Below are positions 1 to 64,000 of a DNA stretch of 64,000 nt, in pieces. This DNA is from Obrimoposthia wandeli. Lineage: Eukaryota. Each line of letters starts with the position of its first letter. Positions within the stretch are counted from its first letter, which is position 1. Position numbers and translations under genes: made by a program. The notes beneath the pieces are model-generated. The model worked only from the letters and a program-made list of their open reading frames with translations, made no database searches and was not told where the DNA came from. The stretch spans positions 1 through 64,000 of the forward strand of contig CDROCS010002076.1 of assembly GCA_977020255.1 (NCBI GenBank). Direction: 5' to 3'.

Positions 1-9
1 GAAAAACCG

Positions 10-3000
10 TTAAATTCGGAGGTGTCCATAAGCCCAGGCTAGCGTTCTTTTCTACCCAAACGCCTTTGTCGTCATTACTACTCAAAGCGATTTTGGTTTA
101 TTTAGCAGAGATACAGTTGATGGGCTCTTAAAATAAATCTAGTTTGCTCAACGCTCCAATACACCCAGTATCATAAAATTTCGGTAGGCCTCATGTGTAA
201 GATTGTTTCTTCCCACACCCTTTGCTCTCATTGAACATGTATTATTAGATGCATGTAACCTGTAGCATTTAGGGCATAGGAAAATACAATGATCATACGA
301 AACCTGTCCCTCGCTTTTATCCTTAAATTTCCCGATAATATCCTTTAAACTCATAGAGTGTAGAGGATGGTTAGCAGAAGTTATGGGTATCCTATTGTCC
401 CCAAACATTGCCGGTAATAATTGATTATCTAAACTAACATTCCTACATTCTAAAAAGAAAGAGTCAGTGTCCCCAGATGCGATTTTGATCTCACAATTGA
501 ATTCTTGTCGATATTTCTCTAATTCTATGTATTGAAGCTCGTACATTCTGAATTTAGAAATGTCTAAAACCGTTTGACCTATATAACTAGGTCGATCGAG
601 ACAAATACTCTGTTTTCCTAATAACCAAGTCATCTGCAATTGAAAAACTACGCTTGAAGTTGTACTTGCTAGTATATGTTATTATTTTACGCTCATCATT
701 GCAAAACCGTAGACAAATACGTTTCCGCAGTCCTCTACAGTTTTCCAAAGAGGCTATTACTTTTTAACTTCGTAAAAATCCCGATCGAATTTGCTGATGG
801 CCAAATTACGTTTCTAGGAATTCTTCTCAATATAGTCTTTAAACACAAAGTTTTAACTGAATCTTATAGCACGATGAATTCGAATAACTTTCTCGCAACT
901 TTAAGTAGAATTGAAGAAGCCCCAATGCACAACACTCCGTTCAACTTGTCTTCATGGGTTAACAATAATTTCTTAACCTTTGAATTAGGTGGGCATTGAT
1001 GAACAAACGCTACTGGAAGATAATCTAATTTATGATGCACATTGGGAGGGATTGTTTGAAGTCAACCTCAACCAAATAGCCGATATCTGATGAAACTGTA
1101 TCGATAGTAGCCAAATCTGTCATCAACTTATTCAACTCTTCTTCATCATAAACCCACTTAAATTTGGCATAAGGAAGGGTTGAGTAAGCGCCCCACCAAT
1201 ACAAATTATTGATGTCGATGTACAGAATCTCCGTGATTGATTTTTTGACAACATGATGTTTGTTGACAAAAGTCATTCCACCGCGTACCATAATCATACA
1301 TTTGATACATCGCGGGATCTTGCAGTAACTCGATATTAATTTTAAGAGTTTTTATTGCTGTTGCCCATGAAAGACCAGGTAAACTAAAGAAATGCATGGG
1401 ATCTAGCCCATCTTCTGCTAAAGATCACTTACACGAAAGGACTCAAAAACATCAGCTAAAAAGATAAATGTCTAACTTCATATAATAAAGCATATATTCT
1501 AAAAGATTTCGACAATTATTCGTCCAAAATGTACAGGTTTCATTATAGTCTTGAAGACTTACACCCTCAAATTCAGTTATGGTGGGATTTCAGTTGTATT
1601 TTCTAAATCTGCAAAGTTTTCGCAAATTTATGGATGGAAAAATCCCCTTATCATTAACCGAAGCTGGGAAAGACACTGACTGTGTGATTGGCCATGCATT
1701 TAAAGATGCCGTTAAATTTTTTAAAGACCCGCTCAAAAACTGCAGAATATCTATGAATCTTAAACTGCAGAATTCAGTATATGCAAGTTAAAGATAAATA
1801 TTTCTCTGATGTATACAAAAATTTCCCAAGAGCTTAATGTACCCAACGCGTATTTAAGTATATGATGCAAATCATATCCTTTGAGGTTATGAAACACGAT
1901 GTGAATGCGTGGTTTTTAGGGAGTCGGGCCAAGGTTAAAAGGTTGCACGACGCTCCCAAGTATCGCCCCGTAACATGATCATGATCTCTGACTAGCAGAC
2001 TGGGTTCACACAAATAACATAATCTACAAGAATTAAAATTAACCCAGTCTATACCTGTCATGATCATTGCTTGATAAACATTAAGATCATACCACGGTTT
2101 GACAATTGTTGTTCCTAATTCTTCTAATTTTAACATAAAATCTAAAATACAATTTGGACAGGAAAATTTATGATACTGTGTAATATTGGGGCCTAAGAAT
2201 AGTAGTCCTGCCGAAGCCGGTAGGTGAATATTCTTATACTGGTCGTGCAATGCTAGAATTGACTCAAAATCTGCATACACCCTGAATTCCACGGGTATGC
2301 ATTTTGCCCAATCCCTGAATTTTAAATCCTTATCCTTAGGCATGCTATATAGCGTATTGTCATCAGGATTTAGTGAACATAATGTCAGATGTTTGCTGTA
2401 CGAGAGCTCGGATCGGAATCCATGTAAACATTTATGACACCACTTACACCTTATCCTAACCGGTAAGGCTCCATTATCTAAATTTAGAAGACGATCTAAA
2501 TTGGGAATTGCAGGATAATGGAATTTATTATTCTGTTTGAGCAAAATTAAGTTGACCTGAGTCCCCTCATTTTTGCTCCTATAAATTACATCTACAAAAG
2601 GATTTTTAAAAATTTCTTCATCTCTTACATTAACTGGGATATCAGTATTGTATTTGAATACATTAATACTCAAGTTATTAAGATGTTTAAATCTTGATAT
2701 CGCAGTTAATTTAACAGAAAAATCTATTCCATGATACTGCAATTCATTTAAAAAAGGGGTATATTTACTGACACGCTCTCTATGCTCAGTAATTACATCC
2801 CTTTTGAGGATGGCCAACACGCTATACAGAAAGCAAAGGTTATCACTGTTTTGTATGTTAACAATGGAACGTGAAAGTTGAAGAGATCTAGATGAAGGAA
2901 TGTATGAACTCCCCGAAAGATATATCATATCAGTGAACTTTGTTAGAACAAAGCTAACATCGTGAATTCTAACTAGAGTCCATCCACTAATTAACTCGCT

Positions 3001-3237
3001 ATAATTAGCAATTTTTTCATCTAGGTTTCTTCCAATTTCAGTTACAAAATTATCATAGAAAACAGTTGCTTTATGTGAAATTACCCAAGTTTTAGTTTCC
3101 TCATTGACATTTTTAAACTGCACTGTTGCGCAAAATTGAACCTTAGCCTGTTCTAATTTAGTCACTTCTGATTTTAAAAGATTTTCAATATTTGAATTTA
3201 CAGCTACGTTTAATAAAATTTCATTTCCTAATGGCAC
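10..3237 (-). pseudogene. Protein-primed family B DNA polymerase (pPolB), frameshifted
   Basis: SGWTLVRI...GSSYIP...IVNIQNSDNLCFLYSVLA; Zn finger CHKCLHGF...HLTLC; ExoI VYADFES; EndoVII/HNH-like RDHDHVTGRYLGASCNL; motif A YIDINNLY; motif B (K)SNSLFGKTVE; motif C SGDTDS; stop TAA at 10-12; split over several ORFs. Confidence 0.93.
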
Positions 3238-3348
3238 ATTAACTATAACATATTTATTATTTAGGTGATACTCTATAGTAGTTTGGTGGGACCTTATTAA
3301 GAAATTGGCCTCGCCTCTTTCTTCCTACAGTCGCTGACAAACCTCCCC

Positions 3349-4375
3349 CTAATCGAACGGAAGACAACTATTTATATTAACAGTTGACACAAACGCAGCT
3401 GAGGTTGAAGGTGCTGCTATTGGACATGCTGCCGATGTTGAGGCAATCGCAGCTGATGTAGTAGATGCTGCTGTAGTAGATGCTGCTGTAGTAAGTGCTG
3501 CCGCAGTTGTAGATGCTGCATTTGGAGTAGTAGCCGACATTGCCGACGAAGAAGCGGCTGTTGTAGAGGCTTATGCTGCTGAAATAAATATATTAAAAAT
3601 AAATATATTTTTAAAAATTATTACCTCTAAGGCATGCTAACATCGATGTAGGCACTCGCGATGGGGGAGGCATAGGTGTCGTAACGGATGATGATTGTAT
3701 CACGGTATTTCCTGAATAATAAATAAAAATAAAATATATATAATTACAATAATATATATAATTACAATGTTAAAAAATAATAATAAAAAATACCTAATGA
3801 AGGCAATCCAACTGTAGCTGGAATGAAGTCCTCTTCATTGACGGAATCCATCCAGCTGTCGTCCGTTATCTCGACGAAATCGGATTCTTCGATGGTCTCC
3901 AACCAGGAGTTATCGCTCCATTGCTCCATCTCGAAATCTGACTGGGATATGTCGTTCATCCACTCATTGTTATTCATTTGAGTGGATGGGGCAGAATCAG
4001 GAGACGGGAGACCAATCGCAGGACCGTAAACGGGTTGATCGACTGCAACTGGAATTGGAGCATGTGCGGTCTGTGAATCGCGCACCAATTGCACGATATC
4101 CCTCTTCTTGTTGTTGGCCGTGAAACAGGATAGGTGAACTCGATGTTCACCGAAGAAGTCTCGAAACTCCTTCTCCTCCATTGTTCTGCAGAAGGGGCAG
4201 ACGAAGAATTGAAGCCCGCGAGACTTTGTCCGATAGTAGGCGGACATTATCTCCATGCAGGACTCTCCTCCATGCGGAGCCGAAGCACCACAATATGCTG
4301 GAAACAGGATACAAGTAATCTGAAATAATAAATATTAATATAGAAATAATAAGTATAGATTCTTACCATAGTCAT
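3349..4375 (-). pseudogene. Four-exon accessory gene: Cys/His-rich putative zinc-binding region, acidic Trp repeats, Ala/Thr/Ser-rich tail
   Basis: ATGACTATG at 4375-4367; introns 4320-4366, 3712-3793 and 3579-3624 all keep frame; TCILFPAYC...PH...SC...CPFCR...HRVHLSC; repeats EWMNDISQSDF / SWLETIEESDF / SWMDSVNEEDF; one premature TAA. Confidence 0.65.
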
Positions 4376-4584
4376 TATTTCAAATAGTCGGGGATTTTAA
4401 TGAAGAAAGTGTTTGCTTATATACTAAAATTTATGCACACATGGTCTTTTCCTATTGGATTAAAAACTTGAATTTTATTGAGAAAGATTGTTTATCTGTT
4501 AAATGGTCGAAAAAAATATTTTTTATTCCTCCAATCAAAAGAATTATTTGTAATTGAATGAAAATTATGAATTAGAAGAATTGT

Positions 4585-5075
4585 TTATCTACATGTCAAG
4601 TAATAATAAGATAGACTTAAACATATTTTATATGTGCAATGGTCACAATGACTACGATATGGACAGCAAATATTTCGTGCAATTTTTAATATAAGATCAC
4701 GTGAAATATTTAAAGTATTCAACCTCAATTTGGGAAAATATTTTTTAAAAGTCTTATACTTTTTTCCATCCATTTCATCTAAAACATAAAAAATTCCATT
4801 TTCAATATCAAAATTAGATGTTATTGTATCGAAAATACATATTTCACAAAAAGCCTTTTGTCCTTTCCATTTTAATAAAGGAAAGTAATTAATTAGATAT
4901 AAATTAGTAATTTTTATTTTTAGTCTTAACTTTTAAACGGGATATCTATTTGAAATATGAAATGCAAAGGATGAAAAACGTCGCATACATCCATAATACA
5001 TAATTCTTTTATAATATAATCACCATTTTTGTTAATGAAAGCCTCAAAATCTATGATATATTCCTGCTTAATTAT
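4585..5075 (-). pseudogene. Putative DnaQ/DEDD-fold exonuclease-like Polinton accessory protein, frameshifted
   Basis: Minus frame IIDFEAFINKNGDYIIKELCIMD (ExoI-like DxE) and C-terminal CCPYRSHCDHCTYKICL; resembles, from memory, a small invertebrate Polinton ORF family. Confidence 0.45.
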
Positions 5076-5170
5076 CTAAATTTGCAGCAAATCCCGTTGT
5101 TTATAACGAAAAAAATCATTAATCAAAAATTTATTAAAATAACAAAGTACTCAGGATTCAGTCTTTCATG

Positions 5171-5791
5171 TTAAGATTGGTATATATTGTCAATTCTCCT
5201 ATGAATATTAAAATAAATTATATTAAATGTAAACATACCTAAATATTTCGAAATTAAATTACATATTTTATCTCCAACAATTTCCGGAGTATTATTTTCT
5301 GAAAAGTAATTTTTTTTATAATCTTCCATTAAATCTGGAGATAATTTAATGTATAATTTATTCCAATTTTTATTATCCATCTTACTAAAAACATTATATA
5401 TAAATTTGTTTATATTTAGACAATTATGTAACATAATCAATAAAGACAAAATAATAATCAAAAAACTATATTTTTTTGTAGAAGGACCCTCTTCCGGTTT
5501 AATCTGGAGGATTCTCTTTCTTGCTGCTCGACGATTATCCTCCATCTCTTCTCTTCTTTTTTCACCCACCTTCTTCTTTTCCATTTCGATCTTCTTATTC
5601 CACTCCACGACCCTACGTCGTTCTGCTAGCCTCCTATCTTGTATCTCCATCCGACGATTCCACTCGGTCGCGAGCAGATTCTGATACAGATTCTGATTAA
5701 GGACCCTCTTTCTTAAGTTTCCTTTCTTCTCATTTCTCCGAATGTTTACTTCAATCTTCGTTACCAGACTCTTCATTTTAATGAATTCCAT
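5171..5791 (-). CDS. Hypothetical Polinton accessory ORF(s): Arg/Lys/Glu-rich coiled coil followed by a spliced MDNKNW... segment
   Basis: 206-aa ORF; TATA-like ctatatatata near 5825; GT-AG intron 5199-5238; the AT-rich middle may be a read-through intron. Confidence 0.45.
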   Translation of the reverse strand: MEFIKMKSLVTKIEVNIRRNEKKGNLRKRVLNQNLYQNLLATEWNRRMEIQDRRLAERRRVVEWNKKIEMEKKKVGEKRREEMEDNRRAARKRILQIKPEEGPSTKKYSFLIIILSLLIMLHNCLNINKFIYNVFSKMDNKNWNKLYIKLSPDLMEDYKKNYFSENNTPEIVGDKICNLISKYLGMFTFNIIYFNIHRRIDNIYQS

Positions 5792-6004
5792 TTTTTAATT
5801 ATGAAGAGGTTAATAAATTTGAACCTATATATATAAATTTCAGATATTTTTTAATCCAATTAAATTATTTTTATTTATCAAATGAGAGTTTAATAAATCT
5901 ATAACTTATCATTGCATTTAAACCTAATAAACTTAAAGATAGTATTTTAATATTTATAAATTTAAATTTTTTTAAAATAAATATTAAGAAGAAAACACAT
6001 GAAA

Positions 6005-7814
6005 TTAATTTTTATAAATTATATTCTTAAAAATCTTTACAAAGTCATCATTGGGATTATCCTCATCGAAATCCCTCCAACTAAGTATTATTGGAGAAAG
6101 CGGATCTGGCTCCTTCTTTGGCCGTCCCGGTTTCTTTTTCGGCTTCACCTGTTGTTGTACAGCAATTGTCCTTCCCTCAGGTTTTTGAAATAGTTGCCGC
6201 AACGTTTTGGGAGGAGATGCAGCCGATGTTGATGGCCCCGACATAGAAGTCCTCTTCCTCTTCCATGGGGCTTTCTTCTGTTTCTCCTCCTTCTCACGCT
6301 GAAGCTGGCGTGAGACGGCAATCTGTTGTCCTTGCGAACCTGGAAGCACTGCCGGTGTATCCAGTTCCGCCAGGAATTTATCCAATCCAGCTTCATACCA
6401 GGCCCTCTTCAAGTTCTGGCTGGTTGTTGGAGATGCAGTCTCCCAAGCCCTGGCCAAATTTGATGTCTCCTGTAGACATCGTTGACTTGAAGGCGGACTA
6501 ATCTCGATCGGTGAGACAGGGATCCTCTCGTATAGAATTGGCCCGTCGTCTACTGGAGATGGGAGAATCTCCTGCCGTCCAATCACCGTCTCAGAAGAAT
6601 GTCGAATTGAGGTGGAACATTTTCTCGAGCGTTTCGTCTTCTTCACCTCTGCTCGCTTCGTCCGTTTCTTGGGGAAAGGAGTAATTTCTCCCCATTTCTC
6701 CTCAATTATCTGGACGGGTTCCTGCAAAATATTAATAAAATTTAAACATATAAATAATTTACCTCAATGACGGGCAGGTTAGCCTGTTTCACCAACTTGG
6801 CCTTCTTCCGATGGACCGTGTGGGTTTTGACCCGATGGCGTTGCGGTTTCCCTACTGCCGCTTGCTTCCTATCCACCGGTTGAATAGGCGTCGCCTCTTC
6901 GAGAATGTTGTCCATCTATGTGAATTATTAAATTTAATATCTAAATAATTTACCTTAAAATTATCTGGAGACGCTAGGTATCAGAGCTGACTCCTTGGCT
7001 GCTCCTGGCTACGATTGACTCGCCAAGTACTGCAGTTCTATGAGCCTCTCCGCCATGGTCACTGACGGTGCCAAATCCAGTTGAAGTTTCTGAAAATGAA
7101 ATTAAAAAACATTTAAAATAAATGATGTCTAATCTCATTCGTCGCTTTTATTCTCTAACAGGAGTTTCGGCCTTTTGAATGGTTCAGGCGTTGTATTATC
7201 CGCTTTCGGAGTAGCAGAGGGAGTGAGATCATCCCAATCGTCAGTGAACAGGTGCCACTCGTCCTCATCGTCAATTCTGCCACCATCGAATCGTTGGCTC
7301 CTGGGGCTCGGATTCTTGGCTGTATCCATTCGTCGATGAATAGAGTCAAGTCCTCCTCTCCATTCGACGGTACGTCATCGGTGAACAGCTCCTCGTCTGA
7401 GTCTGGTGCGAGGACTTTCTCCGGCTGAGACAGCAGGATCAATTTCCATGGCCAGGATCTCCTTGCTGCTACTGCCAAAGTTGCTGGACGAACAGCTTCT
7501 GTGTTCAGCCTGGGAGTACAGTATTCCCAATTCTCCATCGAATCCTGACTAGTCAGGTCGATATATTGGGATCTCTGTACCCCGCCTCTCACGTCCATTG
7601 GTTCTTCTCTTGGAGTTGAGATGGCCAATGGGGCTTCTTCTTCCAACAGGTCCGCTCTTGCTGCTGATTCTCCTTCGCTCACCACCGATGAGTCTTGACT
7701 ATGTAAGTCAATGTATTGCGACGGTGGTGGCGTTCGCTGCTGCACTGGAGAGAGTTCCCCATAGAGTTGAACCTCCATCTCTTCATCCAAATCGACGTTT
7801 TTGAAAATTGGCAT
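6005..7814 (-). pseudogene. Multi-exon disordered acidic/basic accessory gene (first gene inside the terminus)
   Basis: GC-richer coding blocks separated by AT-rich introns 6916-6953 (38 bp) and 6722-6762 (41 bp), plus an acceptor at 7090; YIDLHSQDS/YIDLTSQDS duplicate; basic KKRTKR, KRKR and KPKKKPGRPKK clusters; frameshifts present. Confidence 0.6.
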
Positions 7815-8193
7815 TCTTGATTCTTGATTAATGAAAAATAATGAAAAGAGGTTTCCTTATATACAAAAAACAAGAGACAAACCCTTTTTTAATCATCCAA
7901 TGAAAGTGGGTTATTCAAATAATTTATTTGAAAAACTATAGGCTTTTATCAATTTTTTAACTACGTTTGAATGCGAGTATGTCATTGGATAAAAAAATAT
8001 TTTATTTGAAAATAGTATTATTTTCTGAAGTTTTTGTTGCTTAAGTTCAACGTCCAATGAGAACGTATTATTCAAATAATTTATAGTAATTTCTTAATTT
8101 TTGTTGATGTTTGAATACATATATATCTTTGGATTTAAAATAGTAATATTTTCTTGACTGTACATGTTTGAAGGGTATAAATTTTTATTTCAG

Positions 8194-8334
8194 AGGTCAT
8201 TTAAGGTCAAGTTAAGGTCATGACCTCATTAGATCAAGGTCATTTAAAGTCATCATGAGGTCCAGGTCATTTAAGGTCATGTTGACTCATTCTATGACTC
8301 ATCTATGACTCATCGATGACTCAACGATAACTCA
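8194..8334. promoter_or_regulatory. Cluster of AGGTCA half-sites (DR4/DR5/IR0) followed by tandem TGACTCA (AP-1 consensus) sites
   Basis: AGGTCA at 8194, 8204, 8215, 8237, 8264, 8274; TGACCT at 8221; TGACTCA at 8283, 8295, 8306, 8317. The motifs are seen directly; function is inferred. Confidence 0.5.
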
Positions 8335-8779
8335 TCCGAATAAAATGAAAATGTTGAAATCATTTCCAATTTATGTAGTTGATGATTTAAAATTTTTTGC
8401 GACGATATATATATGTATCTAGATATAAATTCTTATAAAGAATTTTTTTTTCGCAACCCTGTATATGTATTGCTCGTCAAACCACTGCGGGCCCGGAGGG
8501 CACGCTTTGGTCCACTAAACGGCCTCTCAGGACCTTCCTCACTTTTTTGGGAGCATTATGAGATTTTCAATTTTAAAGGGTGTCATATGGGGTTAATTAG
8601 TTTTTTGAGTGTTAAGGGGGTAGAAAATTTCACTCCACACACATGTGCGAAATTTCACTCTACACACATACACGTTTTTAAAGGACATTGGGGGAGAGGG
8701 TGTGGATTAGACCGGATACATCCACCTACTGTATTTAGAAACTGCTTGGTTGCAGACGTTTGGGATGGCAATTTGTAGA

Positions 8780-9330
8780 GAATTTGTAGAGATTGGTTTC
8801 AATGGCTTAGAAAGACAATGATGTGAAAGACAAAGAATGCTCTGGTGCAGCAGAAAGTTTCAATAAAATTAATTAAAAGCATTGCTTGAAGAAAATTCAT
8901 GTAAAAGACTGAAAGACCCGCCAGACTCATTAAATGTCGATGAATCGACTGTAGGTAAATGTTTAAAATAACTGGGAATGATTCACAAAACAGAAACATT
9001 TGCTACCACATGATTTGAAAGAAAGATACATTAAAAGGGAAGTAATTTTTGTCCCGATTTGTTACTGGTGACAAAAAATGGATTTATAACGATAATTCAG
9101 GGAAAAATTCATTACAAAACGGAATCAGCGCGCAATTAAGGCTATGTTGTGTATTTGAAGGGCTTTTTGAATTATGACCTGCATGAACCGTCTGCAACAA
9201 AAACTTGAGGGTAAACGGCCATAATAGGCCAAAAGACATGACAAATGCTAAACCACACAAAAATGTTAGTACTGCGTCGATAGGATGTGTCACCTCACTC
9301 TACTTCAATCGAAGTACCTCTTCATAATTT
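8780..9330 (+). mobile_element. Mariner transposase remnant
   Basis: Fragments DWFQW..DVKDKECSG, GMIHK..LPHDLKER and FLSRFVTGDKKWIYNDN (mariner VTGDEKW motif); heavily frameshifted. Confidence 0.7.
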
Positions 9331-9744
9331 CTTTTAATATTAGGGTTTATTTTGAACAATGCAAAACTAAGGGAATTTAATATTTCTGCAATACATTTAT
9401 AATTTAAAAATCGTTTTATAAAAAAATTGGAAAAATAAGTGCAGATAAAAGAAAGTAAAATGACAAAATTTGCGAATTAAATGTATTATATGTCAGTTTT
9501 AGCCAGTTTATTTTTCTAGTCAAGTCTTCAAAATGACCCTTTGTAAATTAAATTTAAAATTAGATCTGACCCAATTATTTAGGAAAAAGAGAGTTGTACT
9601 AAAGTTTGAGATAGACTATACACACGTGTTCTATACGTATGTATTTTACTTCTATATCAGAAATTAATCAAGTTAAAAGATTAAACTTTCCACATCGGTA
9701 TATTTAAATTAAAATGGTATATTAACAATTGAATATGATTGTAG

Positions 9745-10198
9745 ATCAATGACGAGATGGTGAGCTACAAGCCCAATGTGGACTACACATCAATACTCAT
9801 CGACAGTCGGACCGCTCCCAACCTGGGCTGGCCCCTCAGTCTCCATCGACCGATGTACGCTGATATCACTGGTCTGATGACAGGCCACGATTTGGTAATA
9901 ATTTATATAGACTTACTACTTACAATTGACAATACTAAATCCCAGTTTAGAATTTACAAATGGATAATTGAAAATATTTAAATAAATTGTCTTCACTAAC
10001 TCAGACCAATTTCTACGGCTCGAAAATGATTGCAGTCACAGTGGAGTGTCTGGGAACAGGGGGATGTGGATTAGGAGATCTAGAGCTACGCCTGGAGAGT
10101 CAAGGAGGCAGTACGGAGTTGATGTATCGAGGAAACTCATCATCAGGAGACGTCGTGATGCGAGAAAAATCCTCTAAAGGTCACTGGAGTTTGACAAA
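9745..10198 (+). CDS. Laminin alpha exons 9745-9894 and 10005-10198 (L4 domain)
   Basis: gtag|ATC...TTG|gtaata and tcag|ACC...AA|gtgagt; INDEMVSYKP...GHDL then TNFYGSKMIAVTVEC...HWSLTK. Confidence 0.8.
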
Positions 10199-13100
10199 GT
10201 GAGTCGTCATAGCATATCGGGTATATGGTGCTCAAATCAGGAAAAGGCTTCCCGCTTAACTCTACTACACTTCCATACGAAGATAGATTACATAACTTTC
10301 ACAGTTATTTCCTTTGTCACGTTTGAGATATTTTTAATTTGTTCATCCATTACATTTTTAAATTGGCAATACAGTATGATCATGAAGATTTGATAGAAAG
10401 TACACCACAAAGCACATCTACGACTGTTATTATTTCTTGCGCCTATTTCTTTCGTGGCAAGTTGTGATGTTGCATTTTTCATAAAATATATTTATATAAG
10501 ATTTGTTTTAATATACTACTCTTAATCATTTCTAATCAAACCTTCAAATTTTAAGTTACAGAATTTAAATCGAAAGTTAAATGAAAAGTTACATATTAGA
10601 AAACGTTTTTCTATTAATATTTAATTCTTTTTTGTTATCTTTTTTATACCACTCAATTTATTTATACAGCTATTTTACAGAGTTTACTATAAGTGGCTTT
10701 ACAACTTCAAATCATTATAACTCAAAAACTGTAATTTTTATTGAACCAAAATCCACAGTCTATAAAGAGTACATATTATATACAATTGTTTTCCTTTGTC
10801 ATTATGCAATGGATAATTCGATATCTCAAGAATTACACATGACTGCGTATCATATTGCAGCCACCGTAATTTTGTTTGTAGCATCTACTACACTGTCAGG
10901 ATTAGTAAATCGGATTGATTTAATTTTTCCATAACGTTTGGTTTGTAACTTTCAATAACTCTAATTCTTTTTTGTTCTCCCCCAGAAAGGCTATATATTA
11001 TCTATGCTAAAATATGACAAATAAATAATTCAAATTAAAACAGAAAGAGTTAGCCAAACTGATGCAATAAAACAAAATTCAAATAAAAATAAATTCAAAC
11101 TTGTAAAGCTACTTACTGGATAATTGAATCATTTGTATAATTTAATAATAATATACAGCGAGTTTAATCTTGTTTAGAAACACTTTTATTAGTTTTGGTC
11201 ATAAGGGTGTTCCTTCACACATCCCTTCCCGTTTTTGAAATGAGTATCAAGATTGTTGTCATTTTTGTCCCCAAACTATAAAATTTGTCTACATTTAATA
11301 ATTGATTAAAGGAGTAGTTTTGCACTATCTTTAGAAGACTTTCAACTAATTTTCTGGCCTTACTGTTCTTATTTTTCTTCAGAAAGATTTCATGTGCCTC
11401 CAAACTGTTGCTAGACTACAGTTGAGGTAGCACCTTTTCGTTGACCTCTTCTCTCTTTTGTTTGGATATGTCATTTTTACTAATATTAAATTTGGTAATC
11501 TCAGATAGACAGGTCCGGCTTGTAGGATCTTTTAGTCTACGCATCCACTCATGGTAAATCTTAAATTTACTTCTGTATTTTCTACCTAGCTCTACCGGAA
11601 TAACCTTTATTTGATAAAGCAATCGTTAAAACATTTTACTTTAAAATTCCTTTAAATTAATATATTTTAATATATTTCCTTCAAATTCAGAATTTGAAAA
11701 AAAACTTTAAAACAAGCTTGTATGACTAAAAATTATTTTTCAACTTAAGATTTATTTTCTAAATATTTCGCCATTAACATAATCAATTCTATTCATCCAA
11801 TCTTTCTTTGTGTAGTGCCTAGAATTGACTATACTGTCCTCATACGTAAAAATTACGTAACCAGTTTGTAACCCAAGTAAAACTGAAAGCCTTCTAATCC
11901 ATTCGTAATCGTTTGTTATATTTACTTGGGGTTCCAGAAATCTCTACTCTTACAGTCTTGAATCGAAAATTTCTGATTTCCATTTTCACAATAGTAGTTC
12001 TCTCAACAAATTGTTTAATTTGGCTGTTTTCTATGAAATAATACTCACTTGTCTTTTATTGACCAGGTTCCATTTCAGACCCATTAATACAATATTTGTT
12101 GTTGAAAATCTGTTCACTCTAGTAAAACGAAAATACCAACTTGTGATATTTTTCGTTTCAACATTCGATGTTCATTTCAACTTCACCAACTTAATAAATT
12201 AGTGAGACAATTATGACAAGAAACATGAGGAGTCCTTGGTTTATCTTGTTTGAAATACTTTAAATCTGCTTCAAAGGGTTTGAATGTTATTGCAGCTCGG
12301 TGACGTTTTATAGCTAATTTGCCACAAATGTAACTAAAAGTGAGAATTATTGATTACACCATGTTTGTAGAGCATTACATATTTTTGAGTTATTAGTAAA
12401 ATTGCATATGAAAAACGAAAAACAGATGATTTTATTACAATTACTATAAGTTATGTAATTTTAAAATTATCCAGTTTTTGAAAATTTTAAAAATGGGGAA
12501 CATTATTTCACTCTAAATCTGTACGTGGTGAAGGAATTTCGAGGGAATATTTCTAATCAACGCAATGTTTTTAGTTTACTGTTATTTTTATTTTACATTC
12601 AATATGAAACAAACAAACCTTTCCATCACTCTAACTGAATAATGGTGACACAGATACCGCGGACATTCTCCGGATGCTGCAGAAATGCCGCTGTATGCGG
12701 CCCAGGACGACAACATCGATCCCGAGATGCTGGTTGTGTGGCGGGATGTGCTAATGACTGCCTTGCTGAATGTAACTCGTGTTAGAGTGCGACTGTACCC
12801 TCGCCATGTTGCCACCAACCCCACTGGAGTCAGGTACGTATGCAGGCAGCAGCAACCCACAAACAAACAATCCTCATGCGCGTAACAACAAATTTCTGAA
12901 TTAGCTATTAAATATAAATTTAAAAAATCTTTGTCATAAAAAATTAGTAACACTGTAAATATTTTCTCTTAAATAATATTAAAAATAATTGCACGAAATC
13001 CACACTGGGCATTGGAGAACTCAAAATAAAAGAAAACCCTCATCCAGAGAAGACTATAATCTGCTACCGTCACCCAGTCCTATTAGCCAACTTCTTCAAC

Positions 13101-16100
13101 AAGATTATAACTAGTAGAATCACACCAACTTCCTGGAGACAGTGTAGGACAATTATAAATCCCAAACCCAACAAGGACGGCAAGTACGATCAAGCACGAA
13201 ACACGCAACCTATTGCTATATTGAGTACATGCTATGAAGAAACACTGCTACATCCTCCCCTGAAACGTGCTGGGAAGTCCGAGGGATGCGCTGAGCATAC
13301 ATTCATCGAGAGTTGGAAACGCTACAACCTCACTATGAAAGTTCACATAGGCTTTCTAGAAATCTCTGACGCATTGAACTAATCTGTGATGTGTTAGATT
13401 TCAATTTAATACTCCTAAATTCAGTTTGACTAGAAATTAACGTTTTATTACGTGAAAAAGTGTTTGAAGAGAAAATATCGATAATATTCTAAGGAAAAAG
13501 TACAGAAATATAAAATATAGTTTGTTTTAAATTTTATATATTTTGATACATTCTTTCTTTAATTTGAGTAATTTTTTCACGGACATGTGTTGGGAATTAA
13601 AACATTCCAATTTAAATTTAAATTAATTTATCGAAATGCCCACAGTCAAACAGCGATTTTTGTTCAGTGATGTCTAGTTTCTATTTTCTGCTTCGCGATA
13701 GGAAAATTGCCCAAGAAGTAGGAGATAAGACAGAAGAAATTACCATCCTCTATCGATTTTCCTGCCTACCCAATTTTAATTGCACCACATACACACATGT
13801 TATTTTATTGCTTCTATCTGTGTAGTGGTGCCTATTTACGTGTGTGTCTGCAAATTTATGTAATGTCACTTGCGACTGAAATATTAATATAAAATTGTTT
13901 GACATAGAGAGATTTGATATAATTTCTAAAACTAATTTTTTAAATTGCTACAGAAAAGAAGAATTATTGCTGATCATATTTATTACTGTTATCTAAGATC
14001 TAAATAATATAGCCTCCGTTTTATTGGTAATTGTCTTGATTTATTTAATTAATAAGAATTTCCTTGAATTCCCAATGTGATTCCATGGTAATTAGAATCG
14101 AAATCAACATAAAGAAGAAAACTTATATGGTATTTCTTGATAATCGCTACGATTGACAAACTATAAATCTAAAATAGAATTTGAAACTTTCAGGATAGAG
14201 TCAGGAAATTTTTTCAAATAACGCTTAAAACCAAATTTTAACTGTTTAAGTGTATAATTTTGTAATTTACCATTTACCAGTGAAACTCCCAAAATCGATT
14301 ATTGTGATTTAGCACTTTGTTTAACACTCAAATATATTCGTCGAATACTTTGAACAAAATTTACTATTCGTTATTTGAATTTTTGTTGTTTATTTTTCGA
14401 ATAACAAGGATAAATTTTACAACCTAAGGTGTCCAAAAATAATGTAAACAAAAAAGATTAGTCAATTTTAAAATTTCATTTAAGAAAACAGATGAATTTA
14501 TATTGAATTTATATTTTCTTTCATTTCATCCAACAATTTTTTAACACAGTGGATAATAGGATAGTTTTTTTCAAAGCCGTAAAAAATTGAAAATTTACAA
14601 ATCAATTAGAGTTTGAAAAGCTAAGTTTATTATAATTGTGTCTTTCAAAGTGTATTGGATATTATCCATAGAAGCTATTAGATATTACAAATTTATAAAA
14701 ACAAGAGCTTGTTTGAAACGTATGTATATATTATTGTAAGCATTAAAACTATTTCAACATTTAAATTTTTAAAAAATATTCAAGTTTTATAATGAGTAGG
14801 TGGATGTGTCCGGTCTAATCCACAGCACCCCAGTACTTTAAAACCGTGCATGTGTGTGGAGTGAAATTTCGCTCCACACACATCTCATTTTAAAGGGCAA
14901 GAATAATCCACAACCTTTTTTCGCCCCTTTGGCTCGGGATGCGGACTATATTACAGTTTTTCCGCCGACCACGCTCAGGCCTTGGGATGACGACTATATC
15001 CTAGTTTTTTCGCCCCTTTTGAGGCGAACCACAACCGCCCCACCACCCCACATTATGATATATATTTCGGGGAGTTCATACATTCCTTCACCTAGATCTC
15101 TTCAACTTTCCCGTTCCATTGTTAACATACAAAACAGTGATAACCTTTGCTTTCTGTATAGCGTGTTGGCCATCCTCAAAAGGGATGTAATTACTGAGCA
15201 TAGAGAGCGTGTCAGTAAATATATCCCTTTTTAAATGAATTGCAGTATCATGGAATAGATTTTCGTGTTAAATTAACTGCGATATCAAGATTTGAACATC
15301 TTAATAACTTGAGTATTAATGTATTCAAATACAATACTGATATCCCAGTTAATGTACCAGATGAAGAAAATTTTAAAAATCCTTTTTGTAGATGTAATTT
15401 ATAGGAGCAAAAATGAGGGGACTCAGGTCAACTTAATTTTGCTCGAACATAATAAAAAATTCCATTATCCTGCAATTCCCAATTTAGATCGTCTTCTAAA
15501 TTTAGATAATGGAGCCTTACCGGTTAGGATAAGGTGTAAGTGGTGTCATAAATGTTTACATGGATTCCGATCCGAGCTCTCGTACAGCAAACATCTGACA
15601 TTATGTTCACTAAATCCTGATGACAATACGCTATATAGCATGCCTAAGGATAAGGATTTAAAATTCAGGGATTGGGCAAAATGCATACCCGTGGAATTCA
15701 GGGTGTATGCAGATTTTGAGTCAATTCTAGCATTGCACGACCAGTATAAGAGTATTCACCTACCGGCTTCGGCAGGACTACTATTCTTAGGCCCCAATAT
15801 TACACAGTATCATAAATTTTCCGGTCCAAATTGTATTTTAGATTTTATGTTAAAATTAGAAGAATTAGGAACAACAATTGTCAAACCGTGGTATGATCTT
15901 AATGCTCATCAAGCAATGATCATGACAGGCATAGACTGGGTTAATTTTAATTCTTGTAGATTATGTTATTTGTGTGGAACCCAGTCTAAGTTAGTCAGAG
16001 ATCATGATCATGTTACGGGGCGATACTTGGGAGCGTCGTGCAACCTTTTTAACCTTGGCCTCGACTCCCTAAAAAACCACGCATTCCCATCGTGTTTCAT

Positions 16101-19100
16101 AATCTCAAAGGTTTAGTCTATGATGAGCGTAAACTAATAACATATACTAGCAAGTACAACTTCAAGCGTAGTTTTACAATTGCATATGACTTGGTAGCAG
16201 TGTTATTAGGAAAACAGAGTATTTGTCTTGATCGACCTAGTTATATAGGTCAAACGGTTTTAGACATTTCTAAACTCAGAATGTACGACCTTCAATACAT
16301 ATAATTAGAGAAATATCGACAACAATTCAATTGTGAGATCAAAATCGCATCTGGGGTCACTGACTCTTTCTTTTTAGAATGTAAAAATGTTAGTTTAGAT
16401 AATCAATTATTACCGGCAATGTTTAGGGACAACTTACTAGATACCCATAAATATCAGGCTAAACATCCTCTACACTCTATGAGTTTAAAGGATATTATCG
16501 GGAAATTTAAGGATGTAAGCGAGGAACAGGTTTCGTATGATGATTGTATTTTCCTACGCCCTAAATGCTACAGTTTACATGCCTCTAATAATACATGTTC
16601 AATGAGAGCAAAGGGTGTGGGAAGAAACAATCTTACACATGAGGCCTACCGGAAATTTTATGATACTGGGTGTATTGAAAGCGTTGAGCAAACTAGATTT
16701 ATTTCAAGAGCCCATCAACTGTATTCCCATAAATCAACCAAAATCGCTTTGAGTAGTAATGACGATAAGCGCTTTTGGGTAGAAAAGAACGTTAGCCTGG
16801 CTTATGGACACTTCCGAATTTAAACGGTTTTCATTTTTTGATTTTTTTAGTTTATTTTTTTTAAATTTTAGATCCCTATAGCACCTTGACTCTAACTTTT
16901 TGTTATTTCAATACATTTTTTAGGATGGACCTTATTTTTGCTGACAGATCTCATTGTGATGTTGTGTTTAATAAATGTATTAAAAAAATGTCGTCTTATG
17001 TCTTTTATTATTTACCTTATATTTTTAGGGATTTAAAAAAAATAATTCAAAATAAAACATTAAAAATATTTATTATTATAACACACTAATCGTTTTGCAA
17101 CGATAACCATAAAATACATAAATGTTTACAGTTTCTCGTCGCAGAATCCTGATATTGTATCTTGTTGTAAAATACTCTTCTTCGTCCTTTTTGAATGGTT
17201 GAAACAAGTTTGTGTGGATAATACATTGCAAGTGGATCAAATACATGTATTGTCCTCTCTCTAACATAAATAGCTATCCAATGTTCTCCCGGTAAATTCA
17301 AAGTATGAGTATTGATAATGTAACCTCCAGATTGAAAAAATGGGTTCATATCAATTGGATAAACTCCATTGAATTTATCACCCAGGACCATCTCTGCTGA
17401 TTCTTGTACTTGTACTGAACTAAATAAAAATTAATAAATATAAATTTAAAAAATGTCTTACTTCATTCTATAATATGACAGTTCTGTTTTTATTGATTTG
17501 TATTTCGGAATCAAACACTCCGTAAATAAGCACCGTAGTAGGATGTGTTAAAGCTGCATTGAACTTAATTTCTAGTCGTAAATTTCCATCCTTTAGTAGT
17601 TGGCATTGGTTTATATCAAGGTCTGGTGCCAAAACAAATGTGAAGAAGGGGCAGCTGCTTTTAAACTCAGTGAAAGAAATACCATTATTTATATTTTATT
17701 CTAGTTGGCCCAAATTCCGAATAATAGATTGCGTATAAGCCAAAGCATAAGCATTACCTTCGAAATCAGTTTTATATGTTTCGCGATAATCAGTATTTCT
17801 TGAAAGTGTCACTGAACCTACATTAAGATTGTCAACTTAAGTTGCATCTGTCGTCTAATTTTCTAGAATCTTTGCAGTTTTTTGAAAAGAAATTAAAATG
17901 AATTTCGGTAATCTTACATCACCAAAATTTTGATCCTTATTAAAAGCTTGTGTACCCGTACCTAAAGACTAGGATATAAGTTTAGTTTCTCTAATAGGAT
18001 AACAAGCATTGTTTTTTTCCTTTCCTATATTATGTGCCATTAAAACTGATTGCTCAGTTTTAACTCTTCGGACATACAATTTTGCATCCAAAATATCAAG
18101 TCTAGGATTCAGAACGTCTGTGATTAACAAAGAAAAATTCCATTTATTACGTTTCAAACGAAGATGTATATTAACACCGGTAATTAAATATTTCAGGTTG
18201 TTCAAAAGAAATTCAATTTCAAAGACCCACACATTTCCTAAGCTTTAGAACCTGCAATCCATTCTTTTGCGAGTTGCGACCGTTTTATCATATCCAATGG
18301 TTGCCAAATTAGTATTTTGAGTATCAGTACTATAATTCAAAAGACTTTCAATCAAAGCTTTATGAGCATAGGAAGAATTTCCACCTTCAATTTTGACATT
18401 ATTAAGAGTTACAATGGCATCATTAAATAAAGAATTAAAGAGATAATTTACAGGTGTTACATCGGCATTTTCCTCTAAATAAGTACCATCCCGATTTAAT
18501 ACTTTTATTTGAACATAAAGCAAAGTATCATTCAAATCTAAATACTCGCTATTGGAACATTTAATATTAAATTCTAAATCAGTTAAAGTGGTTTCTGAAA
18601 CTGAGTTAACTAGAAATATTTCTTCAAAGGAAGCATTATCTACAACTACTTGTGGAAGCGGTTTATCAAAAATACACAATTCGGTTTTGGCGCAACTCAT
18701 TTTGCAAATATTGTTCCTTCAACATTCTTACGTTTGTTTATATTAATTTTTAGCTTCTTTTTACTTTTAAATCCACTACCTCCTTGGCTTTTATTTGATT
18801 TACGTTTTATAATCAAATTAGCAACTTCAGGTAAAACATTATCAAGTTCATCAAGCGCATGCTTCTTAAAAGTTGGTATTAGTTTGTTGTCCTTTGATGA
18901 AAGGTAATCCTTTCCTAATTTTGATATAAATCGCCCGAGTCTCTTTAAAAGAGGAAAGGCAAATCTACCTAATGTTCTAAGCCAGCCAGATCCGTATTGT
19001 TTACCAACAAAATATGGTAATTCTCCACCTTGTTGGCTTTGACTATAAGCTTCAATTATTGCTGGATTCGCCATTTTGTTTTCTTAAATGTATTATTAAA

Positions 19101-22100
19101 CTTGTCTTGGCCCCGTACGTGAAATCTATTAGTTGTCCGGAATCATCTCTAATATTTACTTCAATATTGTTTATAGAAAAGAGAGAAACTGGAAGATACA
19201 TTGGTTGATCTATACACATACCGACAGTGTCCCCATCTCTAGTTTCATTTTTAGATATCCATATTGTTCTCAAAAGTGGAACTCGCTGTCCTCCTACAAG
19301 CGTTGGTTCTATTAAATTAGTATAAATATATAAAAAGTTTTGCCTTATTTTTAGCTTTCATGGTTTTTATTGTATGGGTTTCAAAGATATTTCTTTTTAA
19401 ACCAAGGTTTTTTGTGAGTTTATCATCAAAGGAAACCTGTTCTATGCTGCTCTTTACCGTAAACGTTAATTTACCATATAATGTTACACATTTATCCAAA
19501 TATTCACTACATTCCTTCTGTATTAATTTACAGAAATTCACTTCACTATCTAATTTATAATCTTTTGAAAACTTTTTCAGTTCCACTACAGTCTTTGGTC
19601 TCGTTTCAAGTAACAACACTTTTGCTACTCTACCAGGAACATTTTTAACCGATTTAGATGAGACTATATCCCGTTTATTACGAGCTACTGTTAGTTCACT
19701 ATCAAAACTGAATAGAAGAGCTTCTTTTTTAGATTCAAAGTTAATTTTAATAACTTGAAGATATTTTAATCGATTTTTAAATCTGACTTTGTTTTTTTTC
19801 ATATATTACTTTCACTTCTTTATCTTTACAATTGTAATAGAATTTTCCTTTACTATCAAACCCAATCACAACTTCAATTGATTTTTCATGATCAACTTCT
19901 TTTGTAAACGAAATATGTGAGTTTTTTCTGATAGTAATTGGAGAATAATAAAAGGAAAATTCTGTTAAAGCCGCTTCCCATTCACTTTGGAGATTTATAG
20001 GATTTTCCCAATCGATAATATAGCTACTAGCGTAATTATCTGGTTGAGTCTTCGAACATCCGTTACTAGGTAAAACCATATACATAGACTTCATATTATA
20101 TTCGATGCTGATATCCAAGTTGGGTCTGAATAACCATGCCATTTAACATAGTAATGTTATGTTTACCTGTACCCTTAGATTTTAATATTTTTTGAATACG
20201 GAAAATGCTAGGTTTATTTGATATTACTTGTAGTTCTTGCTCGTAAAATTTACCGTAAACGATTGTATTGTCAGCATCTTTAATAGTATACATTATTGGA
20301 TTACTCTTTTGATCAATTTTACTTATACAAAATATTTCATCGCTCCAATTCTGATCAAAGTTTTTAATAAATGGAGTAGAGCTAATTTTCGAAATTCGAA
20401 CATATTCGTTTTTCTTATATTTAGCTTTTTTAATATTTTTTTTATTCCTGTTCATCCAAATGTCCATAGAGTTTTTATTAGTAACATCAACAGGTCTCAT
20501 TCCCTTGAGACCTCTATGTTCAAAGTGATTATATGCATGTAATATTTCAGGTAAAACTTGGATCCATTTTTTATTTCCTTCTTTTGTGAAATACCTTTTT
20601 ATTCGATTTCTTAAAGTGCGATTAAATCTTTCTACTACTGCTGCTTTGTACTGTGAAAACACAGAGTAGTGATTTATATTATTTTGTTTAAATAATGATT
20701 GAACTTGTTTATTATAAAATTATTTTCCTAAATCAGTTTGCATATTTTGTGGAATGTCCTCTTTTAATATTTCTTTAATGGCTTCAAGCATAGATATTGA
20801 AGACTTTGCTTTAACTGGAATTGCACGAGCAAACCTGCTAAATACATCAATACATGTTAAAATATATCGATATCCCTTATTAATGGAAGAATATAGGATA
20901 ATCTCCATCAAATCCATTTGCCATAAATTATTAGGACCGCTGGTTTTGTAAACTCTAGTTGGAAACCTTCTTCTCATCGGCTTGTTCAGACTGAAGGCTA
21001 GCTGGTCGCTCAGCCATTTCTGCGTTTTCTTGTAATTTTGTTTTGATCTTTATGTTATTTTTGCTAATTTTGAAACTCCTGTGTAGCTAATTGAATCTTT
21101 TGGATTGAACCATATCTTCTCCATTACAACAATTTGAATAGAAAGAAAATTTTAATTTAGGTAAAGAAGGGTTAGCACCCATATCTTTAGCTGTTTTTGA
21201 ATTAATTGTTTATGAACGTGGCGCAGCTATAATACTACTGATAATTGAAGCAACAACTGGAATAACAGCCCCTATGAAACCACCATTCTGTTTAAGAATT
21301 ATATTTCGTTTCCTTTTTTTACTTTTTACATTAGCAATATCTAGAAGAGTTATTCTATATTTCTTTAATATATTTTTCCGATTTCTAACTTTTACTCGAC
21401 CCAAAAATATATTATACAAAACTTCCAATAAATCATCTACAACAAAGGATAGAAATGCTTTAAGAATAATCATTCTCTTATGAGAAGAGGCTTTTACTAA
21501 AGCTTTAAAATAGGGTATGCTTATTTGTATTTTCTTCATTTTAATAAAAAAGGTTCAATTTGAATATTGTTTATATTTGAAGCCATTTAAGTTTTTTTTA
21601 ATTTCTAACTACAGATTTGATTAATTTTTTCACTTCTGTTTTCTTAATGATTCTTTTTTTTGATTTCTTAGGCTTTGCTTTACGTTTTACTATTAAATTC
21701 GTAAAATGCATTGTAAATTTATTTTTTATAATTGTTCTCTATTTGTTTATAAACAGTTACTCCCTTAGAATTAAATATGTCGGTTAAAACACGTAAATCA
21801 TCTGGGCAAGCTTGTGTAAAGTCAATAAATATATACCCATGTGCTTGTTTAGCAGCATCGTGGAATGAATCAACCAGAAAGTTCTTATTTTGGGGAAATG
21901 CCTGTTTGGCCACAAATTCTACAACTGTTTGATCTCTAGGATTTTTAAATAAAACTAGGTAATGTACATTAAGATTTCTTGTTCTATGGTGACCTCCTTG
22001 GTGAAAAAGATTTTGAGTGATAAATATAACTGTTACTTCACGATGTCTTGCAATCTTCGTAAATAAATTATTAAAATCCGATTCCTTGTTAGCTTCCTGA

Positions 22101-25100
22101 TACAAATTATAAATTATTATTACATCTTCTTTTTCAATCTTTCACACCAATTTGCATCAAATCCTTCAATAAATTGTATTCCCTTCAACTTGCAAACTTC
22201 TATTTTGGTTAATCCGCTTTTCTCTCCTCCACCATGATCCAAATAAATATTTTTGAAACTATCTTTGAAAATAGATTCATTTTGCAACAATTTACATACG
22301 AAATGTGTCTTTCCACTTCCACTGGGACCAACTATTTGAAATACAGCATTATTATTTAGCTCCATTGCATATACTCTTTCATTTTTAATATTGTTTATAT
22401 TATCATAGAAGTTTCCTTATTGAAATGTACAATGTTAGAGCTTTATTGAAACTTTGTTTGAAGGCTATGTTAGTTTGAACCCAGTTAATGAATATTTAGC
22501 TATAATTTTATTTATTTGTGTACGATTTCTAAATTCTCGAATAACGTGTGATCTAACCAATATTTTAATGTTATCTCTTGTTATATCATTATTTTTTAAT
22601 TCTGATAAAATTTCTTTACCCCTAATTTTTTCAGAAAATATTTCGTCGGCAAGATTATCCACTTCATTGTCTCTATTTATAGTATTATTCATTTGAAACA
22701 ATAAGTTTAAACGGGTATGTTTATAGAAAAGATAACAAGATGTAATAAGATATATTTTCTAAAATCAAATAAACAATGTCTGGATAATCAAAATTTTTCA
22801 ATCCCAATATCATAACTTTACCACTGGAAAATATATTTACACATAGCGGTTTAAATTTCAAATAACTGAGAGCAGGAAAAATTTCTGGTTCAAACATGCA
22901 TTCTTCTTTCATTTACTCTGCAGTTTTAATTGTTTATTTGTTTAATTGTTTCCCAAGATTAGCCGAAATCGTGATTGATTGTATTGCAGTGATTTGAATT
23001 CCAAATGGTAAATTGAACCCAAGCATTGGTATTTTGCATCCCATAACACGATAATTTCCTAAAAGAATTCAATATGAAAATAAAATAATAAAACTAACCT
23101 GTGGGAAAAATAACAACTGTAAAATTGTCAAACGTTTCCACATATTGTCTCGGCTTCCATTCATTGAATGGTAAGTACGAAACATCATCTTCTGTTCTAC
23201 CTTTATAATTTATATTTACGAGTTTCATTAGACTATAATTGTATTCTGTAAAATCTTCTTTATATATGTCTGAACCTGCTTTTTTATTGCACGTTTCTTG
23301 TAATTATCTTGCAAACCTATTATAATTGGATGATATAGTTTGGAGTTTGGAATCATTTTAAGAGAAATGAAGATGAAGCAATGTTGCAAAATTACCCACA
23401 TAGGATTACGTACAAAGTATTCCCCACAACACCCTTGTTGAATCATTTCAAATTAAACATTACTGACTTTTCGTGGAATTCGCTCGAATGATGAATATGT
23501 CAACCAATGAGGCAATTAAAATTAGAACTTTATACTACTAACACAAATATTCTACAAAAATATACACTTGTTTTAATATAAACCCTCAAAATCTCCTATA
23601 CTCTCTTAGCAAATAATCGGTATTCGTGATTATTCGAATATAAAAAATTATGAATAGTGTAAAACCCAATTTAGCGCATAGAAGGAAAAAAATTGAGTAA
23701 ATATGATCATAATTAAACTAATATTTTTAATAGACTTTTAATTCTTTTCACACGGGAAACATTAAATATGCTTATTCTGATTGAAGGTATTAAAAGCTCA
23801 GATGAAGTTTCGAGTATTTGTCATAGTTTTATTTTGATTGTAAAATGAAACATTGTTTGAAGGCTATGTTAGTTTGAACCCAGTATCAAATCATAAAATA
23901 CACAGTGAACATCGGATAAACGGATACTTCCCCGACTGGGTAAAAGTGCCAATTGGGACTTTCACCAGTGCTAATATCATTATCAAAGTTAACATGTTCA
24001 GCAACAGAAACAGTTGGATCAATTTCATAAATAATTCTAGTCAGCTCATCATCTTTAATCCATTGATTTACCAGGAAATTTCCGATAATTCAAAATAAAT
24101 ACAATATTAAATTCCCTCGATAAACCTAAATAATCATTTTATGAAATGTCCTGTTTACTGAGGCAATGTTACATAGCACATGCTTGTGGAAATGTCGGGA
24201 GAGACGAGGTAACATGTTAATGAAAGAAGCATCTGTTAATGCGAGATTTCCCCGTAGGTGTGAGGCACTCCAATTTTCCTGATGTTGCAGCCGAGTTGAG
24301 GGAAAGAAAGACAAAGCTTTAAAGTAATTTAAAATAAAGTTTTACATTGTGTTTTTTAAGTAATTTACAAAATTTTGGGGATTTCATATTTTCTAAAATG
24401 GGTTTAAATTTAATGTATGTTGCATTATTTTATGCTATTCATTAAATACTATACTTAAGGATATTTCCTCTGCCTCAAAGTAAAGTAAGTGCTCTGTTGT
24501 ATTTTCCCACATTATCTGTTTTTCTTTAAAGTTTCTGTCCAGTGAAAATTGTCAACTGCTGTAAAAGTTGATCTTAATCTTCAAACTGTAATTATAGCAA
24601 CAGTAATATGAAATAATATGAACATATATATGAGAAAATTGGTTTTAATACTACTCCTCCTGCGCTACTTAATAATAAAACAAAATTTTCACGTTCATTA
24701 TATTACATCATACAGGTGTCCTATTTACTAATGTTTTTTTAAAAATTATTCAATGTTAACTTAAGATAGAATAATAAAACTGGACCATACGTTTACATAT
24801 ATATTTTACTAATATATATTAAAAATAAATTCCAAAAATGGCTGCCTTTTGCTTTCACCATAGCCTCTCCGTGTAAACTATATCACAAGATTCTGCCGCA
24901 CCACCTCCCCCATCAAACTTGGACCATGTTAAGAAGGGCTTCTTTTTAGAGCAGCTACATTTGAGTATGATTTAGAGGAAACATTGCTCTCTAAGATAGA
25001 CCAAATAGAAAAGTCCATCATTGGGTTAATGTCTGACTTGAGGGAGGCCATACGTTCTTGTCCCAGAATTCAGAAAAATGATCTTACAATCTGATTTGGT

Positions 25101-28100
25101 CAAATTAGACGCGAGCCGGTGGCACCATCTTGAGTAAATACATAATGCTCTCCAAATGTGTTAGTAATCCAAGGTAACACTTTTTCATCCAAAATTTTGA
25201 TGCATTAGTGTTCAACACTCTTAACACCTTCATCGATTATCAGAGGGACTTAGACCCCTATCAGAAGCAACTGCAGCCCACACCATGACTCCAGCTGGTT
25301 TCTGTCGCTTCGGTGTTCTGCTACCTTCGGAAAATCTGTAGAATGACGTGCGTGTTGCTAGTAAAACGAAACAATAAGGATGTGTAGCAACATATACTCC
25401 ATGCAAGTTAAAAATCTTGAAGATTTTGATCTAATTTATAATCGTTTTATAATATTTTTTAACATGGGTAATTCGTTATGGGACAACCTGTAGATTATTC
25501 CATCAATTTATCCGTTTGAACAATTTTTTTATAGCTCCTTCGAATGGAGAAAATATGACTACTTTGGAATAAATATAATTTTTCCTATTATTTGACAAAA
25601 ATAAATGAAATAAATTGATTATTAAACAAATCTTTTTCGGAAATTGTATTTATTCAAGAAATTTCTGTAACATGTAAGTCATCAATACGTCGTCTAGATG
25701 AGAATTCGACCAGTATATTTGCATTGATTGATTTAAAAATATTGCATTTGGCTTACCTAATTTATATTGAAATGCTGGGCCAAAAATATAAGCCAGTAAA
25801 AATATGTTCACAATTATTCAAATTAAATAATTTGTAAGAGATTTAAAATACAATTTAGAATCTACTATGAGACATAATATCTTAGTTTCAATATCAATTT
25901 ATTTTTCAGGCAAAATCTCTATTTGTTTTTGAAAAATAGGCTTAAGTAAACAAAGACGTATTTTTTTATTTATTTACATTGACAAAAAGTGGCTTATAAT
26001 TTTTAAAATTTACAATTATTTGTAATTAATAATTTTATAAATACACTGATTATTTTTTTAAATAATTTGGTTTCTTGAATGTGTGATTTACATTTTCTTG
26101 CTAATTTTTTTTAGATTTATGGAAATGTGGAAATGGTTTAACAGAAGAAGAGAAGTGTAACATTGACCGTTATAATAATGAAGGGCTGAATCCATCTCAG
26201 ATTGCAGAAAAGTTGAAAGAAGTAGAGGTGTTGTTAGAAACAGCCTAGAGCTCTAAAACAAGTGGGCAATTGGGCTGTCCTAGGTCATTAGATCTGTGAG
26301 ATTATTATGCAGAAAAGTTTCTAATTTACTAAAAGCTCAGCTCAGTTAAAATCCAACTTAAAACTCCAAGCTGTTCCTCTCTCGAACAATAAGACGCAGA
26401 TTATCCGATAACCCAAATCTTGTATTTAAAAATGATATCAAAACCAAATTTGACATCCAGGCACATTGAAAGACGACTTCTGCTTCGTTAGAAATAATCT
26501 TAATTGTCAAGAATCATGTTTCTCCGATGAAAAAGATTCAATCTGATGGTCCAGATGAAGTCTGGGCAGCTATTGGCACGACAAAAGAATGCCTCTTATG
26601 TCAAAAATTAGAAGACAGTGTAAAGGCGGTGGTATCATGATTTGGGGTGGATTTTCGAAAGAAGGGTTAACTAGTTTATCATTCATAAATGTTAGGATGA
26701 ACTCTGAAAAATACCAAGAAGTTTTGACAGACCATCTTCTACCTTATACGCAAAAATTTGATATTTTTCAACAGGATAATGCGAGTGTACATGCTTCAAT
26801 CCACTAGAACATGGTTAGCCGAAAACAATATCAATATTTTAGACTGGCCAGCATGTAGTCCTGATTTAAATCCAATAGAAAATCTTTGGGGCATTATGGT
26901 TAGAGATGTTTATGCAGATTCAAAACAATATGCATCTGTTAATGAACTGAAAACTGGCGTTTTAAGAGCCTGGGAGAAAATAGGACAAAACACAATTGAT
27001 ACACTAATTCATTCAATGCCTAATAGGATTTTTGAATTAATTTTAAAGAAAGGAGCAAGCACGCATTATTAGATTTTGTAATTTGTAATTATTTATTTAT
27101 TAAAATATCATAAATTAATTAAGTGGCTTATATTTTGTCCAATATAAATAAACTAAATTTTGTTAGTTTTTTATATTTTTGATGATAAAATTTAAATTAA
27201 TTATCAAAATTTCTAAAAAATAAAAATATTAAATTAATAAATGTAATAATAATTATGTTATTCAATATCACTTCGATTCTACTATTATTTATTTCCTTTT
27301 TTTACAAAAAACATGAATAAAATATACTGGCTTATATTTTGTTCAGCACTGTATAATCAAATGTCAGCTCCTAATATTCATTGGATTTGACATCCTCAAT
27401 ACATTGTACAATTAGAGGTTGAAACATTGACTTCTTTGAATTTATCTTCTTAGAATGATTTTTATTAAATTTACGGTGTAAATCAATAAAATGTCTCTTA
27501 CTGTACTTAACATTTACATTACATAACTATGCTAAAAATAATTAACTAACAAGTATTATTTGCTTGACAGTATTGTACATCACCAAATCCTTTAGAACAT
27601 TCATTCTTAAATTCAGTAATATTATCACCATACATTTTTTTTGAAGCTTTAGGCATTGACATTTAATTTAAATTCACAATATTTAAAGAAACAAAAAATA
27701 AAAGCTTTACTATAAATTGCAGAAATAGAATTCAAATAACAAAATAGATATTGAAAAAAGTTAACATAATTTAATTTAATAAAATTAATTTATTTAACTT
27801 GGGTTGCTCAAATGCTGATGAATTACGTAAATATGTTGGAAATAAACACAATATAGCAGTAGTAAAACTAGTTTTTATTTATATACACCAATTTAATTAT
27901 AGTTATACATGTATTACTCTCCTGTTGAATATTCAGCATTTTCGAAAAAATAATCAAAATTATTTATACCATATTAAACAGCATATTAAATTTTATGGTC
28001 ATAATATTCGATATAAAAAGTTGTTAAATTTTCGTAACCTATTTGATGGCATATTTTCTTATTTATATTGTATGTATATCCCGAAGAGTAATTTTGATAT

Positions 28101-31100
28101 CACATGTGTTGTAATTTTTGGTGCAAAATATATATGCAAATATAGCGCTGTTCAACAGTCAACTAAAAATAAACGTGTTTTATAATGTTGCGTTAATGGA
28201 ACTTGGGAGGCAAATGGGTTAATTTATTTTACTAGATTAGATATCAGAATTCAAAATTATATTATTTTCTTACCATAAATGTTTTTCTCTTTAATCCGTC
28301 TATAATGATATAAATTAAGCAAACAAAATTGTAATTTATTTTGTTTTAAAATGTGTTTAATAAAATTTGAGATTAGTTTAAAACGAAATTAAATAATGCA
28401 GGTTAATAATAAATAAGTCACATTATTTTTTAGCCAGTTTATAATTTTAATACAAATTTATGTAACATCAGTTTTATTATTAAATTTAAAATGAAAGTTT
28501 TAAAAACTTGAATAAGTCATTTGAAACCATTTCATAATTCTGAATTACTAATTACTAAAACTTTAAATTAAATTTAAAATAAGTTTACTTTAAAAAAATT
28601 AATGATTTTATTTTACATGTTTTCGGCTTTAATCGTGATATTTGAAGTATGAAGTATTTTCTTACCATAAATGTTTTTCTCTTTAATCCGTCTATAATGA
28701 TATAAATTAAGCAAACAAAATTGTAATTTATTTTGTTTTAAAATGTGTTTAATAAAATTTGAGATTAGTTTAAAACGAAATTAAATAATGCAGGTTAATA
28801 ATAAATAAGTCACATTATTTTTTAGCCAGTTTATAATTTTAATACAAATTTATGTAACATCAGTTTTATTATTAAATTTAAAATGAAAGTTTTAAAAACT
28901 TGAATAAGTCATTTGAAACCATTTCATAATTCTGAATTACTAATTACTAAAACTTTAAATTAAATTTAAAATAAGTTTACTTTAAAAAAATTAATGATTT
29001 TATTTTACATGTTTTCGGCTTTAATCGTGATATTTGAGCTATGAAATACATGTTTTCTTACTATAAATGTTTTTCTTTTAATCCGTCTATAATGATATAA
29101 ATTAAGCAAATAAAATTGTAATTTATTTTGTTTTAAAAATGTGTTTAATAAAATTTGAGATTAGTTTAAAAACGAAATTAAATAATGCAGGTTAATAATA
29201 AAATAAGTCGCTATTATTTTTTAGCCAGTTTATAATTTTAATACAAATTTATGTAACATCAGTTTTATTATTAAATTTAAAATGAAAGTTTTAAAAACTT
29301 GAATAAGTCATTTGAAACCATTTCATAATTCTGAATTACTAATTACTAAAACTTTAAATTAAATTTAAAATAAGTTTACTTTAAAAAAATTAATGATTTT
29401 ATTTTACATGTTTTCGGCTTTAATCGTGATATTTGAAGTATGAAGTATTTTCTTACCATAAATGTTTTTCTCTTTAATCCGTCTATAATGATATAAATTA
29501 AGCAAACAAAATTGTAATTTATTTTGTTTTAAAATGTGTTTAATAAAATTTGAGATTAGTTTAAAACGAAATTAAATAATGCAGGTTAATAATAAATAAG
29601 TCACATTATTTTTTAGCCAGTTTATAATTTTAATACAAATTTATGTAACATCAGTTTTATTATTAAATTTAAAATGAAAGTTTTAAAAACTTGAATAAGT
29701 CATTTGAAACCATTTCATAATTCTGAATTACTAATTACTAAAACTTTAAATTAAATTTAAAATAAGTTTACTTTAAAAAAATTAATGATTTTATTTTACA
29801 TGTTTTCGGCTTTAATCGTGATATTTGAAGTATGAAATAAGGTATTATAAGGACTGAAATGTATTTGAATGTAAACAGGTCAAACGTATTTAAAATAAAT
29901 TCATCAAAACGTTTTAAGTGGTATAATATGACTAAAATTAGCGCACATTTAGGTGGCGAGGTTGGTAGATGTTTCAACTTTTCTTTATAAGATAAATTGA
30001 AATAAACTTATGTCCATCACACCAAAATATTATTCTGCTTTTGGTGATATGATGAGAAAAAATGGACCTTGTTCGAAAGAAGAGTAAACCATTGACATGC
30101 GTGAGAGCAGTTGTTTCGGAAATCGGGTTAGGGTAAACAACAGTTCACAAAGTACAGCCAACCTCTATAATAAACACATGAAGAATTTTTTGTTCATAAT
30201 AAAAAATAAATTAAACAATTATATAATATTTGATAAATTTTAAGATTAAAATAAAATAAAACAAACTATTTTCTAATCTTACAGGATATATAGGAACATT
30301 ATCGAATATTAAAATAATGTTTATATTCTCTTTTTCTAATTGTTCATTAACTTTATTGAACTTTTTACAGAAAATATTCAAGTTTATTTATAATTTCTTT
30401 TACTTAAGCTGTCATTAGTCGTTCTCGTTTTAGACCATTTCTGTTAATACGCAATAATAAAGTCATACGTTATTGGGATAATTTGTAATTTCTATTATCA
30501 GAGTGTTTTATGATAGGCATTCTTTTAGGAGAACATTTAAAAATTTCCCAATTTTGTATTAGGTATGGAAATTTTCTTGGGCATATTATTCTAATTTAGA
30601 CTTGTTAACATCTTTGAAGCACTCAAATTTTGAATCATTTATTAGACTTTCTTCTCCAGCAATTGTTTTTCTACTCATTTTGTGTCTTACCTAAATCCCA
30701 ACAACCAACCATTTAGTCGGGTTTTATTTACCTATGCTTGGCTGTATATGCAGAATCTTTATACCGCTGTGCGAATGTCAGCTATCCTATCATCATTACT
30801 GTGCTGTTACCCATACAGATTGGACCTGAAGCTGTACGATATGGTGAAGACCGATGATGATGTGGGACCGGTGATCAGCGCTGTCGAGCAATGCAAATGT
30901 GACAATGTTACCACTGGCAATCACTGTGAGGTGAATAAGCATTTCTCACTTCTTCACTCAGTACCTCACTCTTTCACTCCTTCACTCCCTCCTTCCGTTA
31001 CTCCCTCACTCACTATTTCACTACCTTTCTCCATCCCTCTCTCACGCACCCACTAACGCACTCACTCATTCACTACTTCCCTTATTCACTCACTCTTTAT

Positions 31101-34100
31101 CTCCCTTTCTCCCTCACACACTCACTCCTTCACTCACTCCCTCTCTTACTCCCTCACTCTTTCGTTCCTTCACTATCTCCTTCACTCACTCTCTCCCTTA
31201 CTCTTTCTCTCACTCACTCTTTCATTCCCTTTCTCCCTTCTTCTCTCACGCACCCACTAACGCACTCACTAACTCTCTCGTTAACTCACTCACACATTTT
31301 CCTCCATCCAGAAACCTATCCCGGGTTTCTTCCGTGAAGTCATTGACCAAGACGCCGATAAAAAATCTTTGTGGAATTGGACGCTCATCGTCAACATCAA
31401 CACCAGAAAAAGACCTGACGTACGACCTTGCCAGTGTAACGGTCACTCCACCACGTGCAACCCTGAAAATGGATACTGTCTGAACTGTGCTGAGCACACA
31501 ACTGGCTCCGCCTGCCATCTCTGTGCACCCGGTTTCTATGGTGACCCTCGCAACAGCGGCATCTGTCTCCCATGCCAATGCCCTCTCACCACAAACAAGT
31601 ACGTCACATGAATATTTTCAATTCACAATCAATTCCGTGAACAATTTTTAAAAACTAATCCTACTAAATTTCGCTGCTTCATGATATATAGATACACCGA
31701 AAATCACGACATAGAACGTATACCAATGTATTACTTTTCTAAACTCCGAAATTGCCATTTGAGTTTTAAATTAAATTAAAAAAATACGACTAATAAGGGA
31801 ACCTTCTTAATTGATAATCACAGTTTGATTTGAAATTTATAACAAATACATATTAAAATTTTCGAAAACTCTTGTTATAATTTTAATCGGTGAGCGCAGG
31901 TCTCGAGTTTTCACTGTAAAACATATTAGTCTAAATTAAAACCACATGGTTAAATAGATAATTTAGATATACATATACAAATATCTTTATAAATAGGCAC
32001 ATTTAAACTGTAAAATGCTCAGAAACCATTCTGTCCGACTAGCTCATTCCAATAAAACTATTTGCACTTGATATTTCACAAAACATACGGAATATTCTAT
32101 TCCAACGGCGGTTCTAACCTTAACTTAACCAAAAATTAAATATATTTTAAGATTTTTGATCATATAGATAGGAGACAATATATTTTTAATTGAAATATGT
32201 TTGATACTACTGGTATATTTTTAGAATTTATTTGCTTAAAATTTCTTTTGACGGATTTGAACTTTAAGAAGGTGGCTTCATCCATCAAAATACAAAGCAA
32301 ACTATACGATGATTTTAAAAATTAAATCTTTTTTTTAATAAATTTTAAAATCAAATTAAGATATCGACTTTTATCCCTGTTACAATTTAAAGTAGTTGGA
32401 GATACCTTTATCACTGCTAAAGTTGTAGAATTAAATACAGTAATTTTCTAATATTATATTTTAATTTTTATCTTATGTTCAAATTGTTGGATTTATTAGT
32501 TCAATTACTGATGTGGGAATCAGTCTAGACTATTTGATCGATGATCGAACATATTATCAATTAACAGTGAAGCATTTTGTTGATAAGGACGTAAGCTTTT
32601 GATTATGTGATTCATTTTTTTATCTGAGTTCTAGATAAAATTTATGCAAGGTTTCAGTCTCAATTACATTTATATTGTATGGTCTTAATATTAATACTGA
32701 CAAGTTCTGTTGCCATTCAATCGTTCCAAAGATCCAACTGGTATCGGGTTCCAGTAAAAACTCATAGTTTTTACTTAGTTCGTCGACCGGATTTTGTGTT
32801 GATTGAATATATCGTATTTTTACCTTTTGTAATGGTGCTTGTCACTGGGTAGCTATTAGTATCCACCAGTTTCTCCTTGCTGAATCTCTTTTATTTTTTT
32901 CCATGAAAACTGAAGGTCGATTGTCACACAATATGGTATCGAATTAACATTGGCCACGACTTGGATGGACTTTGATGAATGAAATCAGGTCGCCACCTCA
33001 TTCCTCAAGGTTGCTTGAGCGATCTTTACGGATTAGAATGATGTTTGTAAATTTGGGTGATTTGTTAGACTTGCAGAGCTTGTTATCCGCGCGATGTCAA
33101 TCTGGCATATGCAAAATCTTTCCTCAACCTCTAACAAAGCTCGAAGTGACTGAAAGTTATTGTTATTTTTAGGTTAATTGATTAATAAAAGAAATGCTTG
33201 GTTTATGGTTGTTGTTGAATAATTAAGATGTTGATGAAGCGAAAGAAATAGAACAAATACGATAATTTGGATTTTTGTCACGCATTTTATATTCAATTTG
33301 TCAGTTTTGTCAATTTTACGAGCTTGGTACCTATCTTATCATCGATGAACATGATTTGTAATGATTCTATGCTTCTTTAAATTTCACATATCATCTTTCT
33401 GAGTAACCCAGTAATGTGCTTTGCCCTTAAAGCAGGCCCAAAAATAAAACATTTTTATCTAAATGTTTTAAAAACTCGTAGTAAAGTACGTTAGTGAGGG
33501 ATATGCGTCTTCTAAGACAAAGCCTTATCAGATGACGTCATCGATGGGTCATGGTATTTCTTCTCTGAGAACAAAAGGTAATTGCTAGGAAAATGACTCA
33601 TTGAGGGTAGGGTTTTGTCCTAGAAGACGCATATCGCCCTACTTACGTTGTACCAACTTAGTTTTTAGCATCTCCTAAAGAAATACCAATGAGTTGCATC
33701 AATGTTATTCCACTGAGGAGAGGGCACGTAGACAGACGGCCTAAATTACCTTCAGATTCGAGGAATTCAGTGGATTCCTATTTACAAGTTCTATAAATCT
33801 AAGAACTTATGAGCTAGAGGCTTCCATAAGTAGTGAACTAAATACTGCTGCAATACAACGTATTAAGCAAAATATATTAAATACCAAAAATTTAACAATC
33901 CTTTTCATGAAACTTTACTTAGATACAGGAAGCTGTCTTCGCTTGAACTTTTGACTGTTATGAATAAAAATTTGAAAAAAAATATTTAGGACCTTTAATC
34001 AAATTTCGAAGATCAATTATTTAAATAAACTATTCCATTTGATCTGTTCCAATGAATGAAGCAAGTGTTGATAAAATATTAAAGCACTATTTCAACATTA

Positions 34101-37100
34101 AATTTTTTTTGACTTCAATTCAAACTAAAATCTAAATTTCGGCTAAATTTTTATTGTAATTAAAAGCTTTTGTCTAATTAAATTATTTAACAAATTTTAC
34201 ATACATAAATGTATTATCTGGCCAATTTAGTTGAAAAGGCTTAGGCAGGTGGCTTTTGAGTTATATTATAGTATTGTTGAGTCTAGAGTAGTTTCCCTAC
34301 TTTAAAAGACTCAAGCTCATGAGTTATTAAATATATAGGACTTGTATGTAAGGCTTCCTCTGGTTATTCTCAGCCCTGACGGTTAATTAATTTAATAATA
34401 AACGTTTTGTATTGTTAAGACCTTAGGGAGTCCTTTGTAGATCTGAATCCGAGGTTTGTTTGATCGAATGACGCTAATTCTGGTACTTCTCTGCATTTTG
34501 ATCTGGTGATATTGTTGGTGGCAAAATTGTCGTCTTCTTCTTCTGAGGAAATTTGTCTACTATTGTGTTTCGTAGGAGAGAACAGTTTTCTTTATATGTT
34601 TCCGAGGCAGAAAATCGTCTGCATGATTTATTCTCTTTTTCTTTCTCTGCGACTGTGTTGCTTAGTTTTGCTACTTAATAGTTGTGTTACTGCTTCTTTC
34701 TGATAAACCCACTGTGTCTCGTGGTGCATCAGGTGACACCTTTAGTAATAAAGTTAGAGGTTATATGAGGTTTATTAACTACTCCATTTTTCAACGGGAA
34801 GTTAATTAATTCTTGTTTTTTTCACTAATTTTTCCGTTTCAATTTTAATCTATTTTTCAAGGATCCTAAAATGTGCTTGGCCGGAACTATTATTATAGCC
34901 AATTTATTTTTTTAATAATAAAATCGTCCATTTCTAAACCTTAACAGTATGAACAATTTATTAACCATAAAAACTTCAATGAAACAGTTTATTATTGTCT
35001 AAATTAGGATCAAACTTAATACATTATTGGAATAAAAAGTTAAAACCTAAAATATACACGACTACAAAATCTCAGATTAATAAATTATGATGTCAAAATA
35101 TCTGCATACTCCTAGACTATTTCTGGTCACCGTTGTAGGTCCCACAAACAGGGTTGTTGATTATTTATAAAAAATGGCCAGAACCATGACGAGTCTCTTA
35201 ATTTAACATTGATGTGTAAATTAAAAATTACGTGAAGTACGATTTTTATTTTAAGAGCTGAAGGTAAATTAGACAATTGGGGTTTTTCTTTAATTTTAAA
35301 ATTTGTTGATCATGCCTTTGTTGACTTTGCTTGGTTGTGTCGGCTTCAATGAATTTTTCGTCATGGCTAATCGTAAATTATGTCGTTCTTCTAGCCCGCT
35401 ATTTTAGGAATTTCGTCGGCCAATAAAGTGCTTCTTCTGTGACTAATTTAATCACGTTCCCCAATGCTGCCTCAACTTTCTTCTAACCTCATATCTCAAG
35501 TGTCTCGACTCAAACAAGCAGTATAAGTCACTTTAAGTTAGTTAACTCTATTTTAGATTTAATTAAGCTCCCTTTCTTTGATAAATTTCTGGTAATTTTA
35601 TTTTTAAAATTTAATTTCGCCTTTATTTGTATTTGGGCTGGACTATAATTATAGTTAATTTAATTTTATCAATTCCAATCGTCCTTTTCTGAAATCCAAC
35701 AATACTATATTTACTGTCAAATAGATTGTACATTTCATACATGTTTTTCCAGTTTCATTTTATTTTAGATGAAAATAATTCATTTTTGTTTCATAAATAA
35801 AATTATATAATTTAAATTAAAATTTGTCATTAAAACGGTTAATATTTAAAATATTGTATATTAATATGTTTATATAATCTAATTTAATCATTTTAATTAT
35901 TTAGACTAACAATGACAATCACTTTAGATTTAAAATTTCAGAAATATTATTGTAAATTACAAATAATAAATTATAATACATTATTAATATATTTTTAATA
36001 TTTATTTATTTGTGACCCATTTCACATTAAAAAGTTGTCAGTGAAAACTCGAGTCCTGGGTGAGCGTACATTTAGAGAACAGTTCATTTTAAATTATTTA
36101 GTAAATATATCAATTAATTTTCTTTGCTTCCATTATAATTTTACAGCTGTTTCTCTTAAATATCGGACGTAACTGTGATAACAAACGAATATATAATTTA
36201 AACAGATTAATTGAGGCTTTTTGATTGTAATATGTTTTTACAATTCTGAAGAAATTAAATAAATATTCAAAATAAATTTTACTAGATTAATGAGGTTAAA
36301 AAATATTTTAAATTTCAAAATGTTTTGTGAATGAACGTGTTTAAACAAATGTTTAAAATTACAAATATTTTCATATGTTTTAAATAAGTTTTAACTTTAG
36401 GTCATTTGGTATATAAATTAAACAGTATACGAAAGAAAAGCTAATTAATTTAATAAACTTTTCTATAGTAGCACTATTTTTAAAAAAATTAAATTTTTGC
36501 CCAAAAAGATTACACTATCCATATTTTTGTATGAAACTTTACAAGTTTATGCCGTAATGACTTGAAATTTAAATATGATAGAGATAACATGAATGTCAAT
36601 ATTTATTGAAAGACATTTTATTAAGTTTTGCCTTACTATATTTTGATGTTGATGACTTATTACTGATTAAGCAAAAATTTCTTAATCAGCACTAAGTAAA
36701 TTTAATCTGAATTTGGCTATTCGGGATTTGTTTTATGAATGTTGTTTTTAATAGCCAGACTTAATATAATTAGAACGGAGTTTTTTTTGTCATCATAATG
36801 TTGTTAATGATGTTTTGAGATAAAAAAGGGTGACGTGTAAAAAATTATGGTTTGGTAGTCAGTTGTGATTTAATATAAAAATTTCGAATTCCCTTCTCTA
36901 GAAGGTGTGGTTTATAGTATGGTTAATCCTAGTTGGATATGACAGCTAAAGATCCAAAGAATGGTACAATCACATGAAAAGAAATATTATATTTAAAAAA
37001 TTATCCCAAAAGTTATTCTTAGGAAATATTTTAATGCAAAATTTTAAAAAAGTCAAAATTTTATGAATAAGATTTTTTAAAATTAAACATGATCCCTTCT

Positions 37101-40100
37101 TTTCAATGACCTTCAAAAAAATCGATGTTCTTTTCAGAAACCTATGCCATTCTTTAATAATTGCGCGTTTGAGGCTCAACGTTTTCATAATTAGAATTTT
37201 GTATGTGAAATCTATTTGATAATATTCTCTAAATATTTACTATAATATTGAGGTGTGGATCCTTAGACAGCCAAGATATAAAATCGATATTATTTTTCTT
37301 CCCTCAATATATATATCTTTCCTGATGTAATTGTTAATCTGAATCTTAATGATTTAAAGTATAGAGAATCACTATTTTAAATTATTGAAGACTCATAATT
37401 GAAAGAAAAATATTTTCCTAAGGATTCTTTTCATAACTAAATTGGCCAGCAAAAAATTTCAAACTATAAATAAATTAAAATATCTTAGATTAAAATTCTT
37501 TATTGCATAGCAAAAAGGGATCATTTAATGTTTCGGCAGATTTGCAATAGTCAAATATATCTTGAAGGATTTTGATAACCCCTTCGGTACATCGGCTATT
37601 TCTTTCTAGTCCAAGAATTTCCAATCTTTTTTGTCCATGGTTCAGCTAAAAAAATTACAAAGATCAGTAAATTTAATCTTCGTATATCTGGCGTCAATAT
37701 AAATGCCAACAGTGTACAAATCGCTCTTGAATGCACATTGCATTACTAAAATGGAAAGCATTGTTATTTAGAAAAAAGAAATCACTTATGAAGGATGAAA
37801 ACCAAAAATTAGAGAAACAAAAAGAATTTAAAATATGTAAATATATGTTATCTAAATCTAATGATCACGCATTATTCAAAGACGCATTGTTTAATATGAT
37901 CTCTGACACAATAAACTGATGGTGCACAGTTAATTGTAGCTTGAACTAGATGGCACAGGTACTCTTCATATCAGTTCTTAAATAGAAAAGTCATCGACAT
38001 TTCTTTACAGATATTTATATTTCTGTAATTTCTTTTATGTAAATTCATTGAAAATCTAAAATATTCTGTCTTTCTGTTTCTTTTTGAATGTTTTCACAGC
38101 TTTATGTTTATCAATCGCTCCAATAAATCAACAAACCGTCGGCAAACCGTACAGCTGCTAGAATAATATTTAGGTCTGTATACGACAGTTAGAATGATGA
38201 AGTGAACTTTATATGAACTAGCTTTAGCAACTTCAACATTTATGTGTGTTCAAACAGATTTTGGAAAATTTGAATAAGTCCCGAAGATTTCGATTGGGTG
38301 TTTAGGTTAGCTTTCCATTCTCCAATCAGCAAAGCCTCACCGACAACTCTTTCACGATAACTTTAAAACCCTCTTTTTAAACGGTAAATTATTAGATTGT
38401 TCCCGTTTGCAACAACTCATATGGTGTACACACAAGGCCGAAGTTGCTATATCAAGCCTGAAAAAGTTTACAATTTAATCTAAACTGCATTTCCCAATGA
38501 CGGCTTTTGACTGAAATTAAATGTGTGGTTTACGCAGTTTTGTATTTCTAATGTTAAATGACATACCGCAAAACATCTCCTGCACAGTCACGCCTCCTCG
38601 TGCGGGACGAATGCTGGGACCGGACTGCCCAGTGGCTGCATCTGTCTGCCAGGATACTATGGGATGTACTGCGACAAGTGTCAAGACGGCTACTACGGTA
38701 ACCCCCTCATTGCGGTCTGTCATCCATGCGGTTGCTCCGCCGAGGGTTCAAGGTCAACTCTGTGTCACAAGGGCACCGGGAAATGCGAATGTGGCCCTGG
38801 CATCGAGGGAGACAAGTGCGATCAATGTGCTGTCAACCACGTCGTCCAGAACCGCACCTGCCAGAGTAGGTTTATTGGTGTGAAGGGAAACAGGTAACAG
38901 CAGCGCATCATTGAAATAATCTTTTAGGGTTAGTCTTTCATTCTGATTACGACGAAAAATAATTTTAATGCACCATCACGTCTAAAACATTTAAATTATG
39001 ATATATATCCTAACCAAAAGGCATTTTTCATTATTTTATTATTATTTAATTAAATTATCACTGTATTTTTAAAATATTATATATCAGAGGAAGAGATTAT
39101 TCTGGAATATGATATTACACATAGATAATATGAAATGCCGATGTCTAGAAAACATGTATCAATAAATCAGGATCAGTTAACTGGCTCAGTGAGATATTTG
39201 AATCTTTCTAAATGGTAATCTGAAATACTTGGCTTACGTTTGTAACAATGGAATATATTAGAAATTTCATGTTTTCGTAATAGTTTGCACCAAATAATTA
39301 ATTGTTATAACTAAATATACTATTTCATGTATATGTCAACTTGTTATTTTGTGTATAAAAATGTGTTGTCTGACCATGTGATGGATTTTTAGAACATTTC
39401 AGAATAAGCTAACAAATTTATACTAAAAAAATACTACAGTCAGATATCACCAATATGAAATTTTATATTATGAACAATTTTGGATTGTTGGATCCATAGA
39501 CCCACTTCCCCCGTTAATATAGGAAACGTAAAGTAAAAACATTCTAATAAAAAGCAAATTTAAAATTTACTCTTTCATATGAACACTTTAATTTTAAAAA
39601 TATTTTAGTAAATTTTAATAAAGAATGAAATGTTATTTTATTTGCTACAATTATGACTGGTCAAAAATTAGATTCGTTTGTTATTGGTAGATGTAGAAAT
39701 TTTGAGGTTTTAAAAGTATTAACCTAGAAAAACTGGGACTCGCATGTTCTAGTAATATACACTTTTTGATGACCTTATATTTTTTCCAGAAATGGCCTTA
39801 TACAATTAATGAAAGCATGAAAAAAATGAAATAATTTTTGTGTGTTTCTCTTAGATAATGCTACAATTTCCTCAGTTTATTTCCCTCCAAATACTACTTC
39901 TAAACTTCAACTCTTGAATCAGGATATTATCGAAGCTTTCAAAATGTACGGAGTTTTCGAAGATATTTTAACTGGGAAAGAAACAAGAAACCTCAAAATA
40001 CAGATTTATTTTCAAATATTTAAATAAACTTATGTATATTAGAGCATTTCATTTTTAATTTTTTCTTGATTACGCAAAATGTTTACGCAATTATGAACAT

Positions 40101-43100
40101 TCCTATTTTATGAAGGTCAGAGTTCATATTAGAAAGATCTTTCAATTAATGGATTTGAAACATTTAAGCATAGAGTCTTGCGTCGATATCTTTGCAAGCG
40201 GCGGCGGCGATGATTGAAATAAAAAGTTATGTAGCCATTTATTACGACTTATGATTTTCTTCGCTCTTACCGGTTGAATTTATATGTCGATATGCGATAT
40301 GGTTGTACTGTGACAGAACCATCAAAAAGTAAGGGGTTAAGAAATAAGTAAGAACGAATCAAACATATATACTGATAGAAACGCAAAATCAAAACAATAA
40401 GAAACAATTTAGGAAATTACTAGAGTGTGCATAAAGTCATATAAATGTAAATTCTGAATTAAAAAGTCATAATAGGAAAAATTATTTATTAGATTTTAAT
40501 TTAATATATATTGCTTATTATAATCTAATATATTTAACTTTTAGAAAAAATTTATTATTTCATATTATTTTTTTTATTTTTGACCAAGTTTTGTGAACTA
40601 TATGTAGTGTGTTTTTGTTTAAATACTTAGTAAAGAAAAAAACGCGCAGATTTGAATTGACGACATATTGGATTCGAGCGTTAGATTAATATATTCTTAT
40701 CCTACAAGCTATTTCGGCAATTTTTACTGGAAAACGAAAATGAAAAATTTGATGAAAGCAGTGGTTACAATCAGCAGGAAGGGGAGGGATTTTACAGAAT
40801 GGATGGAGAAAGTCAAAGTTATTGCTGCAGTATCGAAAGAGGATTTATGCACCGCGATGCCGCTACTATTGGATGGCCTAGCATACCAGGTTTGGGATAA
40901 CCTAGGTCTGGAGAAGAAGCAGGATCTAAGCGAGATTAAAAAAACGCCTGAACTCGCAATTTTGTGAAAAGGGAATTGATGCTTTTGAAATGTTGAGAGC
41001 GAAAGAATGGAAAGTTGGTGACAATGTGGATGATCTGTTTGGAGAAATAAGAAGACTATGCAAGAAAGCTGGATTTCCTGATAATGATGAGCTGTGTAAG
41101 TGTTCTTTTTAACAAGCTTATCATTGGAGGTAAAAATGCAACTGCGAACAATGGTAGAAACGGATAAAGTGGAAATGACTCAATTACTTGAGAAATCGAG
41201 AATATTGTTAGAAAATAGTTTTCAAGTCACGACATCCGTAAAGAGAGTTAATTCACAAACTGTCAACCGTCAAAGTATTGCGTGTTACAACTGTAACGAA
41301 AAGGGTCATTATTCAAAAGAATGTACGAAGGAAAGAAGATTAAAAAGATGTTTCAAGTGCGGTAAAAGTGGTCACATGGCTTATAATTGTTCAGCAGTTG
41401 TAAACTGCGTAGGAGAGCAGTAAGTGGCGCTAACTCTCCTAAATGCATGGTGCAACCTGTAATCGATGTTGTAGTAAATGGGAAAGTGGCTCGATCTTTT
41501 TTAAATCATGAAGAATTTGGTATACGAGACTCCAGATATTGTTAATAATGAATTGTTTTTGACTAAACACAAGAAGTTATTATGGATATAAACAATAATG
41601 ACATTTATCAAAATATTCAACATTTTTCAAATAAATGTATTTGTGTATTTATTTTCTTTGATTTACATTCAATTTAACTATTAAATTCTGTTCCAAAATT
41701 TGTCGCAAATTTCATTCGGTAGAGTTTATCTTCATGATATTCTATCTTAGAAAAGTTACAACAAAGAAATGAAAGTGTTCATAAAGTGCACTGAAACGCG
41801 CTCTACAATCAAAATTAGTTACAAAATAACTTCCTTGTTCATGTAATTTATAACTTCAAAACAAAATCCCTAACCTCTAATCTAAAATAAAGAATAAAAA
41901 AATAGAAAAGGCATTCATCAACGAGAAAAGGTGTAGATTTATTTCCAAGTCTTAAAAGAAGTCATAACAGAAGGTTTGATTAACTAAATTAAATCATTAA
42001 GAAGATTATTAAAGTAAAATTAAAACTCAAATGTATTTTAAATCATTGTAGGTTCCTTTATTAATACATAGGTAGTACAAAACAGAAACTTACATATTAG
42101 ATTAGACTAGTACATTAAAACTAAATCAACAACATCACGCTGGCATTTTAAAAATCGAAATAATTTAAACATCAACTTAGTAAAGAGAAAGATCGATGGA
42201 TCAACTCTAAATAATCGAGATGAATTGACCAGATTCAGTAGAAATTTAGAACAAGTACATTTTTGCAGAATTAGGACTTAGTTTCTTAAGATACTCTTCG
42301 TTTTCGTATTTTTAGAATCCTTTATTCAGCTTACTTGTTCTAGATTTCACTTCAAAGCAGAGGGCGGGAATCGAAGTGAATGTGGTTAGATTTTCCCTTG
42401 TGATTGTTCCAAACATCGCAGATTGCTACGAGGGTTGTACAAAAGTGTTGCTGGAGAATATAGACCAGATCCGCAACGAGTCCAGCAACCTGTCGAGGAT
42501 CCTTATTCCAAACCGTGAAGAGATCATTAGAAATATAAATGAATCAATTTCAGATTATCGCGAACAACTGGCGTGGCTGAAACGATTTATGGTCGTCAGA
42601 GCAACTGTTGAAAACATGACTTCCATCGTAAGTTGTCGATACTCTGACATTTTCTCTAACCGCACTTATTTGCTCAAAAGTAAATGGATTTTAAACCAAT
42701 TCAGCTTCTTTCCATTGATTCCTATCTTTTAATGATTAACAGTGTCAAATGCTGCAGATAGATCCAGAAGCATCATTAGTACACATTTTCCGTTTGTCAC
42801 AGATTTTAATACAAAGTCTCTACACTCAACAATGCCGTTTCATTCAAATCACAACTTCTGAAAGCTGATTAGTAAATAGTGAGAAAATGATTTATTTATC
42901 GAAACCAATTTTTAAAGAACTTCCTATAGAAATGAGTTTTGAAATCGGTTTAAACTTAAATTAGACAAAATTGTATTACTTATAGAAAAAAGTAGTAAAT
43001 CATACAGTTTCTGACCAGTTACAAGCTTTTCATTAGTTTATCTGAATTTAGCAATATTTGTTAAACTTTTCTTTAAAATGCTATAGGAAGCTAGAATATT

Positions 43101-46100
43101 TATAATTTGACAAATCATCATTATGTAACAATGAGAATATGACCTTTAATATTTACAATATTTATAAAAATAAAGATGCTCCATTTACAAATGCATATAA
43201 ATTGATAAAAAAAACGACCAAGTTCTGTAACATTCGAGTATTAAATATACAAATTATTTAAAATTAGCGATATTACTAAGAAGTTTTAAGATAAATATAT
43301 TATATTATTAATTGTGTGTATTATGTTTTTGTTGTTATTTTTCTAGTACCAAACTAAGAAGGAAAAAATCAATGAAGCTCTGAACAAATATTGGAAGATC
43401 CAAGATGAATACGTAAAAACTCTCGAGAGATTGAAAAGTAAGTAGCTATCAGAATCGAAAATATCACAAATTAAAAAATCGCATTCAATTTAACGTCAGA
43501 AATATTTATCTGTTTTATGAAACAATATTTTAAATGATAAAACTTGTGAAAAATTAAATTAAATTTAGTTATTTTGTTTTAATAAGATATTTGATAGCGA
43601 AAATCGAGTAAAAGCCTTCTACTTTTTTCAAGTCCTAAAATATTTTCATATGACCCAAATTATATATCAATAATAAAATGAATCCCATAAAATTTACAAA
43701 CATAAAATATTTTTTCTCATTTTGTTTTATTAAATCAATTTATTTTAAACATAATTTTAAAACCGAGTTTTGTAAGCTATTAAGGAAGTGTCGAAATTTA
43801 AATGAAGATATTGCTTTAAATACACAGTGCAACAGCAAAGTTTTCCCTGTAATGAAAAAAGTTGATAAGTTTTCTTGTCAAAGATGTCTGCTTTAAGCTT
43901 TTCCAAAAAACATGCAACAGTCATAACAACAAAGAATCCAATAAGAAAATATCCTTCTACTGATATAACTTCAAAGCTAACGTATGTGATTATTACTTTT
44001 CTGTTTAATTTTTACAGATTATTAATTAAACTGCTTGCAAAACATTTAAAGCGAAGCAGTCAATTCAATTTAAAGAAAAGTGCTAGTACAAATGAACATA
44101 TAATGAGATTCCATTGGCTGCTGATCAATGCCAGAATTGAAATCAATAATCTATTTGTTATTGAAAAAAGTATTTTATCACAAAAGTTCAATTATTTATA
44201 TGATCTTCTCGATAATATATGCATATGTGTTTCGAAATATACAGAGAAAAATCAGAGAAATAAAACATTTGAAATTTGGAATCTTTACAACAATTTAACG
44301 ATTGATATAAGAAACTCTATCGATGTGAAAAAATTTCATAAATTCACAAAAATATTCAAGGAAGCATGTATTTATTAAATGTAAACTCTGTAATAAATAT
44401 ATTATTGTAATATGTAATTGAAGCAAAAATAAGTTGGAAAAATCAGCATCTCTTTTGCAGTAGTCTGGAATTGGATTATCTAACTGCAAAATGTTTTTTC
44501 TTGAGCTTTAGAAATTTTTTTGATTGTGCAAAGACAGGACCCGATATATCGAAATGGATATTAATTTTGAATTTAGCATGTCAGAATTATTCATAATCAG
44601 CTCTAAAATCTTATACACAAACATTTGTGTTGGCCTGTCTTACAATTTTCTATTTTCCCGGTTGGAAAAGCAATATTTAAGTAATGCTCTAAAACAAATG
44701 GTCTTTATAACAATGGTCATCACAATTTTCTTACATGTGGAGTAGTTTTAGACTAATTTTGTGGTGTTGAATCCAATTCTGAACTCAAATTTTTTCATTT
44801 GAACATCACATTTTAGTTTTATCTTTATTTTACCAAAGATTAACTTTCCATCACTATTTCAGGGTTTTAGGATGTGGATTGCAACTTTCATGCTGATCTT
44901 TGTTGTTGTATTTTTCATGTGTTTGGTATACGAAAGTACCTCCATTCAGATGATCAGCTTGTTTATTTTAAAAATGTCGAAGGGCTTCTTCTCGCTATTG
45001 GAGTGCCTGCATTTGATTTAAGTGCTTGGAGACTTGTTAAAAGGACAATTCTAAAAGGAGCTTCAAATGTAAAACAAAATGAAACAAGAGTATGCCAACA
45101 TCAGATTCTTCTGGAGAGCTTGGGAAAGCTTTCTGTGGAATCCGCAAGGAGGTTACACAAAATACTCATGTTTCCTATGCAACTGGAACAGAAGGGCTAC
45201 AGTAGATCACTGGATGACAAATCTGCTTTTGATCCTTTTTGCACTCCAGTATACCGTGCCACTGCATCCTGTTGTCGGTTGGGTGTGGCTGTGAGCTCAG
45301 AGTCACGAGTTCATCCAATAATTTGTCTAAGCTTCACCAGGCCCTCTTCAAATTCTGGCTGATTGACGCCGCTTATTGAAGATAAGATGCAAAATCCTCC
45401 CACGCTCGCATCTAGTTTTGGCTCAGCTTGATAGACCAGTCTGCAGGAATTGCCCAATAATGCCTGCTGCTGACGTGGCTGGCTTCCGGAGGTGAAAACT
45501 CAACGGATGCAACTGGGATCCCCTCGTACAGCCTTCGTGACATTGGTCCTCAGCTTGATAGGAAAAAGATTGTCTTTCCCTTAATGCATATAAAACTGAT
45601 TTTGCGAAAACGATTCGTCAAAGGACATTGAGTGGAGATTGCTTCAGTTATTGCGCTGAAGATTTCATTATTTGTATTTTTCTCTAAAAAATTGAATGAT
45701 GAAAATGTAATATAATAACCATAAATAACCTGTTTCATATTAAATGCGGAAAGTTTTAAAGTTGCTCAATTAAACTACAATAATTTATTAATTTTTAAAA
45801 TGACAATTTTTTTTCAGATCTTACCAAAACAATTGATGGAATTATGTCTGATCAAAATAAGAAATCGATAAGCACCGGAGACATGATCATAAATGCTTCA
45901 CTTACTCTTCAAGAAATTACAATCATCTCTGACAACATTCCATCGATAGTCGAAGTTAAAGATTTGATAAAGTTAGATTTTAAATTATTATTTTTCCTAG
46001 AAAACGTTATTGTTTATTGTCAGTAGTGTATTTTTCTAAATAAAATTGATTAACTAAATTTTAACAGGAACCTCACAGAACATTTGAATCGTTTATACAA

Positions 46101-49100
46101 GCTAATCAATGGTACAGCAGACAATCTGAAAGGAGAAAACCTTGATCACATTGGAAATATGACTAGACAGCTCAAAGACGCCGAATCACTCAACACAGTC
46201 AACAAAGGGATTGTACGAGGATTAAACAAGAAATTAAAAGAATATGAGAAACAAAAAGTTAGTCGATTCGGAGAGATCAACTGAACTTACAATTTGTATA
46301 GGAATTTCATTTTGTTATTTTATTACCCAGGTCGTAGATGTTTTTGTTGTTGAAATAAAATATGAAAATAACATATGCTATAGTACGTTTTAAGTAAAGT
46401 ACGTTTGATGAATTTTTGGATGCTTAATTAAAATAATAAGCATACAAGTAGGTGGAAGGATGGAGTCTAGACCACTTGACCCCCCCCCTAAAGGGTGTCA
46501 CTCCATAAGGATGTCACACCATAAAAGGTGTCTTGCCATACCATAAGGGTATATGTTGCCTCACCAGAGGTGAGGCAACATATACCCTTATGGTGTGGCA
46601 AGACACCTTTTATGGTGTGACACCCTTTAGGGGGAGGGGGAGGTGGGGGGGGGTCAAGTGATCTAGACTCCATCCTTCCTTGATATACTACTATGGTCGT
46701 CCATAGTTTAAAGGGTCAAGTGGCTTAGTCTCCACCCATCTTTTTGTGGTCTAGTCTCCACCCATCTTTTTGTGGTCTAGTCTCCACCCATCTTTTTGTG
46801 GTCTAGTCTCCACCCTTCTTTTTGTGGTCTAGTCTCCACCCTTCTTTTTGTAATCTAGTCCATAATGAAAATTTATGATAAAGTTCACACTTAACAATTA
46901 AGAATGTATGACGTAATCATACACACACTATTCTATGTGAAAATCAAGGCTAAAGTTCACTCTTATCAGTTAAGGAATGTGGTTTTTAACACACACACTA
47001 TTCTATGTGAAAGTTTAGATCAAATTATTTTCCTAGGTTTTCACATTTATAGAATTATGATAAAATTTCTTTAAATAACTTCAATTATATATTAAAATAA
47101 AAATAAAATAAGAAAGAAGTCAGAGAATAATACAAAATTAAACACATTATTATGTAATTTCATAATATCATCTTCAAACTTAAGTGAATAACATTTACAA
47201 AGTAAGAAAGTCCATTCTTTATACATTCTTTTCGTTTCAACGACTAAGTTACAACGGAATTAATAGAAAATTAGTAAAAATATTAATTTATTTGAATATT
47301 TGAATGAGAGTTTGAATTAGAGAGAGGTAGAATGAATGTAAATGAATAAAATTATGCATGCAAGTATGAATGTCATTTACAAGTAAGAGGGTTTAGCAAG
47401 TGAATGTAATTTTTAAAAATAAGAGTGTCGATAGTTTGATTGAATGCAAGTGTAATTTAGACTATAAGTAAATTAAAATAGAGATTTTGTTGAATAAATT
47501 ATAGTTAGATTGAATGCAAGTATGACGAGCAAGTGATTGATAGTTTGAATTTTCAATACAAGTAAGTGGGTTTAGCAAGTGAATGTAATTTTTAAAAATA
47601 AGAGTGTCGATAGTTTGATTGAATGCAAGTGTAATTTAGACTATAAGTAAATTAAAATGGAGTTTTTGTTGAATAAATTATAGTTAGATTGAATGCAAGT
47701 ATGACGAGCAAGTGATTGATAGTATGAATTTCAATACAAGTAAGTGGGTTTAGCAAGTGAATGTAATTTTAAAAATAAGAGTGTCGATAGTTTGATTGAA
47801 TGCAAGTGTAATTTAGACTATAAGTAAATTAAAATAGAGATTTTGTTGAATAAATTATAGTTAGATTGAATGCAAGTATGACGAGCAAGTGATTGATAGT
47901 TTGAATTTTCAATACAAGTAAGTGGGTTTAGCAAGTGAATGTAATTTTAAAAATAAGAGTGTCGATAGTTTGATTTTTTTTTTAAATTACTTGATATTTT
48001 TTTTTGCCATTGTCCGTTTAATATAATATGAATATTCAATTTATTTCTTCAAAAATTCATTTTATATGTTAAATAATATTCTTTATCACATTATTGTGGT
48101 TTTTATCAAGTGATTTTAACCTTAAACTATAAAAATATTTTAATTATAAAGTTAGTTGCTGTACCCCGCCCACTGCATATAACATAAATTTCAAATATAA
48201 AGTACTATTAAGTTTATTATTTCGAATAGTAAATGTTTTTTTTTTTTGAGTTATTTAATTTTGTTTACTAGACATTCGAAAATTTACTTGTAAACATAAT
48301 ATAATTTTGCATATATTCACTTTAATATGTTGTAAGTTATTACTTTAATATAATTTACAACCAAAACTTCAAATAGTTTACTTAATAATCATAATATTAA
48401 TGATTTGTACGATAAATTGACTTGTAAACATAATATATTTACAACAACAAACTTCAAGTAGTTACTTATTAAACATAAGTTTAATGTTTTGTACAATAAA
48501 TTGACTTGTAAACATAATTTATTTTGATATATTTTCAATTTAATATGTTGTAAGTTATTACTTTAATATAATTTACAACAAAAACTTCAAGTAATTTACT
48601 TGTAAACTACAATATTTATTTGTTGTTGTATATATTTAGTTTAAAATGTTGTAAGTTATTACTTTAATATAATTTTCAACAAAAACTTCAAGTAGTTTAC
48701 TTATTAAACATAAGTTTAATGTTTTGTACAATAAATTGACTTGTAAACATAATTTATTTTGATATATTTTCAATTTAATATGTTGTAAGTTATTACTTTA
48801 ATATAATTTACAACAAAAACTTCAAGTAATTTACTTGTAAACTACAATATTTATTTGTTGTTGTATATATTTAGTTTAAAATGTTGTAAGTTATTACTTT
48901 AATATAATTTTCAACAAAAACTTCAAGTAGTTTACTTATTAAACATAAGTTTAATGTTTTGTACAATAAATTGACTTGTAAACATAATTTATTTTGATAT
49001 ATTTTCAATTTAATATGTTGTAAGTTATTACTTTAATATAATTTTCAACAAAAAACTTCAAGTAGTTTACTTATTAAACATAAGTTTAATGTTTTGTACA

Positions 49101-52100
49101 ATAAATTGACTTGTAAACATAATTTATTTTGATATATTTTCAATTTAATATGTTGTAAGTTATTACTTTAATATAATTTACAACAAAAACTTCAAGTAGT
49201 TTACTTATTAAACATAAGTTTAATGTTTTGTACATTAAATTGACTTGTAAACATAATTTATTTTGATATATTTTCAATTTAATATGTTGTAAGTTATTAC
49301 TTTAATATAATTTACAACAAAAACTTCAAGTAATTTACTTGTAAACTACAATATTTATTTGTTGTTGTATATATTTAGTTTAAAATGTTGTAAGTTATTA
49401 CTTTAATATAATTTTTCAACAAAAAACTTCAAGTAGTTTACTTATTAAACATAAGTTTAATGTTTTGTACAATAAATTGATTTGTAAACATAATTAATTT
49501 TGATATATTTTCAATTTAATATGTTGTAAGTTATTACTTTAATATAATTTACAACAAAAACTTCAAGTAGTTTACTTATTAAACATAAGTTTAATGTTTT
49601 GTACAATAAATTGACTTGTAAACATAATTTATTTTGATATATTTTCAATTTAATATGTTGTAAGTTATTACTTTAATATAATTTACAACAAAAACTTCAA
49701 GTAGTTTACTTATTAAACATAAGTTTAATGTTTTGTACAATAAATTGACTTGTAAACATAATTTATTTTGATATATTTTCAATTTAATATGTTGTAAGTT
49801 ATTACTTTAATATAATTTACAACAAAAACTTCAAGTAATTTACTTGTAAACTACAATATTTATTTGTTGTTGTATATATTTAGTTTAAAATGTTGTAAGT
49901 TATTACTTTAATATAATTTTTCAACAAAAAACTTCAAGTAGTTTATTTATTAAACATAAGTTTAATGTTTTGTACAATAAATTGACTTGTAAACATAATT
50001 TATTTTGATATATTTTCAATTTAATATGTTGTAAGTTATTACTTTAATATAATTTACAAATATCGTAACAACCAAGTTAACTTACCAGATAACTGTGTAG
50101 TTAAGGTAATTTATCATTTAGTCTGAAACAATGAATACCAAATCGCCTACAATGCATGTATAATTTTAATTGTCAACTATAGTAAACTATAATACTCTTT
50201 GTGTACAGTAATAATTTCAATATATTAAAGTAAACATTTACAAAATATAATCTGTTTACAAGTCAATTTATCATACAAATCCTTAAATTATGATTAATAA
50301 GTAAACTACTTGAAGTTTGTTGTTGTAAATATATTATGTTTACAAGTCAATTTATCGTACAAATCATTAATATTATGATTATTAAGTAAACTATTTGAAG
50401 TTTTGGTTGTAAATTATATTAAAGTAATAACTTACAACATATTAAAGTGAATATATGCAAAATTATATTATGTTTACAAGTAAATTTTCGAATGTCTAGT
50501 AAACAAAATTAAATAACTCAAAAAAAAAACATTTACTATTCGAAATAATAAACTTAATAGTACTTTATATTTGAAATTTATGTTATATGCAGTGGGCGGG
50601 GTACAGCAACTAACTTTATAATTAAAATATTTTTATAGTTTAAGGTTAAAATCACTTGATAAAACCACAATAATGTGATAAAGAATATTATTTAACATAT
50701 AAAATGAATTTTTGAAGAAATAAATTGAATATTCATATTATATTAAACGGACAATGGCAAAAAAAAATATCAAGTAATTTTAAAAAAAAATCAAACTATC
50801 GACACTCTTATTTTTAAAATTACATTCACTTGCTAAACCCACTTACTTGTATTGAAAATTCAAACTATCAATCACTTGCTCGTCATACTTGCATTCAATC
50901 TAACTATAATTTATTCAACAAAAACTCTATTTTAATTTACTTATAGTCTAAATTACACTTGCATTCAATCAAACTATCGACACTCTTATTTTTTAAAAAT
51001 TACATTCACTTGCTAAACCCTCTTACTTGTAAATGACATTCATACTTGCATGCATAATTTTATTCATTTACATTCATTCTACCTCTCATTAATTCAAACT
51101 CTCATTCAAATATTCAAATAAATTAATATTTTTACTAATTTTCTATTAATTCCGTTGTAACTTAGTCGTTGAAACGAAAAGAATGTATAAAGAATGGACT
51201 TTCTTACTTTGTAAATGTTATTCACTTAAGTTTGAAGATGATATTATGAAATTACATAATAAATGTGTTTAATTTTGTATTATTCTCTGACTTCTTTCTT
51301 ATTTTATTTTTATTTTAATATATAATTGAAGTTATTTAAAGAAATTTTATCATAATTCTATAAATGTGAAAACCTAGGAAAATAATTTGATCTAAACTTT
51401 CACATAGAATAGTGTGTGTGTTAAAAACCACATTCCTTAACTGATAAGAGTGAACTTTAGCCTTGATTTTCACATAGAATAGTGTGTGTATGATTACGTC
51501 ATACATTCTTAATTGTTAAGTGTGAACTTTATCATAAATTTTCATTATGGACTAGATTACAAAAAGAAGGGTGGAGACTAGACCACAAAAAGAAGGGTGG
51601 AGACTAGACCACAAAAAAGATGGGTGGAGACTAGACCACAAAAAGATGGGTGGAGACTAGACCACAAAAAGATGGGTGGAGACTAGACCACAAAAAGATG
51701 GGTGGAGACTAGACCACAAAAAGATGGGTGGAGACTAGACCACAAAAAGATGGGTGGAGACTAAGCCACTTGACCCTTTAAACTATGGACGACCATAGTA
51801 GTATATCAAGGAAGGATGGAGTCTAGATCACTTGACCCCCCCCACCTCCCCCTAAAGGGTGTCACACCATAAGGGTGTCACACCATAAAAGGTGTCTTGC
51901 ACACCATAAGGGTATATGTTGCCTCACCAGAGGTGAGGTAACATATACCCTTATGGTGTGGCAAGACACCTTTTATGGTGTGACACCCTTATGGTGTGAC
52001 ACCCTTTAGGGGGGGGGTCAAGTGGTCTAGACTCCATCCTTCCACCTACTCATACATATATATAAGTTTCTTGCTCTTATTTTCTTCGTAAAAAAAGCAT

Positions 52101-55100
52101 TTTTATGCATTACAATATTACTACGTCTTTTTCAAAGTTCAAAATTTTCTTTAAAAATGATAAACAAATATTTAAACAATATTTAAACTATATTTATATT
52201 TTTAAACTTTTCAATACTTTATCTAACTTTAACAAATTTAAAATTCTATGCAGATTGAGATTTGTTCTTAATTTTAAGATTATATACTTTACTTTCTTTC
52301 TGTGCATAAAAGTTCCTCGAATGAAGCCATAGGAACATTAATCTTAAAAAAAATGTTGTAGTCAATCTCCTAATGTACAATTTTTATATTTTCCATAACT
52401 ATCGCAATTGAAACTGTATAAGGGAAAAACTGATTGTAGATTTAGAATTACCAATGTAACCTTAAATAATATTTAGTAGCAGAACATAAACATTTTTCTT
52501 GGCTAGTTTAGTTCCCCTATTCTTTCAGCGAGACCTGATAAAGATGATCCAAGAGGCAACATCAGTCTACATGGACTACAAAAAGCAGAAGAAATTAATC
52601 GACCAAAATATCAATCACACAAAATACCTCTCAGAAGAAGCTCGTTCGAAAGTAAAAGAAGTATGACCTTTTTACCGAATTATTTCTAATGCTCAAACCC
52701 AAAATTGTTCAGCTCGAGGCTCGACTCGAGCATGCAAAAGCGGAGTTGGCCAACCTCAAGGATAAATCAAAAAAATCAATTCACCTCACGATTCCGGATG
52801 AAGTGAAGAAAAGTGTCGAAGAAAAACTTGCCGAAGCTAAGGAAATAATTCGGTATGTACTACTTTTATTTTAGATTAAAGGTTCGACGAATGATAATTT
52901 GAAAATATTTTATCTTTATCTCATTGGAGGAAGCAGAGAGCTAGGTTCGAATAACCGAGAGAAATACCTTCAGAAATGTTACTGTACAATTTAAACAATT
53001 AAGACCATTATAAACTCTTTAGACTCAAACTAAATCTTCCCTCGACCTAATAACAAAAAATGCAAGACTTTTAAAGAGAGTCTTTTTTAGGCCTTATAAA
53101 TATAATACATTTATATATCTACCTTACACACTGTACCCTAACAGACCTTGTTCATCACAAATATTTATTTACCAACGGTTAATATCAAATTCAGTAACAA
53201 AAACTTATTATTGGACTTTATTAAATATAAAAAATATATATAGATATTGCAAAATAATTTTAATATATCCAAAAAATATGACCAGGGGCCAACAATTATG
53301 AGAGTTACTAAATTAAAAAATAAATATTATAGCGATGGCAATTGTGATAAAAATAAAATAAAAATTATAAAAATAAATAAATTAAAAAAGGACCTGATTT
53401 TTGAATGACGATCTAGCGGCGTTGGCACAAAGAATTTATTTTATTTCCAAAAATTGAAGGTTTATATATCCTCTCATTTACATGCTGTGTCCGGGTCTTC
53501 CTGGCGGGGCCTTTGATTTAGATTAGTTTAAACTAAATGGGTTTGGTCATCTAGATAATTTTCCCACTTAGATTCCATCGGGTAACCCGTTAGTAGGTGT
53601 GTTTGCCTGTTAATATTGTAAAGTTTTATGTACTTTCTTATACTATATGACGTTTTTACCCAAAGGTGTGATTTTGATGAGCCGTACATATTTCAATTGG
53701 AAATAATTTATGCTTAAAAATTATGTTTTGTTCATTTATGTGCGACTTTTAGATGTCTAGAAATTATTCTTCAAAGTTTAATTAATTAACGTTTTAATTA
53801 ACAAAAATCACATTTTGTCGATATTTCATTACTTATTTATGTGTAGTTCAGATTTTGATCTAAGGTCTTTCTTTAAAAGGTTATTCATAACAATGTGAAT
53901 TTTACACAAAATTAATTAGTATTTTAAAACTATTGTTCTTTATTGTGGGTCACTACATAACATTTTAATAAGTATTTTGGTATAAACTTTATGCATAACT
54001 TAGCAATTGTTATTTATTTGCTTTATATTTTTAAGGATAGTTATTTAAATATTTTTTATTTTACTGTTCTTTTAAATTTTTCTCTAACATAATTTAAAAA
54101 TAAAAATATGTTTATCCAAACACAAAAAGGTCTCAAGCACGAACGAAAATATTTATTTCCATTAATAATTTGAAAGCAGGATTATGTCACACCATTGGAT
54201 TATGTTGCAGAAATCTCACACAAGATACGAAGTTCCTGCACAACGCCGAGGATGCTAAAAGAGCATACTCTAACATCACTCGTGACATTCAAGACGTGGA
54301 GAAGGACGTCAGAGAAACCAAAAATATTATTGACGACGAGAAAAGAAAATTGGACCTTGGTGGCTTCAACTTAGCTATTTTAGAGGCAGCAAAATTGAAA
54401 GTTAAATTCAGCAATGACGTTACCGGATTTAAACAAGATGTTGATGGTAGATAATTTTTAAATACTTTATATATATATCATATTTTACTACTAGTTATAG
54501 TCAAGGGCATATTTTATTCAAACTGTAAATTTTATTTATTTCAGACTTGGAGAAGCGGTTTAAGATTTCTTACAAAGAGCAACGAGAATATGAGCTGTTT
54601 TTGACACAAACTATGGATTTTTTAAGTAACAATTCGTTTAGCAGTAAGTGGATTTTAATTGTGTAATGGAGTAGTGATACCTGTTGTTCAATTCCTAGTC
54701 GCAGTTACTAATGTTTGACTAAGGAGTTCGAATTTCATTAAAATAAATGGAGGGGTTCATACAATTCGGCTTTGTCTTGCAGTCATTCGAGAGAGAAACA
54801 TAACAGCGACAAAGGATTTACAACAACTGGAATTGGCGAGCATTATCAAGACCCTGAAAGAAAATATCGCTACTATAGTATTGCCTGAATCGAAAACTCT
54901 GGATTTGGAGAAGTTACAGAAGTCTTGTAAGTGACAAGTTCAAGAGTAATGCCCTTATTCACATTCTACTTCATTTTGTCGATGTATTTTCCTATGTTTT
55001 TGTCATAAAATCTAAATATATTATATAAAAAGTAACTTAACTGACAGGAAAATATCAATATTGTATAATGTTTATATAATAATTTGATGGTCCTCATTGT

Positions 55101-58100
55101 TAAAATGGTATCCGAGTTTTTACTGAAATTCCCGATAACATTTTTGAAGAAAAAATAACAATTTCATAATCTACTAGATTTGAGTTAATCTCTACTTTAT
55201 GCTCCATTATGATTTCGTTTATTTGCAACATATATCTGATTACATGTTCACACAACACATATACAAACTAGAAATATGCACAAAACACAGCTCAGACATA
55301 AATTCCCATCATAGCAGCATCCAACGTTCCTGCATATCCTTTCCCCTCGTTCTCATGTTTTGATGAAACCTTCCACCGTGTTCTTCACTGATGTCACCCA
55401 TATTTGGCTTAAAACTGGATATATGAATGTAGGTATTAAATTAACCGAATTGTGTGTTTCCTGCTTATACACCCAGACAGATGTAACACGACAATGCATG
55501 GTAAGTCAATAAGCATATACATAATTCACAAGATTTCAAAAATGGCATTCAAAATACAATAAAACGAGTAACATGTTTGTATTCGGTATCGCTGAATTAC
55601 TCTTTTAAGACTAAGAATAAAGATAAACAAAATGATGTGACACGGTGTTATATAAATAGAAATTTAAAGATTGTAATAACCCTAGATATTTAGTAAGATG
55701 AGAATACCAACCTAATCAAAGTCGAATATCTCTACATTACAAAAACGATGCGGAGCACATTTTGTGGTGCTCGCATTCTTACTCTCCCAAAATCCTGAAA
55801 ACGGGTTTAAGGAAAAACTTTGAAAATTGTTAAGATGTGGGGTACTGTATATATTTGGTTTCCAAACATTCAAAAAAGCATTAACATTATAAATTATACC
55901 AATTTTTGAAAATAACTGGACTTCCTGAGATCCAATGTTTTCCTTATTCTCATACGATTTCATCACTTGTATATATTTAGGTAGAATCAAATGATTTAAC
56001 ATTTTAACATGCATACCTTCGTGTACACCAATAGAAATACACGCAGGATGTATCAAAGTGAATACTCCAACCCAAAAACTAAGTAATAAATATCTAAATC
56101 ATTAATACATATAATTTTCAATGTGATCGCCTTTTTTATCGAATGAGAAGCGATTTTAGAATTGACAATTTCATGCTGCAACGTTTAACAAGCGAAGAAG
56201 GATATTTTTATTGTGAAGACTGCTTATCAAACTTGCAAATTCAGAGCAGTTGTTTGATTTTCTAAAGCAACCTATGGACACTCAAAGGACACTTGTTTTT
56301 TACAAGACTGATAAGATTAAAGAAATTTTTATAGCAAAATACCGATGGATATACGAAAATGTAACAATATAGAAAAATTCAAGAATAATAATGGAAAACA
56401 GGAAGCACTTTTGAGTATTGATTTAATAGATAAATGGCTTGATTGTCCAATGAGGGACTTCCATCTACAATAGATCCACAAACTGCGACTTCATATAGTG
56501 CACAATCGCTTCCAAATGAGAGTAGGTACTTTGAGGGAGTCTAGACCACTAGGGGGTCCCCTTACGTAATAATCGGAAGTGAGTGTGTGTATATCGGTAG
56601 TGACTACGTAATATCCTAAGGGTGGTCGTCCGCAGCATAAGGGTCGGGCTGAGAAACGTTATGAAGGTTTGAAGGTCCAACTCCTTAGGCTAAATTGCGT
56701 CGTGATCTATCTGTCCCAATTTCGATTTAAAGTAAGATAAAATCTTCATTAAAAAAAGGTTAACCGTGTTACGTTGAGCCAGCGCTCCCTTAGCTACTCT
56801 CACATGGCTCCCATTGAGGCCTCTGACGTGTTTGTGCAGTGTTGAGCACAAAGTCACAATACTCGACGATAGTCGGGAGATCGGAAAAGCTCCAGTCGAG
56901 CATCAGCAGTTTGCGGGACCGAGTGCGGTCTGTGCGAGACAATATTCGCAGTCAATTCCTGGTAACAAGCGAGCTGGCCCACGGAGCTGCTGCCATGAAC
57001 CCGTCACCAGTCTTCATTACCGACTCCTGCGTCAGAAGTTACCGTACATACTACTTGCCGACCACATTCGACTTCTCCCTCTCGTGAGTGCCACTTTCTG
57101 TTCTTGTATGACTTTCTGAACATCGAATCTGATACATAACATTGGCTAGGATGTCACAGGGTTTGATTGTAAATATTGTGAGACTTATGATTGGCTAAAA
57201 TTTAACCAATGAGAAGAAAGCATTTAAAAATAATTTATCAATTAAAAATTTAGTTATAAGCCGTAAGTTTAAACGATCTTTTTATTTTTAAGTTAAATTT
57301 TCAGGCAATTCCGGAAATACTTGAAATATTCTAATACTTAAGAAATTTCATGTACAATTATTAACAAAAATATCTGAATTTTATATTTATGTGAAGTTCT
57401 ATTTACCTTTAAAATATTTTTGATGCAGATTTAAAAATGCACGTGAAGTTCGTGTAAAGAAACGGAGGAACAATTTTTGCTGCTCTCAGTCAGGAATCAG
57501 TTGAAATAATCAATTTAGCAAACATAATCGTTTCACTCCAGATGCCCCATAAAAATGAAGAAACACGTTTCCCAAAAACTGGATCGAAAACGAAAATTTG
57601 CAGATGCCGGCAAAATAGTCTTAGCAGCAATGGGTTTAGGGGTTTAAAGTGTGATAACACTAGGATTACCACTAAGTGTAAACTTTAACCAGTACAGTCA
57701 TTTTCACTGCATTAGGAAAATTGTTATTTATAAGAAAAAAACGAAAGAGAGGCAAGAAATTTATTCCCACAAGTTACAAAGAGCTTTTGTATGAAAATGA
57801 GACTCACAATAATAAATTTTCCATGATTCACAAGTTCGAGAAGATTTTTTTATACACAAATTTATATACATTTCATAATGTTTCTTTTTTGAGTCTTTTG
57901 TTTATTCGGTGATCAACTTGAAATAACGGTTTCCGTTTGAGAATATTTTTTTATGGAATCGCCATTTTAATCGCTTATTTAAATTTCAGTAGTCTCCATG
58001 TATAGAACATAGGAATTTAATGCAGCCTCATCGGCCATAGGTCATCTTTTACCAATAGCCTTTGTAGAATACAACCGAATCATATTGTCACAAATTTGTA

Positions 58101-61076
58101 CGCACTTTTTGATTCGTTGTATAATTTAATCAAATTCGGTTTCTTTTCCGTGGTTACTTATAGAATTATTTTATTCTTTGTAGGTTGGTATGAAGCACAG
58201 AGTGTATTTTGACTGGAACAATTTTGTATCATAACGACTTAACAGATTTTCATTTGGGAAATCCAACGTCTTAAAGTTACTGGAACTGTGCCCAAGATTG
58301 CAGTTTTATTTCTTTTATAAATGTTACGAATGAAGCGGTTGTAAAATAAATATAAGAGGTAATGTCACATCCTTATTCAAATCTGTTCCCGGTAAAAGTG
58401 AATGGTAATATTTTTATTTTGTTCTAATAATATTTCAATTAAATTAATTCTAAGAAATCGATAATCAATTTATTTTCGTTTTAAAAATGCGACCTCTGTT
58501 CCGAAATAGTTATTCCACACCCAGAAATTTCATCTGAAATATATTAATCCGCAGTCAAATTATTTGCTGTTTATATTGACAGATTAGCATTATTTTGTTC
58601 TCCTTTGTCGTTGAATATATGAATAAACCTTTCTTCTCTGTTTTAGGTTTTTGTTTGTTATTTGATGGAACAACTATTTGAAACAGAGGGAGTATAAAAG
58701 TATTTTTTATTTCAAGCTTCTCTTTATATTTCAAAGAATTAAATTAGTTTCCAATTGAATGTAAATTAATTAATCAAAATGTAATACATTATTACTGCAA
58801 ACTTTAAAAAATCCACATTAATTCTCAAATTGTCGACATGCATATATTGTTATAAGTCAGATGATTCTTCTACAAATATTCGTTTACTTAACCAGAATTG
58901 GCTCATTTCCTCGATGGAAACCGCTGAAAAAGATAATTAAATGTTGAAACATTCTAAAAAATAAAAAATGATGGATATAGTTTTTCGTGTGTTAAAAATC
59001 AGCCATTAAGTAAGTTTGGGAGGAAAAGATGGGGTCCAATGATGTAACACTTTTGTATCAAACTATTTGAGATAACTCATAATGCAAGGTTTGAACTCTG
59101 AATTGAATAAATTGCTGTATACAGATAGAGAATGGCATTATGTACTGATCTTTTTACTCCCCTAAGGCTCTTCCATGCCGGCTCACATAAAGTTTTTAGG
59201 CAAACGAAACGCTAGAATTGTTTGATGTTTAATTTATTTCTTTATTAAAGAGTGAAAGTTTTTATTTATTTTAGTAATATTCATTCTAAAATTTTTTTAA
59301 ATATAAATTTACCTATTTTCAAATTTCTTACATTGTTCTACCAGAGGTTTTATAATGTTTTACAATTTACGAATAAATTCATCTTTAAAATGAAAGTAAA
59401 ATTGCATTTATTGAACCACTATTGAAGAATTGAAGAATGATAAATAAAGAAGAAATATAGCTGAAGATGGCGTGTAACAGTTAGATTTATGTGCTTTAAA
59501 TACACATTTATCTTATATATACTAGTGCTATTTACGAGTAGTACGAATAATGATATAATTGTATTACAGGTTTTTCTTGAGACCTCAGTTTGAGAAACAA
59601 AACAGTTTGGTGATATTCGGCCACGACAGTTCGATCAGCAAAGACTACGCATTTGCAGTAACCACTGGCGACGATAGATCTCTGCGATTCTTGTGCGTAC
59701 CTTGTTTTTTAAAAAACATTTTTGTGCTAAAATATTGCACCTTATGCAAATCAGTATAAATATTTTGTAATTAATATAAGTAAACTACAATATCGGCCTG
59801 GGTTTCTTTTTCTTGATGAAAATTATGTTTACGTATTTTATTTAATGGAACGCTAATGTCAGATTGCCAAACGAGGTATAAGAGCTAAGGAAGAAGCTAT
59901 ATTACAATCTGGAAACTGTCTTCTTGAATATTAAAACAAAACATACAATATAACTCTCCCTTTTCACATTGAAATTCTGTCCTCAACATGTGTGGATTTT
60001 CTTAAATTATCTCCTCCAGAGTCTGTTGAAGAGCTGCCGTTCCATCAAATAATTTGTTTATCTATCATTGTCCACATTCCCTAAGTATCGTCATATTTTT
60101 GATATTGGGGTGATTTTGATGGCCAATTAACTCGGGCATTAAGCCACAAACGAATATTCCAACCCCAACGTTGGAGTGCACCATCTTGCATAAACCAAAG
60201 CCTACCTTCTTAAAACACTGATAAGTTCTGCAATTTTGGGGAGTTACCATTTTGTAACACATCGTTCTATTTATCTTTAGTTACTGTTTCGTTGAAAAAA
60301 TACCGTCCAATAATGCCATCAAACGAAATTCCTGCTCGAATTTGTTGGTCTCCTTTCACCCCAGCCAACACAATTATGCTTGTTAACCTCTCAATGTCAA
60401 TAAAAATGGGCCTCGTCACCAAATGAATCTCGCTGATGAAACTTTCATTTTTACTAAGCAATTCTAACATTTCTTCAACAAGCTGCATGAAGCTTTTAGA
60501 CACATAAGGGGTGATATGAGATTTCTGTTTAGTGTTAAAAATAACTATGGTGAAACGTGAGCACTATTAATAGTCTTCTAGAAGTAGTCTTACTATTAAA
60601 AAGAGTAATTACCTTTTTTCTAGTTTTCCAAACTTGTACTTGAACAGCGACGACCACCTCATTTCTTTTGACCAGCCACCTTATCATCATTTATAGAATT
60701 CACATAAATTTGTAGAAAATTACAATAATCATACATTTTCGTACACATATCCCTTTTTTCTCGAACAATACTTGAGCTCATGTAGCATTCATACCAAGCC
60801 ACTATTAAAATATAACTTAAGATGACTATAATGTACTCATAATAGAATCAAAAATACGATAATATTCCAAAAATCGATTTTATAATAATTCACAGTTTCT
60901 AGATATGTTTGAATGATCCTTTTTCTCGAATATTTTGAAGTCGTCGTATGAAGTTGTAGTTGTCGAAAGTTAAACTTCCGCTTCTACAGATGGGGAACGG
61001 GAGACGAAGTATCCGAAATGAAGATGGAAAACATTCCCATCACGACAACTGAATACTCAATGATCAAGATCAAATC
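9745..61076 (+). CDS. LAMA: Laminin alpha chain (partial; 18 exons; gene starts before and continues after the window)
   Basis: GT-AG exons join without a stop and with matching phases: 9745-9894, 10005-10198, 12654-12833, 30819-30930, 31312-31598, 38588-38865, 42422-42627, 43347-43437, 45818-45971, 46068-46257, 52529-52660, 52713-52852, 54211-54446, 54545-54643, 54783-54926, 56840-57083, 59570-59692, 60990-61076 (3047 nt). Domain order is L4 (NFYGSK...RDVLMTALLNVTRVRVR), VEQCKC, three LE repeats (CQCNGHSTTCNPENGYCLNC...CPLTTNNHASSC), CYEGCTKVLLENI coiled-coil start, AYSNITRDI, then LG1-like strands. This order fits an alpha chain. The alpha subfamily is not resolved, and hidden same-phase exons cannot be excluded. 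Confidence 0.9.
11200..12345 (-). mobile_element. CMC/Chapaev3-like DNA transposase remnant
   Basis: Minus-strand fragments in order: YICGKL...TPHVSCHNCLTNLLSW; LGLQTGY...HYTKKDW; FLKKNK...KLVESLL. Family name recalled from memory. Confidence 0.55.
12654..12833 (+). CDS. Laminin alpha exon (L4 C-terminal part)
   Basis: cacag|A TAC...GTC AG|gtacgt; phase 2 to phase 2; VVWRDVLMTALLNVTRVRVRLYP. Confidence 0.85.
13075..13320 (+). mobile_element. Non-LTR retrotransposon reverse transcriptase fragment
   Basis: LANFFNKIITSRITPTSWRQCRTIINPKPNKDG...PIAILSTCY and a GCAEH-like motif. Confidence 0.65.
15055..16823 (+). pseudogene. pPolB copy 2, 5'-truncated and with an internal deletion of about 1.17 kb
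   Basis: Near-identical reverse complement of 10-2930; junction near 16111 skips copy-1 ~709-1877 (ExoII/III to motif B); motif C mutated to SGVTDS. Confidence 0.92.
17086..17466 (-). CDS. Adenain-like cysteine protease (PRO), two exons
   Basis: Exon 1 ATGAA (17462-17466), 42-bp GT-AG intron 17420-17461, giving MNSVQVQESAEMVLGDKFNGVYPID...YIINT...PGEHWIA...FDPL...QYQD...NCKHLCILWL (catalytic H, D, Q, C pattern). Confidence 0.88.
17468..18700 (-). pseudogene. Double jelly-roll major capsid protein, disrupted
   Basis: CAKTELCIFDKP...YLDLNDTLLYV...NSLF...LKRN...YVRRV...YPI...GNLRLEIKF...VLIYGVFDSEIQI; frameshifts and stops. Confidence 0.85.
18697..19074 (-). CDS. Basic core-like virion protein with Gly-Gly processing motifs
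   Basis: QQGGELPYFVGKQYGSGWLRTLGRFAFPLLKRLG, with a Lys-rich tail after SQGGSG; typical Polinton ORF next to the MCP. Confidence 0.65.
   Translation of the reverse strand: MANPAIIEAYSQSQQGGELPYFVGKQYGSGWLRTLGRFAFPLLKRLGRFISKLGKDYLSSKDNKLIPTFKKHALDELDNVLPEVANLIIKRKSNKSQGGSGFKSKKKLKININKRKNVEGTIFAK
19052..20094 (-). pseudogene. Minor capsid (penton-like) protein, frameshifted
   Basis: MKSMYMVLPSNG...PDNYASSY...PINLQSEWEAALTEFSF at the start; YLPVSLFSINNIEVNIRDDSGQLIDF...LIIHLRK at the end; ATG overlaps the integrase stop. Confidence 0.8.
20091..21124 (-). pseudogene. Retroviral-type (rve) integrase with C-terminal chromo-like domain, disrupted
   Basis: WQMDL...YILTCIDVFSRFA...QTDLGK..KAAVVERFNRTL (D,D,E triad); alternate-frame YYVKWHGYSDPTW; ATG at 21124. 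Confidence 0.92.
21210..21539 (-). CDS. Small basic virion protein ending in a hydrophobic/amphipathic peptide
   Basis: Intact 109-aa ORF ending KQNGG-FIGAVIPVVASIISSIIAAPRS. Confidence 0.65.
   Translation of the reverse strand: MKKIQISIPYFKALVKASSHKRMIILKAFLSFVVDDLLEVLYNIFLGRVKVRNRKNILKKYRITLLDIANVKSKKRKRNIILKQNGGFIGAVIPVVASIISSIIAAPRS
21719..22365 (-). pseudogene. FtsK/A32-like DNA packaging ATPase, frameshifted
   Basis: Walker A GPSGSGKT; RHREVTVIFITQNLF...RTRNLNVHYLVLFKNPRD...YIFID. Confidence 0.9.
22465..22701 (-). CDS. Hypothetical small Polinton ORF
   Basis: 78-aa ORF tightly packed between the TBP-like gene and the ATPase; no recognised motif. Confidence 0.4.
   Translation of the reverse strand: MFQMNNTINRDNEVDNLADEIFSEKIRGKEILSELKNNDITRDNIKILVRSHVIREFRNRTQINKIIAKYSLTGFKLT
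22721..23228 (-). pseudogene. TATA-binding-protein-like gene (2 exons, ~155 codons, two in-frame TAA)
   Basis: Exon 1 23099-23228, 40-bp GT-AG intron 23059-23098, exon 2 to 22721; FTVVIFPTGNYRVMGCK and FEPEIFPALSYLKFKPLCVNIFSSGKVMILGLK match the two TBP core repeats. Confidence 0.78.
24850..25330 (-). mobile_element. Tc1/mariner (maT/DD37D-like) transposase remnant
   Basis: KPAGVMVW...KILDEKVLPWITNTFGEHYVFTQDGA...FWDKNVWPPS..INPMDFSIWSILE. Confidence 0.7.
25770..27351 (+). mobile_element. Tc3-like Tc1 (DD34E) element, near full length
   Basis: Inverted ends tgctgggccaaaaatataagccagta (~25773) and tactggcttatattttgttcagcactg|TA (27351); left end eroded. Confidence 0.85.
26119..27072 (+). pseudogene. 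Tc3-like transposase, frameshifted
   Basis: LTEEEK...IAEKLKRSR HTH; FSDEK; GGGIMIWG; FQQDNASVH; WPACSPDLNPIENLW; stop at 27072. Confidence 0.9.
28265..29836. repeat. Tandem array, 4 copies of a ~393-bp AT-rich unit
   Basis: Anchor tac(c/t)ataaatgttttt at 28271, 28663, 29059 and 29454. Confidence 0.95.
30819..31598 (+). CDS. Laminin alpha exons 30819-30930 and 31312-31598 (L4 end and LE repeats)
   Basis: VEQCKCDNVTTGNHCE; CQCNGHSTTCNPENGYCLNCAEHTTGSACHLCAPGFYGDP; canonical splice sites. Confidence 0.92.
30945..31300. repeat. CT-rich low-complexity intron (CACT/CTC repeats)
   Basis: Degenerate tcactc/ctcc runs fill most of intron 30931-31311. Confidence 0.85.
32950..33110 (-). mobile_element. 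Possible LINE APE-endonuclease remnant
   Basis: Minus frame KFTNIILIRKDRSSNLEE*GGDLISF resembles the RKDR..GGG motif. Confidence 0.35.
33488..33648. mobile_element. MITE-like element with ~40-bp imperfect TIRs
   Basis: gatatgcgtcttctaagacaaagcctta versus tagggttttgtcctagaagacgcatatc; TSD not resolved. Confidence 0.55.
38588..38865 (+). CDS. Laminin alpha exon (LE repeats)
   Basis: gcacag|T CAC...; CICLPGYYGMYCDKCQDGYYGNP...CHKGTGKCECGPGIEGDKCDQC; donor gtaggt. Confidence 0.92.
39160..39480 (+). mobile_element. CMC/Chapaev3-like transposase remnant
   Basis: INQDQLTGSVRYLNLSK..SEILG.RL.QWNIL fragment. Confidence 0.5.
39780..39960 (+). mobile_element. pogo/Tigger DDE remnant
   Basis: FLLDNA...YFPPNTTSKLQLLNQDIIEAFK. 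Confidence 0.65.
40740..41500 (+). mobile_element. Ty3/Gypsy gag with two CCHC knuckles and the start of a protease; truncated
   Basis: CYNCNEKGHYSKEC and CFKCGKSGHMAYNC, then PVIDVVVNGK; frameshifts; no LTRs identified. Confidence 0.8.
42422..46257 (+). CDS. Laminin alpha coiled-coil exons 42422-42627, 43347-43437, 45818-45971, 46068-46257
   Basis: CYEGCTKVLLENIDQIRNES start of coiled coil; phases chain 1-0-1-2-0; heptad-like composition. Confidence 0.8.
44830..45230 (+). mobile_element. CMC/Chapaev3-like transposase remnant
   Basis: DQLVYFKNVEGLLLAIGV...AWRL and PQGGYTKYSCFLCNWNRRATVDHW. Confidence 0.65.
46726..46860. repeat. 26-bp tandem repeat, 5 copies (8 inverted copies at ~51555-51765)
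   Basis: Unit ctagtctccaccc(a/t)tctttttgtggt. Confidence 0.95.
47385..47975. repeat. ~179-bp tandem repeat, 3 copies plus a partial copy (1 plus a partial copy in the right arm)
   Basis: gtttagcaagtgaatg at ~47391, 47570, 47748 and 47926. Confidence 0.92.
48445..50059. repeat. Composite satellite of ~134-bp (A) and ~101-bp (B) units
   Basis: Units start aaaaacttcaagtag (A) or aaaaacttcaagtaa (B); order ABABAAABAAABA. Confidence 0.92.
52529..54926 (+). CDS. Laminin alpha coiled-coil exons 52529-52660, 52713-52852, 54211-54446, 54545-54643, 54783-54926
   Basis: Phase-consistent GT-AG exons; AEDAKRAYSNITRDIQDVEK matches the alpha-chain coiled-coil motif; includes a 52-bp intron. Confidence 0.8.
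55310..56060 (-). mobile_element. CMC/Chapaev3-like transposase C-terminal remnant
   Basis: PNMGDISEEHGGRFHQ...AAMMG fragment near 55310-55430; the upstream extent is weakly supported. Confidence 0.45.
56521..56715 (+). mobile_element. Solo Polinton-family terminus
   Basis: AGTAGGT-N8-GGAGTCTAGACCACT, identical in spacing and core to the foldback termini, followed by ~170 bp of GC-richer sequence; no partner end found. Confidence 0.7.
56840..61076 (+). CDS. Laminin alpha exons 56840-57083, 59570-59692, 60990-61076 (coiled-coil end and LG1 start)
   Basis: LQSSISSLRDRVRSVRDNI then DSCVRSY; FFLRPQ...SLVIFG...DYAFAV...LRFLWGTGD; phases 1-2-2-2. Confidence 0.78.
57990..58420 (-). mobile_element. 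piggyBac transposase remnant
   Basis: ILGTVP, DNMIRLYST...PMA...AALNSYVLY fragments in the expected order. Confidence 0.55.
60060..60500 (-). mobile_element. Tc1/mariner (DD37D/DD41D-like) transposase remnant
   Basis: AGISFDGIIGRYFFNETVT...LWFMQDGA...WPSKSP. Confidence 0.65.
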
Positions 61077-64000
61077 GTAAGTGGATCTTTGGTTACATTT
61101 ATTAATTTGCTCACAATTTCGTTTTTTTTCTATTTATCCTGTGATTGGAAAAATACAGTAAAGTTGTGAAGTGAGAACTGACAAAATATTGAGTTATGTG
61201 AACAAAGTCAGTTATTTCAATCGTTTTATTTCTGTGTAAATTAGTGTGAAATGATTATCAAAAGTGAAAAGCAATTTCTATAATGAAAAATAATATTAAT
61301 GAAATCAAAACAAAAGAAGACGAAATTATATTATCTGGATTGAATAGCAAAATAAAAAGAAGTTTTATACATGTTTGTAGAAATATTATAAAATTAAAAA
61401 CTAAAATAAAGATATTGGTTCCGTCTTCGATGAGAACATTTCAATTAATTGTCAAAATAATAAAGTAATAAGAACATGCAACAGTCATATTGAACATATT
61501 TTTCTAATAATAAAATACCTTACTACAGAAATAAGTACAAAGCTGACATGCGCGTTTATTTTATCAAGATTTGATATTCAAAATTCTTTACTGTTAAATA
61601 TTCTAGCTAATAATATAAAAGCTTTCAAAAATTTTAACAACGCTGTCAAAATTATATTCAAATTAAAGAAAGTGCTAGTATAAGTGATTATTTAATAAAT
61701 CTAAATTTACTGCTGATCAATGTCAAGATTGAATTCGAGATTGTAATTATTATCAACAAATGTTTTCTCTCACAAAAGTCCAAATATTTATATAATCTCC
61801 CCAAGCCTGATGCAGTGAGCAAGTATATTCATCTAAGGAGCAACGATGATGACTGCAGTTTAATCAAAAAGTACTCAAATAACGAAAAAAGTATTGGAAA
61901 ATTTGAAATTTATATTCTGAATCTTTACAAAAAACTACCGATGAATATCAGAAATTGTAACAAATGTTACAAATATTCAAGAAGCAGCTAAAGACTTTAC
62001 TATTCAGAAAATATTAGGTAAATGTTAGCGCTTTTGAGTACAGTGTATACTCGTAGATAAGACAATTAGAAATAAGACAATTAGGAAATTAGATATAAAA
62101 GATGAAATATACATGTTTAAACTGTATAAATACAAAATGAACAAATCAGTGATAGAACCCAATTAGTTAATGTATTAAACGAACTTTATTTAAATCAGTT
62201 ATCCGAATAGGCACCTCAGAGAACGGTCTTCATATAATTCGTTATGTGCAAACAACTTGGCTTCACCTCATATGTGCAGTCATTGTTGAAAACATCGCCG
62301 AGGTTCTCTTCATATTGTTCAGCACCCTTTTCTCATCAATGGACTGCCGTCATGGTGGTTTCATAACCATTAACTTTAATCCACCAGGAATGATCGTATC
62401 ATGAATTTCCGGCAGCAAGCTCAGCTTTACCCGAATAACTAAGGTCACTTACGAATCGCATCAGGTCGTCTGTTCCATATTGGATCTAACTAATCCAGTA
62501 CCAGATCTCCAGCTACCCGACCCTTAGATTGGGCGTGTCTTTTAGTGGTTTCTTATTTTGGCAAAAGTTTCGTTTCACAATTATGAACGGTTGTAATTTT
62601 GTACCATCGGCTAGTAAAACTAGTATATACGCAATGTGTAACTTTTCACTGCCTACAGTTTAATAGAAACTGTCTTATCGACCATTTTATGGACTGTGAC
62701 GGAGCTGGGAATGTTCAACCGAACTCGTGTTTAAACAGCTTTTCCAATTGAACTAAGGGGAAAGTGAAAATGGATGATGCCGCACTGAATTGTGATTTTT
62801 ATCTTTTCCTGATAATCCACAGGGAGTTTCTGACCCACGGGAATTCTATATCGATTGATACTTTGAAATCATTCAGTTAAATATTCGAATCAAATGCCGA
62901 CACAAGAACACATTTCTCTCGAATTGCATAGATTTTTTCCTATGAGCAGTCTTTAGACCTCAAGAAACTTTGGAGTCGAGTACCGATTTTCTTTTTCAGA
63001 CCGATGCTGCTCTGTTATTCCAGGCGATGATTTCTACCACCTTCGAAGACAATATTCCGAAATTCCTAAATACCAGCAGCTCTTTAATACTGAGTAACTG
63101 TTGGTTAAGTGTTACTGCTTCCAGTGTTTTTTGTTTGTATGTTCATTGCCGATACCTATAGAAGCAATATTTGAGACAATTTCATAAAATATACCAAGGT
63201 AGGAGTTCTGAAATATCTGCTCCATATTTAAACTGGTGAGACTGCAATTACTGAGTGTCGCTTTTAACTTAATCATTAAGAATTTATTGGCGCAATCTGA
63301 TTGGAGCAACAAAAGTAGGTATAAATCCTAAAAGTTCGATTATCAGAACTTCGATGTATTACAAAAATCTTTATATAATGTGCATCTATGTGTAATATTT
63401 AAAAAATGGATAGAATTGAAATGTTTGCTTTTGTAATATCTATAATGGTTGAATATTTTGATTATTTTTAAAGGTTTAAGTTTATCAACTCATGCTTAGA
63501 GGTTGAATATTTTATTTTCTCCCTGTGGAAAATGAAGTGTCGATAATGGCATCCAGCTAAACGGAAATTAGAACTTCTTAAATTCGCAGAAGAAAGGGCA
63601 ATAGAGCGCAGTGATAACATATGAAGTAAAGAGAGCAATTTTAGGTTATGGAGTAAAACAAGAAAGTTTTAGAGGTCACGCACCCGAAGAGGTAACGCGT
63701 CAGAGGTATAGTTGGTAATTCTTTTGATATACGTTACTCTTGGCATAGACTATTTCCAACCGTATTAAGGAAACAGCTAAATTAAAAATTATGTGAGCAT
63801 TAAATGCAGCCTTATCATAAAAACCCTTGTGGTCCATTGAAACGTTGAAGATTTAGTTGAATATATTCATAACATACTATCCAGAATAGCCACTCCCATT
63901 TGTTATGAATATATGTTGATTTTTCTTTTGACTGTTAGATTGTTTTGATGGTTTTACATTGATCTGCCGATAACAAACATTTTGTGATGAAAAGAATATA

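Follow-up and report, generated by a model that had tools for sequence, protein, structure and literature searches.

In cellular and archaeal TBP (PF00352) two lobes form a saddle, the C-lobe Glu pair of which binds TFIIB whilst the N-lobe basic cluster binds TFIIA, TAF1, Mot1 and Brf (PMC7221094). Virus-encoded TBP folds are known from the Nucleocytoviricota and from herpesviruses, in which KSHV ORF24, EBV BcRF1 and HCMV UL87 serve TATT late promoters, a private TATA variant before structural genes. Most Nucleocytoviricota encode their own RNA polymerase. They also mostly encode their own TFIIB, and their TBPs have lost the eukaryotic N-lobe signature (PMC7221094). ORF24 is a multidomain protein of 752 aa which binds Pol II directly, lacks the TFIIB-contacting Glu residues and is predicted to clash with TFIIB.

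The Beta-PolB Polintons, Mavericks and adintoviruses, as described in the passages of Starrett et al. (2021; PMC8502044) considered here, share with the element reported below PolB, an rve integrase, a packaging ATPase, capsid proteins, a protease and a protein-X-like gene. The same passages place a gene labelled 'TBP' on a map of MELD viruses, in the section on non-animal datasets; there it is a label only, with no family, fold, promoter word or mechanism described. This label is the sole TBP found named in such an element in the text of the few open-access papers covered. The original prediction did not count a TBP among the standard Polinton genes, whilst allowing for earlier reports, and in the papers covered this mostly stands, the exception being the MELD virus label.

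Here we describe a TBP-like gene on a 64,000-nt stretch of DNA from Obrimoposthia wandeli (the window; GCA_977020255.1, contig CDROCS010002076.1, positions 1 to 64,000), which lies among the genes of such an element (Table 1). The Polinton gene set was recognised by Pfam for rve and by homology among copies and relatives for PolB, ATPase, capsids and protease; the cysteine protease has a weak Peptidase_C5 match (E 0.09). The PolB of a related element, L070, has no PF03175 match, which fits the Beta definition in the parts of PMC8502044 considered. A stretch of about 110 nt (8625-8734), a possible terminal inverted repeat, is found in inverted orientation at the two ends of other copies; the copy in the window has undergone rearrangement and is cut. 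The enhancer cassette of the original prediction is present, but on the other arm of the element, away from the TBP-like gene. The element was also scanned for p53 half-sites: 1-8800 has none, and 14700-24300 has five dispersed ones.

Table 1. Features of the element in the window, with positions on the forward strand
Feature	Position	Strand	Remarks
TBP-like gene	22721..23228	-	ATG at 23228
Exon 1, TBP-like gene	23099..23228	-	First lobe, from the N69-equivalent strand to the F116-equivalent Phe
Putative intron	23059..23098	-	40 nt, GT-AG, within a Gly codon
Exon 2, TBP-like gene	22721..23058	-	Remainder of first lobe, whole second lobe with E-P-E-x-F stirrup; PF00352; ends in TAA
Two in-frame TAA stops	22913..22936	-	In exon 2, at 22936-22934 and 22915-22913
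TATA box TATATAAAG of TBP-like gene	23258..23266	-	Canonical; kept in 26/30 copies
CCAAT box	23325..23329	-	Upstream of TBP-like gene
Small ORF	ATG 22692	-	Downstream of TBP-like gene
Packaging ATPase (presumed in part), broken	21719..22365	-	Walker A motif; homology; fragment without Pfam match
Protein-X-like ORF	ATG 21539	-
rve integrase, several frames, broken	20096..21049	-	PF00665, E 4.7e-8
Minor capsid, PZ-like, major capsid and cysteine protease genes, broken	17086..20142	-	Gene order, homology; capsid and PZ-like names presumed; major capsid ATG 18700
Convergent PolB fragments	15055..16823	+	Inverted duplicate of part of PolB
PolB	148-3324	-
Site cluster	8194..8323	.	7 AGGTCA/TGACCT and 4 TGACTCA; near other end of element
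TATAAACA	22718..22725	-	Across TBP-like stop; 33 nt before small ORF
TATAAACA	22392..22399	-	34 nt before packaging ATPase ATG (22365)
TATAAACA	21744..21751	-	Last codons of ATPase
TATAAACA	21568..21575	-	36 nt before protein-X-like ORF
CATAAACA	21207..21214	-	Before integrase region
TATAAACA	19168..19175	-	101 nt before PZ-like ORF
TATAAACA	18735..18742	-	42 nt before major capsid ATG, within upstream ORF
TATAAACC (variant)	17608..17615	-	Near capsid gene end, upstream of protease

A reduced TBP carried by Polintons

The reading of the gene first given, with its coordinates, 40-bp GT-AG intron and two TAA stops, was correct. The window copy of both gene and element is dead and broken, and its promoter has been cut, since past 23340, a point 112 nt before the ATG, the sequence no longer matches the other copies; exons are open in 21 of 30 close copies. 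The first internal TAA lies within a locally rearranged patch common only to one other locus (L002).

The 40-nt segment is predicted to be spliced out. Single-ORF relatives without it read straight across the junction, and a GT..AG segment interrupts that very Gly codon in several further families (TTA-expanded in one; metagenome locus L091). Among 29 copies the ends are GT in 28 and AG in all, and length changes were found in 8 of the 29 introns (40 nt) versus 6 in 462 nt of exon. Substitutions per site, at 0.011 in the intron against 0.015-0.017 in the exons, give no intron excess, which is neutral or counts against an intron. Four read runs over locus L004 cover genes and spacers evenly, and no joint at its intron appeared among the 15 joints listed of 580; both results are uninformative on splicing. 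A frameshift in place of an intron was rejected because the junction is conserved across families. Vertebrate Mavericks are reported to be without introns (PMC8097293), whereas several families of the TBP-like gene carry one.

With X in place of the stops, exon 2 matches PF00352 with an E of 1.8e-10 (41 bits, cut-off 22.9); exon 1 alone gave no match to this profile in the Pfam search. All 84 members of the family alignment match it at E<=0.001. An AF2 model of a natural intronless relative, P0008 (pLDDT 96.7), recovers the TBP fold: it is superimposed on yeast TBP (7o4i/1ytb) with a VIA Z of 13.3 and an rmsd of 2.8 over 153 residues, and covers yeast residues 65-240 as a two-lobed saddle with a continuous sheet. 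Among the Foldseek PDB matches listed at E<=0.001, every one is a TBP chain or a TBP fusion. The ESM Atlas returned only TBP clusters, at a low recognition value that carries no weight here. Fold similarity extends to Nucleocytoviricota TBP-like proteins (BFVD matches to E 1e-8) and is weak for the herpesvirus proteins (BcRF1, E 3e-3). The homology to TBP originally claimed is thus established by profile and fold, as are the shortened first repeat, the absence of an N-terminal extension and the retention of three of four intercalating Phe residues, F116, F190 and F207.

Residues were counted over the 32 rows of the short clade, in yeast TBP numbering and with contacts taken from PMC12529657 Table 1. 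The protein has about 20-25% identity to cellular TBP, with which it shares the N69, P191, E186 and E188 positions in addition to the three Phe. F190 and F207 are each present in 32/32 and F116 in 27/28, whilst the F99 position is Pro in 28/28 (register uncertain by one residue) with no conserved aromatic nearby. At the predicted TFIIB contacts, E186 is Glu in 30 rows and Asp in two, and E188 is Glu in all 32. Six DNA-facing positions are changed almost invariantly, five of them to polar residues: V71 to N, V122 to R, T124 to M, N159 to S, V161 to T and L205 to N. A polar DNA face is likewise found in the herpesvirus proteins, and ORF24 also changes V122, T124, V161 and L205 (PMC12529657 Table 1). 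ORF24 has further domains, for Pol II binding and for a multi-subunit viral complex, whereas the Polinton protein, about 150 aa long, consists of one bare domain and retains the TFIIB Glu residues. The first lobe of the P0008 model is without helices H1 and H2; in the region of the basic helix H2, 8.9 of 20 columns are filled, with 0.9 K/R versus 4.3. With one intercalating Phe and half of the convex surface gone, the protein may be less able to bend DNA.

The gene belongs to the element, as the original prediction had proposed. Relatives lie among Polinton genes at all 20 sampled loci of this animal genome (G000), in which the element is multi-copy, and at 40 of 80 metagenome loci from many environmental samples, or 19 of 22 where contigs are at least 4 kb, in at least three gene orders. 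The family comprises 58 clusters at E<=1e-30. The short form has about 145-157 aa; another Polinton subfamily is longer, at about 165-185 aa, and retains H1 and a short H2. A 59-row TBP-like clade is separate from cellular TBPs (support 100/100), whilst the host TBP, the genes of which are located elsewhere in the genome, joins eukaryotic TBP (100/90); the Polinton gene thus does not group with host TBP/TRF, and the only NCLDV-type TBP in the tree (L031) groups with cellular TBPs. Between families dN/dS is mostly 0.1-0.3, indicating purifying selection; among copies, pN/pS is 0.25 for shared variants and 1.01 for singletons. Pfam gave 19,768 first-look TBP candidates in the genome, which are not copy numbers, versus a handful of host loci, and TBP annotation may be confused because the Polinton family is so abundant. 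Scans of IMG/VR with TBP patterns returned one giant-virus-type TBP (L031) or nothing, those with ATPase and capsid alignments found nothing, a phage collection likewise yielded nothing, and prokaryote genome contigs gave two short loci.

Distribution of the YATAAACR word

The word YATAAAC was counted in the 130 nt upstream of genes in a dereplicated set. It precedes the ATPase in 20 of 22 cases (shuffles: mean 1.2, maximum 4), MCP in 9/9, integrase in 11/14, minor capsid in 10/13, PX in 8/12, PZ-like in 6/6, protease in 3/5 and PolB in 1/5, with no antisense occurrence before any of these genes. Before the ATPase, capsid and integrase genes it stands mostly 30-50 nt from the start. Upstream of the TBP-like gene it is found in 0 of 49 cases; a canonical TATA is present there in 19 (shuffles: mean 5.9, maximum 11), and the remaining 30/49 are without a strict one.

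This distribution is specific to the word. Of 142 YATAAACR sites, 76 lie 25-60 nt before an ATG, versus 5-15% of one-base variants and 20/421 for AATAAA; the word needs Y at position 1 and C at position 7, and its spacing to the following ATG has a sharp maximum at 30-39 nt (46 sites). Ile-Asn is coded as ATAAAC in 25 of 38 cases near gene ends versus 36 of 242 elsewhere (p 2e-10), whilst the YK[QH] codon test (22/24 vs 12/14) was uninformative. The word also clusters at stop codons, because the genes abut: thirty sites are 0-9 nt from one.

In a TBP-less Alpha-PolB element with terminal inverted repeats in the same genome, none of the 13 ORFs has the word, GC being equal, and in 12 further copies of that lineage it was found at 0 of 34 gene starts. 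This control is a single Alpha-PolB lineage, with many other differences in gene content, and common ancestry may be all that links gene and word. L140, a Polinton whose TBP-like protein lies outside the TBP-like clade and retains F99, V71, N159 and V161, has no YATAAACR before its genes and no shared upstream word was found there; the residues retained would fit the absence of the word in this one case.

A proposed early gene and private late promoter

A cut-down TBP of its own, together with an unusual TATA-like word before the structural genes, suggests that the element likely brings its own switch. We consider it probable that the reduced TBP, itself expressed early, recognises a late promoter private to the element and brings in host TFIIB and Pol II. 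The protein would be made early from a host-type CCAAT and TATA promoter and would bind the element's own YATAAACR word; at the packaging, integrase and capsid genes it is predicted to recruit TFIIB and RNA polymerase II of the host. It would also escape control by Mot1/BTAF1, TAF1 and TFIIA, since these bind the basic helix that has been lost. The arrangement resembles that of herpesviruses in its private TATA variant before structural genes, although the word differs.

Of the two mechanisms in the original prediction, that of a late-promoter factor is independently supported by a private word that precedes structural and integration genes and is missing both upstream of the TBP-like gene and from the TBP-less lineage, whilst that of a dominant-negative mimic leaves the word unexplained. 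A related reading, in which the protein ties up TFIIB or occludes host TATA boxes and host TBP or another factor reads YATAAACR, appears unlikely to us. Retention of the TFIIB Glu residues with loss of the TFIIA/TAF1/Mot1 helix and of one intercalating Phe would give a stable dead-end binder, and host TBP itself may read TATAAAC, wild-type TBP having been seen bound to a C(-25) TATA variant (PDB 1qn3). However, a decoy does not account for the invariant alterations of the DNA face, for the strictness of C at position 7 or for where the word is missing, and depletion of TFIIB would also hurt the element's own genes. Still less probable is that the word marks gene ends for polyadenylation or termination, with the TBP-like protein having another DNA task in origin, packaging or integration. 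TATAAA and CATAAA are variant poly(A) signals similar to AATAAA, many sites adjoin a stop, and one site in L085 has no following ORF of at least 55 aa; yet the spacing peaks relative to the next ATG, many sites 80-700 nt beyond any stop still lie 33-39 nt before an ATG, Y1 and C7 are indispensable, and AATAAA is unlinked to starts.

It is also improbable, to a very similar and slightly greater degree, that the protein reads the word but pairs with a factor encoded by the element, or with a Brf-type paralogue of TFIIB, in place of host TFIIB, as with ORF24 or the TBP/TFIIB pairs of giant viruses. Several small unannotated ORFs lie near the TBP-like gene, and the host has several further TFIIB-family loci which we take to be Brf-like. 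The same Glu residues contact Brf1/2 too, but both are nearly invariant here, unlike ORF24 and most viral TBPs, which stand at about 40% at the first Glu (PMC7221094), and the protein has lost the N-lobe surface that Brf uses. No TFIIB-like ORF was found in the Polinton elements, either among 1313 element ORFs with a four-sequence profile or among 71 ORFs by Pfam, and no RNA polymerase gene of the kind known from the Nucleocytoviricota was found either. Finally, it is hardly credible that the element carries a host TBP/TRF gene along as a recent pseudogene or retrocopy: the two stops of the window copy and the neutral singletons would suit this, but it is refuted by the tree, in which the host genes group with eukaryotic TBP, and by the selection results. 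The family moreover has 58 clusters and occurs in Polintons of many samples.

Returning to the late-promoter reading, we lean slightly towards a broader version of it, a two-tier programme of animal Polintons in which a TBP of about 150 aa has shed every host regulatory surface, had its DNA face re-specified for YATAAACR and kept only the TFIIB hook, forming an orthogonal promoter-factor pair for host Pol II; the reduction would have been stepwise, from near-canonical (L140 type) through two-helix to helix-free forms. Polinton TBPs would then be a natural deletion series separating TFIIB recruitment from TFIIA/TAF1/Mot1 control, and possibly a source of a small orthogonal TBP-promoter pair. 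A dedicated factor with a private promoter word offers a concrete mechanism, testable in vitro, for the control of Polinton capsid genes and for a helper-free, virus-like cycle. If true, this would be direct genomic evidence for an autonomous early/late viral cycle in a large lineage of animal Polintons.

The TBP-like gene, its copies and its linkage to Polintons

The TATA-binding-protein-like (TBP-like) gene at window 23228-22721 (minus strand) has the two exons, 40-nt GT..AG segment and two in-frame TAA stops of the original prediction, and its TBP fold is borne out by a Pfam TBP match (E 1.8e-10; exon 2, with X placed at the stops). In a DNA search of the organism's own genome (G000), 40 of 2578 first-look candidates were scored and 30, at an identity of ~95% or more, were fetched; the intact copies sought elsewhere were found among them, both exons being open and in phase in 21/30. 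Both TAA stops recur in one close copy, L002. Comparison with other copies shows that the window copy is broken off at 23340, mid-promoter; in the others this promoter runs on as far as a divergent gene and the end of the element; CCAAT is present in this promoter in 29/30 copies and TATATAAAG in 26/30. Among close copies, pN/pS is 0.25 for shared variants vs 1.01 for singletons, which points to selection while spreading and decay once inserted. Between families dN/dS is mostly 0.1-0.3 and is about 1 in several near-identical pairs (best 60 pairs).

In copies on contigs C465 and C1223 a CCAAT-rich two-way promoter is common to the TBP-like gene and the divergent gene upstream, the latter being absent in the window copy. 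Separately, ~35 nt of flanking DNA (window 22449-22484 and 23848-23885) is duplicated inside the small ORF 3' of the TBP-like gene. The window copy and L002 alone have this duplication, a pattern that suggests templated patching after insertion.

A Pfam TBP search of G000 (19,768 first-look candidates, 150 scored) returned host TBP/TRF loci in its top ten rows. Twenty further loci, sampled for differing frame lengths, comprised several families at ~50% identity, and a profile search gave 58 protein clusters at E<=1e-30. The gene had been proposed to be element-borne, and indeed Polinton genes surround it at 20/20 sampled loci; in a metagenome scan (135 stretches confirmed, 80 kept), homologues of ATPase, integrase, capsid, protease or PolB lay on 40/80 loci and on 19/22 contigs of 4 kb or more. 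Three placements were seen: upstream of the ATPase, downstream of the protease block and downstream of the minor capsid gene. A 71-row tree (midpoint root, bootstrap not fully settled) placed 59 family rows apart from 11 cellular/NCLDV rows plus L140, a Polinton locus with a near-canonical protein (support 100/100), in line with the expected separation from host TBP/TRF; 24 rows are without known context, locus rows L064 and L110 lack a marker gene and five cellular rows were labelled by reading their sequence. The short forms (~145-157 aa, first lobe without helices) make up a 32-row clade (100/95).

The Gly codon split here is also split by a GT..AG segment in metagenome locus L091, in L058, L052 and L057, and in a second gene of L054, where a TTA repeat enlarges the segment; the junction is read through without a gap in single-ORF metagenome relatives (P0006-P0008, P0011) and one intronless G000 family. 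A putative short intron sits at one codon in several Polinton families, others being intronless; introns are reported absent from vertebrate Mavericks (PMC8097293). Across 29 copies (L002 excluded as a near duplicate) GT is conserved in 28 and AG in all 29, with length changes in 8 introns vs 6 changes in the far longer exons, and no excess of intron substitutions over exons. The 40-nt segment is a putative spliced intron.

The Polinton expansion in G000 is very large, with several families at ~50% protein identity, often nested in one another; an ATPase search gave 31,070 first-look candidates in 1.35 Gb, and neither these nor the 19,768 for TBP are copy numbers. In the related elements L123, L127, L128, L137, L098 and L110 the TBP-like gene has accessory genes beside it: KilA-N plus DUF3627, C2H2 zinc-finger, leucine-rich-repeat and PLA2-like ones. 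The host has two canonical TBP paralogues head to head (C238:870559-875236). Contigs C60 and C1092 carry divergent intronless TBP/TRF-like genes, with one more on C968. One TFIIB lies on C3153, besides loci on C1245, C1124, C1202 and C5487 which we take to be Brf-like, and one TFIIB-family locus adjoins an Alpha Polinton PolB. The AGGTCA/TGACCT and TGACTCA cluster near the element end resembles a nuclear-receptor plus AP-1 enhancer, and could gate the early genes.

Coordinates of features in the window and in related loci
Feature	Position	Strand	Basis and remarks
AGGTCA/TGACCT x7 and TGACTCA x4 cluster	window 8194-8323 (130 nt, near element end)	.	site count; 27 and 8 in whole window
Small ORF, TBP-like gene/ATPase interval	window 22465-22692	minus	75 aa in window, ~90 aa in other copies; own TATAAACA
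In-frame TAA stops, exon 2	window 22936-22934 and 22915-22913	minus	sequence
GT..AG segment	window 23098-23059 (40 nt)	minus	intron inferred from sequence
TBP-like gene exon 1	window, first 130 nt from 23228	minus	reading frame
AT-rich tandem unit x4	window 28283-29904 (about 395 nt each)		sequence
Host laminin-like gene exons	window 30600-31600, 38500-38900, 42300-42700, 54100-54450	plus	labelled by ORF reading (coiled coil, EGF-like Cys repeats)
Palindromic foldback-like element	window 46447-52050 (5.6 kb)		long inverted arms; tandem repeats of 26 nt and ~134 nt; mid GC about 17%
GT..AG segments in relatives	L058:4741-4781; L054:8741-8811		alignment to same codon
L140 TBP-like gene	L140:234-761		Polinton, gene order unchanged, near-canonical protein
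Alpha-PolB Polinton, complete	G000:C2184, ~63,278-78,328 (L152-L154)		406-nt terminal inverted repeats, PF03175 PolB

A reduced first lobe and an altered DNA face

Structure models were made from natural database relatives rather than from the window copy. P0008, 53% identical to the window copy over exon 2, was modelled (pLDDT 96.7) with five strands and no helix in the first lobe, which the original prediction had described as shortened, and a full second lobe; among the structural matches listed all were TBPs (yeast TBP: Z 13.3, rmsd 2.8, 153 residues). The longer subfamily protein L125 retains helix H1 and a 12-residue H2 (Z 17.9), and L140 retains F99, V71, N159 and V161, which suggests a reduction series from L140 through L125-type to short forms, the order of which the tree does not fix. 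By sequence alignment to the yeast contacts in Table 1 of PMC12529657 (register at F99 uncertain by one), the short clade retains N69, F116, F190, P191 and F207 and has lost F99, so that three of the four intercalating Phe are kept, as had been proposed. Its fixed DNA-face changes are V71>N, V122>R, T124>M, N159>S, V161>T and L205>N, and E186 and E188 are near invariant.

According to PMC7221094, a C-lobe glutamate pair contacts TFIIB, and a basic N-lobe cluster, mostly on H2, binds TFIIA, TAF1, BTAF1/Mot1 and Brf. Most viral TBPs described there have lost the glutamates and supply their own TFIIB, whereas the Polinton family shows the reverse, the glutamates being kept and no TFIIB-like ORF being found among the element ORFs searched (Pfam and a profile, the latter too weak for proof). 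Herpesvirus vTBPs may be analogous in having a private late word; however, the Polinton protein has no extra domains and keeps the glutamates, and does not belong to their type. The Polinton TBP-like gene is real; its product, although it falls within PF00352, is divergent and does not count as a canonical TBP. In the original prediction a TBP was not known as a standard Polinton gene; a label 'TBP' does stand on a MELD virus map in Starrett et al. (2021; PMC8502044) and its preprint. The searchable supplement text has no match for the gene, and the accessible text of a 2026 framework preprint has neither 'TBP' nor 'TATA'. Apart from that label, the literature searched, as far as accessible, yielded no account of the family or the word.

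A candidate late promoter word

Within 130 nt upstream of dereplicated genes of metagenome loci (11 ORFs with wrong or partial starts removed by hand), YATAAAC precedes the ATPase in 20/22, major capsid (MCP) in 9/9, integrase in 11/14, minor capsid in 10/13, protein-X-like (PX) in 8/12, PZ-like in 6/6, protease in 3/5 and PolB in 1/5 (shuffle means 0.1-1.2), with zero antisense occurrences before any of these genes. The TBP-like gene itself has none (0/49 in the same interval), and is preceded by canonical TATAWAWR in 19/49 vs 5.9 in shuffles. In 24 longer loci, not dereplicated, YATAAACR lies 25-60 nt before the ATG in 76/142 cases (peak 30-39), one-base variants in 5-15% and AATAAA in 5%. 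Where the word falls inside the upstream gene it skews codons, Ile-Asn being written ATAAAC in 25/38 cases vs 36/242 elsewhere (p 2e-10); a YK codon test was uninformative. Between 16.9 and 23.3 kb of the window there are eight sense-strand sites vs one antisense; the starts of the small ORF and of the ATPase, PX-like and capsid genes each have a site 33-42 nt upstream. In the other element arm, two ORFs show canonical TATA and lack the word. The 3' half of the TATA box, where YATAAACR departs (C at position 7), is the part contacted by the first lobe of TBP.

The complete Alpha-PolB Polinton on C2184, with a PLA2-integrase ORF, Pox_A32 ATPase and double-jelly-roll capsid, gave no match to the family profile and has the word before 0/13 ORFs, T-rich then A-rich tracts lying upstream of its genes; the TBP-bearing element next to it, equal in GC, shows 9 sense-strand sites over 6.6 kb. 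Twelve more Alpha stretches had it at 0/34 gene starts, all representing, with C2184, one lineage only. The word is also absent upstream of the genes of L140, which indicates that a TBP-like gene is not always accompanied by the word; L140 may be an early stage or a separate capture, and would fit a changed DNA face going with the word.

Proposed function and rival readings

A reading of the word as promoter alone is opposed by 30 sites that fall at stop codons and by one that no ORF follows. Both would suit a 3' signal, which we nevertheless regard as improbable; that the protein works with some other partner is marginally less probable again, and its action as a decoy, the strongest of the rivals, is still unlikely. 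Least credible by far is that the gene is a pseudogene, as the window copy is dead but the family itself was selected.

We consider it likely, from the fold, linkage, selection, residue pattern and word placement, that the TBP-like protein is a late factor which would read YATAAACR, recruit host TFIIB and start Pol II. Host TFIID would transcribe the TBP-like gene early; the protein would then bind the word via its polar DNA face, the retained glutamates would engage host TFIIB and Pol II would start about 30 nt 3' of the word. Because it lacks H2, the protein is predicted to evade Mot1/BTAF1 and TAF1.

What the first reader, a model, noticed from the sequence alone, without database searches (positions are those of the whole stretch)
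46447..52050. 5.6-kb gene-less foldback element mobilised by Polinton machinery
Seen: perfect 6-bp TSD, Polinton-type AGTAGGTGGA ends and ~2-kb near-identical inverted arms around a satellite core, with no coding capacity. Established: 6-bp TSDs and AG-starting TIRs are Polinton hallmarks. Inference: a recently inserted satellite-like parasite of the Polinton, built almost wholly of cis signals and repeats. Inside a laminin intron it would also create a ~1.8-kb dsRNA stem in the pre-mRNA (siRNA/ADAR substrate).
Basis: partly seen in the sequence, partly recalled or inferred. Interest (0 to 1): 0.75.

Follow-up and report, generated by a model that had tools for sequence, protein, structure and literature searches.

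The report
Gene-less foldback element with Polinton ends
A real 5.6-kb gene-less piece of mobile DNA, built as two mirror-image arms with a small hairpin inside each end, sits in an intron of a laminin gene; its ends resemble those of virus-like Polinton elements in the same genome, so it probably borrows their enzymes to spread.

Summary
In detail: CATACA is duplicated around a 5,604-bp gene-less element with near-identical inverted arms, inside a laminin-gene intron. Two corrections. The 'satellite core' is a one-sided tandem expansion of the left arm's inner end; only 144 bp are unique. Each end also holds a 226-234-bp palindrome and 6 or 9 outward-pointing copies of a terminal motif. The first 30 nt match two ends of coding, broken Polintons in the same window at 22 and 21 of 30; 0 such hits in 100 shuffles. 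Contigs of two runs from one sample show 32 and 105 unlike flanks joined at this exact terminus, so the end is a multi-copy mobile end. Not shown: TSDs and interiors of other copies, the helper, an empty site, RNA. Best reading (0.75): non-autonomous snap-back parasite of Polintons. This scan already reported at least five 13.6-15-kb elements of this kind in other genomes (unchecked notes). The small size, nested end hairpins and multimerised motif are what this one adds. New variant of a known kind.

The parts
46441..46446 (+). Left target-site duplication, CATACA
46447..52050 (.). Whole element, 5,604 bp, non-coding; 56% in tandem arrays
46447..46476 (+). Terminal 30 nt; positions shared by all four element ends in the window read AGTAGGT-N11-GTCTA-N2-CCAC
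   Evidence: boundary at 46447 marked independently by contig loose ends
46454..46679 (.). Left nested palindrome, 226 bp, starting 7 nt inside the end; 3-nt loop AGA at 46566-46568; inner arm is an inverted copy of the terminus lacking its first 7 nt
   Evidence: (-111.4 kcal/mol, z -21.6)
46726..46860 (-). 26-bp tandem array, 5.2 copies; each unit carries a variant of the terminal GGAG(T/A)CTAGACCAC motif pointing outward (6 outward copies at this end, counting the palindrome's inner arm)
46861..47377 (.). AT-rich arm segment (23% GC), near-identical in both arms
47378..47975 (.). 179-bp tandem array, 3.4 copies; the right arm has two units fewer (355-nt gap)
47976..48461 (.). Inner part of left arm, near-identical to 50306-50790 inverted
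48328..50059 (+). One-sided tandem expansion of the left arm's inner end: 8 units of 134-136 nt (mean identity 98%), 4 of 101 nt (identical), 1 of 218 nt
50060..50203 (.). Unique 144-bp spacer, the true loop; no other match in the window
50204..52050 (-). Right arm, 1,847 bp
51550..51763 (+). 26-bp tandem array, 8.2 copies (9 outward motif copies at this end)
51810..52043 (.). Right nested palindrome, 234 bp; loop reads TCT from its own end, i.e. inverted relative to the left end
   Evidence: -131.3 kcal/mol, z -24.3
52021..52050 (-). Right terminal 30 nt, identical to the left
52051..52056 (+). Right target-site duplication, CATACA
46068..46257 (+). Context: host exon before the intron 46258-52528 (661 bp without the element)
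52529..52660 (+). Context: host exon after the intron, in frame with the previous one
8701..8730 (-). Context: end of broken Polinton 1 (runs off the window's left edge), 22 of 30 identical to the element's end
14795..14824 (+). Context: end of broken Polinton 2 (14795 to about 22400), 21 of 30 identical
56521..56550 (+). Context: solo end of a related element, 24 of 30 identical, no partner end in the window

Best explanation
A non-autonomous, gene-less parasite of Polinton/Maverick elements. Shown: the anatomy, the shared 30-nt end motif, a 6-bp duplication and many different insertion junctions for this terminus. Inferred: (1) it arose when replication from a Polinton-type end switched template and copied back, leaving a ~3.8-kb near-perfect palindrome with a 144-bp loop; (2) a second, smaller fold-back made the 226-bp end palindrome, and slippage multiplied the GGAG(T/A)CTAGACCAC motif into the 26-bp array, giving each end one true terminus plus 6-9 extra copies of a likely protein-binding site; (3) a displaced single strand folds into a panhandle that recreates the double-stranded end, a helper's protein-primed polymerase copies it and a helper's retroviral-type integrase inserts it with a 6-bp stagger; (4) the tandem arrays expand and contract in each arm separately. 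The inverted 3-nt loop most likely reflects a local template switch inside the hairpin, not full hairpin resolution.
For: 6-bp TSD with AG...CT ends; 6-bp TSDs and AGT-starting ends are Maverick features (PMC8097293); other 6-bp-TSD DNA transposons (IS3EU/GingerRoot) end in TA or TG (PMC10045372). Three positions outside the element reach 21 of 30 identity to its end, against 0 in 100 shuffles; two are ends of coding Polinton remnants. Those remnants hold an rve integrase (Pfam PF00665, E 4.7e-8), a piece whose 407-aa homolog scores 0.97-0.98 to double-jelly-roll capsid clusters (recognition value below the tool's threshold), weak pPolB hits, and the same gene set and order as 13-14-kb metagenomic contigs. 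Contigs with loose ends exactly at 46446/46447: 32 in X1, 33+72 in X2, flank agreement 0.4; summed depth 1.5e5 and 3.6e5 against 3-4 on the flank.
Against: Similarity to the local Polinton ends stops after ~30 nt (scores beyond that are at shuffle level: 70 and 45 of 100 shuffles reach them), and by local-alignment score alone the matches are modest (1 and 3 of 100 shuffles reach them). AGTAGG is not one of the three 6-nt end motifs listed for vertebrate Mavericks. The local Polintons carry stops and frameshifts, so the helper was not seen. Only 124 of 5,604 element bases were laid on reads, so the other termini may belong to elements with other interiors, including coding ones; 27 contigs diverge at 46485. 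X1 and X2 are one sample. No listed contig bridges this copy's own junction.
Confidence: 0.75

Rival explanations
1. In-place remnant: a full Polinton of an unseen subfamily with ~1.85-kb terminal repeats inserted here and then lost everything between them. The gene-less form never moved.
For: Polinton TIRs reach 1,447 bp in vertebrates and ~2 kb in butterflies. The many junctions prove only a multi-copy end, not a multi-copy gene-less interior.
Against: The centre holds no coding remnant. The two local Polinton ends lack the long palindrome (z -1.5 and -3.2 against -21.6). Arms differ by 0.28%, leaving little time for deletion plus a 13-unit expansion.
Confidence: 0.13
2. Foldback-type derivative of an ordinary cut-and-paste transposon (like two-TIR Galileo copies) whose ends resemble Polinton ends by convergence or capture.
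For: Long TIRs with internal tandem repeats that differ in number between the two arms and carry secondary transposase sites are described for Galileo (PMC3573991). IS3EU/GingerRoot also make 6-bp TSDs.
Against: Galileo TSDs are 7 bp; IS3EU/GingerRoot ends are TA or TG; the in-register 21-22 of 30 match to real Polinton ends had 0 equivalents in 100 shuffles.
Confidence: 0.08
3. Assembly artefact: a fold-back chimera or collapsed repeat.
For: Palindromes and satellites are hard to assemble; no listed contig spans the junction or the element. The best-holding runs may be the assembly's own source.
Against: Exact 6-bp duplication; four host exons chain across the element in one open frame of 204 codons; arms differ in substitutions, loop orientation and repeat counts; four runs of one sample hold 0.86-0.89 of its sampled words.
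Confidence: 0.04

Closest known systems
Polinton/Maverick elements (PMC8097293; PMC3014272)
   Same: 6-bp TSD, AG-starting terminal inverted repeats, shared 30-nt end motif with coding copies in this genome.
   Different: No polymerase, integrase, ATPase, protease or capsid gene; 5.6 kb rather than 12.7-24.6 kb; arms make up nearly the whole element.
Non-autonomous or gene-depleted Polinton derivatives (polB-less butterfly polintons, bioRxiv 10.1101/2025.02.07.637071; Tlr1, sometimes called non-autonomous polintons, PMC5499653; non-autonomous entries in Kapitonov and Jurka 2006 and Repbase are recalled, not read)
   Same: Polinton-type ends, dependence on functions supplied in trans.
   Different: The published cases I read keep several genes. 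This one keeps none and is a near-complete palindrome.
Endogenous virophages and PLVs of Halocafeteria with palindromes inside their TIRs (bioRxiv 10.64898/2026.07.28.741278)
   Same: Palindromes within the TIR next to the TSD; hairpin-primed replication proposed there, untested.
   Different: Those are coding elements of a protist, the example palindrome is 52 nt, and they go with non-pPolB replication genes. Here 226-234 bp, set 7 nt inside the end, in a gene-less animal element.
Galileo / Foldback-like TIR elements (PMC3573991)
   Same: Long TIRs, internal tandem repeats varying between arms, copies made of two TIRs only.
   Different: P-superfamily transposase, 7-bp TSD, no Polinton end motif.
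Copy-back / snap-back defective interfering viral genomes (recalled, not read)
   Same: Both ends are copies of one terminus, genes are lost, cis sites are amplified.
   Different: This element is integrated with a TSD; interference with a helper is not shown.
13.6-15-kb gene-less palindromic Polinton satellites noted earlier by this scan in other genomes (unchecked notes)
   Same: Same overall plan: Polinton-type ends, long mirror arms, few or no genes, many copies.
   Different: About a third of the size; no shared sequence found; nested end hairpins not found in those notes by a word search.

Membership tests
Autonomous Polinton/Maverick | Encodes pPolB and rve integrase | tested here: not met
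   Longest stop-free stretch 75 aa; 0 hits from 20 Polinton ORF pieces
Autonomous Polinton/Maverick | Capsid, ATPase and protease genes; 12-25 kb | tested here: not met
   5,604 bp, no ORF
Polinton-mobilised non-autonomous element | 6-bp TSD | tested here: met
   1 of 1 copy readable; other copies not testable
Polinton-mobilised non-autonomous element | AG...CT terminal inverted repeats | tested here: met
   AGTAGG differs by one base from the (AGT)2 motif
Polinton-mobilised non-autonomous element | Ends shared with a coding Polinton of the same genome | tested here: met
   22 and 21 of 30, first 10 nt identical; 0 in 100 shuffles; no similarity beyond ~30 nt
Polinton-mobilised non-autonomous element | Dispersed copies of the gene-less form | tested here: inconclusive
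Polinton-mobilised non-autonomous element | Intact helper with matching ends | not testable with these tools
   Both local Polintons broken; 0 of 50 metagenomic loci of relatives held a matching end
IS3EU/GingerRoot | TA..TA or TG..CA termini with 6-bp TSD | tested here: not met
   Ends are AG..CT
Galileo/Foldback (P superfamily) | 7-bp TSD | tested here: not met
   6 bp exactly
Galileo/Foldback (P superfamily) | Long internally repetitive TIRs | tested here: met
Rolling-hairpin replicon (parvovirus-like; recalled) | Whole terminal hairpin occurs in flip and flop forms | tested here: inconclusive
   Loop is inverted between the ends, but the C/T site and G-run that mark outer and inner arms are not swapped; only two ends examined

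The most novel reading that the evidence does not exclude
A family of small, gene-less snap-back satellites of animal polintoviruses, amplified to hundreds or thousands of copies, that outcompete their helper by carrying a second inverted origin in a terminal hairpin and a multimer of the origin-binding motif, as defective interfering genomes do. The motif conserved across four ends (AGTAGGT-N11-GTCTA-N2-CCAC) would then mark the cis signal for Polinton replication or integration, and the end hairpins could allow self-primed copying.
Probability: 0.35. Interest if true: 0.78.

Novelty: new variant of a known kind. Interest (0 to 1): 0.52.

Why it matters
The cis signals that Polinton polymerase and integrase recognise have not been defined in the papers I read. 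A gene-less element that keeps only ends, and multiplies one motif within them, points to those signals and makes them testable by binding assays. If such elements recur across animal genomes, as earlier notes of this scan suggest, they are a class of repeats that gene-based Polinton searches miss. Intronic copies could also feed long double-stranded RNA to host silencing pathways.

Tried and rejected
Exact and degenerate end motifs gave 0 matches in viral contigs and metagenome contigs. The capsid alignment found no confirmed locus in viral contigs (0 of 12 candidates). Of 154 metagenome candidates 50 were relatives; none held a matching end (best 20 of 30, none starting AGTAGGT). No RNA holder listed: no evidence either way on expression. 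Runs X5 (share 0.15) and X6 (0.07) laid nothing on the stretch used: no evidence. Two contigs (X1 record 4, X2 record 16) stop matching at 46446 with, on my reading of the record coordinates, 13 and 2 further letters unaligned; this may be an empty allele, but the letters were not shown, so I do not count it. PDB sequence searches with the ATPase and protease pieces gave nothing useful; those two labels rest on recalled motifs and gene order. Pfam named only the integrase piece above its cut-off among the Polinton pieces. Weak blastn hits of the satellite to Polinton 1 near 5920-6020 (E 0.002-0.024, AT-rich) were rejected as composition. My first exon boundaries gave stops and were corrected; the frame-shift control was not clean (one shifted frame also open). 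Full flip-flop hairpin resolution was considered and not favoured. Nine paper searches showed no description of a gene-less palindromic Polinton derivative; the library lacks most subscription papers, Kapitonov and Jurka 2006 and Repbase, and I read no supplements, where such elements may be listed.
Full report
1. Observation. The element spans 46447-52050 (5,604 bp) and is flanked by CATACA on both sides; the duplication is exactly 6 nt. Both ends begin with the same 30 nt. Aligning 46447-48460 with the reverse complement of 50307-52050 gives 1,639 matches, 15 substitutions and 8 gaps. Four substitutions lie outside the terminal 240 nt, about 0.28%. The long gaps are three extra 26-bp units on the right and two extra 179-bp units on the left. 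The innermost ~100 nt match at 83 of 104. No frame is open for more than 75 codons, 20 ORF pieces of the neighbouring Polintons give no tblastn hit, and Rfam gives none.

2. The 'satellite core' (48328-50059) is 13 units of 101-218 nt that repeat the inner end of the left arm in the same orientation; the right arm has the same sequence once, inverted. Only 144 bp (50060-50203) are unique. Two right-arm lengths plus the spacer make 3,838 bp, so the basic element is a near-complete palindrome. Seven bases inside each end begins a second palindrome, 226 bp on the left and 234 bp on the right, folding at z -21.6 and -24.3. Its inner arm is an inverted copy of the terminus without the first 7 nt. 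The 26-bp array behind it carries a variant of the terminal motif in each unit, so the ends hold 6 and 9 outward-pointing copies besides the true terminus. The 3-nt loop is inverted between the ends (AGA against TCT), while a C/T site and a G-run that distinguish outer from inner arms are not swapped.

3. Host context. The element lies in the intron 46258-52528, which would be 661 bp without it. Four exons, two on each side, have AG/GT boundaries and chain into one frame of 204 codons with no stop (boundaries chosen by hand, after two failed tries). Upstream exons on the same strand match laminin EGF domains and 6 of 33 candidate proteins, all laminin-like. That the coiled-coil-like exons around the element belong to the same gene is inferred from strand and order.

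4. Link to Polintons. The window holds two broken Polintons, 92-97% identical over their polymerase region. Evidence for that name: an rve integrase above Pfam's cut-off; weak hits to DNA_pol_B_2 and a phage polymerase family; 31 of 399 candidate proteins of ~407 aa matching the capsid piece, one of which scores 0.97-0.98 to double-jelly-roll clusters, with a recognition value under the tool's threshold; and the same genes in the same order on 13-14-kb metagenomic contigs. Their ends at 8730 (-) and 14795 (+) share the first 10 nt and 22 and 21 of 30 nt with the element. A third, solo end at 56521 shares 24 of 30. These are the only three positions outside the element at 21 or more of 30; 100 shuffles gave 0. 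Against: beyond 30 nt the similarity is at shuffle level, the Polinton ends lack the long palindrome, and both copies carry stops and frameshifts.

5. Copy number. Four runs of one sample hold 0.86-0.89 of the element's 299 sampled words; they may be the assembly's source. I laid 4 of 6 runs on 44900-46570, which holds only the first 124 of the element's 5,604 bases. In X1, 32 contigs have loose ends at 46447; in X2, 72 at 46447 and 33 at 46446; flank agreement is 0.4, as expected for unrelated AT-rich sites. This fixes the boundary independently of the TSD. Summed contig depth is 1.5e5 (X1) and 3.6e5 (X2) inside the end against 3-4 in the flank. The tool warns that this is no copy number; allowing 31-fold inflation and four motif copies per element still leaves about 330-780, a rough floor, not a count. 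Some contigs keep the first 30-39 nt and then diverge, and 13 and 11 contigs show a GAA loop. The interiors and TSDs of these copies were not seen. 209 loose-end rows were not displayed.

6. Mechanism. Shown: anatomy, shared end motif, one 6-bp TSD, many junctions. Inferred: origin by copy-back from a Polinton-type end; folding of a displaced strand into a panhandle; copying by a helper's protein-primed polymerase; insertion by its integrase. The panhandle model is Kapitonov and Jurka's, seen here only as summarised in the Halocafeteria preprint. The motif multimer would raise affinity for a helper protein, as proposed for tandem repeats in Galileo TIRs. Self-priming from the end hairpin is possible but needs the 7 unpaired terminal bases to be removed and restored, and the unswapped arm markers do not favour it. 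I give the parasite reading 0.75, an in-place remnant 0.13, another transposase 0.08 and an artefact 0.04.

7. Comparison with what is known. It is not an autonomous Polinton. It meets the three testable marks of a Polinton-mobilised element (TSD, ends, shared ends in the same genome); dispersal of the gene-less form is inconclusive. Papers and what I saw: PMC8097293, passages and section 7; PMC3014272, passages (reports no non-autonomous Polintons in Anolis); PMC10045372, passages; PMC3573991, passages; bioRxiv 10.64898/2026.07.28.741278, passages and section 7; bioRxiv 10.1101/2025.02.07.637071, passages; PMC5499653, passages; PMC6431247, PMC5718144, PMC12220804 and bioRxiv 10.1101/2024.01.15.575659, passages. 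Kapitonov and Jurka 2006 is not held; that it and Repbase list non-autonomous Polintons is recalled. Nine searches found no description of a gene-less palindromic derivative, within the limits of the library. Earlier notes of this scan describe five 13.6-15-kb elements of this plan in other genomes; they are unchecked, I did not test them, and I took the term 'snap-back' and one paper lead from them.

8. Verdict. A real, apparently young, multi-copy-ended foldback insertion, most likely a gene-less parasite of Polintons. New variant of a known kind; interest 0.52. Its particular value is that four element ends in one window and a motif multimer point to a short candidate cis signal.

Noticed in passing
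window 1-8730 and 14795-22400: Two broken Polintons of one family, 92-97% identical in the polymerase region and in opposite orientation, flank a 6-kb stretch with exon-like host sequence. In the second, the end joins the middle of the polymerase gene after ~260 bp, an internal deletion; its far end was not found.
   Followed up: partly
window 56521-56550: Solo Polinton-type end, 24 of 30 identical to the element's end, with no partner or TSD in the window; suggests a further subfamily.
   Followed up: partly
window 46472 and 46661: The C/T difference between outer and inner palindrome arms is present at both ends of this copy, yet one search lists no such variant at 5% or more; it may be private to this lineage and copied to both ends before insertion.
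   Followed up: no
window 46566-46568: Contigs of other copies show a GAA loop (13 in X1, 11 in X2). C-GAA-G is a very stable single-strand DNA mini-hairpin (recalled).
   Followed up: no
window 28263-29836: 392-bp tandem array, 4 copies, 97% matches, AT-rich, unrelated to the element.
   Followed up: no
window 25960-27350: Broken Tc1/mariner-like element (DDE_3 hit at 26728-27072).
   Followed up: no
window 45292-45403: Another high-copy repeat in the upstream intron (summed depth 3,700-12,800).
   Followed up: no
window 40700-41500: Gag-like fragment with two CCHC zinc-knuckle-like motifs (read by eye), probably an LTR retrotransposon remnant.
   Followed up: no
L013 794-957: Two adjacent imperfect palindromes (90 and 74 bp) in an intergenic part of a 14-kb metagenomic Polinton contig.
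   Followed up: no
window 44063-44206 and 61656-61798: Dispersed 144-bp repeat pair at 76% identity.
   Followed up: no
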